This document shows positions 1 through 64,000 of a DNA stretch of 64,000 nucleotides, in pieces (position 1 is the first letter of the stretch; every line of letters starts with the position of its first letter). The translations under genes and the position numbers were made by a program. The notes beneath the pieces were generated by a model, which was not told the origin of the DNA, did no database searches, and worked only from the letters and a program-made list of their open reading frames with translations. This DNA comes from a virus: IMG/VR virus record IMGVR_UViG_3300029876_000390; one strand, 5' to 3'.

Positions 1-470
1 TTGCACCAAAAAAGTTATTAAAATTCGACATATCCACCTGTCGTTTTTTGGACACTTTTGGTTGTCGATTATTGGTGTCGGGTGTATACTATAAGAGCGT
101 TCAACGGAACTACAGCAATTGGTAGAAAATACCTGCTGTTTGACCTGAAAGCCACTTAGTATACATAACTGAACTGAGATTTCCCCCATAAGTGGCAGGA
201 AACTATACCAATAACGAAAGCAAATACATAGATAGGAAAATACATAGTATGAAGATTTTGATTTTAATTAGAAGCGTAATCAGCGCAAACAATTTCATAA
301 GAGGCCGAAGTACGGGGTTGCTCAGGAAGAAATCGTAGATTTTAACCTGACTTGTTGTCGACACCCTTTTTCAGAAGGATTGGGTCGGAGCATTCCAGAG
401 ACTGTGTACTTTGAGTAGCATCTGAGTACATAGTCACAGGGATGCCCCGGCCTTTTTTGCTGTTTATGCT

Positions 471-839
471 TTGGGAAAGGGGGTGTCAGGCGTGGTCGAT
501 ATTCACAGTGATGAGTATATTATCGGTCAGAATATCAGAAAATATCGTAAACAGAAAGGCTGGTCACAAAAAGATCTCAGCGATGCTGTGGACGTTGACC
601 GCGCCAATATTTCTGGAATTGAAAACGGTGAACGTGGTGTGATGAATTGCGTGATGCTGAAGCGGTTTGCCAGAGCCCTCGGTGTGTCGATGGATACACT
701 GATGGACGAAGAAGATGAGCATCCCTGTGCAGACACTTCAATTCAGGAAAAATATGATATGCTGAACCCCATGCACCAGGAGATGGTGAGAGAAAGCATC
801 GACTGCTATCTGCTTAAAGAGCAGAAAGTGGCAATTTGA
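471..839 (+). CDS. HTH XRE-family (Cro/CI-type) transcriptional regulator; the start codon is uncertain (TTG 471 or GTG 483/492).
   Basis: Translation contains the helix-turn-helix pattern IGQNIRKYRKQKGWSQKDLSDAVDVDRANISGIENGERG...LKRFARALGVSMDTL, typical of HTH_3. Confidence 0.65.
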   Translation: MGKGVSGVVDIHSDEYIIGQNIRKYRKQKGWSQKDLSDAVDVDRANISGIENGERGVMNCVMLKRFARALGVSMDTLMDEEDEHPCADTSIQEKYDMLNPMHQEMVRESIDCYLLKEQKVAI

Positions 840-842
840 AGA

Positions 843-886
843 TCGTACAGTACAAATCAAGCTGTGCGGTCTTTTTTTATGCCCAT
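843..886 (+). terminator. Putative intrinsic terminator after the XRE gene.
   Basis: Imperfect hairpin cgtacag..ctgtgcg followed by gtcTTTTTTTat. Confidence 0.35.
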
Positions 887-1299
887 AATGTCGTGAATTC
901 AAAAATGTATCAAATTTGACCCCAAAGTGTGTCAAGTCTGAAATCTGCAAGAGACCGTCATTTTGTTATCATATAGTCAGTTCAAGGGACAAGCCCACAG
1001 AGCCAAAACGAAAGTACCTGTCGGCAGTACCTCGGACAAATTAAAAAAATATCGAAGCCCGATTCTAGAGCAGGCGAAGGATACCATAAGCGATCTGACA
1101 GCACAGCAGAGTTATTTGCTGGAGCTGGAGGACTGAACATGGAATCACTCTAACCTTCTTTAGAATCGGGCTTTTTGCGTCTTTTGACCGCAGAGTCTGT
1201 CTGTTCCATGAGGGTGCCGCGAATCTGCCATGTATGTTCTTCAAAGCCAGAGCTTTCAGTATCCTTCCCTCCCAGAAGTCCGGGGGAAAGGACAGAACA

Positions 1300-2055
1300 A
1301 TGATGAACATGATGACTGGAGCAGTAGCAATCAACGGTGGAGTAGGTGTGATGGAGATCCATCAACCGCAGGTGGCAGTCAGCCAGATGGCAGCAAGCGC
1401 GGCACAGGCTGCAGAGCAGGTGGCTCTCAACGCACATATCACCCTGCGTGAGCTGAAGACAAAGATCGATACTGTGGTGGAAAAGAAACTTCCGACCTTT
1501 AAGACCCTTATGGAAAAGGAGCCGGTGGCAGTGGCACAGACAATGGTAAATGGAGCAAAGCTGACTGCTTATGAGAATGGCTATGCGGTGTATGAGGTGG
1601 ATGGCTCACATACAGTCATGGCGGTGGATCGCTGCAACGATTACCGCTATGACTTTACGGATGGGACCTACGAGGTGATCCCGGCAGAAGCATTCGAGGA
1701 TGTTGAGTGGAGTGTCCGTCTGCTGATGGAAGGTGAGCGTCGGATGGAGCATAACCTGAATAAGCGTGTGGCAGATTCAGAAAATGTTTCCCTGGAATGT
1801 GACGGCTCTGACTGGTCTGCAGCCGTTATGGTGGATTTTCTGGATGAAGACAATGCCGAGATGCTGGCTGACAGGGAGCTTCGCCGTTTGTACGCGGCTA
1901 TGAGCAGGCTCACTGAGCGTCAGACCGAGGTGATCCAGCTTTACTTCTATAAAGGTATGACGCTGCAGGAGATTGCAGAAGAGCTGGGGATAACAAAACC
2001 GGCTGTCCATTATGCGATGAAGGGTGCTCTCAAAAAAATGAGAAAAAGTTTTTGA
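1300..2055 (+). CDS. Sigma-70 region-4 (HTH) domain protein, putative phage transcription factor.
   Basis: C-terminus LTERQTEVIQLYFYKGMTLQEIAEELGITKPAVHYAMKGALKKMRK matches sigma-70 r4 / LuxR-like HTH. RBS GGAAAGGA lies 8 nt before ATG 1300. Confidence 0.55.
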   Translation: MMNMMTGAVAINGGVGVMEIHQPQVAVSQMAASAAQAAEQVALNAHITLRELKTKIDTVVEKKLPTFKTLMEKEPVAVAQTMVNGAKLTAYENGYAVYEVDGSHTVMAVDRCNDYRYDFTDGTYEVIPAEAFEDVEWSVRLLMEGERRMEHNLNKRVADSENVSLECDGSDWSAAVMVDFLDEDNAEMLADRELRRLYAAMSRLTERQTEVIQLYFYKGMTLQEIAEELGITKPAVHYAMKGALKKMRKSF

Positions 2056-2136
2056 AGAACTACTTAACTTTTGCCCCCAAACGGTGGTCTTTATGAGAGG
2101 GCCACCTCTCAAGTACATCGACAGGAGGAAAAACCT

Positions 2137-2685
2137 ATGAATGCAGAACGCATGAATATGGCGAATGCAACCGCCAAGATAGAAGGTTTTAAGGAGGCTC
2201 GTCCGCCCGGCGGTTTCCCGCTGGCATCAGCACCGAAGAAGATTTTTATCTGCTCGCCGTACCGACCAACGGCAAACGATCCGCCGTGCAGGAAGGCGCA
2301 GCTGGAGGCAAACATCCAGAGGGCAAAGACGGCCTGCAGGATTCTTGCCACAATGGGAGTCCTGCCACTGGCTCCGCATCTGTATTTTACTCAGTTCTTA
2401 AAGGATGAGGACGCACAGGAGCGTGCGACAGGAATCCGATTCGGAATGGAGTGGCTGGAAGCAGCGGATGAAGTGTGGGTGTTCGGCGAAACCATATCCG
2501 AGGGGATGGCGGCGGAGATCAAGAGAGCACATGAGTTGAAGAAGCCTGTTTGCAACCTCCCGGAGCCGGGACGCATGGTCGAGCTGCTTTTGAAGAGGCT
2601 TTCCGAGCAGTATCACATACCAATGGAAGATAAAACCGAAGAGCAGCAGGAAGCTGCAGAAAGTGAGGAAGACAATGGAGAATAA
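2137..2685 (+). CDS. DUF4406 / nucleoside 2-deoxyribosyltransferase-like protein.
   Basis: KKIFICSPYRP...LPLAPHLYFTQFL...EVWVFGETISEGMAAEIKRA pattern typical of DUF4406. RBS GGAGGAAAAACCT precedes the ATG. Confidence 0.55.
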   Translation: MNAERMNMANATAKIEGFKEARPPGGFPLASAPKKIFICSPYRPTANDPPCRKAQLEANIQRAKTACRILATMGVLPLAPHLYFTQFLKDEDAQERATGIRFGMEWLEAADEVWVFGETISEGMAAEIKRAHELKKPVCNLPEPGRMVELLLKRLSEQYHIPMEDKTEEQQEAAESEEDNGE

Positions 2686-3097
2686 GAACGAGAAGAGCAT
2701 GACTCTGGAGGAAATGATCGGCGAGATGCTGAAGGATGCCAAGGTGGTAAAGGTTCCGCTTCCTGCCAAGGCAGAGGAAAAAACGGAAACTCAGGAGCAG
2801 GATAAGCCGATGCCGGCACGCCCGTCTGGTGTTCCGTTCCTTTCGCTCAGCATCAAGAACCTGCACCTCCACATGGATGAGCGTATGACCTCGTACAACT
2901 ACGGTTTCGGACAGGAGCCGGATGCTGAAGCAGATGACCCGGTAGAGGACATCGACTTCGATGAGATGCTGGCTCACATCCACAAGGAAACCGGTCTGTG
3001 CGAGAAGGTCATTCTGGCAGTCCTGAAGGCACAGGCCGATTATCTGGATGACCTGTGGGGGAATGAGGAAGAAACCGGAGAGGAGGCAAACGCATGA
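2675..3097 (+). CDS. Hypothetical protein.
   Basis: ORF with RBS GAGGAAG before ATG 2675; overlaps the end of the upstream gene; no recognisable domain. Confidence 0.45.
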   Translation: MENKNEKSMTLEEMIGEMLKDAKVVKVPLPAKAEEKTETQEQDKPMPARPSGVPFLSLSIKNLHLHMDERMTSYNYGFGQEPDAEADDPVEDIDFDEMLAHIHKETGLCEKVILAVLKAQADYLDDLWGNEEETGEEANA

Positions 3098-3747
3098 TGG
3101 ACGAACTGAATGCTTTGAACGCTCCGAAAAAAGTCGTGGACGGTCTGGTCGAGGTCTTTGACGGTCTGGCGCAGATGTTTGCCGGCGTATCCGAGCAGCT
3201 GGATATGCTGGCGGCAAATGCAAAGACGGAGGACGAGCTGGAGCTTCCGGTGGCAGAGCAGCCGGTACTGCCTGTAACAGAAAAGAAAGGACCGGCGGTT
3301 TCGCATCCCCGTAAGAAGCCGGTCAAGAAAACCAAAAAGGTGGAAGAGACGGCTCCTTCGGCCATCGAGGAAGCCGCAGAGGTGCCTGTGGTAGAAGACC
3401 CTGACGAGGCAGAGGAAGCAGTGAACTCCGAGAGTTCAGAACCTACAGAAGGTGAACATCCGGTGGATGATGCGGATGCGCTGCCGTGGGAAGAAGATAC
3501 CGGCCAGAAAGAAGCACCGTCCGATAAAACCACGGACAAGGGCACACCTGCTGCCAAAGAGGAAACACAGTCTGCAGTGACGATCACCAAGGACGAGATC
3601 ACGGCGGTCATTGTCGCCAAGATCAAGAAGAAGCGTGATAACAACGAGAAGATCGGTCAGCTTCTGAAGACCTACGGTGTGGCCCAGCTGTCTGACCTGC
3701 CTGCAGAGAAGTACGAAGCATTTCTGGCAGATGTCTCCCAGATTTAA
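3094..3747 (+). CDS. Hypothetical acidic protein (Pro/Glu-rich).
   Basis: ATGA start-stop overlap with the upstream ORF; coding-like codon usage; low-complexity acidic middle region. Confidence 0.5.
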   Translation: MMDELNALNAPKKVVDGLVEVFDGLAQMFAGVSEQLDMLAANAKTEDELELPVAEQPVLPVTEKKGPAVSHPRKKPVKKTKKVEETAPSAIEEAAEVPVVEDPDEAEEAVNSESSEPTEGEHPVDDADALPWEEDTGQKEAPSDKTTDKGTPAAKEETQSAVTITKDEITAVIVAKIKKKRDNNEKIGQLLKTYGVAQLSDLPAEKYEAFLADVSQI

Positions 3748-3758
3748 GGGAGGTCATC

Positions 3759-4982
3759 ATGCCGGAAGTACATGCAATCCTTTCTGCTTCCAGTTCGAAG
3801 AGGTGGCTGAATTGCACGCCATCTGCAAGGCTGGAGCAGAACTTTCCAAATGAATCCTCGGTGTATGCCGAGGAGGGAACAGCCGCCCATGCGCTGGGCG
3901 AGTACAAGCTGCGGAAATATCTGCATGAACGGGTGAAGCGCCCTACCTCTGAATATGAGGATGAGGAGATGGAAGCGAACACGGATATCTATGCGGAGTT
4001 CATTATTTCCACGGTGGAACGCATCAAGGAGACCTGTCCGCATCCGCTGGTCATGGTGGAGGAGCGGCTGGATTACAGCTACCTGGTTCCATCTGGCTTT
4101 GGTACCGGCGACTGCGTGGTCATCGCAGATGGGACGCTGTATGTCATGGACTACAAGAACGGCAAGGGCGTGTTCGTAAACTGTGACCATAATCCGCAGA
4201 TGATGCTGTACGCCTTGGGTGCTTACCATGCCTACGGATATCTGTACAGCATCAAAAAGGTGTCCATGACCATTATCCAGCCGAGACTGGAAAATATCTC
4301 AACGTTTGAATGCAGTGTGGAGGAACTGCTGGACTGGGCAGAGACCTATGTCAGACCGAGGGCAAAGCTGGCCTTTGAAGGAAAAGGCGAGCAGGTTCCC
4401 GGTGACTGGTGTCGGTTCTGTCGTGCCAGAACTTCCTGCAAAGCCTGTGCCGATGAAGCAATGGCTCTGGTGAAAGAAGAGTTTCTGGATCTGGATGCCG
4501 GCGTGCTGGAGGAGGAAACCGAGGAAACAGATGCAACAGCATCCTTTGACCCGGACACCTCCGTGCCGACCTTCAAATCTCCGGCACTGCTTTCCAAGAC
4601 AGACATTGAGAAGATGCTGCCGACCCTGAGCCGTATCGAGTCATGGATCGAAGCTATCTTTGCCTATGTCAGTTCGGAGGCCATCAATCATGGCGTCAGC
4701 TGGGATGGGTATAAGGTGGTCGAGGGCAGGAGCAAGCGGCAGTTCCTTGATACGAAATCGGTGGTGGCTGCTGCAGAGAAGGCCGGATACACCGATATTT
4801 ATAAGACGGAGCTGATCTCCCTGACAGCCTTTGAAAAGCTCATGGGGAAGAAAAAGTTTCAGGAGATTCTGGGAGAGTTTGTGGTCAAGCCGCCCGGTAA
4901 GCTGGCACTTGTCCCGGATTCGGACCCCAGAGAGGCAGTCGATCTGCAGACTGCGGAAGATGAATTTGCTGTCCTCGACTGA
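3759..4982 (+). CDS. DUF2800 family protein (predicted PD-(D/E)XK nuclease of phage replication modules).
   Basis: N-terminus ILSASSSKRWLNCTPSARLE and overall architecture characteristic of DUF2800. Positioned upstream of DUF2815 and the family-A polymerase, as in the known module. Confidence 0.75.
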   Translation: MPEVHAILSASSSKRWLNCTPSARLEQNFPNESSVYAEEGTAAHALGEYKLRKYLHERVKRPTSEYEDEEMEANTDIYAEFIISTVERIKETCPHPLVMVEERLDYSYLVPSGFGTGDCVVIADGTLYVMDYKNGKGVFVNCDHNPQMMLYALGAYHAYGYLYSIKKVSMTIIQPRLENISTFECSVEELLDWAETYVRPRAKLAFEGKGEQVPGDWCRFCRARTSCKACADEAMALVKEEFLDLDAGVLEEETEETDATASFDPDTSVPTFKSPALLSKTDIEKMLPTLSRIESWIEAIFAYVSSEAINHGVSWDGYKVVEGRSKRQFLDTKSVVAAAEKAGYTDIYKTELISLTAFEKLMGKKKFQEILGEFVVKPPGKLALVPDSDPREAVDLQTAEDEFAVLD

Positions 4983-5027
4983 GGGCAGCAGCAATACACA
5001 AAAACAGATTGATGGAGGATTTTTATT

Positions 5028-5612
5028 ATGGCTAACAAGATTTCCAGTGCAACTAAGGTCGTGATTCCGTGCCGTATCTCTTTTGCAAACATTTTTGAAG
5101 CAAAGAGCATCAACGGCGGCGAGGCCAAGTATTCCGTTTCCTGCCTGATCCCGAAGGAGGACAAGAAGACCCTGCTGGCGATCCACAAGGCAGTGGAGGC
5201 AGCCAAGGAGGATGGCAAGACCCGTAAGTGGGGCGGTAAGATCCCGCCGAACCTGAAGCTGCCTCTGCGTGACGGTGACATCGACCGCCCGGACGACGAG
5301 AACTATCAGGAGCATTTCTTTGTGAATGCCTCCAGCAAGGATGCACCGCAGGTCGTGGACCGTCATGTCCAGCCTGTGACAGACCCGATGATGGTCTACT
5401 CCGGCTGCTACTGCAACGTCAGCGTGAACTTCTACGCTTTTAACGCCAATGGCAACCGCGGTGTGGCTGCCGGCTTGGGGAACGTACAGTTCGTCAAGGA
5501 TGGAGACCGTCTGTCCGGCAAGGCATCGGCAGAGTCTGATTTTGACGCGCTGGACGATGAGGATGTTCTGGGCGGCGATGCCGGTGAGGAACTGCCGGAT
5601 TACCTTCGCTAA
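5028..5612 (+). CDS. DUF2815 family protein (putative ssDNA-binding protein of the DUF2800-DUF2815-PolA module).
   Basis: About 190 aa; conserved position between DUF2800 and DNA polymerase; RBS GGAGGA before ATG 5028. Confidence 0.7.
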   Translation: MANKISSATKVVIPCRISFANIFEAKSINGGEAKYSVSCLIPKEDKKTLLAIHKAVEAAKEDGKTRKWGGKIPPNLKLPLRDGDIDRPDDENYQEHFFVNASSKDAPQVVDRHVQPVTDPMMVYSGCYCNVSVNFYAFNANGNRGVAAGLGNVQFVKDGDRLSGKASAESDFDALDDEDVLGGDAGEELPDYLR

Positions 5613-5690
5613 GAGAAATACAGATAAGTAACCGTGCCGGGGGATGCCAGAGTGTCCTCCGGCTTTTTACATCGAATAGAGGTGAGATAT

Positions 5691-7688
5691 TTGAAAGAAA
5701 CGCTGATCGATATTGAGACCTACAGCGAGGTGGATATCGGAAAATGCGGCCTGTACCGTTATGCCACAGACCCCAGCTTTGAGATCCTGCTGGTAGCATG
5801 GGCAACCGATGAAGGGGACGGCTTTGGAGAGACCAGATGTGCAGACCTTGCATCGGGAGAACCTATTCCGGCAGAACTGCTGGAGGATTTCCAGTCCGGC
5901 AATGTGCGCCTGATCGCTCACAATGCTTCCTTTGAGCGGGTCTGTTTTTCCGTGCATCTGCAAAGACATCTGCCGGGACAGTATCTGAAACCCGGAGAGT
6001 TCCTGTCGCCAGACAACTGGATCTGCACGATGGTCATGGCGGCATCGTTGACTCTGCCAATGGCTCTAAAGGATGTTGGAGCCGTGCTGAAGACCAGCCA
6101 GCAGAAAGATAAGGAAGGCGAGCGGCTGATCAAGCTGTTTTCCATGCCCTGTAAGCCAACGAAAAGCAATGGAATGCGTACCCGGAATCTTCCGGAGCAT
6201 TACCCGGCAGACTGGGAGAAGTTTAAGTATTACTGCATTCAGGATGTCAACACCGAGGTGGACATTTATAAGAGGCTGAAGAAATTCCCGATGCCGGAGC
6301 AGGAGTGGAAGCATTACCGGGTCAATGAGCGTATCAATGACCGGGGCGTAAAGATCGACACGGAACTGGTGCAACAGGCCATTGCCTGTGATCTGATGCT
6401 CTCAGATGCTATGAGTAAGAAAGCCTACGAACTGACAGGGCTTGAGAATCCCAACTCTGTGTCACAGCTGAAGTCATGGCTGGATGAGCGTGGCATCCCG
6501 ATGGACACGCTTGGCAAAAAGGATGTAGCGCAGATGATCGAGGAACTGGACAAGAACGGAGTGGATGCCGAGGCAATGGACATGCTGAAGCTACGGCTTC
6601 AGATGGCGAAAAGTTCTGTGAAGAAATACCAGGCGGCAGAACGCTGTGTCTGCTCAGATGGCAGAGCCAGAGGGCTGTTCCAGTTCTATGGGGCCAGCCG
6701 CACAGGTCGGTATTCCGGCCGGAATATCCAGTTGCAGAATCTGCCGCAGAACCATATTTCCACGCTGGATGAGGCGAGGGAACTGGTGAAGCTGGGGTGC
6801 TTTGATATGGTCGAGACCATCTACGGCAACACCCCGGACGTGCTTTCACAGCTGATCCGAACCATGCTGATCCCAAAAGAAGGCTGTGAGTTCATCGTGG
6901 CTGACTTCTCTGCCATCGAAGCCCGTGTGCTTGCATGGGAAGCCGGGGAGGACTGGCGACTGGAAGCCTTTCTGGAAGGAAAGGACATCTACTGTGCCTC
7001 TGCCAGCCAGATGTTTCATGTGCCGGTGGTGAAGCACGGCATCAACGGGGAACTTCGGCAGAAAGGAAAGGTGGCAGAGCTGGCCTGTGGTTATGGTGGT
7101 TCTTCCGGTGCGCTCATCAGTATGGGTGCTCTGCAGATGGGCCTGAAAGAAGAGGAACTGCCGGAGATCATCGATTCCTGGCGGGAAGCCAATCCAAAGA
7201 TCGTCCAGTATTGGTGGGATGTGGAAAAGGCGGCAACGCAGGCGTTCAAGACCGGAAAGCGACAGGAGATCGGCAAGCTGGCGTTTGAGTTTTATTCCGG
7301 TACGCTTTGGATGCTGCTTCCTTCTGACAGAAAGCTGGCGTATCTGAAGCCGAGATTGCAGCCGAACCGCTTCGGTCGCATGAGCCTGACCTATGAAGGA
7401 GTGGGTCAGAACCACAAATGGGCCAGACAGGAAACCTACTCCGGCCGGCTGGTGGAGAATGCGACACAGGCGATCGCCCGTGACATTCTGGCAGAAGCAA
7501 TGGCCCGGATGGAAGGCTATGGTCTGAATATCGTAGGTCACGTTCACGATGAAGTCATCATCGAAGCACCCAAGGATCAGTACACAGTGGATGAGGTCTG
7601 CAAGCTGATGTCTGTTAACCCGGAGTGGTGCAAAGACCTTCCTCTGAATGCTGCCGGATATAAGGGCAGCTATTACTTTAAGGATTAA
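5691..7688 (+). CDS. Family-A DNA polymerase (Pol I-like) with 3'-5' exonuclease domain; likely TTG start.
   Basis: Exo I motif LIDIETYS; polymerase motifs YGASRTGRYSGRNIQLQNLPQ, RQKGKVAELACGYGG, HVHDEVIIE (motif C-like). Confidence 0.85.
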   Translation: MKETLIDIETYSEVDIGKCGLYRYATDPSFEILLVAWATDEGDGFGETRCADLASGEPIPAELLEDFQSGNVRLIAHNASFERVCFSVHLQRHLPGQYLKPGEFLSPDNWICTMVMAASLTLPMALKDVGAVLKTSQQKDKEGERLIKLFSMPCKPTKSNGMRTRNLPEHYPADWEKFKYYCIQDVNTEVDIYKRLKKFPMPEQEWKHYRVNERINDRGVKIDTELVQQAIACDLMLSDAMSKKAYELTGLENPNSVSQLKSWLDERGIPMDTLGKKDVAQMIEELDKNGVDAEAMDMLKLRLQMAKSSVKKYQAAERCVCSDGRARGLFQFYGASRTGRYSGRNIQLQNLPQNHISTLDEARELVKLGCFDMVETIYGNTPDVLSQLIRTMLIPKEGCEFIVADFSAIEARVLAWEAGEDWRLEAFLEGKDIYCASASQMFHVPVVKHGINGELRQKGKVAELACGYGGSSGALISMGALQMGLKEEELPEIIDSWREANPKIVQYWWDVEKAATQAFKTGKRQEIGKLAFEFYSGTLWMLLPSDRKLAYLKPRLQPNRFGRMSLTYEGVGQNHKWARQETYSGRLVENATQAIARDILAEAMARMEGYGLNIVGHVHDEVIIEAPKDQYTVDEVCKLMSVNPEWCKDLPLNAAGYKGSYYFKD

Positions 7689-7700
7689 AGGGGGAACGAG

Positions 7701-8039
7701 ATGCCTCACGTTCTAAAAATGAAAGACGGAAAACTCCTGACACCCTTTGGCATCCGGGATCTGCTGGATGCGGTGCAGGACTATGCCGGAGAGGAACTCC
7801 GCCGGGAGATCGAGGAATATATCGAAACTAATGTGCAGGATATCGATGATTACGAAAAAGAGTACGACCGCATGGAACAGGAGAATGAACGCCTGGCTGA
7901 CCATCAGCGGTCGGTCCTCTGTGACATCCGGGACGAGGTGGATGCTCTGGACACACTTCTGCAAGATACCCGGCTGAACCGTAGACGTATGCAGGGAGCC
8001 GTTCGGATCATCCGGCAGATGATCAACCGGGAATTATAA
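7701..8039 (+). CDS. Hypothetical protein.
   Basis: ORF immediately after polymerase with RBS GGGGGAACGAG before ATG 7701. Confidence 0.5.
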   Translation: MPHVLKMKDGKLLTPFGIRDLLDAVQDYAGEELRREIEEYIETNVQDIDDYEKEYDRMEQENERLADHQRSVLCDIRDEVDALDTLLQDTRLNRRRMQGAVRIIRQMINREL

Positions 8040-8138
8040 GCACTTGTAGTTATAAAAACACGGCGTTTTTGTCGGAAGGACACGGACGCATAAACGGGCG
8101 TATAAATATGCGCCGCAGAGATAGAGAGGAAAATTGCT

Positions 8139-9206
8139 ATGAAAACAGGAAGAAATTTGCAGGAAGTCCTGGTCGAACTGAACCGTCAGAATCAGGCCAA
8201 GCAGGATTTTATCAGTCCGGCGCAGGGAATGCGCCTCCGGGAGGATGGACAGACTTTTGAGATCAACCATCTTACGACCAGCCAGCAGGAAGTGTTTGGT
8301 ACGACCTCGCTGTTCCATCGTCAGGTGGCATCAGCACTGGGTATCCCGGCCAAATACTATGATCTCATGCAGAAAGAAAAGCCGGAACTTCTTGCCGAGA
8401 ACGTGAACAGCTGGTTTTCGGACAAGCCCAGTTCTTACATGGTCCGTTCGATGGATTACGGTGCCGGACAGGTGGCCCGTGCGCTGCTGTCGGAACGCTA
8501 TCGCCGTATCGACAACATGGAGATTGCCACATCCGTCCTGCCGCTGTTTGCAGGCAACGATCAGTACGAGGTCATGTCCTGCGAGGTGACGGAGAACCGT
8601 CTGTATCTCAAGGTGGTCAATCACCGTCTGGAGATGGAAGTCCGCAAGGGCGATATCGTCCAGGCCGGTGTGATGATCTCCAACTCCGAGGTCGGTCTGG
8701 GAGCTGTGTCCATTCAGCCGCTGGTATACCGTCTGGTCTGCACCAACGGCATGGTGGTCAATGACATGGGCGAACGCCGTCATCATGTGGGCCGGCAGGC
8801 AAAAGCAGTGGAGGACAGCTTCGCACTGTATTCGGATGAGACGATGGAAGCAGAGGACAAGGCATTCCTGCTGAAACTCCGCGATACCACGATGGCCGCC
8901 ATTGATGAGAGTCGTTTCTCTCAGGTGGTCAGCCGCCTGCAGGAATCTATGGCAGTACCAATCACCGGCAAGGTGCAGGATGTGGTGCAGCTGACTGCCC
9001 AGAGTTATGGCATCAATGCCGAGGAGCAGGAAGGTATCCTCAAGTACCTCATTGAAGGCGGCGATCTTTCTCTGTACGGTCTGTCCAATGCGGTGACCCG
9101 CGCATCGCAGGACGTTGTTTCCTATGACCGCGCCACCACACTGGAAGGCATCGGCTGGCAGGTTGCCACGATGGAGCCGCAGCAGTGGAAGCAGATCAAT
9201 CAGTGA
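8139..9206 (+). CDS. Phage/plasmid-like protein, possibly DUF932-family (family assignment tentative).
   Basis: 355-aa ORF with RBS GAGAGGAAAATTGCT before ATG 8139; length and position in the replication module resemble DUF932 proteins, but no motif could be verified by eye. Confidence 0.5.
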   Translation: MKTGRNLQEVLVELNRQNQAKQDFISPAQGMRLREDGQTFEINHLTTSQQEVFGTTSLFHRQVASALGIPAKYYDLMQKEKPELLAENVNSWFSDKPSSYMVRSMDYGAGQVARALLSERYRRIDNMEIATSVLPLFAGNDQYEVMSCEVTENRLYLKVVNHRLEMEVRKGDIVQAGVMISNSEVGLGAVSIQPLVYRLVCTNGMVVNDMGERRHHVGRQAKAVEDSFALYSDETMEAEDKAFLLKLRDTTMAAIDESRFSQVVSRLQESMAVPITGKVQDVVQLTAQSYGINAEEQEGILKYLIEGGDLSLYGLSNAVTRASQDVVSYDRATTLEGIGWQVATMEPQQWKQINQ

Positions 9207-9215
9207 GGTGACGGT

Positions 9216-9452
9216 ATGGAAGATGTCATTCACTGGATTACAGAACACAAAGAGGAAAGCTCCCCGAACAGGAAAGTCAGTCACAGCCACCCGGACCCAA
9301 CTGCCAATGAAGCCATCGGCAATGTGGTTCGGGAAGAACGCAGGAAGAAGCAACGCCAAAGGAAACACCCTAAAAGGGAACACCAGGAAAAGAAACGCCC
9401 ACGCATCGGTGTCTGGCGGGCAGAGGAGGCGAAGCCGGATGAGGGAGAATGA
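9216..9452 (+). CDS. Small highly basic hypothetical protein.
   Basis: 78-aa ORF starting 10 nt after the upstream stop, RBS GAGGTGACGGT before ATG; Lys/Arg-rich C-terminus. Confidence 0.35.
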   Translation: MEDVIHWITEHKEESSPNRKVSHSHPDPTANEAIGNVVREERRKKQRQRKHPKREHQEKKRPRIGVWRAEEAKPDEGE

Positions 9453-9858
9453 AGTCGAAAAGCAGTTTGTGGAAGCAGTCAGGGCCGCCGGTGGGCAGGC
9501 CCTTAAATTCACCAGTCAGAGCATGAACGGTGTGCCGGATCGACTGGTTTTGCTGCTCGGCGGCAAGTGTGCTTTTGTGGAACTGAAAGCTCCCGGCAAG
9601 CAGATGCGTATCCTTCAGAGAAAACGCAGACTGCAGCTGGAGGCACTGGGCTTTCCGGTATTCTGCGTAGACCGCCCGGAACAGATCCAGCCTGCTATCC
9701 ATGCGTTGATTTGCTGGAAACCGGGCGAGCCTATCCCACAGGGGATCGGAGCAAAGATCCCGGAGCTGCCGGCGGTTACATTGCCGCAGGGAAATACACA
9801 AAGCGAGAAGCCGGAAACACGGGCACAGGATGTCGGGGAGGAGGTGATGCCCAAATGA
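9439..9858 (+). CDS. VRR-NUC domain nuclease.
   Basis: MRENEVEKQFVEAVRAAGGQALKFTSQSMNGVPDRLVLLLGGKCAFVELKAPGKQMRILQRKRRLQLEALGFPVFCV matches the VRR-NUC (PD-(D/E)XK) pattern D...ELK..G..L...Q. Confidence 0.75.
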   Translation: MRENEVEKQFVEAVRAAGGQALKFTSQSMNGVPDRLVLLLGGKCAFVELKAPGKQMRILQRKRRLQLEALGFPVFCVDRPEQIQPAIHALICWKPGEPIPQGIGAKIPELPAVTLPQGNTQSEKPETRAQDVGEEVMPK

Positions 9859-11237
9859 AGTTCATTCCTCATGATTATCAGAGCTACTGTACGGAGTATA
9901 TCAAAACACATCCGGTCGCAGCCCTTTTTCTGGATATGGGCTTGGGTTAAGGAAAGACCGTTATCACATTGACGGCCATCAAAGACCTTATGCTGGAGAC
10001 CTTTGAGGTCAGTAAGGCTCTCATCATCGCGCCGCTGCGTGTGGCCCGTGATACATGGCCGGCAGAGATCGAAAAGTGGGATCATCTGCAAGGTCTGGAT
10101 ATTTCCGTCATCGTAGGTGATACAAAGACACGCATTGCGGCACTCCACCACCCGGCGATGATCTATGTCGTCAACCGGGAAAATATCAAATGGCTGGTGG
10201 AGTATTATGAGAAAAACGGAATGCGCTGGGATTTTGGCATGGTCGTGATTGATGAGCTGTCATCGTTCAAGAACTACCAGTCCCAGCGTTTTAAATTCCT
10301 GCGGAAAGTCCGCCCGTATGTGAAACGATGGGTCGGATTGACCGGCACCCCTTCTTCCAATGGTCTCATGGATCTTTGGGCGGAGATCGGGATTCTGGAT
10401 GGCGGGGAGCGGCTTGGCAAATTCATCGGTCGGTACCGGGAAGCTTATTTCAAAGCCTCTTCCATGAATCCTTCCACGGGTGTTGTGTTCCAATACAAGC
10501 CCAGAGAAGGAGCAGAGGAGCTGATCTACCAGCGGATCTCGGATATCACGATTTCTATGAAAGCACTGGATTACCTTCATATGCCGGACTGTATTCCAAG
10601 CCGGTACGAGGTGGAGATGAACACGCAGGAACGGGAACTCTACGATATGCTTCGGAAAGATCTGCTGATCCCGCTGAAAGACGGTGACATAGATGCTGCC
10701 AATGCTGCATCACTGACAGGGAAACTGTTGCAGATGAGCAATGGCGCTGTCTATGACGAGAATGGCAAAGCACGAGTCATCCATGACCACAAGCTGGAAG
10801 CTCTCGAAGACCTGATCGAAGCGGCCAACGGACAGCCAGTGCTAGTGGCCTACTGGTTCAAGCATGACCGCCAGCGCATTATGGAGCATTTGGCAAAGCA
10901 AAAGATTCCGGTACGGGATATCAAGAGCAGTACCGACATCAAAGACTGGAATGCCGGGAACATTCCAGTTGCTCTGATCCATCCTGCATCGGCCGGACAT
11001 GGCCTGAACATCCAGCAGGGTGGACACATCCTCATCTGGTTCGGGCTGACATGGAGTCTGGAACTGTACCAGCAGACTAATGCCAGACTCTGGCGGCAGG
11101 GGCAGACGGATGTGGTCACTATCCACCATATCATCACCAAGGACACGGTGGACGAGGATGTCATGGCGGCTTTGGAGCAGAAGGACATGACACAGGAAAA
11201 ACTGATCTCAGCGGTCAAGGCACAGCTGGGGAGATAG
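9855..11237 (+). pseudogene. SNF2-family helicase gene interrupted by an in-frame TAA (9948-9950) inside Walker A. It reads LDMGLG-stop-GKTVITL, consistent with a 6-nt TTAAGG insertion into an expected DMGLGKT motif.
   Basis: ORF 9567-9950 (in-frame ATG 9855, MKFIPHDYQ...LDMGLG) and ORF 9969-11237 are in the same frame with a single stop between them. Downstream are SNF2 motifs (DELSSFKN, GLTGTPSSNGLMDLW, helicase C-terminal QTNARLWRQGQ). Combined length 461 codons, typical for this helicase. Confidence 0.7.
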
Positions 11238-11245
11238 GAGAGAAT

Positions 11246-11944
11246 ATGAAAAAGCATCTGTTTTTGAATGCAGAGGACCGCCGTCCGGCAGAGGAGAGCG
11301 ATTATCGTTATAAAAAATCCAAGCCGGTAACGGCAATGAAAGCAAAAAGAGACGAGGAGGGATTCTTCATCCCCTGGGCAATGTTCCGGCCGATTGGCGA
11401 AAAGGGACTCCTTTGTGAGCTCTTTGGCACGAGTCCGATCCGCAGGGCAGCAGACCTGCGGCTGAACCGGGATCTTCTCATGAAGGAAGCCTATGAGCAT
11501 GAAGTGGAACTTCTGATGTGCCATATCCGGGCAAGTGAGCTCTGGATGCAGCAGGAATTCTGTAAGGAAGAACAGGCTATGGAACTGTATCAGAAATCCA
11601 AGATCCAGAATATGCCCAAGCTCACCCCGGACGGAAAACGAAAGGTCCTGCTGGATGCACTCACATGGAAATACGACTGTGTCCAGCAGTACAAAAAGAT
11701 CTGTTTTCAGTTTGCAGAGGCGGTCATTGCAAGGGAAAAGAGCCAGAATCTGGAGAATGCGAACTGGGAGCACTTTATCGAGCAGTTCATCAAGAAAGCA
11801 AATGAACTGCCGGAAGCAAACCGCCGTTTGCTGGATCTTTTATATGAGACTGCGTGGCACACGATCTATGTTTTTAAGTACGGAATTGCTCCGGAGAAGG
11901 TGCCGGCACCCTGGTATGACAGGATGGGAGGCGTTGAAAAATGA
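11246..11944 (+). CDS. Hypothetical protein.
   Basis: 232-aa ORF, RBS GGAGAGAAT before ATG 11246. Confidence 0.5.
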   Translation: MKKHLFLNAEDRRPAEESDYRYKKSKPVTAMKAKRDEEGFFIPWAMFRPIGEKGLLCELFGTSPIRRAADLRLNRDLLMKEAYEHEVELLMCHIRASELWMQQEFCKEEQAMELYQKSKIQNMPKLTPDGKRKVLLDALTWKYDCVQQYKKICFQFAEAVIAREKSQNLENANWEHFIEQFIKKANELPEANRRLLDLLYETAWHTIYVFKYGIAPEKVPAPWYDRMGGVEK

Positions 11945-12252
11945 GCAGAGTAAGAAGTACTGCAAAAGTTGCTGTCAGTGAAAATATGGTCTGCTATGAG
12001 AACCTGGCAAATGCCATCATCCTGCAGGCGGTCAAGGATTATAAGTGGGCGCTTCACCGGCTGGATGTCAATCCAAAGAACCGGGATGCGATGCACGAGA
12101 AAGAAAGATTGGAACGATTCTTTCATTCTCCGTGGTATGAGGCGCTTACGGATTTGGATGCAGACCGGCTGATCGAAGGGGTGCAGGAGCGGGTGCGTCA
12201 GAAAGCAGCCAAGCGACGAAAGAAGAAAGCCACCGTGGAGGCGTTCAGCTAA
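11941..12252 (+). CDS. Hypothetical protein.
   Basis: ATGA overlap with the upstream gene; 103 aa with basic C-terminus. Confidence 0.45.
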   Translation: MSRVRSTAKVAVSENMVCYENLANAIILQAVKDYKWALHRLDVNPKNRDAMHEKERLERFFHSPWYEALTDLDADRLIEGVQERVRQKAAKRRKKKATVEAFS

Positions 12253-12287
12253 AAACCAATTGGATCGGTCAGAAAGGAGGACGAACT

Positions 12288-12836
12288 ATGGCTGAGGAAA
12301 AGAATGTGGCATCTGCCGCAAAACCTGAACAGGTGGATTGTCTGGAGCTGGTCAAAAAACTGGCCGATTCCTATCGCTGTTTGATCCGCAGGCGGGAACT
12401 GCTACGGCAGCAGTATGAAGAATCGAAGTCGTGGTTTTATACGAAAGATGAGATCATCTATAAACTGTCGCAGGGCGCACATGAGGAATCCGAACGGGTG
12501 CAGACAAGCGGCTTGTCGAACCCGGTGGAAAGAACGGTCCTTAATTGCGATAAGGTGCTGGCATCCATGAATCGGGAAGTGCAGACACAGCGCACGGAGC
12601 AGTTTCTGGAGCCTTACTATGAGGTTTGTGAGCAGATCGAACTCTTTGAGATCGGGCTTCGCAGTCTGCGCGGCCAGACCCGGCTTGTGGCGGAGCAGTT
12701 GTTTGTGGATGGGAAGAAGCAGTCGGAGATTACGGGGGCGGAAGGGAAATTGCTGACCCGGAGAACGGTAGTCCGGGAGAAAGAAAATGCCCTTATTGGA
12801 ATGGCCGACACAATTGGCCGCTATCAGAGGAGGTGA
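12288..12836 (+). CDS. Putative phage transcriptional regulator with sigma-70 region-4-like C-terminal HTH.
   Basis: RBS AAAGGAGGACGAACT before ATG; C-terminal segment RLVAEQLFVDGKKQSEITGAEGKLLTRRTVVREKENALIGMA resembles r4 / ArpU-like HTH. Confidence 0.4.
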   Translation: MAEEKNVASAAKPEQVDCLELVKKLADSYRCLIRRRELLRQQYEESKSWFYTKDEIIYKLSQGAHEESERVQTSGLSNPVERTVLNCDKVLASMNREVQTQRTEQFLEPYYEVCEQIELFEIGLRSLRGQTRLVAEQLFVDGKKQSEITGAEGKLLTRRTVVREKENALIGMADTIGRYQRR

Positions 12837-12844
12837 TACGGAAT

Positions 12845-13291
12845 ATGAAACAGGAAACAGCAGAGGATATGCTGGAGTTTGCAAAAGAAGTCTGCCAGAA
12901 ATACAGCAGGGTAAAAACGCTGGCGGAGGAAACACAAATGCAGTGGAGGCAGGATCTTGAAATGGCTGCGGATTCTAAATATCCGGGTGAAAAGGAAATG
13001 TATGACCGGCAGGCAGAAGAAAGTCTTGCAAGGTATACAGCGGTAAGAGAGTGGCTTGAGCTGGCTGATGCAGCGGCGTTTCGGATCAGAGACAGTAAGG
13101 CACAGATCGTTGTGAGACAGCACTGTCTGGATCGGATTCCGCTGAAAGCGGTCGAATTTGAGAATGGAAAGCATATGGGAAAAACAGTCGTCTTTTATCA
13201 TAAAAAAATCGGGCTGCAGCAGTTTTCAGAAGAGCTTTTCTCCAGCAAGGAGCAGATGTGGCAGCTGGAAAAAAAGTTCTGCAAAAACTGA
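12845..13291 (+). CDS. Hypothetical protein.
   Basis: ORF after RBS AGAGGAGG (alternative GTG start 12833); followed by a hairpin AACGG-aaacgaa-CCGTT + TTTTT at about 13300-13322. Confidence 0.45.
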   Translation: MKQETAEDMLEFAKEVCQKYSRVKTLAEETQMQWRQDLEMAADSKYPGEKEMYDRQAEESLARYTAVREWLELADAAAFRIRDSKAQIVVRQHCLDRIPLKAVEFENGKHMGKTVVFYHKKIGLQQFSEELFSSKEQMWQLEKKFCKN

Positions 13292-13439
13292 ACTTTACGA
13301 ACGGAAACGAACCGTTTTTGAACTTTTCCTTCTTAACTGTACATCGGTTTTTTGCTATACTTTAAACTAGGAAAATAGGAAAACAAAGGCATAAAGATAC
13401 TGGAAAGCATCCGGTGTTTTTATGCCTTTTTACATTTAC

Positions 13440-13476
13440 GGCCGCTATGAGGATTCCATCTTCAGCGGCCTTTTTG
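13440..13476 (+). terminator. Intrinsic terminator.
   Basis: GGCCGCT-(16 nt loop)-AGCGGCC followed by TTTTT; it lies inside the 60-aa track ORF 13422-13604, arguing that ORF is spurious. Confidence 0.45.
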
Positions 13477-13501
13477 CTATCAAACTGGAGGTGAGATCCC
13501 A

Positions 13502-14065
13502 ATGGGGAGAAAGAAAAAGAATGCCCGGTCAGCAGCACATGGACGAAAGATCCACGTTAATAAATACATCAATCAACGAGGGAAGACCAAGAAAAGGGCA
13601 GTAGTATCCTGTCAGCCGGCACCTAATAGAGTGCCGATTCAGGAGATGCCGCTTACCAGATGGCCGGTACCAAAGATACCGAAGCAGTATGAGATCTGGT
13701 TTGCAGAACTGGGGAATCATTATGGTACCTCGGTGCAGAGCGGGAACCGCCCGGTGCTGGTTATCAGCAACGATATGGCAAACCGCAATTCTCCGATTAT
13801 CACGGTGATTCCGATGAGTTCCAAGTTGAAGAAGCTGGAGCTGCCGGTACACATCCCGGTCACCGGGAGAGACTGCGAAATGCTCCGGGAAGAGGGAATG
13901 GAAGAATCCATTCTGCTGGTGGAGCAGATCACGACCATTGACAAGATGGTCCTGTGCAACCGGCTTTGCCGTGTGACCTCGGCCAAGAAAAAGCAGGAGA
14001 TCGAAGCTGCTGTTAAAAAGCAGTTTGCGATGCAGGCTTGCATGGGAAGGGAGGCGCAGGCATGA
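13502..14065 (+). CDS. PemK/MazF-like toxin (mRNA interferase fold) with an unusual basic N-terminal extension; the core domain starts at internal ATG 13646.
   Basis: WFAELGNHYGTSVQSGNRPVLVISNDMANRNSPIITVIPMSSKLKKLELPVHIPV matches the PemK/MazF signature (RP.LV.S.D..N......V.P.T). RBS GGAGGTGAG before ATG 13502. Confidence 0.6.
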   Translation: MGRKKKNARSAAHGRKIHVNKYINQRGKTKKRAVVSCQPAPNRVPIQEMPLTRWPVPKIPKQYEIWFAELGNHYGTSVQSGNRPVLVISNDMANRNSPIITVIPMSSKLKKLELPVHIPVTGRDCEMLREEGMEESILLVEQITTIDKMVLCNRLCRVTSAKKKQEIEAAVKKQFAMQACMGREAQA

Positions 14066-16491
14066 TGGACATCAAGAACATTCCGGGCAAGCTGAAAACG
14101 ACCTGCAGCTTCTGTGTCTGGAAGTTTGAAAAGCGTAACGGCCAGAAGACCAAGATGCCGTACAACCCGGCAACGGGAGAACGGGCAAAGATCAATGACC
14201 TGCGTACATTTTCGGATTTCAAGAATACCCTTGTCACCTATGCGATGGGCGGTTATGACGGTATCGGTATTGCTGTTGGCAACGGAATCGGAGCTTTTGA
14301 TATCGACCACTGTATCCGGGAGGATGGTACGCTGAACGATACGGCGGATACCGTCCTTTCCATCTTTCCTACGGCTTACGTGGAAAAATCTCCGTCCGGC
14401 AAAGGATTGCGAGGTTTCTTCTGTGTGCCGGAAGACTATGTTTACGACAAGACGGTCTACTACATCAATAACCGCAGCAAGGGGCTGGAAGTGTACATGC
14501 CCGGTGCGACGAACCGCTTCGTCACCGTAACGGGAGATGTTTACCGAACAGGTGAGATCCCGAACGATGAAACCGCAATGACGACACTGTTGGACACGCT
14601 GATGAAGCGAAACAAGCAGGTGCAGCAGACCCATTTCCAGCACCATTCGTATCTGGATGATGAGGCTGTTATCGCACACGCCAACGAAGCCAGCAACTCG
14701 GAAAAATTCAAAAAACTCTTTGCCGGTGACTGGGAAGACCTCTACGGCAGCCAGTCAGATGCGGATATGGCATTGCTGTCGATCCTGGCATTCTGGTGTG
14801 GCTGTGATGAGGAGCAGATGGACCGTATTTTTCGTACCTCAGGCCTGATGCGCGACAAGTGGGACAGAAAACAGGCTGGTTCGACCTACGGCGCGATCTC
14901 TATCCGTAACACGGTCAATACCTGTGCGGCCGTCTACATGCCGGTCAATGCGCAGGATATCGTGGATGAGGAGTTTTCCAAGCTGGATGAGGATGACTAT
15001 ATCGAATTCCAGCCGGATCTTACCAAGATCACGGTCACGCTGGAAGAAATGGCCCCGCATACAAATTCCCGGTATGGCAGAAATGAGATCGGCATGGGCA
15101 ATATGTTTGCGGATTATTTCAAGCAGATCGCCCGGTACAACAGTGAGCGTAAAGGCTGGTATGTCTATGACGGCTCTGTCTGGCGGCCGGACAAAGGCAA
15201 CCTCAAGGTATCGGAACTGGCAAAGCTGCTGGCGGACAAGCTGTATGTGTTTGCCCTGACGATTACCGAAGAGGATGCCAGAAAGCGGTTCATCGACCGT
15301 GTCCGAAAGCTGCAGCTGCGTAAGAACCGGGAAACGATGCTGAAAGATGCCATGTCCGTGTACCCGATCTCCATGCAGGCATTCGACAGGAACAAGTATT
15401 TCTTCAACTGCAAAAATGGAACGCTGGATATGCGGACATTGGAATTCAGGGAGCATCGGCCGGAGGATTATCTCACAATGGAATCCGGTATTACCTACGA
15501 CCCGGAAGCAGACTGTCCACGCTGGCACTCGTTTATCAAGGAGGTCATGTGCGGGGATGCGGATCTGGCAGACTTCCTTCAGCGTTCTTTGGGATACGCC
15601 CTGACAGGAGATACCTCGCAGGAGTGTATGTTTATCCTTTACGGTGCCACTTCCCGAAACGGCAAAGGCACTGCAATGGAAACATTCCTGAAGATTATGG
15701 GCGACTATGGAAAGACATCGAATCCGGATATGCTGGCAGCTAAATTCCGTGGTGGGAACACAGGCGGACCTTCGGAAGAAGTGGCTCGTCTGGTCGGTTC
15801 CAGATTTGTAAATATCTCTGAGCCGGAGAAGAAGATCACATTTAATGCGGCTCTCGTAAAAAGAATGACCGGCAACGATACCATCAACGCCCGATTCCTA
15901 AATGAGAACAGCTTTGATTTTGTGCCAGTGTTCAAGATTTTTATCAATACGAACTACCTGCCTAATGTCAATGATATGACCTTGTTCCAATCCGGCCGAC
16001 TGAAGATCATCCCATTTAACCGTCATTTTGAAGAGGGAGAACAAGACCAGGGGCTGAAGGGGCAGTTTGCGAAGCCGGAGAACCTGTCAGGTATTTTCAA
16101 CTGGTGTCTGGAAGGGTACAAAAAGTTCTGCCAGCGGGGTTTGGAACTTCCGCAGGCTGTCACGAAAGCAACGGAAGATTACAAGGATGATTCTGATCGG
16201 ATCGGGCAGTTCATTGAGGCGTGGCTTGAAAAAGAGGATGGGTCGGAACTTCGGACGGCGGCAGCATATCAGCTGTACACAAAGTGGTGTGAGGAGAACG
16301 GGTATTCCTCGGAGAACCAGAAGAACTTTAAAAATGCTATCGGTGTGCATTTCAAAGTGGTCCGAAAGCGTCCCAAAGGCGGTGGCGGACAGACTACGCT
16401 GATCATGGACTGCAAGTTCAAGGAAGTAGAAGCTGGAGCGGAAGACCTGACGGTACAGGACGCATATAAGCCAAAGGACAGCCTTTTGTGA
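14062..16491 (+). CDS. Phage primase-helicase (N-terminal bifunctional primase-polymerase-like domain + P4/D5-type SF3 helicase C-terminal domain).
   Basis: Walker A GATSRNGKGTAMETF and D5/P4-family C-terminal primase pattern; 810 aa; position in the replication module. Confidence 0.8.
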   Translation: MMDIKNIPGKLKTTCSFCVWKFEKRNGQKTKMPYNPATGERAKINDLRTFSDFKNTLVTYAMGGYDGIGIAVGNGIGAFDIDHCIREDGTLNDTADTVLSIFPTAYVEKSPSGKGLRGFFCVPEDYVYDKTVYYINNRSKGLEVYMPGATNRFVTVTGDVYRTGEIPNDETAMTTLLDTLMKRNKQVQQTHFQHHSYLDDEAVIAHANEASNSEKFKKLFAGDWEDLYGSQSDADMALLSILAFWCGCDEEQMDRIFRTSGLMRDKWDRKQAGSTYGAISIRNTVNTCAAVYMPVNAQDIVDEEFSKLDEDDYIEFQPDLTKITVTLEEMAPHTNSRYGRNEIGMGNMFADYFKQIARYNSERKGWYVYDGSVWRPDKGNLKVSELAKLLADKLYVFALTITEEDARKRFIDRVRKLQLRKNRETMLKDAMSVYPISMQAFDRNKYFFNCKNGTLDMRTLEFREHRPEDYLTMESGITYDPEADCPRWHSFIKEVMCGDADLADFLQRSLGYALTGDTSQECMFILYGATSRNGKGTAMETFLKIMGDYGKTSNPDMLAAKFRGGNTGGPSEEVARLVGSRFVNISEPEKKITFNAALVKRMTGNDTINARFLNENSFDFVPVFKIFINTNYLPNVNDMTLFQSGRLKIIPFNRHFEEGEQDQGLKGQFAKPENLSGIFNWCLEGYKKFCQRGLELPQAVTKATEDYKDDSDRIGQFIEAWLEKEDGSELRTAAAYQLYTKWCEENGYSSENQKNFKNAIGVHFKVVRKRPKGGGGQTTLIMDCKFKEVEAGAEDLTVQDAYKPKDSLL

Positions 16492-16763
16492 CCTTTTTTC
16501 TGATTTTGGGTGCTTTGTAGCATGTAGCTGGTTTGTAGCCGAGATTTCATAACCTTTTTTATTATTACTTTCTTTTATAGCTTTCTTATATAAAATTCAG
16601 CTACATGGTTGCTACATGCTACATGAGTTGAAAAGAAGAAAGGAAATTAAGAGAATGAACGGAAACCATGAACGGAGACAGGGTCGGCAGTTTTTGTGGG
16701 AGCCTATTTGTGGGCAAGGGCAAAGGCGGCCTGCTTTGTGATACATGAAAGAGAGGACAGAAC
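16492..16763. repeat. AT-rich intergenic region with inverted repeats of GTAGCATGTAGC; candidate replication origin / regulatory region.
   Basis: tttgtagcatgtagctggtttgtagcc at about 16515-16545 and cagctacatggttgctacatgctacatg at about 16591-16620 are reverse complements, flanking an AT-rich stretch directly downstream of the primase gene. Confidence 0.35.
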
Positions 16764-17831
16764 ATGAGTAAGATCATCACTTGTGAACAGGTCAGCAATG
16801 GTCATCCTGATAAGATCTGTGACCAGATCGCAGATGCTATTGTGACCGACATTCTTCAGCATGACAAGAACGCCCGTGTGGCAATCGAGTGTCTGCTGAA
16901 AAAGAGCCAGCTTTTTATTGCCGGCGAGGTCACCACCGATTACCGGCCAAACTACAACCAGATCGTCCACGATGTGTTCAACCGCATCGGCGCCGAAAAG
17001 CTGGGCTGGAACCTGACAGAGCTTCTCCGAATCGGCATTCTGGTGGACAAGCAGTCCCCGGATATTGCGCTGGGTGTGGACAAGGGCGGTGCCGGTGACC
17101 AGGGCATCATGTATGGCTATGCCACCAACGAGACGGCAGAGCAGATGCCCATTCCGTACATGGTCGCCACCAAGTTCCTGCAACTGCTGACGAACCATCC
17201 GTCTAAGATGTTCCGTGCAGATGCCAAGGCGCAGGTCAGCTACGATTACGACACCGGACGCATCACCACCTTCCTCTGCTCCGTGCAGCACAGCCCGGAT
17301 GTGGAGGTCAGCGACTTCCGGCACATCATCGAATCCATGATGGTGCTTGCCGCCTGCGAGTACGGACTGGACGGTGACTTTACGAAGCTGGTCAACCCGA
17401 CCGGCCGTTTCGTGCTGGGTGGTAGCTACGCCGACTGTGGTGTGACTGGCCGGAAGCTGGCATGCGATACCTACGGCGGCATCGGTCGCATGGGCGGCGG
17501 TGCTCTGAGCGGCAAAGATCCCACCAAGGTGGACCGTTCCGCTGCATACATGGCGAGGAAGATTGCCAAGGACATCGTGCAGGCGGGCTACGCAGACAAG
17601 TGCGAAGTCCAGCTGGCCTACGCCATCGGCGTGGTACAGCCAGTGGGTGTGGCAGTGGAGTGCTTCGGTACGGAGCACCAGTCCCTTGACTTCATCGAAG
17701 CCTACGTCCATGACAGCTACGACCTGACCCCGCAGGGTATCATCAAGCGGCTGGGACTGCTGGATGTAGATTACAACAAGGTCAGTGCCTACGGTCACTT
17801 CGGCAAGGCTGGTCTTCCGTGGGAGGACTGA
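16764..17831 (+). CDS. metK: S-adenosylmethionine synthetase (methionine adenosyltransferase).
   Basis: SNGHPDKICDQIADAIVTDIL (N-terminal MetK motif) and GGGALSGKDPTKVDRSAAYMARKIAK (MetK signature 2). RBS AGAGAGG before ATG. Confidence 0.85.
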   Translation: MSKIITCEQVSNGHPDKICDQIADAIVTDILQHDKNARVAIECLLKKSQLFIAGEVTTDYRPNYNQIVHDVFNRIGAEKLGWNLTELLRIGILVDKQSPDIALGVDKGGAGDQGIMYGYATNETAEQMPIPYMVATKFLQLLTNHPSKMFRADAKAQVSYDYDTGRITTFLCSVQHSPDVEVSDFRHIIESMMVLAACEYGLDGDFTKLVNPTGRFVLGGSYADCGVTGRKLACDTYGGIGRMGGGALSGKDPTKVDRSAAYMARKIAKDIVQAGYADKCEVQLAYAIGVVQPVGVAVECFGTEHQSLDFIEAYVHDSYDLTPQGIIKRLGLLDVDYNKVSAYGHFGKAGLPWED

Positions 17832-17834
17832 CCC

Positions 17835-18194
17835 ATGCCGTACAGACCAAAGACACCGTGCCATCACCCCGGCTGTCCGGAGCTGGTGGAAGCCGGCCGG
17901 CTCTACTGTGAGAAGCACCTGCCTCTCCACCCAGAAGCCACCCGGCCAGCAGCAAAGCGTGGATACAACAGACGTTGGCAGAAAGCCAGGAAGTCGTATC
18001 TCGAAGCCCATCCGCTGTGTGTGCAGTGTGCCAAGCAGGGTAAGTATGTCCGGGCAACGGTCGTGGATCACATCGTTCCGCATCGTGGTGACCAGAAACT
18101 TTTCTGGGACCAAAATAATTGGCAGGCTCTCTGCAAGAACTGTCACGATAAGAAGACGCTGACCGAAGACATCAACCCAACCTACACCTACTGA
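17835..18194 (+). CDS. HNH endonuclease.
   Basis: CxxC...H...N...H pattern: CVQCAKQGKYVRATVVDHIVPHRGDQKLFWDQNNWQALCKNCHDKKT. Confidence 0.8.
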   Translation: MPYRPKTPCHHPGCPELVEAGRLYCEKHLPLHPEATRPAAKRGYNRRWQKARKSYLEAHPLCVQCAKQGKYVRATVVDHIVPHRGDQKLFWDQNNWQALCKNCHDKKTLTEDINPTYTY

Positions 18195-18594
18195 CACCCC
18201 CGCCGGGGCCGGGGTCACTTCTCTACGGTGAAGTCACACGGAGACCGGTGGCCCCTTTTCTGTGAAAAACCGCAAAATTCATAGGCCGGGGGTCAGAGGA
18301 TTAACGGCGCAAAATGAAACAGGAAAATGTACAGGCATCGAAGCTTCGGTTCCGGTGCCATTCTTTTTCCCCGAAATGAACCAAAGTGTGTGAAACCTCT
18401 CGTAAACAGGGAGCTTTCGCACATTTTAGCTTGTTCCGGGAGGAGCGAGGGCGAGCGAAGATCGGCCGCCGCAACAACAATTCAACCAGGCGGGACGGGG
18501 CCGATTTCCACTTCGCCGCTTTTCGTATGAATTATGAGATTTTTCTAAGAAACCGCCGAAGAAACGGCGAAAAATGAGAGTGAGGTGAGGGTAG

Positions 18595-18894
18595 ATGGAA
18601 GATTACACGGCTGAGATGATCAAGGACATGGCTTTTTCGTTCTGCCCTCAGTGCGGTACAGCCATTGTACCGAATCATAAAGGCAGGCCGAGAAAGTTCT
18701 GCTCACCAGAATGCCGGTCAAGATGGAACAACACCCATCCAAAGCCGGAAAACTGGAGTACAGTGCGGTCAAAGATCTGTCCGGTGTGCGGCAGGGAGTT
18801 TTCCTACCGGCATCAGTACGGGTTGGAACGAAAATATTGCAGCCGGGCTTGTGCCAACCGGGGCAGAAAAAAGGAGGCGGACAGGAATGAGTGA
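18595..18894 (+). CDS. Zinc-ribbon protein, hypothetical.
   Basis: Four CxxC pairs (CPQCG, CSPEC, CPVCG, CSRAC); RBS GAGGTGAGGGTAG before ATG. Confidence 0.5.
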   Translation: MEDYTAEMIKDMAFSFCPQCGTAIVPNHKGRPRKFCSPECRSRWNNTHPKPENWSTVRSKICPVCGREFSYRHQYGLERKYCSRACANRGRKKEADRNE

Positions 18895-19129
18895 GAAAAT
18901 TATCGGTGTGTATCCATTGTTCAACACCGGGGGTATCTGTGTACATGCGATTGACGATGCGGAAGATAAGGTTCTGGCATCCGTGAACGGGGAAAACCTG
19001 GAATGGTGCGAGATGGCTGAACAGCCGCAGGAAGATGGAGATGAGATGGAGTCGGGCTTTTTGTTCGGCTCCTTTTTCGTGCCGTTCTCCGGGGTCGTAC
19101 GCATGTGAATCTAAAACGGGAGGGCTTAC

Positions 19130-20401
19130 ATGAAAGCGACTGCTGAACTGAAGATGCTGCCGGTGTCCGTACTCAAGCCGGCCGCATACAATCCCCGGAA
19201 AAAGCTGAAGCCGGGGGATAAAGAGTACGAGAAGATCAAGAACTCCATCACGGAGTTCGGTTTCGCAGATCCTTTGGTGGTCAATGCCGACATGACGATC
19301 ATCGGTGGTCACCAGAGACTGACCGTAGCGATGGAGCTGGGATACACCGAAGTGCCTTGTGCGGTGGTGGACATCGACAAGACCAGGGAGAAAGCCCTGA
19401 ACATCGCACTCAACAAGATCACGGGTGCATGGGATGATTCTCTGCTGGCTGACCTGCTCAAGGACATCGAAGATTCCAACTTCGACCTCGGTAAGACAGG
19501 CTTTGACCCGCCTGAGATCGAGACGCTGTTCAACAAGGTCCACAGCAAAGAGGTCAAGGAAGATGACTTCGATGTGGAATCGGAGCTGAAGCAGCCGTGC
19601 TTCTCCAAAGAGGGCGACCTCTGGCATCTGGGTAAGCACATCGTTCTGTGCGGCGATTCCACCAAGCCAGAATGCTACGATACCCTGATGGACGGCACCA
19701 AGGCCAATCTGGTTCTTTCCGATCCCCCTTATAACGTGGATGTGGAAGAAACGGCTGGCAAGATCCTGAATGACAACATGGGCGATTCGGAATTCTACCA
19801 GTTCCTGCTGGCAGCGTTCCAGCAGATGCACGGGCATCTGGCGGATGACGGCTCCATCTATATCTTCCATGCAGATACGGAAGGGCTGAACTTTAGAAAG
19901 GCATTCAAGGATGCAGGGTTCTACCTGTCCGGGTGCTGTATCTGGAAGAAGAATGCTCTGGTGCTGGGACGCAGTCCATACCAGTGGCAGCACGAGCCGT
20001 GTCTTTACGGCTGGAAGCAGAAGGGGAAACACCAGTGGTATTCCGACCGGAAGCAGACGACCATCTGGGAGTATGACCGGCCGAAGTCCAACAAGGACCA
20101 TCCGACCATGAAGCCCATCGGCCTGATGAGCTATCCGATCCGAAATTCCACCATGACCAACGGCATCGTCCTCGATCCGTTCCTTGGCAGCGGTTCTACC
20201 CTGATCGCCTGCGAAGAAACCGACCGTGTGTGCCGAGGCATCGAGCTGGACCCGAAGTTCGTGGATGTGATCGTGAAGCGTTATATCGAACACAGCGAGG
20301 GTCACTACGATGATGTGTATGTCATCCGTGACAGTCAGAAGCTGAAGTTCGAGGAAGTGGCGACCTTCGAGCCGGAAAGGGAGGTCGCTGATGGAGAATA
20401 A
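19130..20401 (+). CDS. ParB-like nuclease domain fused to DNA methyltransferase (N6-adenine / N4-cytosine class, DPPY motif).
   Basis: ParB N-domain motif IIGGHQRL; methylase motif IV LVLSDPPYNV and AdoMet-binding region LDPFLGSGST. Confidence 0.8.
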   Translation: MKATAELKMLPVSVLKPAAYNPRKKLKPGDKEYEKIKNSITEFGFADPLVVNADMTIIGGHQRLTVAMELGYTEVPCAVVDIDKTREKALNIALNKITGAWDDSLLADLLKDIEDSNFDLGKTGFDPPEIETLFNKVHSKEVKEDDFDVESELKQPCFSKEGDLWHLGKHIVLCGDSTKPECYDTLMDGTKANLVLSDPPYNVDVEETAGKILNDNMGDSEFYQFLLAAFQQMHGHLADDGSIYIFHADTEGLNFRKAFKDAGFYLSGCCIWKKNALVLGRSPYQWQHEPCLYGWKQKGKHQWYSDRKQTTIWEYDRPKSNKDHPTMKPIGLMSYPIRNSTMTNGIVLDPFLGSGSTLIACEETDRVCRGIELDPKFVDVIVKRYIEHSEGHYDDVYVIRDSQKLKFEEVATFEPEREVADGE

Positions 20402-22520
20402 ACAGCTGACCCTCGGCAGCCTCTTTGATGGCTCCGGGGGTTTTCCATTGGGCGGGCTTTTGACCGGGCAGATCACTCCGGTGTGGAGCAGTGAGATCGA
20501 GCCGTTTGCCATCCGGGTCACGACCAAGCGTCTGCCGCAGGTGAAGCATTATGGAGATGTGTCTACTATCAGCGGTGCAGACCTACCTCCTGTAGACATC
20601 ATCACTTTTGGCAGTCCCTGTCAGGATATGTCCATCGCGGGTAAGCGGGACGGTCTGGATGGTTCACGGTCCAGCCTGTTTTACGAAGCAATCCGAATCG
20701 TGAAGGAAATGAGGTGTAAGACCAATGGAGAAAAACCAAGATTTATCGTGTGGGAGAATGTGCCAGGGGCCTTCTCCTCAAACAAAGGACAGGACTTCAA
20801 AGCAGTCCTCGAAGCCGTCATCAGTGTTAAAGAACCGTCCGCCTCGGTGCCTGCGCCTGAGAAGAAAGGATGGCCTGACGCTGACTACTACGTGGGAGAC
20901 GGATGGAGCGTCGCGTATCGAGTTTTTGATGCACAATGGTGGGGCGTTCCCCAAAGAAGAAAACGTATCTACCTTGTCGCAGATTTTGCAGACCAGAGTG
21001 CCCCAAAGGTATTATTTGAGTCCGAAGGCATGTCTCGGTATTCTGCGGAGGGCTTCCGTGCGTGGCAAAGAGCTGCCGCCGTTGCTGAAAGCGGCGCTGG
21101 AGAGACAGGCTGCAGTGGAGCAGGAGGACGGCTCTGTCTGAACGATCAGGGCGGAGAGAGGATGGATGTGACGGAAGAGGTGACAGCCACCCTCCGTGCG
21201 GAGGCACATCATCCGCCGTGTGTTATGGAAGCCGCTGGTTTCTGTACCGAGCATTCCGCAAATGCCAGAAGCATTGGATACGAAGAGGAACGGTCACCGA
21301 CCCTCCGGGCTGGTGTTGTGCCTGCTGCCATCGCACTGGAAAATCATCCTGCTGACAGCCGGGTGAAGATTTCCGAGGATGGTAAGGTGCAGACACTGAC
21401 AAGTCGGTGCGGTACGGGCGGCGGTAATGTCCCGATGGTCATGGACGCTGTTGAAAATTCAGTGGAAAGCCCGGTGAAAGAAGTTGAAAACTCTCCGGCG
21501 GTCACATTGAAGATCCGTTCCGGGTGTGAAGGCGGTGGCAAGGGCGCTATCTGGCAGGAAGAAAAGTCAGCTACCCTCGGCTGCAACAACGACCAGACAC
21601 TGTTCGTTCCAAAATGCTACGGTGTCTGCTCTAAAGCCAGCCACTCCATGATGTCCGATAATCCGTATAGCGGCTTCTATGAAGCGGAGACCTCCCGGAC
21701 ACTAGACCGCAGTGGTGGAGATCCGACCTGCAATCAGGGCGGTATCTGCGTGGTAGAGCCGATCGCCTTTACCCGGAACCAGAGGGATGAAGTCCGGGAT
21801 CTGGGAGAGAAGTCAGCGGCACTTGCAGCAGAGCCGGGGATGAAGCAGCAGACCTTCGTCCTGCAGGGCAACATGATCGGCCGCAAGGATGAGAACGGTC
21901 CGCAGGGGGATGGCGTCAATGAGGATGTCTGCTTTACACTGGATGCCACTGACCGCCATGCAGTCTGCGCACCGGAGGATGTGTATGCCATGACCACCGG
22001 CTCCTATATGCAGGTGGCAAAAGAAGTCGCACCGACTCTGATGGCGCGGGATTACAAAGACCCGACCACCATCGCACCGGCACCGCATCTGAACGAGGGT
22101 GTTATGGGAACGGTGGCAACTGGGGCGCATCCCAGCGGCTTCAATGGGCAGGATGCTTTCAATGACCGTCTGGTCATCGACAACCCGGAAGCGCAGCCGA
22201 CACCTGTGACCTATACCGTCCGCCGTTTGACACCGACCGAGTGTGCCAGACTGCAAGGATTCCCGGACTGGTGGTGCAGAGATCTCGGAACGGAAAACCC
22301 GACCGAAGAAGAGCTGGCATTCTGGGCAGATGTGTTTGAAACACACCGCAAGATCGTGACCCATGCCAAGAAGCCGAAGACGGAGAAGCAGATCCGGAAA
22401 TGGCTGGCTGACCCGTATACGGATTCGGCAGAGTACCGTATCTGGGGCAACGGCATATGCTTAGCCAACGCATTTTTTGTTCTGGCCGGCATTGCATGGT
22501 GCGCAGGTCTGGAAGAATAA
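20391..22520 (+). CDS. DNA (cytosine-5)-methyltransferase with a long variable / target-recognition region.
   Basis: Motif I LFDGSGGF, motif IV GSPCQDMS, motif VI FIVWENVPG, C-terminal motifs after a roughly 350-aa variable region. Confidence 0.8.
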   Translation: MENKQLTLGSLFDGSGGFPLGGLLTGQITPVWSSEIEPFAIRVTTKRLPQVKHYGDVSTISGADLPPVDIITFGSPCQDMSIAGKRDGLDGSRSSLFYEAIRIVKEMRCKTNGEKPRFIVWENVPGAFSSNKGQDFKAVLEAVISVKEPSASVPAPEKKGWPDADYYVGDGWSVAYRVFDAQWWGVPQRRKRIYLVADFADQSAPKVLFESEGMSRYSAEGFRAWQRAAAVAESGAGETGCSGAGGRLCLNDQGGERMDVTEEVTATLRAEAHHPPCVMEAAGFCTEHSANARSIGYEEERSPTLRAGVVPAAIALENHPADSRVKISEDGKVQTLTSRCGTGGGNVPMVMDAVENSVESPVKEVENSPAVTLKIRSGCEGGGKGAIWQEEKSATLGCNNDQTLFVPKCYGVCSKASHSMMSDNPYSGFYEAETSRTLDRSGGDPTCNQGGICVVEPIAFTRNQRDEVRDLGEKSAALAAEPGMKQQTFVLQGNMIGRKDENGPQGDGVNEDVCFTLDATDRHAVCAPEDVYAMTTGSYMQVAKEVAPTLMARDYKDPTTIAPAPHLNEGVMGTVATGAHPSGFNGQDAFNDRLVIDNPEAQPTPVTYTVRRLTPTECARLQGFPDWWCRDLGTENPTEEELAFWADVFETHRKIVTHAKKPKTEKQIRKWLADPYTDSAEYRIWGNGICLANAFFVLAGIAWCAGLEE

Positions 22521-22741
22521 ACTGGCCCGCTATATTACTAGGTAGAAAGCGACCTGGTGATATGGTGGGCTTACATATTGGTCCTATTTACACAACAGAT
22601 TCTGCAGTTCCTTGTGTAATTGGTCGAACATGAAGAATATCGGGAAATGGCCTTGCTATTTGACCGGTTCAGAGTGATATATGTGCTACCGAAAAAAACA
22701 TCGGGACGTACAAAGACAAAAAACGAAAGGGGCAATGAATT

Positions 22742-23833
22742 ATGTTGAAATTTGAATTGAACATAGCAGACCGTAAGACACTTGCAAATCGCATGGAGGA
22801 GCTGATGGGCATCCATCCTTACTACACCAGAGCACCGCTGTACGCATATGACATCGGCAACTACACCATCGACCGGGACGGCAATCTTCTGGTCGAGCCG
22901 GAGAATGCAGATGCCGAGCTGCTGACGACTCTGTTGAATGAGGGGTTGATCCGCGGCGGCGAGAGCATTGAGAGCACGGATGACCAGCCGGAAAACACAG
23001 AGCCGACTGAAAATTTGGCAGATGAGCCTGTGGCCGAAGAGGAGCCGGATGATACGGCAGAGGATGGTGCAACAGAGGATGAGCCGGATGCAGAGGAATC
23101 GGAAAGCGAAGAGCAGCCGGAAGCAGAAGACCAGCCGGAAGAAGTACCGCTGGATCTGGAACTTGCCTTCCCAACCAGCCAGCATAACGGAGTGAGCCTT
23201 CGCAATCTGGTCAACCTCATCTACAGCCGGGGCCGACTCATCAGCAAGGCAACGGGCGGGCACTTCCATGTGGAAACCGACCTGGTCGAAACACTGCGGG
23301 ATGACAGCTGCACCTATACGGTGGCAAACTTCATCGAGGCACTTAAGGGTTACGAAGCACAGTGTGGAACTGCGATGGAAGGTCTGGTGATCACAGAAGA
23401 AAAGGTTTCCTTCACAGGATTCCCGACGGCTTCCGACTATGATCACCTGACGGCTTTTGGTCACCTTGCCATCCTGATGAACCAGCAGGCGATCAGCCAG
23501 AAGCGCATCCAGGCAAAGGATGTCAACGATGAGAATGAGAAATACGCACTCCGCACATGGCTTCTGCGGCTGGGCATGAATGGCCCGGACTTCAAGGAAA
23601 CCCGCAAGATTCTCATGGAGAACCTTTCCGGCCATGCGGCTTTCCGCACGGATGAGGAAGCACAGAAGTTTCTTGCAAGGGAAAAGGCAAAACGGGATGC
23701 CCTGAAAGCCGCGAAACTGGCGGCACAGAACGGCGATCCTGCCACAGGGGAAACGGTCGAACAGGAAGAAAACCAGCCGACACAGCCCGACTGTGGGGCA
23801 GACACGGCGCAGATGCTGGAGGCGGGAGCGTAA
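22742..23833 (+). CDS. Hypothetical protein with an acidic linker and a C-terminal module shared with the downstream amidoligase.
   Basis: C-terminal NDENEKYALRTWLLRLGMNGPDFKETRKILMENLSGHAAFR aligns with amidoligase C-terminal TDNEKYAMRCWMLRLGFIGDEFATAREILLRNMEGNASWR. Confidence 0.55.
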   Translation: MLKFELNIADRKTLANRMEELMGIHPYYTRAPLYAYDIGNYTIDRDGNLLVEPENADAELLTTLLNEGLIRGGESIESTDDQPENTEPTENLADEPVAEEEPDDTAEDGATEDEPDAEESESEEQPEAEDQPEEVPLDLELAFPTSQHNGVSLRNLVNLIYSRGRLISKATGGHFHVETDLVETLRDDSCTYTVANFIEALKGYEAQCGTAMEGLVITEEKVSFTGFPTASDYDHLTAFGHLAILMNQQAISQKRIQAKDVNDENEKYALRTWLLRLGMNGPDFKETRKILMENLSGHAAFRTDEEAQKFLAREKAKRDALKAAKLAAQNGDPATGETVEQEENQPTQPDCGADTAQMLEAGA

Positions 23834-23989
23834 GCTCCCAAGCCCCCAATGGGGGCCGGAAAATATGCGAGACCCTCTTCCATTGTAACGATATTAACTC
23901 TGAAAATGTACATTATCAAGCGGATAAACTGCAGAAATGTACACGATCATTCTGCCTTATATTTGTCGAATATATGTTCTTTTATATCC

Positions 23990-24018
23990 TTGCTATTATC
24001 CGCACCTGACGGTAATAT
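23990..24018 (+). promoter_or_regulatory. Conserved promoter cassette copy 1 (TTGCTA-N17-TAATAT) upstream of the amidoligase.
   Basis: ccTTGCTAttatccgcacctgacggTAATATgcacataccgaaaggg; same architecture and leader as six other copies. Confidence 0.55.
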
Positions 24019-24065
24019 GCACATACCGAAAGGGAAAACAAGGAAAAAACAAAGGAGAACATACC

Positions 24066-25004
24066 ATGAACGATAAAACAAGAGAGCAGATTGAAGCCAT
24101 GAAGAACCAGACCATCGGAGTTGAGATCGAGATGAACAACATCACCAGAGAAAAAGCGGCAAGAAAGGTTGCCGAGTACTTCGGAACCAGAGCATGGAAC
24201 GCAGCCAGCGAGTACGGATATTACAGCTGGGCTTGCAAGGACCAGCAGGGCAGGGTTTGGAAATTCCAGAGGGACGTGAGCATCTACGGACCGGACGCAG
24301 AAAAATGCGAACTGGTCACCCCGATCCTCACCTACGACGACATCGAAACCTTGCAGGAAATCATCCGACTGCTCCGCAAGGCAGGCGCAAAGAGTAGCCC
24401 AAGCCGCGGATGCGGGGTCCACATCCACATCGGCAAAGGCGACCACACCGCAAAGACCATCCGCAACCTTGTGAACATCATGGCGGCGCACGAACAGCAG
24501 ATAGGCAGAGCCATCCGGATTGACGCAGGGCGCACCGGACATTATTGCCAGGTGGTCAACCACCGCTTCCTCGACCGGCTGAACCGCGAGAAGCCGACCA
24601 CCATGCGCAAGCTGGAAGACATCTGGTACGAAGGCAACGGTTCCAGCTGGGAAAACCGGAATGCCCACTACAATTCAAGCCGGTACCACATGCTGAACCT
24701 CCATGCCACCTTTACAAAAGGGACCATTGAATTCCGCCTTTTCCAATTCGCAGACCCAGCGGACGGAAAGCGCAACGGGCTGCACGCCGGTGAGATGAAA
24801 GCCTACATCCAGCTTTGCCTCGCAATGAGCCAGCTTGCCAAGATGGTCAGAACGGCAAGTCCGAAGCCCCAGCAGACCGACAACGAAAAGTACGCGATGC
24901 GGTGCTGGATGCTGAGGCTGGGATTCATCGGGGATGAATTCGCAACGGCAAGGGAGATCCTTCTGCGGAACATGGAGGGCAACGCATCCTGGCGGAACAA
25001 ATAA
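24066..25004 (+). CDS. Amidoligase_2 family enzyme (glutamine-synthetase-like amidoligase fold).
   Basis: About 310 aa; segments IGVEIEMNN, CGVHIHIGKGDHTAKTIRNLVNIMAAHEQQIGRAI and HYNSSRYHMLNLHATFTKGTIEFRLFQ are consistent with the putative amidoligase family. Strong RBS AAAGGAGAACATACC before ATG. Confidence 0.65.
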   Translation: MNDKTREQIEAMKNQTIGVEIEMNNITREKAARKVAEYFGTRAWNAASEYGYYSWACKDQQGRVWKFQRDVSIYGPDAEKCELVTPILTYDDIETLQEIIRLLRKAGAKSSPSRGCGVHIHIGKGDHTAKTIRNLVNIMAAHEQQIGRAIRIDAGRTGHYCQVVNHRFLDRLNREKPTTMRKLEDIWYEGNGSSWENRNAHYNSSRYHMLNLHATFTKGTIEFRLFQFADPADGKRNGLHAGEMKAYIQLCLAMSQLAKMVRTASPKPQQTDNEKYAMRCWMLRLGFIGDEFATAREILLRNMEGNASWRNK

Positions 25005-25071
25005 GCCGGGATGCACGGGCACCTTTTGGGCGGGCAACCGCCCTTGAGGTGGTAGAAGGAGGTGCAGGTTT

Positions 25072-25308
25072 ATGAAAAGCACGTTAAAAAATGAAAACAC
25101 ACCGGGAGGCAGGACCTTTAAGGTGACCATCACCGAGACCTACCAGAGAACGGTGACCATTTATGAATCTGAGATGAAAGAGCCGACCGTGGAGGAAGCC
25201 CAGCGTGTGGCAGAGGACTGGTGGCGGAACAGCCAGATCGAGCTTGGGACGGAGGATTTCCAGGGAGTGGAGTTCACTGGCAGGGAGGACGGTGAGGCAG
25301 ATGCTTGA
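25072..25308 (+). CDS. Small hypothetical protein between the amidoligase and the cyclotransferases.
   Basis: 78-aa ORF, RBS GGAGGTGCAGGTTT before ATG; its stop overlaps the start of the next gene. Confidence 0.45.
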   Translation: MKSTLKNENTPGGRTFKVTITETYQRTVTIYESEMKEPTVEEAQRVAEDWWRNSQIELGTEDFQGVEFTGREDGEADA

Positions 25309-25822
25309 ACTGATCAGCCGAAGCCCATCCAGATATTACCTTGCCTACGGAAGCAACCTTGACATGGAGCGGATGGGAAAGAGATGCCCTTACGCTGTGG
25401 TGGTCGGCACGACCGAGATCATGGGCTACCGGCTCCTGTTCAAAAAGAGCAAGACCGGCTGCTATGCCACCATCGAGCAGGATGCCAATGAAAGCGTACC
25501 AGCAGTGGTCTGGAAACTCTCGGAATACGATGAGCTCCTGCTGGACCGGTACGAGGGCTGCCCAAGATACTACTACAAGAAACAGTTTCAGCTTCCGGTC
25601 TGGAACCTGAACGGGAACCGCATGAAAAAGGCAAAGCCCTGCATCGCTTATGTGATGCACGAGGACCGGCGGCTTGGCTGCCCGGATGCCGAGTATTTTG
25701 AACTGCTGCGCGGCGGATACAGCGACTGGGAATTTCCGCTGGACACACTGAAGCGTGGACTGGCAGCTAGTATCGGAAGGGCGGAAGCCATCCGGTATCT
25801 GAAGAAGCAGCAGATGATGTAA
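25301..25822 (+). CDS. Gamma-glutamyl cyclotransferase-like protein (AIG2 / GGCT fold), copy 1.
   Basis: YYLAYGSNLDMERM N-terminal motif and LDRYEGCPRYYYK core typical of the AIG2/BtrG/GGCT family. Confidence 0.7.
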   Translation: MLELISRSPSRYYLAYGSNLDMERMGKRCPYAVVVGTTEIMGYRLLFKKSKTGCYATIEQDANESVPAVVWKLSEYDELLLDRYEGCPRYYYKKQFQLPVWNLNGNRMKKAKPCIAYVMHEDRRLGCPDAEYFELLRGGYSDWEFPLDTLKRGLAASIGRAEAIRYLKKQQMM

Positions 25823-25952
25823 GAGTACACGATCAAAAGCAAAAAACATTGTGCAGTATATGATGCTTATCGGCCTTGATAAATCAGGGCAGAAGAGTGA
25901 TATATACCATACCGCCAGACAAGAGCGGAGAAAACCGAAGGGAGAGATTCAA

Positions 25953-26432
25953 ATGAAGAACAAGAAATATTACATCGCCTACGGCAGCAACCTGTCGGTG
26001 GAGCAGATGGCATACCGGTGTCCGGATGCAAAAATTGCAGGACAGGCGGTGCTTGCAGGCTGGGAGCTTTTGTTCCGCGGCTGCGCCACCATCGCACCGA
26101 ACCCGAAGAAGAACACGCCGGTTCTGGTGTGGGAGATCTCGGAAAGGGATGAAGGAAACCTCGACCTCTATGAGGGCTACCCGAACTACTACCGCAAGGA
26201 AGACCTGAACATCGAACTGCTCCGGGAAGGAGCGGAACCGGAGATGGTGACCGCAATGGTCTACATCATGGAGAACGACTTCGGACACCGCGCACCGAGC
26301 CGGTATTACTACAAAGTCCTGCATGACGGCTACAAGGCATTCCACTTCCCGATGCACATCCTCGAAGGTGCGCTGAAGGAATGCATGGATAAGGATGCCG
26401 CCCAGCGGATGATCGAGGAGGTGCAGGCATGA
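25953..26432 (+). CDS. Gamma-glutamyl cyclotransferase-like protein (AIG2 / GGCT fold), copy 2 (paralog).
   Basis: YYIAYGSNLSVEQM and LDLYEGYPNYYRK motifs; paralogous to 25301-25822. Confidence 0.7.
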   Translation: MKNKKYYIAYGSNLSVEQMAYRCPDAKIAGQAVLAGWELLFRGCATIAPNPKKNTPVLVWEISERDEGNLDLYEGYPNYYRKEDLNIELLREGAEPEMVTAMVYIMENDFGHRAPSRYYYKVLHDGYKAFHFPMHILEGALKECMDKDAAQRMIEEVQA

Positions 26433-26896
26433 ATTTCGCAGATCAGAAAATGGTCAAGAAGTTGAGAAAAGAGTTTCCGGTCGGATGCCGGATCGTCCTC
26501 GATGAGATGGATGATAGGCAGGCACCGCCCATCGGAACGCAGGGAACCTGCAACTGGGTCGATGATGCCGGAAACATCTTAGTGAGCTGGGACACCGGAA
26601 GCCATCTGAACGTTGCCTACGGCGCGGACAGTTGCCACCGTGTGGCAACGGATGCCGAGGTCAAGGTGTCGCTCGACCGCCTTGGTAAAACGCGACAGAC
26701 CGGCCCACGTTGCCCCAGGTGCGGAGCAAAGCCCGACTGCTATGACCATCAGCAGCAGGCACTCAGCCGAAGGGCGGCCATCCAGATCTGCAACCGCTGC
26801 GGAACGGAGGAAGCATTAGAGGACATTGCATGGGGCGGACAGCAGAAGATGCATCTTGCAGACTGGGCAATCGTGAAAGGAGCCTGGGTCGAATGA
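26429..26896 (+). CDS. DUF4314-like protein with C-terminal zinc-ribbon-like cysteines.
   Basis: GTQGTCNWVDDAGNILVSWDTGSHLNVAYGADS matches the DUF4314 pattern (V.DdG.I.V.WD.G); CPRCG...CNRCG pairs follow. Confidence 0.5.
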   Translation: MNFADQKMVKKLRKEFPVGCRIVLDEMDDRQAPPIGTQGTCNWVDDAGNILVSWDTGSHLNVAYGADSCHRVATDAEVKVSLDRLGKTRQTGPRCPRCGAKPDCYDHQQQALSRRAAIQICNRCGTEEALEDIAWGGQQKMHLADWAIVKGAWVE

Positions 26897-27264
26897 GGGT
26901 TCTCCTGATCAAACCGATGGAGCATCCGCAGGTGGTGGACATTGAAAACTCCCTGAAAGAGTTCTACCGCATCCTCGACTGCGACTGTATCACAGCCACC
27001 TACCCGTGGGAAGAACGAGCCGCCCTGGTCACCGATGACAACGGGCTGTTCACTGAGAAGTCATTCAGCAGATACATCCCGGAACTGGAGCAGCCCATCA
27101 AGGGGAACTTCTTCATCTGCGGATTGGGCGAGGAAGATTTCGCAGAGCTGCCCCAGGACCTCATCCAGAAATTCAGGGAACGCTTCTGGGTGCCGGAGGC
27201 ATTCGTCAGCATGTTCGGGCAGCTGGCAGTCATCCAGATGGATGACGGAACGAAGCCGGAATAA
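26893..27264 (+). CDS. DUF3846-like protein.
   Basis: ATGA-coupled to the upstream DUF4314-like gene, a pairing common in Clostridia; about 124 aa. Confidence 0.45.
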   Translation: MRVLLIKPMEHPQVVDIENSLKEFYRILDCDCITATYPWEERAALVTDDNGLFTEKSFSRYIPELEQPIKGNFFICGLGEEDFAELPQDLIQKFRERFWVPEAFVSMFGQLAVIQMDDGTKPE

Positions 27265-27335
27265 GATACCACAATCAGAAAAATACCCTCTCGGCCAGAA
27301 AAGACCGGGAGGGCTTGGTTTAACAGGAGGAGCCT

Positions 27336-27527
27336 ATGGGACACAGAAAGATGCCTGCTTATGGCGAGAGGGAACACGGCGGCAGATACATTCTGGATAA
27401 ATACGAATGGTCGAGAAATCACTGCAAGGCGGTGACCATCCGCAGATGGAAAAGGGACCTGAAAAAGAAAGCCAGAGCGCATAACCGCAGAGTGATGCAT
27501 CAGGCAATACATGGCGAAGCCGATTAG
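27336..27527 (+). CDS. Small basic hypothetical protein.
   Basis: RBS AACAGGAGGAGCCT before ATG; 63 aa, Arg/Lys-rich. Confidence 0.4.
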   Translation: MGHRKMPAYGEREHGGRYILDKYEWSRNHCKAVTIRRWKRDLKKKARAHNRRVMHQAIHGEAD

Positions 27528-27726
27528 ACGGAAAATGGGGGCCTCAAAAGAATGAGAACCCCCTTCCAGTTTACTGTATATTACCTCTGGAAAGCAACGA
27601 TAGCAAGGAGAACCGCCGCCATAATGTACACAAACATCTGGCAGCGGTTTTGTGTATCATACCAAACCAAAACCGGGGATACGAGGCAGAGCCCCAGCCT
27701 CTGCTGGGGAGCCTCTGGGGGATTCC

Positions 27727-27978
27727 TTAGAAGAAATCCCTCATGCTCATGCCGACCTCGTTCAGTCGTTCCTCCATGCTGTGGTAGTGCCAATCCTCTT
27801 CCTCTTCTTCGGCTTCTTCCTCAAGCTCCTCTGGGAAAGGGTCGTGCCGCCATCCGGCTTTCTGGTATTCTTCTTCTCGGATGTCGTTGCGGTCGTAAAT
27901 GTCCAGCTCGTATTCTTCTTCAAGCTCTGCGATGCGGCTTTCGATTGCGGTTTCAACTTCTGTAATGGTCTTTTTCAT
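27727..27978 (-). CDS. Small highly acidic protein (possible DNA mimic); the only minus-strand gene in this island.
   Basis: Minus-strand RBS GGAGG 8 nt upstream of ATG 27978; sequence contains EELEEEAEEEEEDWHYH. Confidence 0.5.
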   Translation of the reverse strand: MKKTITEVETAIESRIAELEEEYELDIYDRNDIREEEYQKAGWRHDPFPEELEEEAEEEEEDWHYHSMEERLNEVGMSMRDFF

Positions 27979-28127
27979 GGTTTTTGTCCTCCGTTTTTGG
28001 TTTGGTTTTCTTTGCTTTCGTTGTGTGTATAATGCCGCAGAAACACATATATAGCAAGTCAATCAGGGGTCATATATGTACCAAACATGAGGGGCGAAGA
28101 TCGTTGATAATATGACGTTTTATGGCC

Positions 28128-28156
28128 TTGCTATCACAGGGCGGTGACGGTAATAT
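28128..28156 (+). promoter_or_regulatory. Conserved promoter cassette copy 2.
   Basis: ccTTGCTAtcacagggcggtgacggTAATATacagctac. Confidence 0.55.
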
Positions 28157-28187
28157 ACAGCTACAAAAAGCAAAGGAGGACAGCAAA

Positions 28188-28364
28188 ATGGCTGATTGGA
28201 GAACATGGAAAAAAGGGAGAAAGACAACATGGCACTGGAACGAATTCGATGGAAGCGGAAGCCGGGAAGGAATCATCACCGAGGTTCATGAAGACCATGC
28301 GATTATGGAAGCAGACGGCATGCACCTTTGGATCGACGATGACACGGCAGAGATGTTCAGCTAA
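28188..28364 (+). CDS. Small hypothetical protein (59 aa).
   Basis: RBS AAAGGAGGACAGCAAA before ATG; followed by the perfect hairpin CGGGGAG-ggaaaa-CTCCCCG (28369-28388). Confidence 0.5.
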   Translation: MADWRTWKKGRKTTWHWNEFDGSGSREGIITEVHEDHAIMEADGMHLWIDDDTAEMFS

Positions 28365-28444
28365 GAAAACGGGGAGGGAAAACTCCCCGGATAAACACAT
28401 AAATCCTCCAGATCAGGGGGCAGATGATCGTGTACTTTAGCCGC

Positions 28445-28473
28445 TTGATAGTGTCCGGCAGTGACGGTAATAT
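28445..28473 (+). promoter_or_regulatory. Conserved promoter cassette copy 3, with the upstream GATCGTGTACTTTAGCCGC box.
   Basis: gatcgtgtactttagccgcTTGATAgtgtccggcagtgacggTAATATacagctacc. Confidence 0.55.
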
Positions 28474-28503
28474 ACAGCTACCAAAACGAAAGGGGCAAAG
28501 AAC

Positions 28504-28710
28504 ATGGAACGCTACACTTACGAGATCACCTTTACACGGCTGGATGGACAGCCGGATGAAATCCAGCAGCACACCAGCGAGGAGCTGGCAAGAGAATGCT
28601 TCCGGCCTTTCGATGAGCCGGACAGTGCAGAGATGTACAGCAAAATCGAACTTAGCCGCCACGACTGGGAGGCAGCCACGGATGAGATTCTGGAAACGAT
28701 GACATTCTGA
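28504..28710 (+). CDS. Small hypothetical protein (68 aa).
   Basis: RBS AAAGGGGCAAAGAAC before ATG. Confidence 0.5.
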   Translation: MERYTYEITFTRLDGQPDEIQQHTSEELARECFRPFDEPDSAEMYSKIELSRHDWEAATDEILETMTF

Positions 28711-28725
28711 GAGGAGAACAAAAAC

Positions 28726-28986
28726 ATGACTTACACAAAAATCAACCTTTACCTTGCGAACGGAATCCCAGAGGCACTCAGCAACCTCTGGTACGGAAGC
28801 GACAGCGCGGTGGTCGAGATCAGGGATGCCGTTGAGGATGCGAAGAACGGCAAGGACCTTCTGAACCGCATCCAGAAGATGAAGCTCCTGCGGAAATTCA
28901 CCCTCGACAGGGAGAACGAAAGTCGCATCCGCTTCAAGGGAACGGACTGCTGGGGCAACGTAAGCTACCTCGAAATCATTCGCTAA
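28726..28986 (+). CDS. Small hypothetical protein (86 aa), co-transcribed with the upstream ORF.
   Basis: RBS GAGGAGAACAAAAAC before ATG; followed by the terminator GGCTGG-aaatga-CCAGCC-TTTT (29010-29031). Confidence 0.5.
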   Translation: MTYTKINLYLANGIPEALSNLWYGSDSAVVEIRDAVEDAKNGKDLLNRIQKMKLLRKFTLDRENESRIRFKGTDCWGNVSYLEIIR

Positions 28987-29115
28987 AGGCAAGGCCGACA
29001 GGCGCAAGGGGCTGGAAATGACCAGCCTTTTGCTCGTGTCTGTCTTCCGAAAGCTGGCATGAAAAGCACATAAATATGACAATTACAGGATTGAATGATC
29101 GTGTAGTTTAGCCGC

Positions 29116-29144
29116 TTGATAGTACTCCGGGGTGACGGTAATAT
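29116..29144 (+). promoter_or_regulatory. Conserved promoter cassette copy 4.
   Basis: gatcgtgtagtttagccgcTTGATAgtactccggggtgacggTAATATacagtcaccgaaagggg. Confidence 0.55.
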
Positions 29145-29188
29145 ACAGTCACCGAAAGGGGAAAACAACAAAAACGGAGGATACGACA

Positions 29189-29638
29189 ATGACGAAGAAC
29201 GAAGACCGCATCAATAAACTTTTCAAGGAACTGGTACCGGATACGGGCAAGGCAGACAGCCTCGCAGGGGAGCTGGTAAGGGCAATGAGCCGCATCGGAT
29301 ACCGCTTTTACAACGACGGCGACCAGCTGGGCATCGGCTACGGCAAGGAAACCTGCAACCCTGCAGGGCGGTTCCTTGGAGCCAAGGGCAACGACAAAAT
29401 CGCAAAGCTGACTGCAGATGCCTGGGCAGTCTACAGTGAGGAAGCCTACGAAAAGGTTCTGGACATCCTTTGCGGAGCGGTTGCCGACTATGTTGAGCAG
29501 AACCCAGACCTTAGAAACCAGCCGACCGAAGATATGTGGGACTTCAAGGATGAGGAAGAAGACCAGGATGACAGCTGGGACGAGGAAGAAGATGACTGGG
29601 ACGAAGAGGAAGATTACGAGGACGAAGAAAACTACTAA
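29189..29638 (+). CDS. Hypothetical protein with extremely acidic C-terminal tail (DEEEDQDDSWDEEEDDWDEEEDYEDEENY); candidate DNA-mimic / anti-restriction protein.
   Basis: RBS AAAACGGAGGATACGACA before ATG; 150 aa; the last 30 residues are about 80% Asp/Glu. Confidence 0.55.
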   Translation: MTKNEDRINKLFKELVPDTGKADSLAGELVRAMSRIGYRFYNDGDQLGIGYGKETCNPAGRFLGAKGNDKIAKLTADAWAVYSEEAYEKVLDILCGAVADYVEQNPDLRNQPTEDMWDFKDEEEDQDDSWDEEEDDWDEEEDYEDEENY

Positions 29639-29734
29639 GCCAGAGAAACAAATGGGGCTTGCCGGAAACGGCGGCCCTTTTCTTCTGCTGTAATACGCAC
29701 AGTTCCGGGTGGCTATCTTTGTGTAGTATAGCCG

Positions 29735-29763
29735 CTTGATAGTGTGTGACATAGACGGTAATA
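29735..29763 (+). promoter_or_regulatory. Conserved promoter cassette copy 5.
   Basis: gtgtagtatagccgcTTGATAgtgtgtgacatagacggTAATATgcacataccgaaacgg. Confidence 0.55.
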
Positions 29764-29808
29764 TGCACATACCGAAACGGAAAACCAAGAAAAACGGAGG
29801 AAACCACC

Positions 29809-30000
29809 ATGAAGAAGAACATTACCAAGGAAGAAGAAAAATCCCTGCTGGAGATCGCCAAGCGCCTGATGGCAGCGGTAGACAGTCGGGGCGACCTCGA
29901 AGCCCGCGACAATGACAGCGAGGACTTCATTGAGGTTCCGGTCTGGGGCATCCAGAAAGCAATGGAGGAAGCCTACCTGCTGGGACGGATGAACAGATAA
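29809..30000 (+). CDS. Small hypothetical protein (63 aa).
   Basis: RBS AAAACGGAGGAAACCACC before ATG. Confidence 0.5.
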   Translation: MKKNITKEEEKSLLEIAKRLMAAVDSRGDLEARDNDSEDFIEVPVWGIQKAMEEAYLLGRMNR

Positions 30001-30123
30001 ACCGACAGCCCCCGACACAGCCCCACACAGGGGCTTGTGCCACGGGTGGCAAAACAATCCGAAGGAACCGACAACGCCCCAGACAGGGGCAGATGTGGCG
30101 GCGTGGAGGAAGGGAAAGCACAC

Positions 30124-30330
30124 ATGGAAGAACGGATGATGGATGTCATCGTGGAAATCTACAACCACATGGATGACAGCGATAAGGATGCCTTCACGCT
30201 GGAGGCTGCCGAGGATATGGTGGAAGACCAGATCAGGATGGACAAGGAAGCTGGACGGGAACCGCTGGCATATGACCCGCAGTTCTTCTACGATACCATT
30301 GTGGAACTCATGAAGCAGGACGCAGAGTGA
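30124..30330 (+). CDS. Small acidic hypothetical protein (68 aa).
   Basis: Preceded by hairpins GCCCC-acaca-GGGGC and GCCCC-agaca-GGGGC; start ATG 30124 after GGAGGAAGGGAAAG. Confidence 0.4.
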   Translation: MEERMMDVIVEIYNHMDDSDKDAFTLEAAEDMVEDQIRMDKEAGREPLAYDPQFFYDTIVELMKQDAE

Positions 30331-30379
30331 CGTACATTCTGCCTGGTATTCCGGGCAGAAGATCGTGTACTTTAGCCGC

Positions 30380-30408
30380 TTGCTATCCTTTGCACCTGAC
30401 GGTAATAT
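30380..30408 (+). promoter_or_regulatory. Conserved promoter cassette copy 6.
   Basis: gatcgtgtactttagccgcTTGCTAtcctttgcacctgacggTAATATgcacataccgaaaggg (the spacer is identical to copy 1). Confidence 0.55.
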
Positions 30409-30465
30409 GCACATACCGAAAGGGGGAGGCCCCAAGGGAAAAACGAAAACACGGAGGATTTTATC

Positions 30466-30750
30466 ATGAAAAAGCATTTGATCGACTTTCCAGAAAACAA
30501 CATCAGCATAGAGAGTTTCTACGACCGACTCAGACCTTGCTACGACAGCATCATGCAGTTCGGTGACCGGGTTTTGGTTGCCCAGATGAACTGGAATGGC
30601 ATGCTGGAGGGAGCGGTATACGGATTTGTCGAAGACCCAGAGGAAGGCTGGTCACCGATTGAGTGCCGACTGGAGCTTCTGAAGATTTCCGATGAGACCT
30701 ACACGGATGCCGGTCACGCGATCGAGTGGTGCATCAAGAACGCATACTGA
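30466..30750 (+). CDS. Small hypothetical protein (94 aa).
   Basis: RBS AACACGGAGGATTTTATC before ATG. Confidence 0.5.
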   Translation: MKKHLIDFPENNISIESFYDRLRPCYDSIMQFGDRVLVAQMNWNGMLEGAVYGFVEDPEEGWSPIECRLELLKISDETYTDAGHAIEWCIKNAY

Positions 30751-30861
30751 AAAGGGCAGAGCTCCTTCGGGGGCTTTTGCTCGTAGTGGCGGATTTCTCC
30801 GGCGTGTAAATACACATAAATCCGACAAAAAGAGGTGTGTATGATCGTGCAGCATAGCCGC

Positions 30862-30890
30862 TTGCTATGTCCGGGCGGTGACGGTAATAT
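30862..30890 (+). promoter_or_regulatory. Conserved promoter cassette copy 7.
   Basis: gatcgtgcagcatagccgcTTGCTAtgtccgggcggtgacggTAATATacagtcac. Confidence 0.55.
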
Positions 30891-30948
30891 ACAGTCACAA
30901 CGAAGGGAAAAGCCCTACGGAAAACAAAACACACGGAGGATACAGAAC

Positions 30949-31326
30949 ATGACGAACAAAGCAAAAACCTACCTCAAGAACATTCAGGAAGCCGACACCG
31001 AGAAGAAGCTGATTGGCATCGAGATCGCCTTCAAGCAGGACATGACCCTCAGCTGCAACGACCTCGGAAGCCTTTGCAGGGCGGCAGAAGACAAGCGGTA
31101 CAGCCTGCGGAACAACGAGGAAACGCTGAAGCTGAAGCAGATCCTTTTCTTCCGGACGAAAGCGGAGATGGATGCCTACCACGACATGAGCCGCAAGCCG
31201 GAAGACTGGACAGAAGCGGAGATCGAGCAGCAGAGAAGCCGCTTCTGCAGCGTCTGGCAGGTCATCGAGGAAGCGGAGCTGGTCGATGAGTACGAGGCTT
31301 GGAAGGAAGCCAACCCCAACGCATAA
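30949..31326 (+). CDS. Small hypothetical protein (125 aa).
   Basis: RBS ACACGGAGGATACAGAAC before ATG; followed by the GCCCC-gaaaa-GGGGC hairpin (about 31348-31365). Confidence 0.5.
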   Translation: MTNKAKTYLKNIQEADTEKKLIGIEIAFKQDMTLSCNDLGSLCRAAEDKRYSLRNNEETLKLKQILFFRTKAEMDAYHDMSRKPEDWTEAEIEQQRSRFCSVWQVIEEAELVDEYEAWKEANPNA

Positions 31327-31517
31327 CAGCACCCAAAAGGTACACGCCCCGAAAAGGGGCTGTGCCTCGTATCCGATGTGTTTTATATAAAGTTGTCAAA
31401 ATGGGAAACTATTTACTATTCATACGAAAAAGTTTCCCGTTTGGGAAAATGATATTTTAAGGACTTCTTTGGAGGTCCTTTTTCTTTACCCATTTTTGCA
31501 GAAAGGAGGAGATGCCA

Positions 31518-31997
31518 ATGGCTACCAGAGGCAGAAAACCAAAGCCGACCGCCATGAAGGAGCTGGAAGGCAATCCGGGCAAGCATCCGCTGAACACCAG
31601 CGAACCGAAGCCTAACAAGAAAGCACCGGCCTGTCCGAAGTGGCTGGAGCCGGAAGCAAAGAAAGAGTGGCGCAGACTTGCAAAACAGATGGAAGCCATC
31701 GGCATCCTGACCGAAGTGGATATGGCGGCCTTTGCCGGTTACTGTCAGGCATATGCCCGATGGAAGGAGGCAGAGGAGTTCATCACCCAGCACGGCACCA
31801 TTGTCAAGACCCCGTCCGGCTACTGGCAGCAGGTGCCGCAGGTGTCCATCGCACAGACCTATCTGAAGATTATGAACAAGTTCGCAGAGCAGTTCGGCCT
31901 GACCCCGTCCTCCCGAAGCCGCATCATTGCTTCGGACGGCGGTCCTGCGGATGCTACCGATGAGATGGAAAATCTGCTGGGAGGAGGTGGAAGCTGA
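31518..31997 (+). CDS. terS: Terminase small subunit, P27 family.
   Basis: KELEGNPGKHPLN motif and Lys/Arg-rich N-terminus typical of P27-family terS; RBS AAAGGAGG 8 nt before ATG 31518. Confidence 0.8.
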   Translation: MATRGRKPKPTAMKELEGNPGKHPLNTSEPKPNKKAPACPKWLEPEAKKEWRRLAKQMEAIGILTEVDMAAFAGYCQAYARWKEAEEFITQHGTIVKTPSGYWQQVPQVSIAQTYLKIMNKFAEQFGLTPSSRSRIIASDGGPADATDEMENLLGGGGS

Positions 31998-33622
31998 TGG
32001 CAGAGTGCAGACCGAAAAACTATCCGAAACTGAAGGACTATAAACCAAGTCGGTTCATGCTTCCCAGCTGCCATTACGATGCCGCAAAAGCAGATCGGGC
32101 AGTAACCTTTATTGAGAACCTCCGACACACCAAAGGTAAGTGGGCAGGAAAGCGGTTCTGGCTGCTTCCGTGGCAGGAGCAGATCATCCGGGATGTGTTC
32201 GGCATCGTGGACGAAAAAGGGAACCGTCAGTTTCGCACGGCTTATGTCGAAATCGGCAAGAAAAACGGAAAATCCGAGCTTGCCGCTGCGGTGGCCTTGT
32301 ATCTGCTTTTTGCCGATAATGAGCCGTCTGCTGAAGTCTATGGTGCTGCCGCTGACCGCCAGCAGGCATCCATCGTTTTTGATGTTGCCCATCAGATGGT
32401 GCAGATGACCCCGGCACTTTTGAAACGGTGCAAGATCATGGCAGCCACCAAGCGAATCGTGAACTACGGAAACGCAGGATTCTATCAGGTTTTGTCTGCA
32501 GAAGTCGGTACGAAGCACGGCTTGAACGTGTCTGGTCTTGTTCTGGATGAGGTTCATGCCCAGCCAAACCGAAAACTCTACGATGTCCTTACCAAAGGTT
32601 CCGGTGATGCCCGTGAACAGCCTCTGTTCTTTTTAATCACCACGGCCGGCACGGACAAGGAGAGCATCTGTTACGAGCTCCACATGAAGGCACTTGACCT
32701 GTTGGCCGGACGTAAGATCGACCACACCTTCTACCCCGTGGTTTATGGACTGACAGATGAAGATGACTGGCACGATGAAGCCAACTGGTATAAAGCCAAT
32801 CCCTCTCTCGGCCAGACCATCCAGATCCAGCGTGTCCGGGATGCGTACCAGGAAGCACTTGATAACCCGGCAGAGGAGAATGTGTTCAAGCAGCTCCGTC
32901 TGAATATGTGGGTGTCCTCGTTGACCCGGTTCATACCGGAACACATCTACAACCTCGGCAACCAGCCTATCGACCTTGAAGCCCTCAAGGGCCGTGACTG
33001 TTATGGAGGACTCGACTTGTCCAGCACCGGAGACATCACGGCTTTTGTGCTGATGTTCCCGCCCAGAGTTCCAGAGGAAAAATACATCATGCTTCCGTTC
33101 TTCTGGATACCGGAGGATACGATTCCCCAGCGTGTGCGCAGGGCATCCGTTCCGTATGATGTCTGGTATCAGCAGGGCTACCTGATGGCGACCGAGGGCA
33201 ATGTCATCCATTACGGTTTCATTGAGAAGGTCATCGAGGAGCTGGGCAAGACTTATCACATTTTGGAGATTGCCTTTGACCGATGGGGAGCGGTGCAGAT
33301 GACCCAGAACCTTGAGGGGATGGGATTCACAGTTGTGCCTTTCGGTCAGGGCTTTAAAGATATGAGCCCGCCTACCAAGGAGTTCTACAAGCTCCTGATG
33401 GAAGGCAGGATCATCCACGGCGGTAATCCGGTCATGGCATGGATGGCGGGGAATGTGGTCGTGGATACCGACCCAGCTGGCAACATCAAGCCGACCAAGG
33501 CGAAGTCGCCGGAGAAGATCGATGGTATCGTCGCTGCGATCATGGCACTGGACCGCTGTATCCGAAATGAAGGTCAGCAGCAGGGAAGCGTCTACGACGA
33601 ACGTGACATGATTGTTTTTTGA
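31997..33622 (+). CDS. terL: Terminase large subunit (Terminase_1-like ATPase + nuclease).
   Basis: Walker A VEIGKKNGKSELAAAV, Walker B LVLDEVH, C-terminal nuclease region with DGIVAAIMAL. Confidence 0.9.
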   Translation: MAECRPKNYPKLKDYKPSRFMLPSCHYDAAKADRAVTFIENLRHTKGKWAGKRFWLLPWQEQIIRDVFGIVDEKGNRQFRTAYVEIGKKNGKSELAAAVALYLLFADNEPSAEVYGAAADRQQASIVFDVAHQMVQMTPALLKRCKIMAATKRIVNYGNAGFYQVLSAEVGTKHGLNVSGLVLDEVHAQPNRKLYDVLTKGSGDAREQPLFFLITTAGTDKESICYELHMKALDLLAGRKIDHTFYPVVYGLTDEDDWHDEANWYKANPSLGQTIQIQRVRDAYQEALDNPAEENVFKQLRLNMWVSSLTRFIPEHIYNLGNQPIDLEALKGRDCYGGLDLSSTGDITAFVLMFPPRVPEEKYIMLPFFWIPEDTIPQRVRRASVPYDVWYQQGYLMATEGNVIHYGFIEKVIEELGKTYHILEIAFDRWGAVQMTQNLEGMGFTVVPFGQGFKDMSPPTKEFYKLLMEGRIIHGGNPVMAWMAGNVVVDTDPAGNIKPTKAKSPEKIDGIVAAIMALDRCIRNEGQQQGSVYDERDMIVF

Positions 33623-33646
33623 TATGAAGATTTGGAGGAAAAAGCT

Positions 33647-33862
33647 ATGAAGTATCTGATGAGTGCAGAATGGTGGAAGGCAGCCGGCATCCGCGCTGCA
33701 AAGACGATGTTCCAGACCGGCGCGGCTCTGGTCGTGACACAGATGCCCGGCGGCACTGTGGACTGGACGGCGGTCGGCAGTGCAGTGATCGTGGCGGGTG
33801 TTGCGTCCCTCGGTACCAGCCTTGCCGGTCTGCCGGAACTGGAGAAAGGGGATAAGGCCTAA
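33647..33862 (+). CDS. Small hydrophobic / membrane protein (holin-like or packaging-associated).
   Basis: RBS GGAGG 8 nt before ATG 33647; 71 aa with hydrophobic segments AALVVTQMPGG and VIVAGVASLGTSLAGL. Confidence 0.45.
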   Translation: MKYLMSAEWWKAAGIRAAKTMFQTGAALVVTQMPGGTVDWTAVGSAVIVAGVASLGTSLAGLPELEKGDKA

Positions 33863-35259
33863 TGGGATTCTGGGAATGGATGGGGTTTGAGAACCCAAGG
33901 GATTCTCCCAAAACAGAACAGCCAAAAGAAGGTCTGCCGCAGGTCACGGATAACGTCCGAGATTCCGGGCAGACCTTTGTGTTTGGCCGCTCCAATGCCG
34001 GGGAGCAGGTGGATGAGAAAGCCGCCATGCAGATCCCGACTGTGTATGCCTGTGTCCGTCTGCTGGCGGAGTCCATTGCGGCACTGCCGCTGCATCTGTA
34101 CCGGGTGACAGACGATAACGGCAACAAGGAAAAGGCGCGGGATCATCCGTTGTACAAGATTCTGTATCGCCAGCCCAACCCAGAGATGACATCCTTTGTC
34201 TTTTGGGAAACGCTGATGACTCACTTGCTTCTCTGGGGCAACGCCTACGCACAGATCGTCCGGGATGGCAAGAACACGGTGCTGGGGCTGTATCCGCTTT
34301 TGCCGGAAAATGTCGAAGTCGACCGGGATGAGAGCGGTGAGCTCTATTATATCTACCACGCATACACGGATGAAGTTCCGGGAGAGCAGAATAAAGACCT
34401 CTACTTCCGCCGGGACGAGATCTTCCATGTGCCGGGTCTGGGTTTCAATGGTCTGATCGGTTTTTCACCGATCGCCATGATGAAGAACAGCCTCGGCACT
34501 TCCATTGCGGTGGACAAGTATGGCTCGTCCTTCTTCAAGAATGGTGCACAGCCCAGTGGTGTACTGGAACACCCCGGTGTTTTAAAAGACCCGAATCGTG
34601 TCCGGGATAACTGGGAGGCAGCATATGGCGGTGCAGCCAATGCCCATCGCGTGGCTGTGCTGGAAGAGGGCATGGCCTACAAACCGATCTCTCTGCCACC
34701 GGAGGACAGTCAGTTCCTTGAAACGAAACAGTTTTCTGTGACGGAGATCTGCCGTATTTTCCGTGTGCCTCCGCATCTGGTAGCTGATCTGTCCAGAGCT
34801 ACCTTTTCTAACATTGAATACCAGTCGCTGAACTTTGTGATGCACTCCCTGACCCCGTGGCTTGTCCGCATCGAGCAGGGCATCATCAAGGATCTGCTGC
34901 TGGAAGAGGAGCAGGATACCTACTTCCCAAAATTCAATGTGGACGGTCTGCTCCGTGGCGACTACCAGAGCCGGATGAACGGTTACGCGACCGGCATCAG
35001 CAACGGCTTCCTCTCTCCGAATGATGTGCATCGTCTGGAGAACATGGATCTCATCCCGGCAGAGGAGGGCGGAGATGACTACTATCTGAACGGCGGCTAT
35101 GTGAAGCTGAAAGATGCAGGGGTGGCACAGCAAAATAAAGCTGCCGCAGTCCAGCAGAATCAGCCGAAACAGACACAGCCCGAAACGGAAGAAGAACCTG
35201 ACAGCGATAACCGGCTGAGTGAGAGTAAGCCAAAGAAACGAGAAAGGAGAACCCGATGA
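33862..35259 (+). CDS. Portal protein, HK97 family.
   Basis: Position after terL and before the prohead protease; length 465 aa; C-terminal acidic/basic tail; conserved portal core segments such as GNAYAQIVRDG and LPPEDSQFLETKQF. Confidence 0.8.
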   Translation: MGFWEWMGFENPRDSPKTEQPKEGLPQVTDNVRDSGQTFVFGRSNAGEQVDEKAAMQIPTVYACVRLLAESIAALPLHLYRVTDDNGNKEKARDHPLYKILYRQPNPEMTSFVFWETLMTHLLLWGNAYAQIVRDGKNTVLGLYPLLPENVEVDRDESGELYYIYHAYTDEVPGEQNKDLYFRRDEIFHVPGLGFNGLIGFSPIAMMKNSLGTSIAVDKYGSSFFKNGAQPSGVLEHPGVLKDPNRVRDNWEAAYGGAANAHRVAVLEEGMAYKPISLPPEDSQFLETKQFSVTEICRIFRVPPHLVADLSRATFSNIEYQSLNFVMHSLTPWLVRIEQGIIKDLLLEEEQDTYFPKFNVDGLLRGDYQSRMNGYATGISNGFLSPNDVHRLENMDLIPAEEGGDDYYLNGGYVKLKDAGVAQQNKAAAVQQNQPKQTQPETEEEPDSDNRLSESKPKKRERRTR

Positions 35260-36155
35260 AGAAATTCTGGAACTGGATCAAAAACAGTGACGATACCAGA
35301 ATCCTCCGGCTGGAAGGCCCCATCGATGAGGAATCATTCTGGGGCGATGAGATCACGCCGCAGATGTTCCGGGATGAGCTGGAATCCGGCGAAGGGGATG
35401 TGACCGTCTGGATCAACTCTCCGGGCGGAAATGTGTTCGCCGCTGCCGAGATCTATACCATGCTTAAGGACTACAAGGGCAGCATCACGGTCAAGATCGA
35501 TGCGATTGCGGCATCGGCGGCATCTGTTGTGGCAATGGCCGGTGATACTGTCCAGATGAGCCCTGTTGCCATGCTGATGATCCATGACCCCAGCACGGTT
35601 GCGATGGGCAACACCAAGGACATGGAGAAAGCCATTGAGGTGCTGACCGAAGTCAAGGAGAGCATCATCAATGCCTATGCTGCAAAGAGCGGACTCAGCC
35701 ACGCCCGTATTGCCAACCTCATGAGCAATGAGACTTGGATGAATGCGAAGAAGGCTGTGGAGCTGGGCTTCGCAGACGAGATCCTCTTTGCAAAGAAAGA
35801 GGAGGAGCCGGACAGTGACCCGGCAGACCCGGAGAATCCGGAAGAAGACCCTGACAGTGAACCGGGCGAGGGCGAAGAAAAGAAGCCGTTCCAGAAGGAT
35901 ACGGCAGGGCACCTTTTCTCCAGCCGTCAGATGGATCTAATCGTCCTGAACCGTCTGGGGGTGAAGCCGGAAGACGTAGGTCAGAAGCACACTGAGCCGA
36001 AGGAGCCGCCTGCTGACCCGAAACCGTCCGCAGAGCCGACACCTCCGGCCGAACCACCTGCCAATTCAGGCCCTGTCCTTGATCTGGACGGCAAGACCGA
36101 GGATGGCAGCATCCCCTACAATATCCTGATGAAACAGCTTGAGTGCATGAAGTGA
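35256..36155 (+). CDS. Prohead (head maturation) protease, ClpP-like S14 / HK97 family.
   Basis: VWINSPGGNVFAAAEIYTMLKDYKGSITVKIDAIAASAASVVAMAGD matches the ClpP-fold serine protease motif (GG...G...A.SAAS). Confidence 0.85.
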   Translation: MKKFWNWIKNSDDTRILRLEGPIDEESFWGDEITPQMFRDELESGEGDVTVWINSPGGNVFAAAEIYTMLKDYKGSITVKIDAIAASAASVVAMAGDTVQMSPVAMLMIHDPSTVAMGNTKDMEKAIEVLTEVKESIINAYAAKSGLSHARIANLMSNETWMNAKKAVELGFADEILFAKKEEEPDSDPADPENPEEDPDSEPGEGEEKKPFQKDTAGHLFSSRQMDLIVLNRLGVKPEDVGQKHTEPKEPPADPKPSAEPTPPAEPPANSGPVLDLDGKTEDGSIPYNILMKQLECMK

Positions 36156-36212
36156 TGTGCATTCAGGCTGTTTTTTATATCACCACAAATCAATCTATGG
36201 AGGACAAACACT

Positions 36213-45600: not shown

Positions 45601-48111
45601 TCCGGGATTTCCTCTACGATTTCCGGTATCAAGTCCACCATCACGAACGGTTTTAACAGTGCAGTTTCCTTTATCAAGGGTCTGGCTGGACAGGCGTTCT
45701 CGTGGGGCTCTGACATGATCGGCAACATTGTGTCCGGTATCCAGTCGAGGATTCAGGATGTGGCAAGTGCTGTATCGGGAGTGGCAGACCGTATCCGTTC
45801 CTTCCTGCACTTCTCTGTGCCGGATGAAGGACCTCTGGCAGATATGGAAAGCTGGATGCCGGACTTCATGCAGGGTCTGGCAAACGGTATCACGACCAAC
45901 ACCAGCCTTGTGACTGCGGCGGCGGAGAACCTGTCCACCACGCTGTCTACCTCCATCACCAACTCCATGAGGGGTGTGGAGCAGGCATACAGTAAGAGCT
46001 GGGCAGCCATCAGCCAGACGGTGAAAACCGGAACGGCAGGTGTGAGTGCTGCGATGAGATCCGCATGGAGTTCCATTACGACCAGTACCGCCAGCACATG
46101 GAATACCATCAAGTCCAGTATCCAGAACAGCTTCTCGGTGGTGAAATCCAATGTGACCTCTGCGACAGCAGCAGTGAAAACGTCCATGACCAGTGCATGG
46201 AATGCGGTGAAGTCGCTGACAACGACCAGCTGGAACGGAATTAAAACGGTCATTACCACAGCGTGGAACGGGATTAAATCCCTTACCACCTCTGCGACCG
46301 CTTCTGTAAAAACGTCCATGACCAGCGCATGGAATGCGGTGAAAAACCTGACGAATACCAGCTGGAATGGTATCAAAACAGTCATCACGACTGCATGGAA
46401 CAGCATCAAGAGTCTTACAACTTCCTCTGTATCCGCAGTTCGCAGTACGGTCACAAGCGGCTGGAACACACTGAAATCTACCACGACCTCTGCCTTCAAC
46501 AGCATCAAGTCCGCGGTGTCTTCGGCAATGTCCAGCCTGCGCAGCACGGTTTCTTCTGGTGTTGCAAGTATCAGGAGCAGTTTTAACTCGCTCGGTTCGA
46601 TTGCTTCTTCGGCATACCGCTGGGGTGCAGATATCTGTTCCCAGATGGCGTCAGGTGTCCGGGCAGCAGCCGGTTCCGTGATCGCAGCGGCAGAAAATGT
46701 CGCAAGCAGGGTCAGAAGTCTGCTGCATTTCTCTGTACCAGATGAAGGACCTCTGTCCGATGCAGATACCTATATGCCGGACTTCATGAAGCTGCTGGCG
46801 ATCGGCATTAAGAAAAATGTCAAGTCGGTGGTGAAAGCCGTGCAGGGACTTGCCGGGTCTATGAGCAACAACCTCACGACCCCGGTAGATTCTCTGGGCG
46901 ACTGGATGGATTCCGTGGTCGGCAGTTTTGCTACCACGATCAAGAAAAGTCAGAGCGGTATCGGTAGTGCTGCAAGGAATGCGGGCAGCGGTATCCAGTC
47001 CCAGTTGATGTCCGGGCTTTCCGGTCTGAAAACACAGTTCCAGCAGATCTGGACTGACCTGCAGGGTATCACCAAAACCGCAGTCGGCGGCATGAGCGAT
47101 GAAGTGAAGCAGGGCTTTTCGGATATGAAGGATTCCATTGGAGAGCTGAGTTCTCAGACCAGTTCCCTTGGAAATGCGATCCGCAGTCTTGGCGATACCT
47201 TCAACTCGGATTTCCTAAAGAGCCTGGGCAACGGCATCAGCAAGGTCGGTGACACGGTCAATACGGTCACGGGTCTAGTGGACAAGCTCGGCTCTATGAA
47301 GAACACCATCGGAAATCTCGGAAATACGATGCAGAACCTTGGCAATGTCCTCGGTACAGAGAACGGCGGTGGTCTGTTGTCCAACATCGGAGATTTCTTG
47401 TCGAAGATCGGCAGTGCAGATGGAGGTCAGATCGTGTCGAAGTTTGGCAATCTGATCTCTGGGCTGACCTCTAAAATGGGCGGTCTGGGAGAGGGAATCT
47501 CCGGCATCATCTCGAAGCTGGGAAGCCTTGGCTCCAGCGGTGGGGGAATCCTGTCGAATCTGGGCGGGCTGCTTTCCGGTGTAGTGTCGAAGATCGGCGG
47601 CTTAGGCGGCAGTCTTTCTGGGCTTCTGTCTGGTGTGGGTTCCACATTGGGCGGAATTGCTGGTTCTGCCGGTTCCGCAATCGCAGGACTGTTCGGCTCG
47701 GTTGGCACGACCGTATCCGGTCTGGCTGCTGGTGCGGGATCGGCTCTGGCTGGTATCGCTTCCTCGGCCGGAGGAGTGCTTGCTTCGGCAGGTACAGCAT
47801 TGGCCGGTCTTGCCGGTCCTGCAGGTATCGCAGTGGCAGCCGTTGGCGGCATCGGTCTTGGACTTACCGCTCTCTGGAAAAACTGCGATGGCTTCCGGGA
47901 AGGTGTCACAAATATCTGGAACAAGGTTACGTCGGTATTCTCGAATGGTGTGAATGCAGAACCTTTCCAAAACGATCAGTTCCGTGTCGACGGATATGCA
48001 GGTGGTCATGAAGCAGAAATCTGCGTTCACCGGAAAGAAGATCCTGTTTTTGGGAGACAGCATCACGGCACTGAACACATCGGAGCGTGGCTGGGTAAGA
48101 TACTTCAATGA
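42634..48111 (+). CDS. Tail tape measure protein (1825 aa) with extensive internal tandem repeats and a C-terminal Gly-rich region.
   Basis: N-terminal coiled coil, TMP-like core (VGKKFLPVTAAVTGLGTAAVKTAADFDSEMSKVSAISGATGDDFDQLRAKAREMGAKTKFSASEAASAMEYMAMAGW), more than 25 degenerate repeats of the SxWNAIxT...T type, RBS AAGGAGGTGGTCATCCAC before ATG 42634. Confidence 0.8.
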   Translation: MASRIQGITVEIGGDTTKLSKALESVNKSIKGTQSGLKDVNKLLKLDPSNTELVVQKQKMLKDAIEATKEKLATLKTAAQQANEQLANGEITQQQYDALQREIVETEQNLRSLQDQAATTNATLAKIDEVGEKLQNIGSSVENVGKKFLPVTAAVTGLGTAAVKTAADFDSEMSKVSAISGATGDDFDQLRAKAREMGAKTKFSASEAASAMEYMAMAGWKTSDMLNGIEGVMNLAAASGEDLATTSDIVTDALTAFGLSAADSGHFADILAAASSNANTNVSMMGETFKYCAPIAGALGFSAEDTAEAIGLMANSGIKASQAGTSLRTIMNNLSGEVTFVGKNIGEVTIATSNADGSMRSLNDILADCRVAFSGLSESEKAANAEALVGKNAMSGFLALMNSSETDINKLRGAIENCDGASESMAETMQDNLNGQLTILKSQLEELAISFGDILMPTIRKIVSAVQQLVDKLNSMDEGTRETIIKIGLLAASIGPLLIVLGKTISTVGTAMRGFSSLAKGVRLLITHVGSASGVFSKLGVVLGGLSGPVVAVVAVIGTLVAAFMNLWNTNEEFRTAITSIWNDIVSKVKGFCDQLTQRINGLGFDFKDVTEVLKAVWDGFCQVLAPLFEGAFQNIATILGVVLDTLLGLFDVFSNVFSGNWSGAWEAVKGIFSSIWDGVKSIFSTTLTALKSALDVFLGLFGTDWQTVWGSIKSFFETVWSGISSFFSNTVSAIQSVATTVFTAVSGFFTTVLTSIQTTFSTIWTAIYTAVSSVLNTIHTTVTTVWTAISTAISTVMNTISTTITSVWNGIYNTIKPLLDAFKYLFETIWQAIQILISAALTAIQTKISSIWNAIVAFVTPMLTGLQTTFSTVWSAIQTAISTVLTAIQTAVTTVWNAIVSFLSPLLTGIQTRMSTAWNAIKTVISTVLSAIQSTVSSIWNAISSKIYGVVNGIKSVVSSGWNAMKSTVSSLSNSIKSAATTAFNSMKSGISSTISGIKSTITNGFNSAVSFIKGLAGQAFSWGSDMIGNIVSGIQSRIQDVASAVSGVADRIRSFLHFSVPDEGPLADMESWMPDFMQGLANGITTNTSLVTAAAENLSTTLSTSITNSMRGVEQAYSKSWAAISQTVKTGTAGVSAAMRSAWSSITTSTASTWNTIKSSIQNSFSVVKSNVTSATAAVKTSMTSAWNAVKSLTTTSWNGIKTVITTAWNGIKSLTTSATASVKTSMTSAWNAVKNLTNTSWNGIKTVITTAWNSIKSLTTSSVSAVRSTVTSGWNTLKSTTTSAFNSIKSAVSSAMSSLRSTVSSGVASIRSSFNSLGSIASSAYRWGADICSQMASGVRAAAGSVIAAAENVASRVRSLLHFSVPDEGPLSDADTYMPDFMKLLAIGIKKNVKSVVKAVQGLAGSMSNNLTTPVDSLGDWMDSVVGSFATTIKKSQSGIGSAARNAGSGIQSQLMSGLSGLKTQFQQIWTDLQGITKTAVGGMSDEVKQGFSDMKDSIGELSSQTSSLGNAIRSLGDTFNSDFLKSLGNGISKVGDTVNTVTGLVDKLGSMKNTIGNLGNTMQNLGNVLGTENGGGLLSNIGDFLSKIGSADGGQIVSKFGNLISGLTSKMGGLGEGISGIISKLGSLGSSGGGILSNLGGLLSGVVSKIGGLGGSLSGLLSGVGSTLGGIAGSAGSAIAGLFGSVGTTVSGLAAGAGSALAGIASSAGGVLASAGTALAGLAGPAGIAVAAVGGIGLGLTALWKNCDGFREGVTNIWNKVTSVFSNGVNAEPFQNDQFRVDGYAGGHEAEICVHRKEDPVFGRQHHGTEHIGAWLGKILQ

Positions 48112-48754
48112 GATCATCCAGCCGGAGCGGTTTGTAAACCTGTCGGTATCCAGTGCCAGATGGTGCGATTATGAGGACAGCGTTTACGATGGCAACCCGG
48201 TCTTTTCCGGACCGGATCAGAACCACAACAATGTCATGGGCAATCAGGTGGAAAAACTCATCCGAGGCAAGGACAAGACCAGCCCTCACTACAAGGAAGT
48301 GACTGCCTACGCCGACTTTGATATGATCCTGATCGCCTGTGGTACGAATGATGGTGTTCCTTCCGGCGATATGGAAGGCGCTTTCACTTCAGAGAATGAA
48401 ATGGTCGCCATCGAAGAGCTGGACCGCAGGGCGTTTGCATCAGCATTCCGGTACAGCATCGAAAAACTGCAGCAGCTGTACCCGGCGGCGAAGATTTATA
48501 TCTGTACGCCGATTCAGGGCTATATCACAACCCGGAGCTATGCACAGTCCAAGGCGAAAGGCGATTATCTGAAACTTCTTGCTGGCAGGATGTCTCTGGA
48601 AGTCATTGATACTTTCTGCTGTGGTATCTGTGACATCTACGAGAAAAAGAATGCCAATGGCCGCTACCTGATTGATGGTCTGCATCCGAATGCGGCAGGC
48701 GCAAAGAAGATCGGAGTGTTCAATGCCAGTGCAGTGATTGCCAGCTATCGATAA
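48008..48754 (+). CDS. SGNH/GDSL-family hydrolase (esterase / lipase-acylhydrolase fold). Start uncertain (47954/47996/48008); overlaps the 3' end of the TMP ORF in the +1 frame.
   Basis: Block I KILFLGDSITA (GDS(L) motif with catalytic Ser), a later Gly block, and DGLHPN (catalytic Asp-x-x-His) near the C-terminus. Confidence 0.65.
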   Translation: MKQKSAFTGKKILFLGDSITALNTSERGWVRYFNEIIQPERFVNLSVSSARWCDYEDSVYDGNPVFSGPDQNHNNVMGNQVEKLIRGKDKTSPHYKEVTAYADFDMILIACGTNDGVPSGDMEGAFTSENEMVAIEELDRRAFASAFRYSIEKLQQLYPAAKIYICTPIQGYITTRSYAQSKAKGDYLKLLAGRMSLEVIDTFCCGICDIYEKKNANGRYLIDGLHPNAAGAKKIGVFNASAVIASYR

Positions 48755-48857
48755 TCAAATTCCACGGCTTGTCCGTGTTTTTATATACAATCCATATCAA
48801 AGGGCAGCTTCGGCTGTCTATTTTTATTGCCCGGATACGGGCGGAAAGGACGGAATT

Positions 48858-49280
48858 ATGCAGAATGTGATCGACAAGATTGAATGGATGTTTGCAGGCC
48901 TGGGTGGTTTCCTGGGCTGGTTCTTCGGCGGGTTTGACGGCTTTTTGTATGCACTTGTAGTGTTCGTGGTCTGTGACTACTTCACCGGGGTGCTGGCGGC
49001 AGCTATCAAGCATGAGCTTTCTTCTGAAGTAGGCTTTAAGGGAATCGCCAAGAAAGTATGTATCTTTGTGCTGGTTGGTATTGCCAATATCATTGACACA
49101 CAGATCCTTCAGAATGGAGCCGCCATCCGCACCGCTGTGGTGTTCTTCTATCTGGCTAACGAGGGCCTGAGCTGTCTTGAGAATGCAGCCGTGATCGGTC
49201 TTCCGGTGCCGGAGAAGCTCAAGGAGATGCTGGCACAGCTGAAAGACGAGCGCGATCAGGACAAAATCGACAAGCAGTAA
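48858..49280 (+). CDS. Holin (phage_holin_4_1 / TcdE-like).
   Basis: Three hydrophobic segments (FAGLGGFLGWFFGGFDGFLYALVVFVVCDYFTGVLAAAI; VCIFVLVGIANIID; AVVFFYLANEGLS) and a charged C-terminus; lies upstream of the endolysin. Confidence 0.7.
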   Translation: MQNVIDKIEWMFAGLGGFLGWFFGGFDGFLYALVVFVVCDYFTGVLAAAIKHELSSEVGFKGIAKKVCIFVLVGIANIIDTQILQNGAAIRTAVVFFYLANEGLSCLENAAVIGLPVPEKLKEMLAQLKDERDQDKIDKQ

Positions 49281-49334
49281 TCAACCGGGAGGGGCGTTAA
49301 GCCTCTCCCACATTTTATTTAGGAGGAACGGACC

Positions 49335-50042
49335 ATGAGTATGAAAGAATATCCCGCAAAGCTGACGACCGGCTACTACCGTGTGCGTGAGGACTGGGAA
49401 GATGAAGCATCCCAGCTTGGCGCATACCGCCTGCTGGCGAATGCAAAAGCCAAGTGCGATGAGAATCCCGGTAGCCGTGTGTTTGACAATGACGGCAATG
49501 TGATCTACCCGGAGGAGGCTGTGCCGGTGACAGGTGCAGAAGAAGCGGAGGAAAAGCCGGTTATGGACGAGCCGGAAGGGAAAGTACCGGACGAGGAGCC
49601 TTCGGAAGAGAAGGACACCCCTGTGACGGATGAGCAGAAAGAGGGACCCGGAAAGGAAGAGTATCCGACTGCAGAGGAACTCCCGGCAGCAATCGCCTAT
49701 GGCAAGCTCAAGACTCTTATGAATATCCGGGAAATGCCGGATACCAGTGCAGAGGTTGTGACCATCTATAAGAAGAATACGCTGATCGAAATCGTGGAGT
49801 TCTGTGCCGGCTGGCTGAAGATCAAATGCCCGGAAGCGACGAGCGGTCTGGCCTATGTTCTTAACAGTGCGGATACCTATGCCTTTACCGCCAGCAAGAT
49901 CTACACCGTTGTTCCGGGCGACAACCTCTGGAAGATTGCAGAGAAGGAACTGGGGGATGGAAGCCGTTGTGCCGATATCCGCGCACTGAACGGTCTGACT
50001 TCCAATGCCATCCGGGTCGGTATGAAGCTGCTGATCCCGTAA
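49335..50042 (+). CDS. Cell-wall-binding protein with SH3b-like and C-terminal LysM domains, with no catalytic domain recognised.
   Basis: LysM: YTVVPGDNLWKIAEKELGDGSRCADIRALNGLTSNAIRVGMKLLIP. SH3-like segment KLKTLMNIREMPDTSAEVVTIYKKNTLIEIVEFCAGWLKIK. Confidence 0.6.
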   Translation: MSMKEYPAKLTTGYYRVREDWEDEASQLGAYRLLANAKAKCDENPGSRVFDNDGNVIYPEEAVPVTGAEEAEEKPVMDEPEGKVPDEEPSEEKDTPVTDEQKEGPGKEEYPTAEELPAAIAYGKLKTLMNIREMPDTSAEVVTIYKKNTLIEIVEFCAGWLKIKCPEATSGLAYVLNSADTYAFTASKIYTVVPGDNLWKIAEKELGDGSRCADIRALNGLTSNAIRVGMKLLIP

Positions 50043-50108
50043 ACGGTGCATTTCGACGCTTTTTTAGGACTTCAATTCCCAACAGCATAACTGTATACTA
50101 GGGCTGAG

Positions 50109-50420
50109 GTGATGAAAATGAACGAAGTGCTCATGGCAGAAGATGTGTTAAGACCGTATGGCATCACATTGTATTACAAGGGCTGCGAATATCTGAGGGA
50201 TGCAATCATCCTGCACTGGCATCAGCCGAACCTGATACCAGGTCAGCTCATACAGCTTGTTGCAAATCAAAAAGGGGCTAAGAAGAGTAGTGTCCTCGGC
50301 ACCATTTCTACGATCGCAAACGTAGCGTGGAAAGTCAATGGGACAGGCGGCGAAAAACCGATGTCTGCCATGAAGTTCGTCTGTAGGATGCTAGAAGAAG
50401 CGGATGGGATTATAAAATAA
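50109..50420 (+). CDS. Stand-alone Spo0A C-terminal (DNA-binding) domain-like protein.
   Basis: GITLYYKGCEYLRDAIIL...SVLGTISTIANVAWKVNGTGGEKPMSAMKFVCRMLE resembles the Spo0A_C helix-turn-helix region (…AIEVAW…KPTNSEFIAMVADKL…); tentative. Confidence 0.45.
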   Translation: MMKMNEVLMAEDVLRPYGITLYYKGCEYLRDAIILHWHQPNLIPGQLIQLVANQKGAKKSSVLGTISTIANVAWKVNGTGGEKPMSAMKFVCRMLEEADGIIK

Positions 50421-50483
50421 CAAAATAACCACAGCACGAGACTCGGAGTGATCCGGGTCTCGATTTTTTTAGGAGGAATCGAT

Positions 50484-51956
50484 ATGGGATACACCAATAG
50501 TCCACTCGTTGTTTACACCAAACTCTCCCCGAACCATTCCGGGCAGAGAACACACAGCATTGACCGCATCACGCCGCATTGCGTGGTAGGCCAGCTTTCT
50601 GCAGAGAGCATTTGCGGATGTTTTACCAGTCCGACCCGTCAGGCCAGCTGTAACTATGGCATTGGCACGGACGGCCGTGTTTCTCTGTGCGTGAAGGAGA
50701 AGAACCGCAGCTGGTGCTCGTCCAGCAATTCCAATGACCAGAGAGCAGTCACCATCGAATGTGCCAGCGACATGAATGAGCCGTATGCGATGAACAGCGC
50801 CGTATATAACTCGCTCGTTAAGCTCTGCATCGATATCTGCAAACGTAACGGCAAGAAGAAGCTCCTGTGGCTGGGCGACAAGAATAAAACCCTCAACTAC
50901 GCTCCGGCAGCAGACGAGATGATCCTGACTGTTCATCGCTGGTTTGCCAACAAAAGCTGTCCCGGAAACTGGCTGTACGCCCGTCTGGGTGATCTGGCAG
51001 CAAGGGTGACGGCGGCACTTGGCGGTTCATCTTCATCCGGCCTGCAGGCATCTTCCCTTAAGAACCTGTCTGAAGCCGAGGCAGTGGCAGAGATCGGTCC
51101 ATTGTTTACCGAAAACCAGAAGCAGTCCGGCATCCTTGCCTGCGTGTCGATGGCGCAGTTTATTCTGGAGTCCGGCTACGGTAAGAGTGAATTGGCACAG
51201 AATGCTAATAACTGCTTTGGCATGAAGACCTCGCTTTCCGGGAACAGCTGGAGCGGCAGCAGTTGGGATGGCAAGTCGGTCTATACCAAGAAAACGCAGG
51301 AGCAGAATGCCGATGGCAGCTATGTCACGATTACCGCTAATTTCCGAAAGTACGCCTGTGTGGAGGACTCCATTGCCGACCACGCGGCATATCTGCTTGG
51401 TGCGATGAATGGCAGCAGGAAACGTTATGAAGGTCTGGCAGGATGCACGGATTACAAGAAGGCTGTGCAGATCATCAAGGATGGCGGCTATGCCACCAGC
51501 CACACCTATGTGCAGAATCTCTGCAATATCATCGAACGCTGGAACCTGACACAGTATAATGCTGCAACCCAGAACCATGAAAGTATCATCTCTGGCTGGT
51601 ATCGTGTGCGTAAGAGCTGGCAGAATGCAGCTTCCCAGAAAGGGGCGTTCCATGATCTGTCCTATGCGAAGCAGTGTGCGGATGCGAATCCGGGGTATAC
51701 GGTTTTTGACCCGACCGGAAAGGCGGTCTATCCTGTGAATCAGACTGCGTCTGTGCCGTATGCGGTTCGAGTGTCCATCAATGACCTCAACATCCGTAAA
51801 GGACCAGGCACAAACTACGGCAAGACCGGTTATTACACCGGAAGGGGCGTGTTCACCATCGTGGCAGAATCTGCTGGTGCTGGTTCTGTGAAAGGCTGGG
51901 GCAAGCTGAAATCCGGTGCAGGCTGGATCGCACTTGACTTCGCAGCACGTATCTGA
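50484..51956 (+). CDS. Endolysin: N-acetylmuramoyl-L-alanine amidase (amidase_2/PGRP) + glucosaminidase domain + C-terminal SH3-like repeats.
   Basis: Amidase_2 region HSIDRITPHCVVG...TIECASD; glucosaminidase motif ILACVSMAQFILESGYGKSELAQNANNCFGMK; two SH3-like repeats (GWYRVRKSWQN..., VRVSINDLNIRKGPGTNYG...). Confidence 0.8.
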   Translation: MGYTNSPLVVYTKLSPNHSGQRTHSIDRITPHCVVGQLSAESICGCFTSPTRQASCNYGIGTDGRVSLCVKEKNRSWCSSSNSNDQRAVTIECASDMNEPYAMNSAVYNSLVKLCIDICKRNGKKKLLWLGDKNKTLNYAPAADEMILTVHRWFANKSCPGNWLYARLGDLAARVTAALGGSSSSGLQASSLKNLSEAEAVAEIGPLFTENQKQSGILACVSMAQFILESGYGKSELAQNANNCFGMKTSLSGNSWSGSSWDGKSVYTKKTQEQNADGSYVTITANFRKYACVEDSIADHAAYLLGAMNGSRKRYEGLAGCTDYKKAVQIIKDGGYATSHTYVQNLCNIIERWNLTQYNAATQNHESIISGWYRVRKSWQNAASQKGAFHDLSYAKQCADANPGYTVFDPTGKAVYPVNQTASVPYAVRVSINDLNIRKGPGTNYGKTGYYTGRGVFTIVAESAGAGSVKGWGKLKSGAGWIALDFAARI

Positions 51957-52176
51957 CCTTCATGGGCTTTCCTGAAAAGGAGAGCCTTTTACATACAACG
52001 CAATCGTCAGTTCTGCCCGATTATATGGGCAGATATTCTACGATTTATAGTTCGGATATCACTTGCTATAAGTGCCGGATAGAGCAAATATGTCACTACC
52101 CGAAGATAGGAAAAGGCGGTGGCATTACCACACGTTTTCCTTTCGGAAGGAAAATCTGACGAAAGGAGAGGACGAT

Positions 52177-54279
52177 ATGGAGTCAAATGCTTTTCTGAAT
52201 GACTTGATGTCAAAGATGAAGCTGCCGGAAGCAAAAGGAAAGAAAAAGGCAGAACAGAGTGAATCGGTGGCGCAGATTCTTGCCGCCATGCAAAAGGTCA
52301 AGACTGAGAAAAAGAAGCCGCCTGTAACCAGCTACGCACCGACAAAAGAAATGCCGGTGAATGAGCTGGAGAGTATGGAAGAATTCTCCCAGCTCGCATC
52401 CGATGTGATGCAGGAATGCCGGCCGGCAATACCAGCGGTGAAAACATCAATTTCAGAGAAGACTGTTCGGGTCGCCGCATATATCCGTGTTTCTTCCACC
52501 AATCCGGCACAGGAGGATTCGTATGAAATGCAGGAACGCTACTTTATGTCACTCCTGGCAGGAAATGCAGGGTGGACATCCGCCGGCATTTATTCCGATC
52601 ATGGCATTTCCGCAACAAGCAGGGAAGGACGGACAGGTTTCAACCGTTTGCTCCGGCACTGCAAGCAGGGGAAAATTGACCGTGTAATCTGCAAGTCCAT
52701 CAGCCGTTTTGCCCGAAACACGCAGGACTTCCTTGTGGCATTGCGGACCTTAAAGGAAAACAATGTCACGATCCTGTTTGAGCGGGAAGCGATGGATACA
52801 GCGGATGCTTACAGCGAGTTCATTCTTACTACGCTGGCCGCCATTGCCCAGGAAGAGAGCCGTTCGATTTCAGCAAACATTGCATGGAGCAATCAGAAAC
52901 GGTTTCCGGCCGGAAATGTCTGCAACAAGGATATCTACGGATACGAATTCCGCAAAGGGGAGTATACAGTGAACGAGAACGGATACCGATACCGGGCAGT
53001 GTTCATCATCCCGGAAGAAGCAGAGATTGTTCGGATGGTGTTCCGGTTTTTTACAAAAGAAGAGCTGAGCTTCACACAGATCGCCCAGAAGCTGGATGCC
53101 CTGCATATCCCGCCGCCGAACAGCGGATGCAGACAGCGGCAAAAGCGGAAGCCGACTGTGCTGCCAGCTGGCGCACTAAAGGAAGAAGATAAGCGGGGGT
53201 GGACGGCAACGGATGTTCGGTACATGATCGCAAATGTTCGTTACTGCGGTTCCGTACTTTGTCAGAAGACCTTCACCGATCACAGGAATGGGCATAAACA
53301 GAAGGTCAATAAGGGGGAAAAGCCGAAATACCTGATACGAAATCATCATCCGGCTATCATTTCGGAAGAATTGTGGCAGGAAGCACAGGAAGTCTGGAAG
53401 GCATACACGGCAAAGTATAGGGGCATCGAAAAGGGAAGAAACGAAAGAAACTATTCCAAGCTCCTGCTGTGTGGAGAATGCGGACGGTATTTTCAAGGCC
53501 ATTCCACAACAAGGACAACCATCTGGCGGTGTGCGACGAAGCTCGCCCAGCAGGGACAGAAGCGCTGCCGAATGGAACCGATTTATGAAGAGCAGATCCA
53601 GACGCTGCTTTGCAAAGCATTTGCCGAAAAATTCAAGCTGGGTGAGAAGATGGATGCAGAAGTCCATGAGGTCATGCAGATGATCTCCAAAGCACCCATT
53701 GATAATGCGAGAAATCAGGCATTAAAGAACCTGACTGAGAAGCTGAGAGAGATCCATGATTTCGACCATATGGAGCAGGAAGGGGATTTTCTGAAACGCC
53801 AGCTGTCTGCAGTGAACTATAGCATTCGGGATGTCCACCAGCACATTCGGGATATTCAGGCGGAAAAAGAAGCATTGAAAGTGCGATGTGAGGTGCTGGG
53901 AGAACCGAGAGATAAAGAAGCAGTCACAGAGTTAGAAAACCGACTTCTCAATGAAGAAGAACAGCTGGAGAAGCTGGAACATGAAGCCCAGCAACAGGCC
54001 GAACAGGTTCGGTACATGGAAGATTACTGGAAGAAGCTGGAGCAGACCCATGAAATCCGGGAGAAAACGCTGCAATGGCTGGATTCTCTGGCGGGAGGGA
54101 CGCAGATGTTTCTGGATGAAGCAGTTGGAACGTATGTGAAAGCCTTTGTGCTTTCCGTTACCATTTTTTCACCGAAACATTTTAGAATCCACTGGTTTGA
54201 TGACACCTGTACGGAAGTGGAGTGTGACAGCGTATTTGAGGGCTATCAGCAGCCTGGCATGATAAGGAGGAAGTATTGA
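52177..54279 (+). CDS. Large serine recombinase (integrase), first of a tandem pair.
   Basis: Resolvase catalytic domain VAAYIRVSSTNPAQEDSYEMQ...DRVICKSISRFARN, recombinase domain, zinc-ribbon (CGECGRYF...CRCA...CR), coiled-coil C-terminus. Confidence 0.85.
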   Translation: MESNAFLNDLMSKMKLPEAKGKKKAEQSESVAQILAAMQKVKTEKKKPPVTSYAPTKEMPVNELESMEEFSQLASDVMQECRPAIPAVKTSISEKTVRVAAYIRVSSTNPAQEDSYEMQERYFMSLLAGNAGWTSAGIYSDHGISATSREGRTGFNRLLRHCKQGKIDRVICKSISRFARNTQDFLVALRTLKENNVTILFEREAMDTADAYSEFILTTLAAIAQEESRSISANIAWSNQKRFPAGNVCNKDIYGYEFRKGEYTVNENGYRYRAVFIIPEEAEIVRMVFRFFTKEELSFTQIAQKLDALHIPPPNSGCRQRQKRKPTVLPAGALKEEDKRGWTATDVRYMIANVRYCGSVLCQKTFTDHRNGHKQKVNKGEKPKYLIRNHHPAIISEELWQEAQEVWKAYTAKYRGIEKGRNERNYSKLLLCGECGRYFQGHSTTRTTIWRCATKLAQQGQKRCRMEPIYEEQIQTLLCKAFAEKFKLGEKMDAEVHEVMQMISKAPIDNARNQALKNLTEKLREIHDFDHMEQEGDFLKRQLSAVNYSIRDVHQHIRDIQAEKEALKVRCEVLGEPRDKEAVTELENRLLNEEEQLEKLEHEAQQQAEQVRYMEDYWKKLEQTHEIREKTLQWLDSLAGGTQMFLDEAVGTYVKAFVLSVTIFSPKHFRIHWFDDTCTEVECDSVFEGYQQPGMIRRKY

Positions 54280-56483
54280 TGAACAGACAAATGACACAAG
54301 GGACGGTTGCAAACAATGTGCAGGTGATTCCGGCAACGAAGCGGAGAGTGTCTGCCGGCGGTCAGCTGAAAAAGGCAAAGGACATTCGGGTTGCCGCTTA
54401 CGGCCGTGTTTCAACCGATGAGCTTGCCCAGCAGATTTCGTATGAGGGGCAGAAAAGCTATTACACGAAGCTGATCAATGAAAAAGAAGGCTGGACTTTT
54501 GCCGGAATGTATGCAGATGAAGCAATCTCCGGCACCAACCGTAACCACCGCACCGAGTTTAATCAGATGATGCAGGATGCGCTGGACGGGAAGATCGATT
54601 ACATCATTACAAAGTCCATTTCCCGATTTGCACGAAATACGGTCGATACGCTGAACTGCGTGAGACAGCTTCGGCAGTGTGACCCGCCAATCGGTGTATA
54701 CTTCGAAAAGGAGAACATTGACACGCTGGATGCGTCTGGCGAACTGCTCCTGACCATCCTTTCAGCATTGGCACAGGAAGAGAGCAATTCGATCTCCAAG
54801 AATATCAGCTGGAGTATTCAAAAGCGGTTTCAGGAAGGGATTGCCTTTGGAAACCCACGGTCGGTCTACGGTTATACGGACGGTGAGACGAATAAGGACT
54901 GGGTCATTGTAGAAGAACAGGCCAAGGTGGTGCGGTTCATCTTCGATGAGTTCCTTCTGGGAAAATCTTCTTACAAAATCAGCAATGAACTGAATGAAAA
55001 GGGAATTCCTTCATCCAAAGGGACAAAATGGCAAAGCGAAAGTGTGGATTTTATCCTCCGGAATGAAAAATATGTTGGTGACTGCGAAATGCAGAAAACG
55101 GTTACCGTCGATTTCCTGAGCCACAAGACGATTCCAAACAATGGAGAAGCTCCGAAATTTTATGTGACGGACCACCATGTCCCAATTATCAATCGCGCGG
55201 TATGGATGCGGGCACAGGAAATCCTGGCACACAGAAAGAAAAACCGAACGAAAAAGAAGGATGAAAAGCGGGAAAAACGAGTGGGCAAGGATGTCTTTGA
55301 TAACCTGGTATGCGGAAAATGCGGAGCCCCCTTTTACCGCAGAACCCTGCAGGCAAGAGCCACGCACTTCGAGGATGACAGGTGCCTAGATGCCTGCCGC
55401 AGTGAGCTGTTGGCACAGGGGAGTTCGCCGGATGACTACTATGAACGGTATTATTACACCTATCCCGTTTGGCGGTGCTCAAGTCTAAAAGATACCTCAC
55501 CGACCAACGATGGGCCATTTATGGGAAAAGCAGACCCGGATGTTGCCTGGCATCCGATTTATATTGGCGAAGGAGATGCAAAGTGCCCTTCCCATTTTGT
55601 ATACGAGACGGCGGTCAAGCAGAGCTTCATGGAAATGTTGTACGCCATCAAGCGCGACCATGAAGAAAACGGGGAGAACGCATGGATCGATTCGGAATTC
55701 CGGATGATCTACCAGAAGGTGCAGGAGCACGTCGCAGAACGGGATTCTTCCAGAAAAACAGAACTGGATGAGCAGATTCTGCAGCTGGAGGAAAAAATGG
55801 CTCAGATGCAGGGGCGGCTGAAAGAAGCAGTAGAGCGTGGCCGCCAGAAAGCCAGCCCGGAGATTGATACCTACGAAAGACTGGTGGATGATCTGCGAGA
55901 GCGTTTGAATGAGAAAATGGACGAACGGCAGCAACTCAGCCAGGAAGAACAGCTTCTTTCGGAGATGAAGCACAACTACGACTTTTTCATCCGCTGCCTG
56001 GAAGCCCTGCCCGAAATCAACAAGGCCGGCATGAAGCTGAATGTCAATGGTCTGGATACAGATGGAAGCTGCCTGCGTGACTTTGGCGGCAAGGCACGAA
56101 GCAAAATCCTGAGTGATATCCGGCGTGGAAAAAGAAAGATGGGTGCAGACCGGGTGGAACAGGCTCCGGATTTCCTGGAATTTGAAAAGGGCGTTTACTT
56201 CGCATTCATCAAGGAAGGAATCGTTGACGGTGATGTGATCACCTACACGACGAATTTTGGAGTCAAGCTGACCAGCACCGGCAACAGCCGGACGCTGATG
56301 GCTTTCATCGGATTCCGCAGATGCAATCCGAATAAAACGGTCGAGGTGCTGATGGACGGCTGGCAGGTCAACGGACTCTGCATTCGGTACCATAGAGAAA
56401 AGAGAAAGGAAAAAACGGCACACACGCTGATGATCCGGAAACGGAAAGCACAAGAACGAGCATTGCTGGAGCAGGAAGCGTGA
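54279..56483 (+). CDS. Large serine recombinase (integrase), second of the tandem pair.
   Basis: VAAYGRVSTDELAQQISYEGQ...DYIITKSISRFARN; TGATG start-stop overlap with the first recombinase; zinc-ribbon CGKCGAPF. Confidence 0.85.
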   Translation: MNRQMTQGTVANNVQVIPATKRRVSAGGQLKKAKDIRVAAYGRVSTDELAQQISYEGQKSYYTKLINEKEGWTFAGMYADEAISGTNRNHRTEFNQMMQDALDGKIDYIITKSISRFARNTVDTLNCVRQLRQCDPPIGVYFEKENIDTLDASGELLLTILSALAQEESNSISKNISWSIQKRFQEGIAFGNPRSVYGYTDGETNKDWVIVEEQAKVVRFIFDEFLLGKSSYKISNELNEKGIPSSKGTKWQSESVDFILRNEKYVGDCEMQKTVTVDFLSHKTIPNNGEAPKFYVTDHHVPIINRAVWMRAQEILAHRKKNRTKKKDEKREKRVGKDVFDNLVCGKCGAPFYRRTLQARATHFEDDRCLDACRSELLAQGSSPDDYYERYYYTYPVWRCSSLKDTSPTNDGPFMGKADPDVAWHPIYIGEGDAKCPSHFVYETAVKQSFMEMLYAIKRDHEENGENAWIDSEFRMIYQKVQEHVAERDSSRKTELDEQILQLEEKMAQMQGRLKEAVERGRQKASPEIDTYERLVDDLRERLNEKMDERQQLSQEEQLLSEMKHNYDFFIRCLEALPEINKAGMKLNVNGLDTDGSCLRDFGGKARSKILSDIRRGKRKMGADRVEQAPDFLEFEKGVYFAFIKEGIVDGDVITYTTNFGVKLTSTGNSRTLMAFIGFRRCNPNKTVEVLMDGWQVNGLCIRYHREKRKEKTAHTLMIRKRKAQERALLEQEA

Positions 56484-56492
56484 TTTTGGGAA

Positions 56493-56545
56493 CCCCACTG
56501 GATGAGACACTCTGTCTTGTCTGGTGGGGATTTTTTTGTTTTTGG
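56493..56545 (+). terminator. Strong intrinsic terminator after the tandem recombinases, probably at the prophage right end.
   Basis: CCCCACtggatgagacactctgtcttgtctgGTGGGGa followed by TTTTTTTGTTTTT. Confidence 0.5.
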
Positions 56546-56630
56546 AGGATTTTTTTCCGAACCCATTGCTATGTGCAAAATTCTGCTATATGTTGAGAGT
56601 ACAGAAATACACATAGCAGGAGAGAACGAC

Positions 56631-57029
56631 ATGAAGAGATTAGCATGGCTTTCAGTAGAAGATTATGCAGCGACCCAGATGGAGCTGGTGGTCGTGAGTG
56701 CAATGAAAGGGTATCTGCGGCGGATGCCGGAGAAAGAAGCATTTAAAAAAGTAGAGGCTATCCTTGACCCGAAGGTAATCCGGTTAACCGGTGATGATGG
56801 CGCACCGATGCCTATACAAAGCAATGTTGACGGAGCAAAGCTCGCTGCGTTCATCGATGCGGCCGTGGCAGACAGCATCAGGGAGCTGGAGAAGAGGGAA
56901 GATGGCCTGTCAAAAGCTGGCGTGACTATGTTAGGAAATGTGGATGGTAAGAGCATGGTGGAGCAGATGAGTCCCCAGTTTTTGGAGTTCGTACTGGATG
57001 CGTATCGGAATTTGAAATACGGAAAATAA
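56631..57029 (+). CDS. Hypothetical protein.
   Basis: RBS CAGGAGAGAACGAC before ATG 56631; 132 aa. Confidence 0.45.
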   Translation: MKRLAWLSVEDYAATQMELVVVSAMKGYLRRMPEKEAFKKVEAILDPKVIRLTGDDGAPMPIQSNVDGAKLAAFIDAAVADSIRELEKREDGLSKAGVTMLGNVDGKSMVEQMSPQFLEFVLDAYRNLKYGK

Positions 57030-57043
57030 AAACGAAAAAGGCG

Positions 57044-57072
57044 TTGATAATTTCTGAAGAATAGGGTATAAT
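57044..57072 (+). promoter_or_regulatory. Consensus sigma-70-type promoter TTGATA-N17-TATAAT in an AT-rich islet.
   Basis: gcgTTGATAatttctgaagaatagggTATAATgaatt, 55 nt upstream of the ATPase gene. Confidence 0.5.
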
Positions 57073-57126
57073 GAATTTGATGGAAAATAAAAACGTGAAA
57101 ACCGTTTTTAGAAGGGAGAATGGTAC

Positions 57127-58278
57127 ATGAAAATACTTCGTATTACAGCACAAGGGCTTCCGTTGTTTAAGGAGGACTTGGATATTTGCTTTTACACTCA
57201 GCAGCGTGTGAGTGAAGATGACAAGAATAATTTGTACAACCTGATTGATAACTATTACCTTCATTCTGCATGTGCGTTTATTGGAATCAATGCTTCTGGT
57301 AAAACCTCTGTGTTGAAAGTCATCAATTTAGCACTGAACATTATAAAGAATGAGCCAATCAATCATGTGGAGGCAAAAACCATTCTTGGAGGATCAGAGA
57401 AAGCTACGATTCGCACATACTTTTATGATAAGCGCAAATATATCTGCTGTCTTGAAACCGTGATTACAGCGAAAAAAGCAAAGACAGGCGAGTATGTGTA
57501 TTCAATCTTGTCTGAAAGACTATGGGAGAAGCCGATTGCAAGCGTTAAGTCGAAAAAATATTTGACGGATTTCGATGGAATAGAGCCTGTTGATTCACGT
57601 AATAGCAATGAAGCTTATCTTTCAGATGATGTCAGCTTTATTATCGCTCATAATAAAAAGGTAAATGACGCTGTTGATGTGTTTAGCCTTCTTTCTTATA
57701 CGAATGTGAATGTTTTGCCTTTTACAGAAGATATTCCGCTGGAAGTGATTACTTTTCTTGACCCGACTATCGAGAAGCTATGTTTTGAGCAGGCGGAAGG
57801 AAAAACATTTATTCATCTGAAATTTACAGATGAAGATGAGATTATCTTGAATAATGCGGTAGATCTTGAGCAGTATTTGTCTTCTGGTACAATTAAGGGC
57901 ATTATTACATTTTCGATGGTGAAAGAGGTTCTTCAATCTGGAGGATACCTTCTGGTAGATGAAATTGAAAATCATTTTAATAAAGAAATTGTAACGACTC
58001 TGATGCGCTTCTTCATGGACAGCCGACTTAACAAAAGAGGCGGAACGCTGATTTTTACAACGCATTATCCGGAACTGCTGGATGAATATGACCGAAATGA
58101 TGGAATTTGTATCGTAAGAAATCGAAATGGCATTACAGTGGAAAACTTGAGCTATATTCTAAAGCGCAATGACATTAAGAAGAGCGATGCATATCAAAGC
58201 GGATTCCTGGAAGGAACAACTCCTGCGTATGAAGCATATATGCGTTTGAAGAAAAATCTGGCCGCTTCAATTAAATAA
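57127..58278 (+). CDS. AAA_21/ABC-type ATPase (AriA/AbiLi/OLD-ATPase-like) of a two-gene defence module.
   Basis: Walker A GINASGKTSVLKV, Walker B GYLLVDEIENHF, H-loop LIFTTHYPELL; low GC (about 38%) versus about 55% in the surroundings. Confidence 0.75.
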   Translation: MKILRITAQGLPLFKEDLDICFYTQQRVSEDDKNNLYNLIDNYYLHSACAFIGINASGKTSVLKVINLALNIIKNEPINHVEAKTILGGSEKATIRTYFYDKRKYICCLETVITAKKAKTGEYVYSILSERLWEKPIASVKSKKYLTDFDGIEPVDSRNSNEAYLSDDVSFIIAHNKKVNDAVDVFSLLSYTNVNVLPFTEDIPLEVITFLDPTIEKLCFEQAEGKTFIHLKFTDEDEIILNNAVDLEQYLSSGTIKGIITFSMVKEVLQSGGYLLVDEIENHFNKEIVTTLMRFFMDSRLNKRGGTLIFTTHYPELLDEYDRNDGICIVRNRNGITVENLSYILKRNDIKKSDAYQSGFLEGTTPAYEAYMRLKKNLAASIK

Positions 58279-58291
58279 GGGAGGCGGTAGG

Positions 58292-58810
58292 ATGAAGTTA
58301 GCACCATATATAGCGTGTATATGTGAAGGATCAGCAGAAGCTGCAATTATTGATGTTCTAGTGGATAATAATCTTTTGATTTTTACAAGAGAAGATATGC
58401 TTGAAGAAAGTGTTATTCGCTGCAGGAGTGCTAAGACATTTGAGGAACGCTTCTTACGTAAAGGATTTAAAGATCAGATTTCTGTCATAAGGATTCTTGA
58501 CTCTCGGAGAGAAGAGTTTAGGCTTAGCAAAGCCTATGAGAAGAAGGTTGATGTGATCAATGTTATTACTGCTCCAGAGATAGAGATGCTGATTATTCAT
58601 AGCGAAGGAGCTTATGAGCGATTTAAGCGTTCAGGAAAGAAACCTAGTGAATTCTGTAAAGCAGATCTTCGTATGCATAATGTGAAATCGTATGATTTTG
58701 TGAAAGATTATTTTAGTAATCCACAGACATTAGTTAATGCAATAAAAGAGTATCGTAGAACCGCAAATATTCCTAAAGGTGAATATAGTTTATCAGATCT
58801 GTTAAAATAA
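58292..58810 (+). CDS. Small Toprim-like (DUF4435/RloB-like) partner protein of the ATPase; family assignment tentative.
   Basis: N-terminal YIACICEGSAEAAIIDVL resembles the first Toprim motif (conserved Glu in xEGxxD); 172 aa; translationally adjacent to the ATPase (14-nt gap, RBS GGGAGGCGGTAGG). Confidence 0.45.
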   Translation: MKLAPYIACICEGSAEAAIIDVLVDNNLLIFTREDMLEESVIRCRSAKTFEERFLRKGFKDQISVIRILDSRREEFRLSKAYEKKVDVINVITAPEIEMLIIHSEGAYERFKRSGKKPSEFCKADLRMHNVKSYDFVKDYFSNPQTLVNAIKEYRRTANIPKGEYSLSDLLK

Positions 58811-58880
58811 AGATTTGCCCACTGGCGAACTGTGTAACTCTTACATGGTACGCTTGTGGTCTTCTTTTTTTTTGCCTCAT

Positions 58881-58950
58881 CCCGCATGAACCACAGACAG
58901 CACTCCGGTGTAAATCGAAGTGCAGTTGTGGCTTATGCGGGCTTTTTTGT
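58881..58950 (+). terminator. Large hairpin terminator between convergent genes.
   Basis: CCCGCATGAACCACA-(31 nt)-TGTGGCTTATGCGGG followed by CTTTTTTGTT; preceded by a T9 run at about 58865-58873. Confidence 0.5.
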
Positions 58951-58973
58951 TATGTGGTCAACGAGTTACAAAA

Positions 58974-59315
58974 TCATACTCCCAATCCGTATAAAATCGC
59001 TTTCAGTTCCTTTACCATTCGGGTAAGAATCTCCTGCTCAAGTGTGTTGCAGTCCAAAAGCAGACGGTGAATCTCGGAATCGGCAGTGGAAGCTGAGTGT
59101 GTCAGACTGTCTACGAGAAGGTCGTCTGCGGAAACATTCAGAAAGTTTGCAATCTGAACGAGTGATTCCAAACTTGGCTTGCTCTTTCCAAGTTCTATGT
59201 TACTAATGTGCTTATTTCCTACTCCGCATCTGAAAGCAAGTTCTTCCTGTGATAAATTTTCCTTACTCCTGAAATCAGCGATACGCTGTCCAAGTGCAGT
59301 ATAATCAATTGCCAT
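58974..59315 (-). CDS. HTH XRE-family transcriptional regulator.
   Basis: LGQRIADFRSKENLSQEELAFRCGVGNKHISNIELGKSKPSLESLVQIANFLNVSADDLL is a canonical HTH_3. Confidence 0.75.
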   Translation of the reverse strand: MAIDYTALGQRIADFRSKENLSQEELAFRCGVGNKHISNIELGKSKPSLESLVQIANFLNVSADDLLVDSLTHSASTADSEIHRLLLDCNTLEQEILTRMVKELKAILYGLGV

Positions 59316-59562
59316 GTGTGGTCCTCCTTATGAATCCCGCATAAGGCAGTACGATTATCCCGCATGAAAATGCACATAGCAACTGATTATAGAAGAGTTT
59401 AAGACCGCAAAAGCCTACACCCCTATCTGCTGTGTGGTCTTAGCACTTTTTTCCATCTGCTAGATGGAATTTTTAAGTACACTCCACCTGTCAGATGGAG
59501 GTCAAAACGCCACACACACTCTATAATATAAATGTAGAAAAGACTGCACATGGAAAGGAACG

Positions 59563-60543
59563 ATGATGACGAGCAAAGGAGAAAAAGGGATTCTTACATT
59601 ATATAGTGATGTACAGGCGACTTCTGTTCGTTGGCTGTGGTATCCGTTCATAGCAGTTGGGAAGATCACATTACTGCAAGGCGACCCCGGCGATGGTAAG
59701 TCTACAATGATGATGAATCTGATAGCAGAGTTATCTAAAGGCGGAAAGCTGCCGGATGGCAAAGCAGTCGGATTATCGCAGAGGGTCATTTACCAATGTT
59801 CAGAAGATGGTGTGTCAGATACCATCAAGCCCCGGCTGGAAAAGTGTGGGGCAGATTGTGGGAATGTGGCTTTTATAAATGAAGAAACATACAGTGGCCT
59901 GACACTGGCTGATGAACGCATCCGGCAGGCTATTATAGAATTTCGGCCACGGCTTGTGGTTATTGACCCGATACAGGCTTATCTCGGAAGTGATTCTGAC
60001 CTTCAGATTGCAGGCAGAGCCAGAAAGCTGATGCAGCGTCTTGGTATGTGGGCATCTGTATATGATTGCGCCATTGTGCTGATCGGTCACCTCAATAAAA
60101 AAGAGGGAACAAAAGGCCTGTATCGGAGCCTTGGCAGTATTGATGTGGTGGCGGCTGCCCGGAGTGTCCTGCAGGTGGAGCGAGATCCAAAGAACACAGA
60201 TGTCCGTATCGTCCGGCAGATAAAAAACAGTCTGGCTCCGTCAGATGGAGAAATCAAATTTTCGATAACAGCGGAGCAGGGCTTCCAATGGCTGGAATGT
60301 GAAATAGCACAGGACCCGGCAGCAGAGCCGGAAACACCAGTATTTGAATCAAAGTCTGAAAAAGCAGCCTACCTGATTAAGAAGCTGCTTTCAGAAGATG
60401 ATATGAGATCCAGAGAAATCTATATGCGGTTGAGCGATGAAGGTATTAGCCGTAGAACAGCAGAAAACACAAAGAAAGAACTCGGCATCCGAAGTTATCG
60501 GAAGATGCGCCAGTGGTATTGGAGCATAAAACCGGGGGAATGA
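59563..60543 (+). CDS. AAA_25 / RecA-like ATPase (plasmid/IME RepA-like).
   Basis: Walker A LLQGDPGDGKSTMMMNL, Walker B LVVIDPIQAYL, GHLNKK segment; 326 aa; RBS GGAAAGGAACG before ATG. Confidence 0.65.
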   Translation: MMTSKGEKGILTLYSDVQATSVRWLWYPFIAVGKITLLQGDPGDGKSTMMMNLIAELSKGGKLPDGKAVGLSQRVIYQCSEDGVSDTIKPRLEKCGADCGNVAFINEETYSGLTLADERIRQAIIEFRPRLVVIDPIQAYLGSDSDLQIAGRARKLMQRLGMWASVYDCAIVLIGHLNKKEGTKGLYRSLGSIDVVAAARSVLQVERDPKNTDVRIVRQIKNSLAPSDGEIKFSITAEQGFQWLECEIAQDPAAEPETPVFESKSEKAAYLIKKLLSEDDMRSREIYMRLSDEGISRRTAENTKKELGIRSYRKMRQWYWSIKPGE

Positions 60544-60556
60544 GAGGAACTATAGA

Positions 60557-62431
60557 ATGAGCAGTGGAACAGAAGCGATAGATCGTAAGCAGAGAATTAG
60601 AGACCGATATAGAGGCGTGGATACTTCCGAACTGGAGGTTATCCCGGCCAAAATTGTGGAGGGGCTTGGAGAAAGCACCTCTATTCGTCGTGTCGCTGCC
60701 TATGTACGTGTTTCCACTGACAATGATGAACAGACCTCCTCGTATGAGCTTCAGAAAAATTATTATACGGACTACATTAAGGCCCAACCCGGCTGGGAGT
60801 TTGTTGGCATTTATGATGATGAAGGAATCAGCGGCACTTCGCTGGCACACCGCAAAGGAATGCAGCAGCTGATCGAGGATTGTAAGGCGGGAAAGATTGA
60901 CCTGATTCTTACAAAGTCCATCGCCCGTTTTGCCAGAAATATCGTTGACTGCCTTTCTGTTATCGAAACGCTGAAGAATCTTGACCCACCTGTAGGGGTA
61001 AAATTTGAAGCGGATAATATCTACACCCTGGACAGTAACGGACGCATGATCCTGACGATTCTGGCATCCGTGGCAGAGGAAGAATCCCATTCCAAATCAA
61101 TTATCATGAACTGGTCCATTGATCGCCGGTTCAGCCGTGGACTTTTCCTTACGCCGGCGTTGCTTGGATATGACCAGGATGAGGATGGTAACCTTGTGGT
61201 GAATCAGGATGAGGCTCAGACAGTAAAGGTCATTTATTACCTGTACCTGAATGGATTTTCGCTGAAGGATATTGCGGAACTTCTGACAGATTACGAGCGG
61301 AAGACGAAGCTGGGAAACACGGAATGGAATCCGGGCACGATTGCCGGAATCATTGCAAATGAACGCCATTGTGGGGATGTGCTGGCGAGAAAGACTTTCA
61401 CACCAAACTTCCTTACGCACAAGGCAAAGAAGAACAACAATGATCGAACGCAGTACCGTCAGCGGGACCATCACGAGGCGATTGTTTCCAGAGATGTTTT
61501 CAATGCGGCCAATCATCTGCGCGCATCCCGGACGTATAAAAAGAAAAATCATCCGTTGCCAGTTTTGAGTGTGGTAGATGATGGCATCCTTCGCGGATAT
61601 GTGCCTTTTGATAAGGATTGGACAGGTTTCTCGGCAGAGGAATACCGGGAAGCATCCGAAAGCGTCATGCGGGAAAAACAGTCCAACACGGTAGAAGTAA
61701 GGAATCGTCTGGATCTTACTGGCTATGAAGTAGTCCGGGCACAGTATTTTGCAACCTTGCAGAATCCGGCGATGACAATTTCAAACGGAAGGCTGCGTTT
61801 TAATGCTGCCTGTCTGAAAAAGTTTGATGATGTGGAGTATGTAGAATTGCTTCTGAATTCAGTTGACAGATGTATTGCCATTCGGCCGTGCGAAAAGAGC
61901 AATCCGAATGCAATCCGCTGGGGCAGATTGAAAGAAGGACGCTGGTGTGCAAATACCCTTGGGTGCCGAGGACTGGCAAAGGCTCTTTTTGACATTATGG
62001 AGTGGGACGAAGATTTGAAATACCGCTTCCGTGGTCAGCTTGTGGAGCAGGGAGGCGATAAGCTGATGCTCTTTGAACTGGATGAGCCGGAGATGATCAA
62101 GGTGGAGGAAATCGTCCTGCCACCTAAGGAGGAAGAATCGGAAGGCGAAACAGTTAAAAAGACGATTTATATTTTCCCACCGGAATGGGCGGGGACTTTT
62201 GGCCAGCCAATCACGAGCGTCGCACAGATTGGTATTTTGCAGCAGGAGCATTATGCCGGCAATTGGGATGTACTTCGGCCGGCATCAGAAATTAAGGAAA
62301 TGAACATTTTTACCGCAGATGGTCTAAATACACTGCTCCATGAAGCGGAAGAAATTATGGAAGGATGGATTGACATAGATGGAGGAAAACAAAACGTTGA
62401 TGCCGCCGAAGGAGCAGGCATTGGAGACTGA
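60557..62431 (+). CDS. Large serine recombinase (third copy) with C-terminal DUF4368-like domain.
   Basis: VAAYVRVSTDNDEQTSSYELQ...DLILTKSIARFARN catalytic domain; recombinase domain; C-terminal domain paralogous to the two downstream ORFs. Confidence 0.85.
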   Translation: MSSGTEAIDRKQRIRDRYRGVDTSELEVIPAKIVEGLGESTSIRRVAAYVRVSTDNDEQTSSYELQKNYYTDYIKAQPGWEFVGIYDDEGISGTSLAHRKGMQQLIEDCKAGKIDLILTKSIARFARNIVDCLSVIETLKNLDPPVGVKFEADNIYTLDSNGRMILTILASVAEEESHSKSIIMNWSIDRRFSRGLFLTPALLGYDQDEDGNLVVNQDEAQTVKVIYYLYLNGFSLKDIAELLTDYERKTKLGNTEWNPGTIAGIIANERHCGDVLARKTFTPNFLTHKAKKNNNDRTQYRQRDHHEAIVSRDVFNAANHLRASRTYKKKNHPLPVLSVVDDGILRGYVPFDKDWTGFSAEEYREASESVMREKQSNTVEVRNRLDLTGYEVVRAQYFATLQNPAMTISNGRLRFNAACLKKFDDVEYVELLLNSVDRCIAIRPCEKSNPNAIRWGRLKEGRWCANTLGCRGLAKALFDIMEWDEDLKYRFRGQLVEQGGDKLMLFELDEPEMIKVEEIVLPPKEEESEGETVKKTIYIFPPEWAGTFGQPITSVAQIGILQQEHYAGNWDVLRPASEIKEMNIFTADGLNTLLHEAEEIMEGWIDIDGGKQNVDAAEGAGIGD

Positions 62432-63071
62432 AAGAGATGCAAAGGCTGAAGAACTGGAGAGCACTTTTTCATATGATGGATATCAAGTGGTGCGAAAAGA
62501 ACTGTTCGCTCACCTCCGGGACCCGGCAATTGTGATTCGAAAAGACAGCATCACATTCAACACAGCCTGTATCAGTGGGCTGGAAGATGTGGTTTATGTA
62601 CACGTCATGTTCAACAGTGACTTGAAGCGTATCGTTGTACGCGGCTGTGATGAAAATGATAAGGATGCTTTGCGTTGGTGTATTGCGAAGCCGGACAAGC
62701 GAAAGAGCAGAAAGATGTCCTGTAAACCATTTTCAGAATTGGTTTATAACGAGATGGGCTGGGATAGTGACTGCCGCTATAAGATACTGGGGTATCGAAT
62801 CAGCTTTGAGGGAGAGACCTTGTATGTTTTTGACCTTCTCGTGCCAGAAATTTTCCACGAAAGTCAGAAACGGAAGAAAGGGGAAAGTGCGCCACAATCA
62901 GAGGAAACAAAGCCTGTGAATACCAGGAAGGGATTTTACCCAGATGATATTGCGGGTACTTTTGGCGTGCCTGTAGAAGAACACCTGAAAGAATCAGAAG
63001 TGAAGCATATAGATGGATATGTGTCAATGGGCATCCTGACGGGGACGGCCCCCGGTGCTAGTGCGGATTAG
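62379..63071 (+). CDS. Stand-alone paralog of the recombinase C-terminal (DUF4368-like) domain.
   Basis: YQVVRKELFAHLRDPAIVIRKDSITFNTACISGLEDVVYVHVMFNSDLKRIVVRGCDENDKDALRWC aligns with recombinase C-terminus YEVVRAQYFATLQNPAMTISNGRLRFNAACLKKFDDVEYVELLLNSVDRCIAIRPCEKSNPNAIRW. Confidence 0.5.
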   Translation: MEENKTLMPPKEQALETERDAKAEELESTFSYDGYQVVRKELFAHLRDPAIVIRKDSITFNTACISGLEDVVYVHVMFNSDLKRIVVRGCDENDKDALRWCIAKPDKRKSRKMSCKPFSELVYNEMGWDSDCRYKILGYRISFEGETLYVFDLLVPEIFHESQKRKKGESAPQSEETKPVNTRKGFYPDDIAGTFGVPVEEHLKESEVKHIDGYVSMGILTGTAPGASAD

Positions 63072-63119
63072 AAGGATGAAAAGAAACCAAGGGGGAAGTG
63101 CGCCCATTTTTAGGAGGAG

Positions 63120-63608
63120 GTGAGTAGATTGCAGGAACAGAAAATATGGCACGCCGGTGTTCTCGGTATGACATTAAACGTGGATGAAGGACGAATCACC
63201 ATTTTTCGCAGTACGCTTGAAGTGCTTGGCTGGCCATCGCATTATCGGTTTCTATACAATCCTCAGATGAATCAGATCGCCGTACAGGTATGCAGTGCCA
63301 CGGATGCGGGAGCTCATCGGGTGGGTAAACTGAACGAGTTCAGCAGCTGTGAGATCAAGTGCGTGGCCTTCGTGCGAATGGTTTATAAAAATGCCCAATG
63401 GGATAAGCGCAGATCTTACCGCATGATTGGAAATCTGTTCCCGGAGCAGAGGTTGGTCAGCTTTCAAATTCAAGAAGCACTGCCGATTGAAAATGGGAGA
63501 GTGCTGGACGGAACAGGAAGCCCCACGTTTGCCCTGTGTCGGGCAGAAGGGTCTCCATCGCAAAACAATCCCACCCCGGAAGAAAAAGCCGACAGTGGGG
63601 CAATGTGA
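63120..63608 (+). CDS. Second, more divergent paralog of the same domain.
   Basis: ITIFRSTLEVLGWPSHYRFLYNPQMNQIAVQVCSATDAGAHRV aligns with the same segment of the recombinase C-terminal domain. Confidence 0.4.
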   Translation: MSRLQEQKIWHAGVLGMTLNVDEGRITIFRSTLEVLGWPSHYRFLYNPQMNQIAVQVCSATDAGAHRVGKLNEFSSCEIKCVAFVRMVYKNAQWDKRRSYRMIGNLFPEQRLVSFQIQEALPIENGRVLDGTGSPTFALCRAEGSPSQNNPTPEEKADSGAM

Positions 63609-64000
63609 GGGGCGTGTGGCGAAGCAAAGGAAAAGGCTGGATCCGAAAAATAGAATATCCGAAATAAAAGAAGCCCACTTGGTTACCATCCGGCTTGCTT
63701 AAAGCGTAGCAGGCAGGAACGGAAACCAGGTGGGCTTTTTTCAACAATCAAATAAGTGAGCTTTTTGCACCGATATTTAGGTCATCAATTTTCGAGTTGA
63801 TGGCCTATTTTTTGCGTCTGAAAACATAGAAACACTATATGTAGTAGTTGATGATTATTTTAAACCGATATATTGTATTTTTTCGAAGGGATGCGTAGTA
63901 AAGGAAATTTCTATATCCAAACGGTGGATCAGAAACCTACATTCTAAGTATAAGGGAACTTATGTGGGCGCGAAATTCATTATGCCGGTTCCCTGTAAGC

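Follow-up and report, generated by a model that had tools for sequence, protein, structure and literature searches.

Modules that pair an ATPase with a Toprim domain, such as OLD, Gabija, PARIS and AbiL, are among the most widespread immune systems of bacteria. In PARIS, the ATPase AriA is about 450-500 aa long and AriB about 280-300 aa, the latter featuring a DUF4435 dimerisation module; the system is triggered by Ocr and targets tRNA-Lys. In the case of AbiL, the rules of both PADLOC and DefenseFinder require the two components to be present.

AriA keeps AriB caged, and a phage trigger sets the latter free (PMC11464382), and AbiL represents a mechanistic precedent for defence based on an ATPase and a nuclease (PMC13064643). 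The protein PH0156 (2P62) has been reported as the top HHpred match of a DUF4435 AriB (PMC11381338). In the OLD family, the catalytic residues of BpOLD are E400, E404, D455, E508 and K562, and the helical domain resembles the DNA-binding controller proteins of restriction-modification (R-M) systems (PMC6755086). Moreover, the NetFlax AAA(D29):TOPRIM_OLD(D44/D60) toxin-antitoxin pairs of C. algidicarnis and S. agalactiae 2603V/R have been validated by toxicity-neutralisation assays, whereas the related A. guerrae AarT:AAA pair, when screened against phages in E. coli, showed no defence phenotype (PMC10440598).

The locus described here was found in a window of 64,000 nt, this being the whole stretch of DNA that was analysed. 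It consists of a low-GC, two-gene cassette of 1.8 kb with its own promoter and both ORFs on the + strand, located at the integrase end of a gut Lachnospiraceae prophage and surrounded by serine recombinases. GC content in 57020-58810 is 0.367 (36.7%) vs 0.514 (51.4%) in the window, the lowest value among 1245 sliding windows of the same length and about 4 SD under their mean of 0.516 (sd 0.036). A preliminary description of this DNA had reported a sharp GC drop at about 57.0-58.8 kb and a neighbourhood of prophage integrases, both of which were borne out; it had also placed the ORFs 14 nt apart, and the second does lie close behind the first, but the gap measures 13 nt (58279-58291), with a GGGAGG ribosome-binding site inside it. 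[quoted passage not shown] Most likely, it is an unnamed variant of the known ATPase-plus-nuclease modules with such roles. Its features are the following.

57021..57045, + strand: repeat R1, GGAAAATAAAAACG-N7-CGTT, at the left end of the cassette and overlapping the -35 box; candidate operator.
57044..57072, + strand: sigma-70-type promoter, TTGATA-17-TATAAT, 11/12 match, conserved across contexts.
57082..57106, + strand: repeat R2, in the 5' untranslated region, 84% identical to R1; second candidate operator.
57127..58278, + strand: 383-aa ORF (ORF list), an ABC-type ATPase (AAA_21) by Pfam, PADLOC, PHROGs and motifs, AbiLi-like; proposed sensor, and neutraliser of the effector.
58292..58810, + strand: 172-aa ORF (ORF list), with a Toprim-like alpha/beta core at about 1-97 and a helical bundle at about 98-172; proposed metal-dependent nuclease effector/toxin.
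58809..58873, + strand: terminator-like hairpin with a U-run (intrinsic type), dG -22 kcal/mol, z = -4.8 vs shuffles.

Judging from its sequence, the first gene encodes a catalytically intact AAA_21 ABC ATPase, nearest to AbiLi. The match to Pfam AAA_21 (PF13304; E = 2.5e-13, 51.2 bits vs a gathering cut-off of 27) extends over profile positions 3-304 of 304, and the motifs Walker A GINASGKTS, Walker B LLVDEIE and TTHYPE, on which the ATPase had originally been recognised, were all found. Across 71 distinct homologues internal stops are absent and G53/G58-K59-T60, the signature S252-S253-G254-T255, D278-E279 and H313 are invariant. The gene is preceded by the ribosome-binding site AAGGGAGA, 7 nt 5' of the ATG. 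AbiLi is its top PADLOC match (PDLC02335, 4.5e-30) and phrog_5836 its match in PHROGs (1.6e-30); a PDB sequence search returned no match at E <= 0.01. The ATPase also scores 1.2e-15 on the AriA model of PADLOC (PDLC02980), a value which does not discriminate, since the 304 positions of this model are also those of Pfam AAA_21, and a better score on it (5e-34) is reached by true AbiLi ATPases.

The second gene belongs to a family of 2170 clusters at 90% identity and 1006 at 50%. The preliminary description considered it a truncated component, which is contradicted by the usual length within the family, 170-200 aa; 172 aa is short relative to AriB only, because true RloB/AbiLii partners are themselves just 179-219 aa. 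The protein is complete, and the family to which it belongs is large and strongly conserved. Membership of the AriB/DUF4435 or RloB families found no backing in the models: the 172-aa protein has no match in Pfam, NCBIfam, PADLOC, PHROGs or PDB sequences, nor to the AriB, AbiLii, RloB, DUF4435 and DUF4276 models, and PDB sequence searches with the single protein or with a profile of 69 members gave noise only (MEF2, viral L protein). Some homologues are labelled 'N-6 DNA methylase' in RefSeq; this identity was rejected, no methylase domain being detected. The N-terminal motif that had been likened to the first Toprim motif, CICEGSAEAAIID, is present, and none of 69 diverse members departs from its E12, G13 and E16. 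The invariant set further includes D70, E98 and K132 and is maintained in members down to 34% identity. The Toprim DxD is represented by D70-S-R, in which the second Asp is missing.

It is conceivable, though unlikely, that the cassette is a divergent genuine AbiL (RloA/RloB) system, the 172-aa family being an RloB subfamily past the reach of HMMs. AbiLi is the top model of the ATPase, and RloB occupies the same slot beside the nearest other ATPases: in all five distant plasmid relatives that were opened, an RloB/AbiLii protein follows, and PADLOC scans assigned the pairs L022 and L024 to AbiLi + AbiLii and the RloB of L025 to AbiLii. The two protein families are also similar in length, and the order and spacing of their motifs almost coincide, with 58/28/34 between E12, D70, E98 and K132 and 65/29/39 between the RloB invariants E30, D95, E124 and K163; moreover, short RloBs carry the look-alike motifs GEGEAE/CEGESE and SSPCLEGLLL/QEPCHEALLL. 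Sequence models, on the other hand, scarcely connect them. PF13707 and both PADLOC AbiLii models miss the Ligilactobacillus and Bifidobacterium members as well as the window protein, and among the 69 diverse members one in each case touches RloB (E 0.001), DUF4276 (0.029) or AbiLii (0.023). When the 69-sequence family profile was aligned with hhalign against one, 38 and 42 RloBs, the 42 including short proteobacterial ones, the probability was at most 2%. Furthermore, the DxD which is invariant in RloB is down to a single Asp, and ATPases partnered by the 172-aa family score 1e-27 to 1e-33 on AbiLi vs about 1e-88 for those partnered by RloB (1.4e-89 and 5.2e-87 in canonical pairs), which argues for a separate clade on both genes.

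The promoter TTGATA-N17-TATAAT, noted in the preliminary description, was located at 57044-57072, the sole site with at least 11/12 matches to the consensus in the 64 kb; as chance alone predicts about 0.7 such sites, the match is not significant by itself. The call is supported by its conservation in other genomic contexts: of 73 distinct upstream sequences, 62 have TTGATA, 62 keep the spacing of 17 nt, and 58 carry TATAAT or TATACT. R1 and R2 form a 25-nt direct repeat with a spacing of 61 nt. The pattern AAACG-N6-8-CGTT recurs in 58/73 distinct upstream regions vs 0.1% of shuffles, and 22 distinct regions have two copies 61-62 nt apart. These copies are found only at about -105 and about -45 from the ATG, never downstream of the cassette, and the system is probably autoregulated through the two promoter-flanking repeats. 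A role as recombination sites was rejected, given that no copies occur 3' of the cassette and the listed left-hand flanks share no evident motif. DNA homology to loci from other contexts has its left limit at 57020-57029 in 63/93 and stops at about 58780-58819 in 74/93. The terminator at 58809..58873 was accordingly rejected as a cassette part and assigned to the local context, since it is not conserved elsewhere: a comparable hairpin and T-run was found in only 24/71 distinct downstream regions.

The two genes co-evolve and are hardly ever found apart. The ATPase is directly upstream of the small gene, as a split arrangement, in 73/74 genomes, the lone exception (L096) carrying an IS110-family transposase insertion, and the identities of the two proteins co-vary with r = 0.95. 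Plasmids of Ligilactobacillus and Bifidobacterium carry the pair as well. With at least 37 upstream and at least 43 downstream contexts counted, the cassette, including its promoter, moves as one unit. A pattern scan of species-representative genomes found the system in 283; it is common among Clostridia of the human and animal gut, and the 172-aa family is abundant in gut Lachnospiraceae. A phage-borne origin was rejected, as the small protein has no match in 50,697 phage records, in which the ATPase has just two partial matches.

Some of these contexts have been weighed in relation to a further explanation, namely that the main role of the pair is addiction (toxin-antitoxin), stabilising a prophage or integrative element, with no dedicated anti-phage role. 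The cassette lies between genes of mobile-element recombinases, and on plasmids it adjoins other toxin-antitoxin genes; repeats flanking the promoter are typical of autoregulated toxin-antitoxin operons; and the AAA:TOPRIM_OLD pairs have been validated in NetFlax, where the A. guerrae AarT:AAA pair gave no defence in E. coli (PMC10440598). Nevertheless, the explanation appears improbable. Many loci are plain chromosomal sites with ordinary housekeeping neighbours (EF-G, MatE, ABC transporters), as in the cassette located between ATPase_2/DUF234 and valyl-tRNA synthetase, and there is nothing there to stabilise. In addition, the related PARIS and AbiL are defences, and the roles of defence and addiction are not mutually exclusive. 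At some other loci the neighbours, a RADAR-like pair or type I R-M genes, AbiL and SspH, speak for the reading as a defence cassette; the many housekeeping neighbourhoods count against it, as does the absence of the small protein from the phage records.

Returning to the reading of the pair as an ATPase with a Toprim nuclease, a confident structure model of the 172-aa protein has its most extensive PDB likeness in PH0156 and in the Toprim+helical region of OLD nucleases, with weak scores. In a Foldseek search of the model against PDB no match reached E <= 0.001, all alignments of at least 100 residues were to OLD-type Toprim+helical regions or PH0156, and CheY-like proteins scored nearly as high as the Toprim matches. 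The earlier proposal of a Toprim-like partner is in this way partly supported by the extent of the structural likeness, but not by the scores, nor by any significant sequence or profile link. The invariant E12/G13/E16/D70/E98/K132 appear, on sequence, to parallel BpOLD E400, E404, D455, E508 and K562, with E98 corresponding to E508 and K132 to K562; E98 lies at the start of the first helix after the core and K132 within the helical bundle. We infer that the small protein acts as a metal-dependent nuclease of a compact Toprim type. That it is instead a non-catalytic adaptor, regulator or DNA-binding partner, with a flavodoxin-like alpha/beta fold and a helical bundle, the activity coming from the ATPase or another gene, would agree with the weak fold matches and the nearly equal CheY-like ones, the incomplete DxD, the likeness of the OLD helical domain to R-M controller proteins (PMC6755086) together with the conserved operator-like repeats around the promoter, and a 448-aa ORF which in one context overlaps the 3' end of the small gene as a possible third component, but is very improbable in view of six residues (four acidic, one lysine) invariant down to 34% identity at the exact secondary-structure positions of the OLD/RloB active sites, of the targets of every alignment of 100 residues or more, and of the lack of a conserved third gene in the contexts sampled outside the L001-L008 island.

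Under the nuclease reading, E12, E16 and D70 would coordinate one metal ion and T93/E96/E98, where the helical domain starts, the second, with K132 from the helical bundle completing the site as in OLD nucleases. The ATPase may keep the nuclease inactive, in analogy with PARIS, AbiL and the NetFlax AAA:TOPRIM_OLD pairs. Once infection is sensed by the ATPase, the nuclease would be released or activated and would cut RNA (tRNA) or DNA, and the resulting growth arrest or abortive infection would protect the lysogen population.

We tentatively suggest, as a possibility falling somewhat short of even, that the 172-aa family stands next to RloB/AbiLii and AriB/DUF4435 as a third, unnamed lineage of stand-alone 'mini-Toprim' effectors, forming with its own AbiLi-related ATPase clade a distinct anti-phage/toxin-antitoxin system missed by current defence finders. 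If true, this would add a compact effector family which Pfam, NCBIfam, PADLOC and PHROGs do not recognise. Defence inventories of gut Firmicutes are probably undercounted, given the abundance of the family in gut Lachnospiraceae and its presence on Ligilactobacillus and Bifidobacterium plasmids. With its 172 aa and incomplete DxD, the protein would also serve as a minimal model of the OLD-type two-metal site and of its gating by an ABC ATPase. Practical outputs are an HMM that annotation pipelines can use and, for phage-resistance assays, a cassette that is small, easy to clone and equipped with its native promoter.

Among the described systems, AbiL (AbiLi/AbiLii of the Lactococcus plasmid pND861) and the RloA/RloB pairs by type I R-M loci are likewise co-directional with an AAA_21 ATPase first, and some copies of the cassette also adjoin type I R-M genes. 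The second protein is small in both cases, Toprim-related in AbiL and putatively so in the cassette, with nearly the same motif order and spacing. The cassette differs in its partner, which matches neither RloB nor AbiLii by model or by profile-profile comparison, so that AbiLi is recognised in the first gene and AbiLii is not in the second, and in its ATPase, whose AbiLi score is weaker by about 60 orders of magnitude than that of RloB-partnered ones; RloB also retains the full DxD. PADLOC and DefenseFinder would not call the cassette, since they require both components. PARIS shares with it an ABC ATPase and a separate, in the cassette putative, Toprim nuclease, often on prophages or satellites, and the best structural match of the small protein is again PH0156 (2P62); in contrast, the cassette effector is shorter and has no DUF4435 (PF14491) or AriB match, and its ATPase is also shorter, at 383 aa. 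In the OLD family (Class 1/2, and GajA of Gabija) ATPase and Toprim are fused, whereas here they are split by a stop of the first gene, the 13-nt spacer and a separate ribosome-binding site. Sequence similarity of the effector to the OLD family is not detectable, and it is about 30 residues shorter than the C-terminal region of BpOLD; the stretch from the Asp to the Glu helix is shorter too. The NetFlax pairs consist of a small Toprim-like toxin and an adjacent AAA/ABC ATPase that neutralises it in Firmicutes, as is proposed for the cassette; their D44 is RloB-like, and a homology search seeded on the L. salivarius family member retrieved no streptococcal proteins (D60 is WP_000010056.1). The two-gene module of the AbiL/PARIS kind originally proposed is upheld by the ATPase, whose top defence model is AbiLi, and by the PH0156/OLD-like partner model, weak as its scores are: the cassette is AbiL/PARIS-like in architecture and probable mechanism, and a member of neither family as now defined.

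The first 52 kb of the window carry a complete-looking tailed prophage. Past its genes stand, in order, two tandem serine recombinases, a 175-aa ORF, a two-gene cassette, a divergent XRE regulator, an AAA_25 protein and a third recombinase; the three recombinases suggest a two-recombinase prophage integration module beside a second small integrative element. The features are as follows.

14038-16488, primase
20391-22517, DNA methyltransferase
31997-33619, large terminase
33862-35256, portal
36213-37415, major head protein
42589-48108, tape measure protein (1840 aa)
50448-51953, endolysin
52072-54279 and 54276-56483, tandem large serine recombinases with overlapping stop and start codons
56493-56529, terminator-like hairpin (17-bp stem) overlapping the start of the 175-aa ORF
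56502-57029, 175-aa ORF of unknown function and normal GC, between recombinases and cassette
57021-57045 (overlapping the -35 box) and 57082-57106 (5'UTR), 25-nt direct repeat GGAAAATAAAAACG-N7-CGTT, bracketing the promoter
57044-57072, predicted promoter TTGATA-17-TATAAT, the sole site of 11/12 or better in 64 kb
57127..58278, ATPase ORF (383 aa)
58292..58810, small-protein ORF (172 aa), same direction as the ATPase ORF
directly 3' of the small-gene stop codon, hairpin (dG -22 kcal/mol, z = -4.8) followed by a U-run
60557-62431, third large serine recombinase, after the XRE/AAA_25 pair

The 175-aa ORF had no match in Pfam or PHROGs and is kept only in loci of the same context (L009-L013, L028, L029). 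Every feature reported in the preliminary description is present, among them the two ORFs, the promoter and the low-GC stretch (36.7% G+C at 57020-58810 vs 51.4% for the window), with the gap between the genes measuring 13 nt rather than 14 nt and carrying a GGGAGG ribosome-binding site. Of the 1245 windows of this size slid along the 64 kb (mean 0.516, sd 0.036), none has a lower G+C than the cassette. The promoter match by itself proves nothing, since about 0.7 sites of 11/12 or better are expected by chance; as a putative promoter it is supported by its conservation across 73 distinct upstream sequences, with TTGATA in 62, the 17-nt spacer in 62 and TATAAT or TATACT in 58.

The 172-aa protein belongs to an unannotated, abundant family of compact, Toprim-like predicted effectors with an ATPase clade of their own. 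At E <= 0.001, 2170 homologues were found (90%-identity clusters), and an exhaustive profile search returned 1006 representatives at 50% identity, 662 of them with E <= 1e-10; none of the 1006 bears a precomputed Pfam domain. Searches with the window protein against Pfam, PADLOC, NCBIfam, PHROGs and PDB sequences came back empty, and the family is unrecognised by the PADLOC models used. Its earlier description as a truncated second component was mistaken, as members are typically 170-200 aa long and, of the 120 homologues listed, almost all have 172 aa. Some homologues carry the RefSeq label 'N-6 DNA methylase' (WP_095759350.1 at 7169-7711 of locus L021; P0401 of Limosilactobacillus mucosae), probably a propagated mis-annotation because no methylase domain is detectable in them. 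For gut Firmicutes the family clearly represents a gap in annotation, and it is also a compact experimental model; the architecture of the cassette by itself is no surprise to specialists.

By analogy with characterised pairs, it is rather probable that the cassette is an AbiL/PARIS-type module, in which the Toprim-like nuclease would be kept silent by the bound ABC ATPase until the latter sensed a phage cue and freed or activated it; cleavage of RNA or DNA by the nuclease would then result in abortive infection or growth arrest. The sequences establish the gene content, the intact motifs, the linkage, the co-evolution and the mobility, and from these and the precedents the nuclease activity, its neutralisation and a phage trigger are inferred. 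In PARIS, AriB is caged by AriA and cleaves tRNA (PMC11464382); AbiL is a second precedent (PMC13064643), and AAA:TOPRIM_OLD toxin-antitoxin pairs of Clostridium and Streptococcus have been validated by experiment (PMC10440598).

The ATPase covers Pfam AAA_21 end to end (2.5e-13, exceeding the cut-off) and has no close solved relative among PDB sequences. Its best defence model is PADLOC AbiLi (4.5e-30), followed by AriA (1.2e-15), a model built over the same 304 positions as AAA_21. All 71 distinct full-length homologues are free of internal stops and share, without exception, the residues of Walker A (G53, G58-K59-T60), of the ABC signature (S252-S253-G254-T255), of Walker B (D278-E279) and of the H-loop (H313). 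Downstream of each of the nearest relatives on annotated plasmids (Ligilactobacillus salivarius, Bifidobacterium longum, B. breve; 30-34% identity) lies a homologue of the 172-aa protein; in a second tier (Clostridium, Enterobacter, Vibrio, Agrobacterium, Peteryoungia) the ATPase is always followed by an RloB-annotated protein of 179-219 aa. Those reference RloB-type pairs that were scanned were scored by PADLOC as canonical AbiL (AbiLi 1.4e-89 and 5.2e-87; AbiLii 1.1e-26, 9.7e-20 and 4.4e-15); window-type pairs reached just 1e-27 to 1e-33 for AbiLi, with zero AbiLii matches, which places the ATPase in a clade that is sister to the RloA/AbiLi ATPases. That the pair is merely a divergent true AbiL is unlikely. 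The window ATPase also matches positions 4-403 of phrog_5836 (1071 positions, function unknown; 1.6e-30), a hint that a far longer and perhaps fused relative exists in some phages; the small protein gave no match to phrog_5836.

The two genes are tightly linked. Among 74 loci with sufficient upstream sequence, 73 have the ATPase as the next gene upstream, on the same strand, the tblastn alignment ends lying 12-21 nt apart. In the lone exception, L096, the genes are split apart by an inserted IS110-family transposase (3388-4563), and in L106, counted within the 73, the ATPase is reduced to its C-terminal end (last ~27 residues, 3096-3176) beside an intact small gene; both are decayed copies. 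The two proteins co-evolve, their identities to the window copies co-varying across loci (Pearson r = 0.95, n = 92). The core of the 25-nt repeat, each copy of which holds an internal AACG/CGTT dyad, occurs in 58/73 upstream regions vs 0.1% of shuffles and nowhere downstream of the cassette. The repeats are probably an operator pair for autoregulation, resembling those of autoregulated toxin-antitoxin operons. That the cassette is purely an addiction module is quite improbable. If the small protein is a toxin, the L106 copy would presumably be inactive or otherwise neutralised.

The cassette is mobile. A pattern scan with one genome per species found relatives in 283 genomes, mostly Lachnospiraceae and other gut Clostridia, the closest being an uncultured Lachnospiraceae MAG (99%) and Blautia sp. 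Sow4_E7 (98%). Its flanks are diverse, forming no fewer than 37 unrelated groups upstream and no fewer than 43 downstream. DNA homology with other contexts starts at 57020-57029 in 63/93 loci and ends at 58780-58819 in 74/93, and the promoter moves along with the genes; the terminator does not. These boundaries are sharp and recurrent across the 93 loci, with the right end near the stop codon and the repeat copy at 57021-57045 marking the exact left boundary. It encodes no recombinase, and neither flanking repeats nor a target duplication was seen. Copies with 70-85% identity to the one in the window (L049, L054, L059, L060, L064, L085, L075, L076, L101) occur on contigs assigned to Bacteroidaceae, Prevotella, Paludibacteraceae, Muribaculum, Escherichia coli and Spirochaetales MAGs; either horizontal transfer has been wide or the contigs were wrongly binned.

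The window arrangement recurs in metagenomes; another setting lies between ATPase_2/DUF234 and valyl-tRNA synthetase. In the island of loci L001-L008 (6516-7862; 9457 onward), the small-gene stop codon is overlapped over 4 nt by a 448-aa ORF, a possible third component that matched nothing in Pfam or PADLOC. Next come a TPR protein and then a 912-aa protein and a 1012-aa adenosine deaminase, a pair that looks like a RADAR system, with a SWIM-domain protein upstream. As raw neighbour content, an association with defence genes is visible: the 150 neighbouring ORFs of distinct contexts include type I R-M subunits, canonical AbiLi, SspH, PbeA and helicases, and also EF-G, MatE, ABC transporters and GNAT enzymes.

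An AlphaFold2 model of the small protein, built from a diverse alignment (pLDDT 97.2, pTM 0.91), comprises strand 6-11, helices 14-25 and 47-53, strands 63-69 and 86-92, and a helical bundle from 98 to the C-terminus. Foldseek against 350,542 chains gave no match at E <= 0.001. The top match is the BpOLD C-terminal region (E 0.015, probability 0.51, TM 0.34); the methods agree on a weak, model-based likeness. AbiLii reportedly aligns to an OLD C-terminal region over 123/206 residues (PMC13064643), a likeness of about the same degree, and for a lactococcal AriB (DUF4435) PH0156 is given as the leading HHpred match (PMC11381338).

Across 69 diverse members (34-59% identity to the window copy), E12, G13, E16, D70, E98 and K132 are invariant, the initiator Met aside, and T93, P95, E96, I97 and P118 nearly so. 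The BpOLD two-metal site comprises E400 after strand 1, E404 four residues on in helix 1, D455 and D457 (DxD), and, in the helical domain, T506 and E508 of the first helix and K562 (PMC6755086). In the small protein, E12 directly follows strand 1, E16 lies four residues on in helix 1, D70 directly follows strand 63-69, T93-x-P-E96-x-E98 joins the final core strand to the first bundle helix, and K132 lies within the bundle. These parallels point to a candidate active site; the second Asp of DxD is missing (D70-S-R). In BpOLD that residue touches metal A only via water molecules (PMC6755086). That the small protein is a non-catalytic partner is very improbable.

Compared with known partners, 69 small-protein sequences set against 38-42 RloB sequences (all PF13707) gave a profile-profile probability of <= 2%, and marginal matches came from single members only (RloB E 0.001, DUF4276 0.029, AbiLii 0.023); the protein therefore lies outside RloB/AbiLii and AriB/DUF4435 as now defined. 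The proposal of an AbiL/PARIS-like pair was right in architecture and kind but wrong in the AriB/RloB membership it implied. The predicted mode of action very probably resembles that of both families. Genuine RloB proteins have invariant E30-G31...E35, D95-x-D97, N120...E124 and K163; the E-D-E-K residues are spaced 58/28/34 in the small protein, compared with 65/29/39 for RloB and 55/53/54 for BpOLD. Where the small protein has CEGSAE and TAPEIEMLII, short proteobacterial RloBs show GEGEAE or CEGESE and SSPCLEGLLL or QEPCHEALLL.
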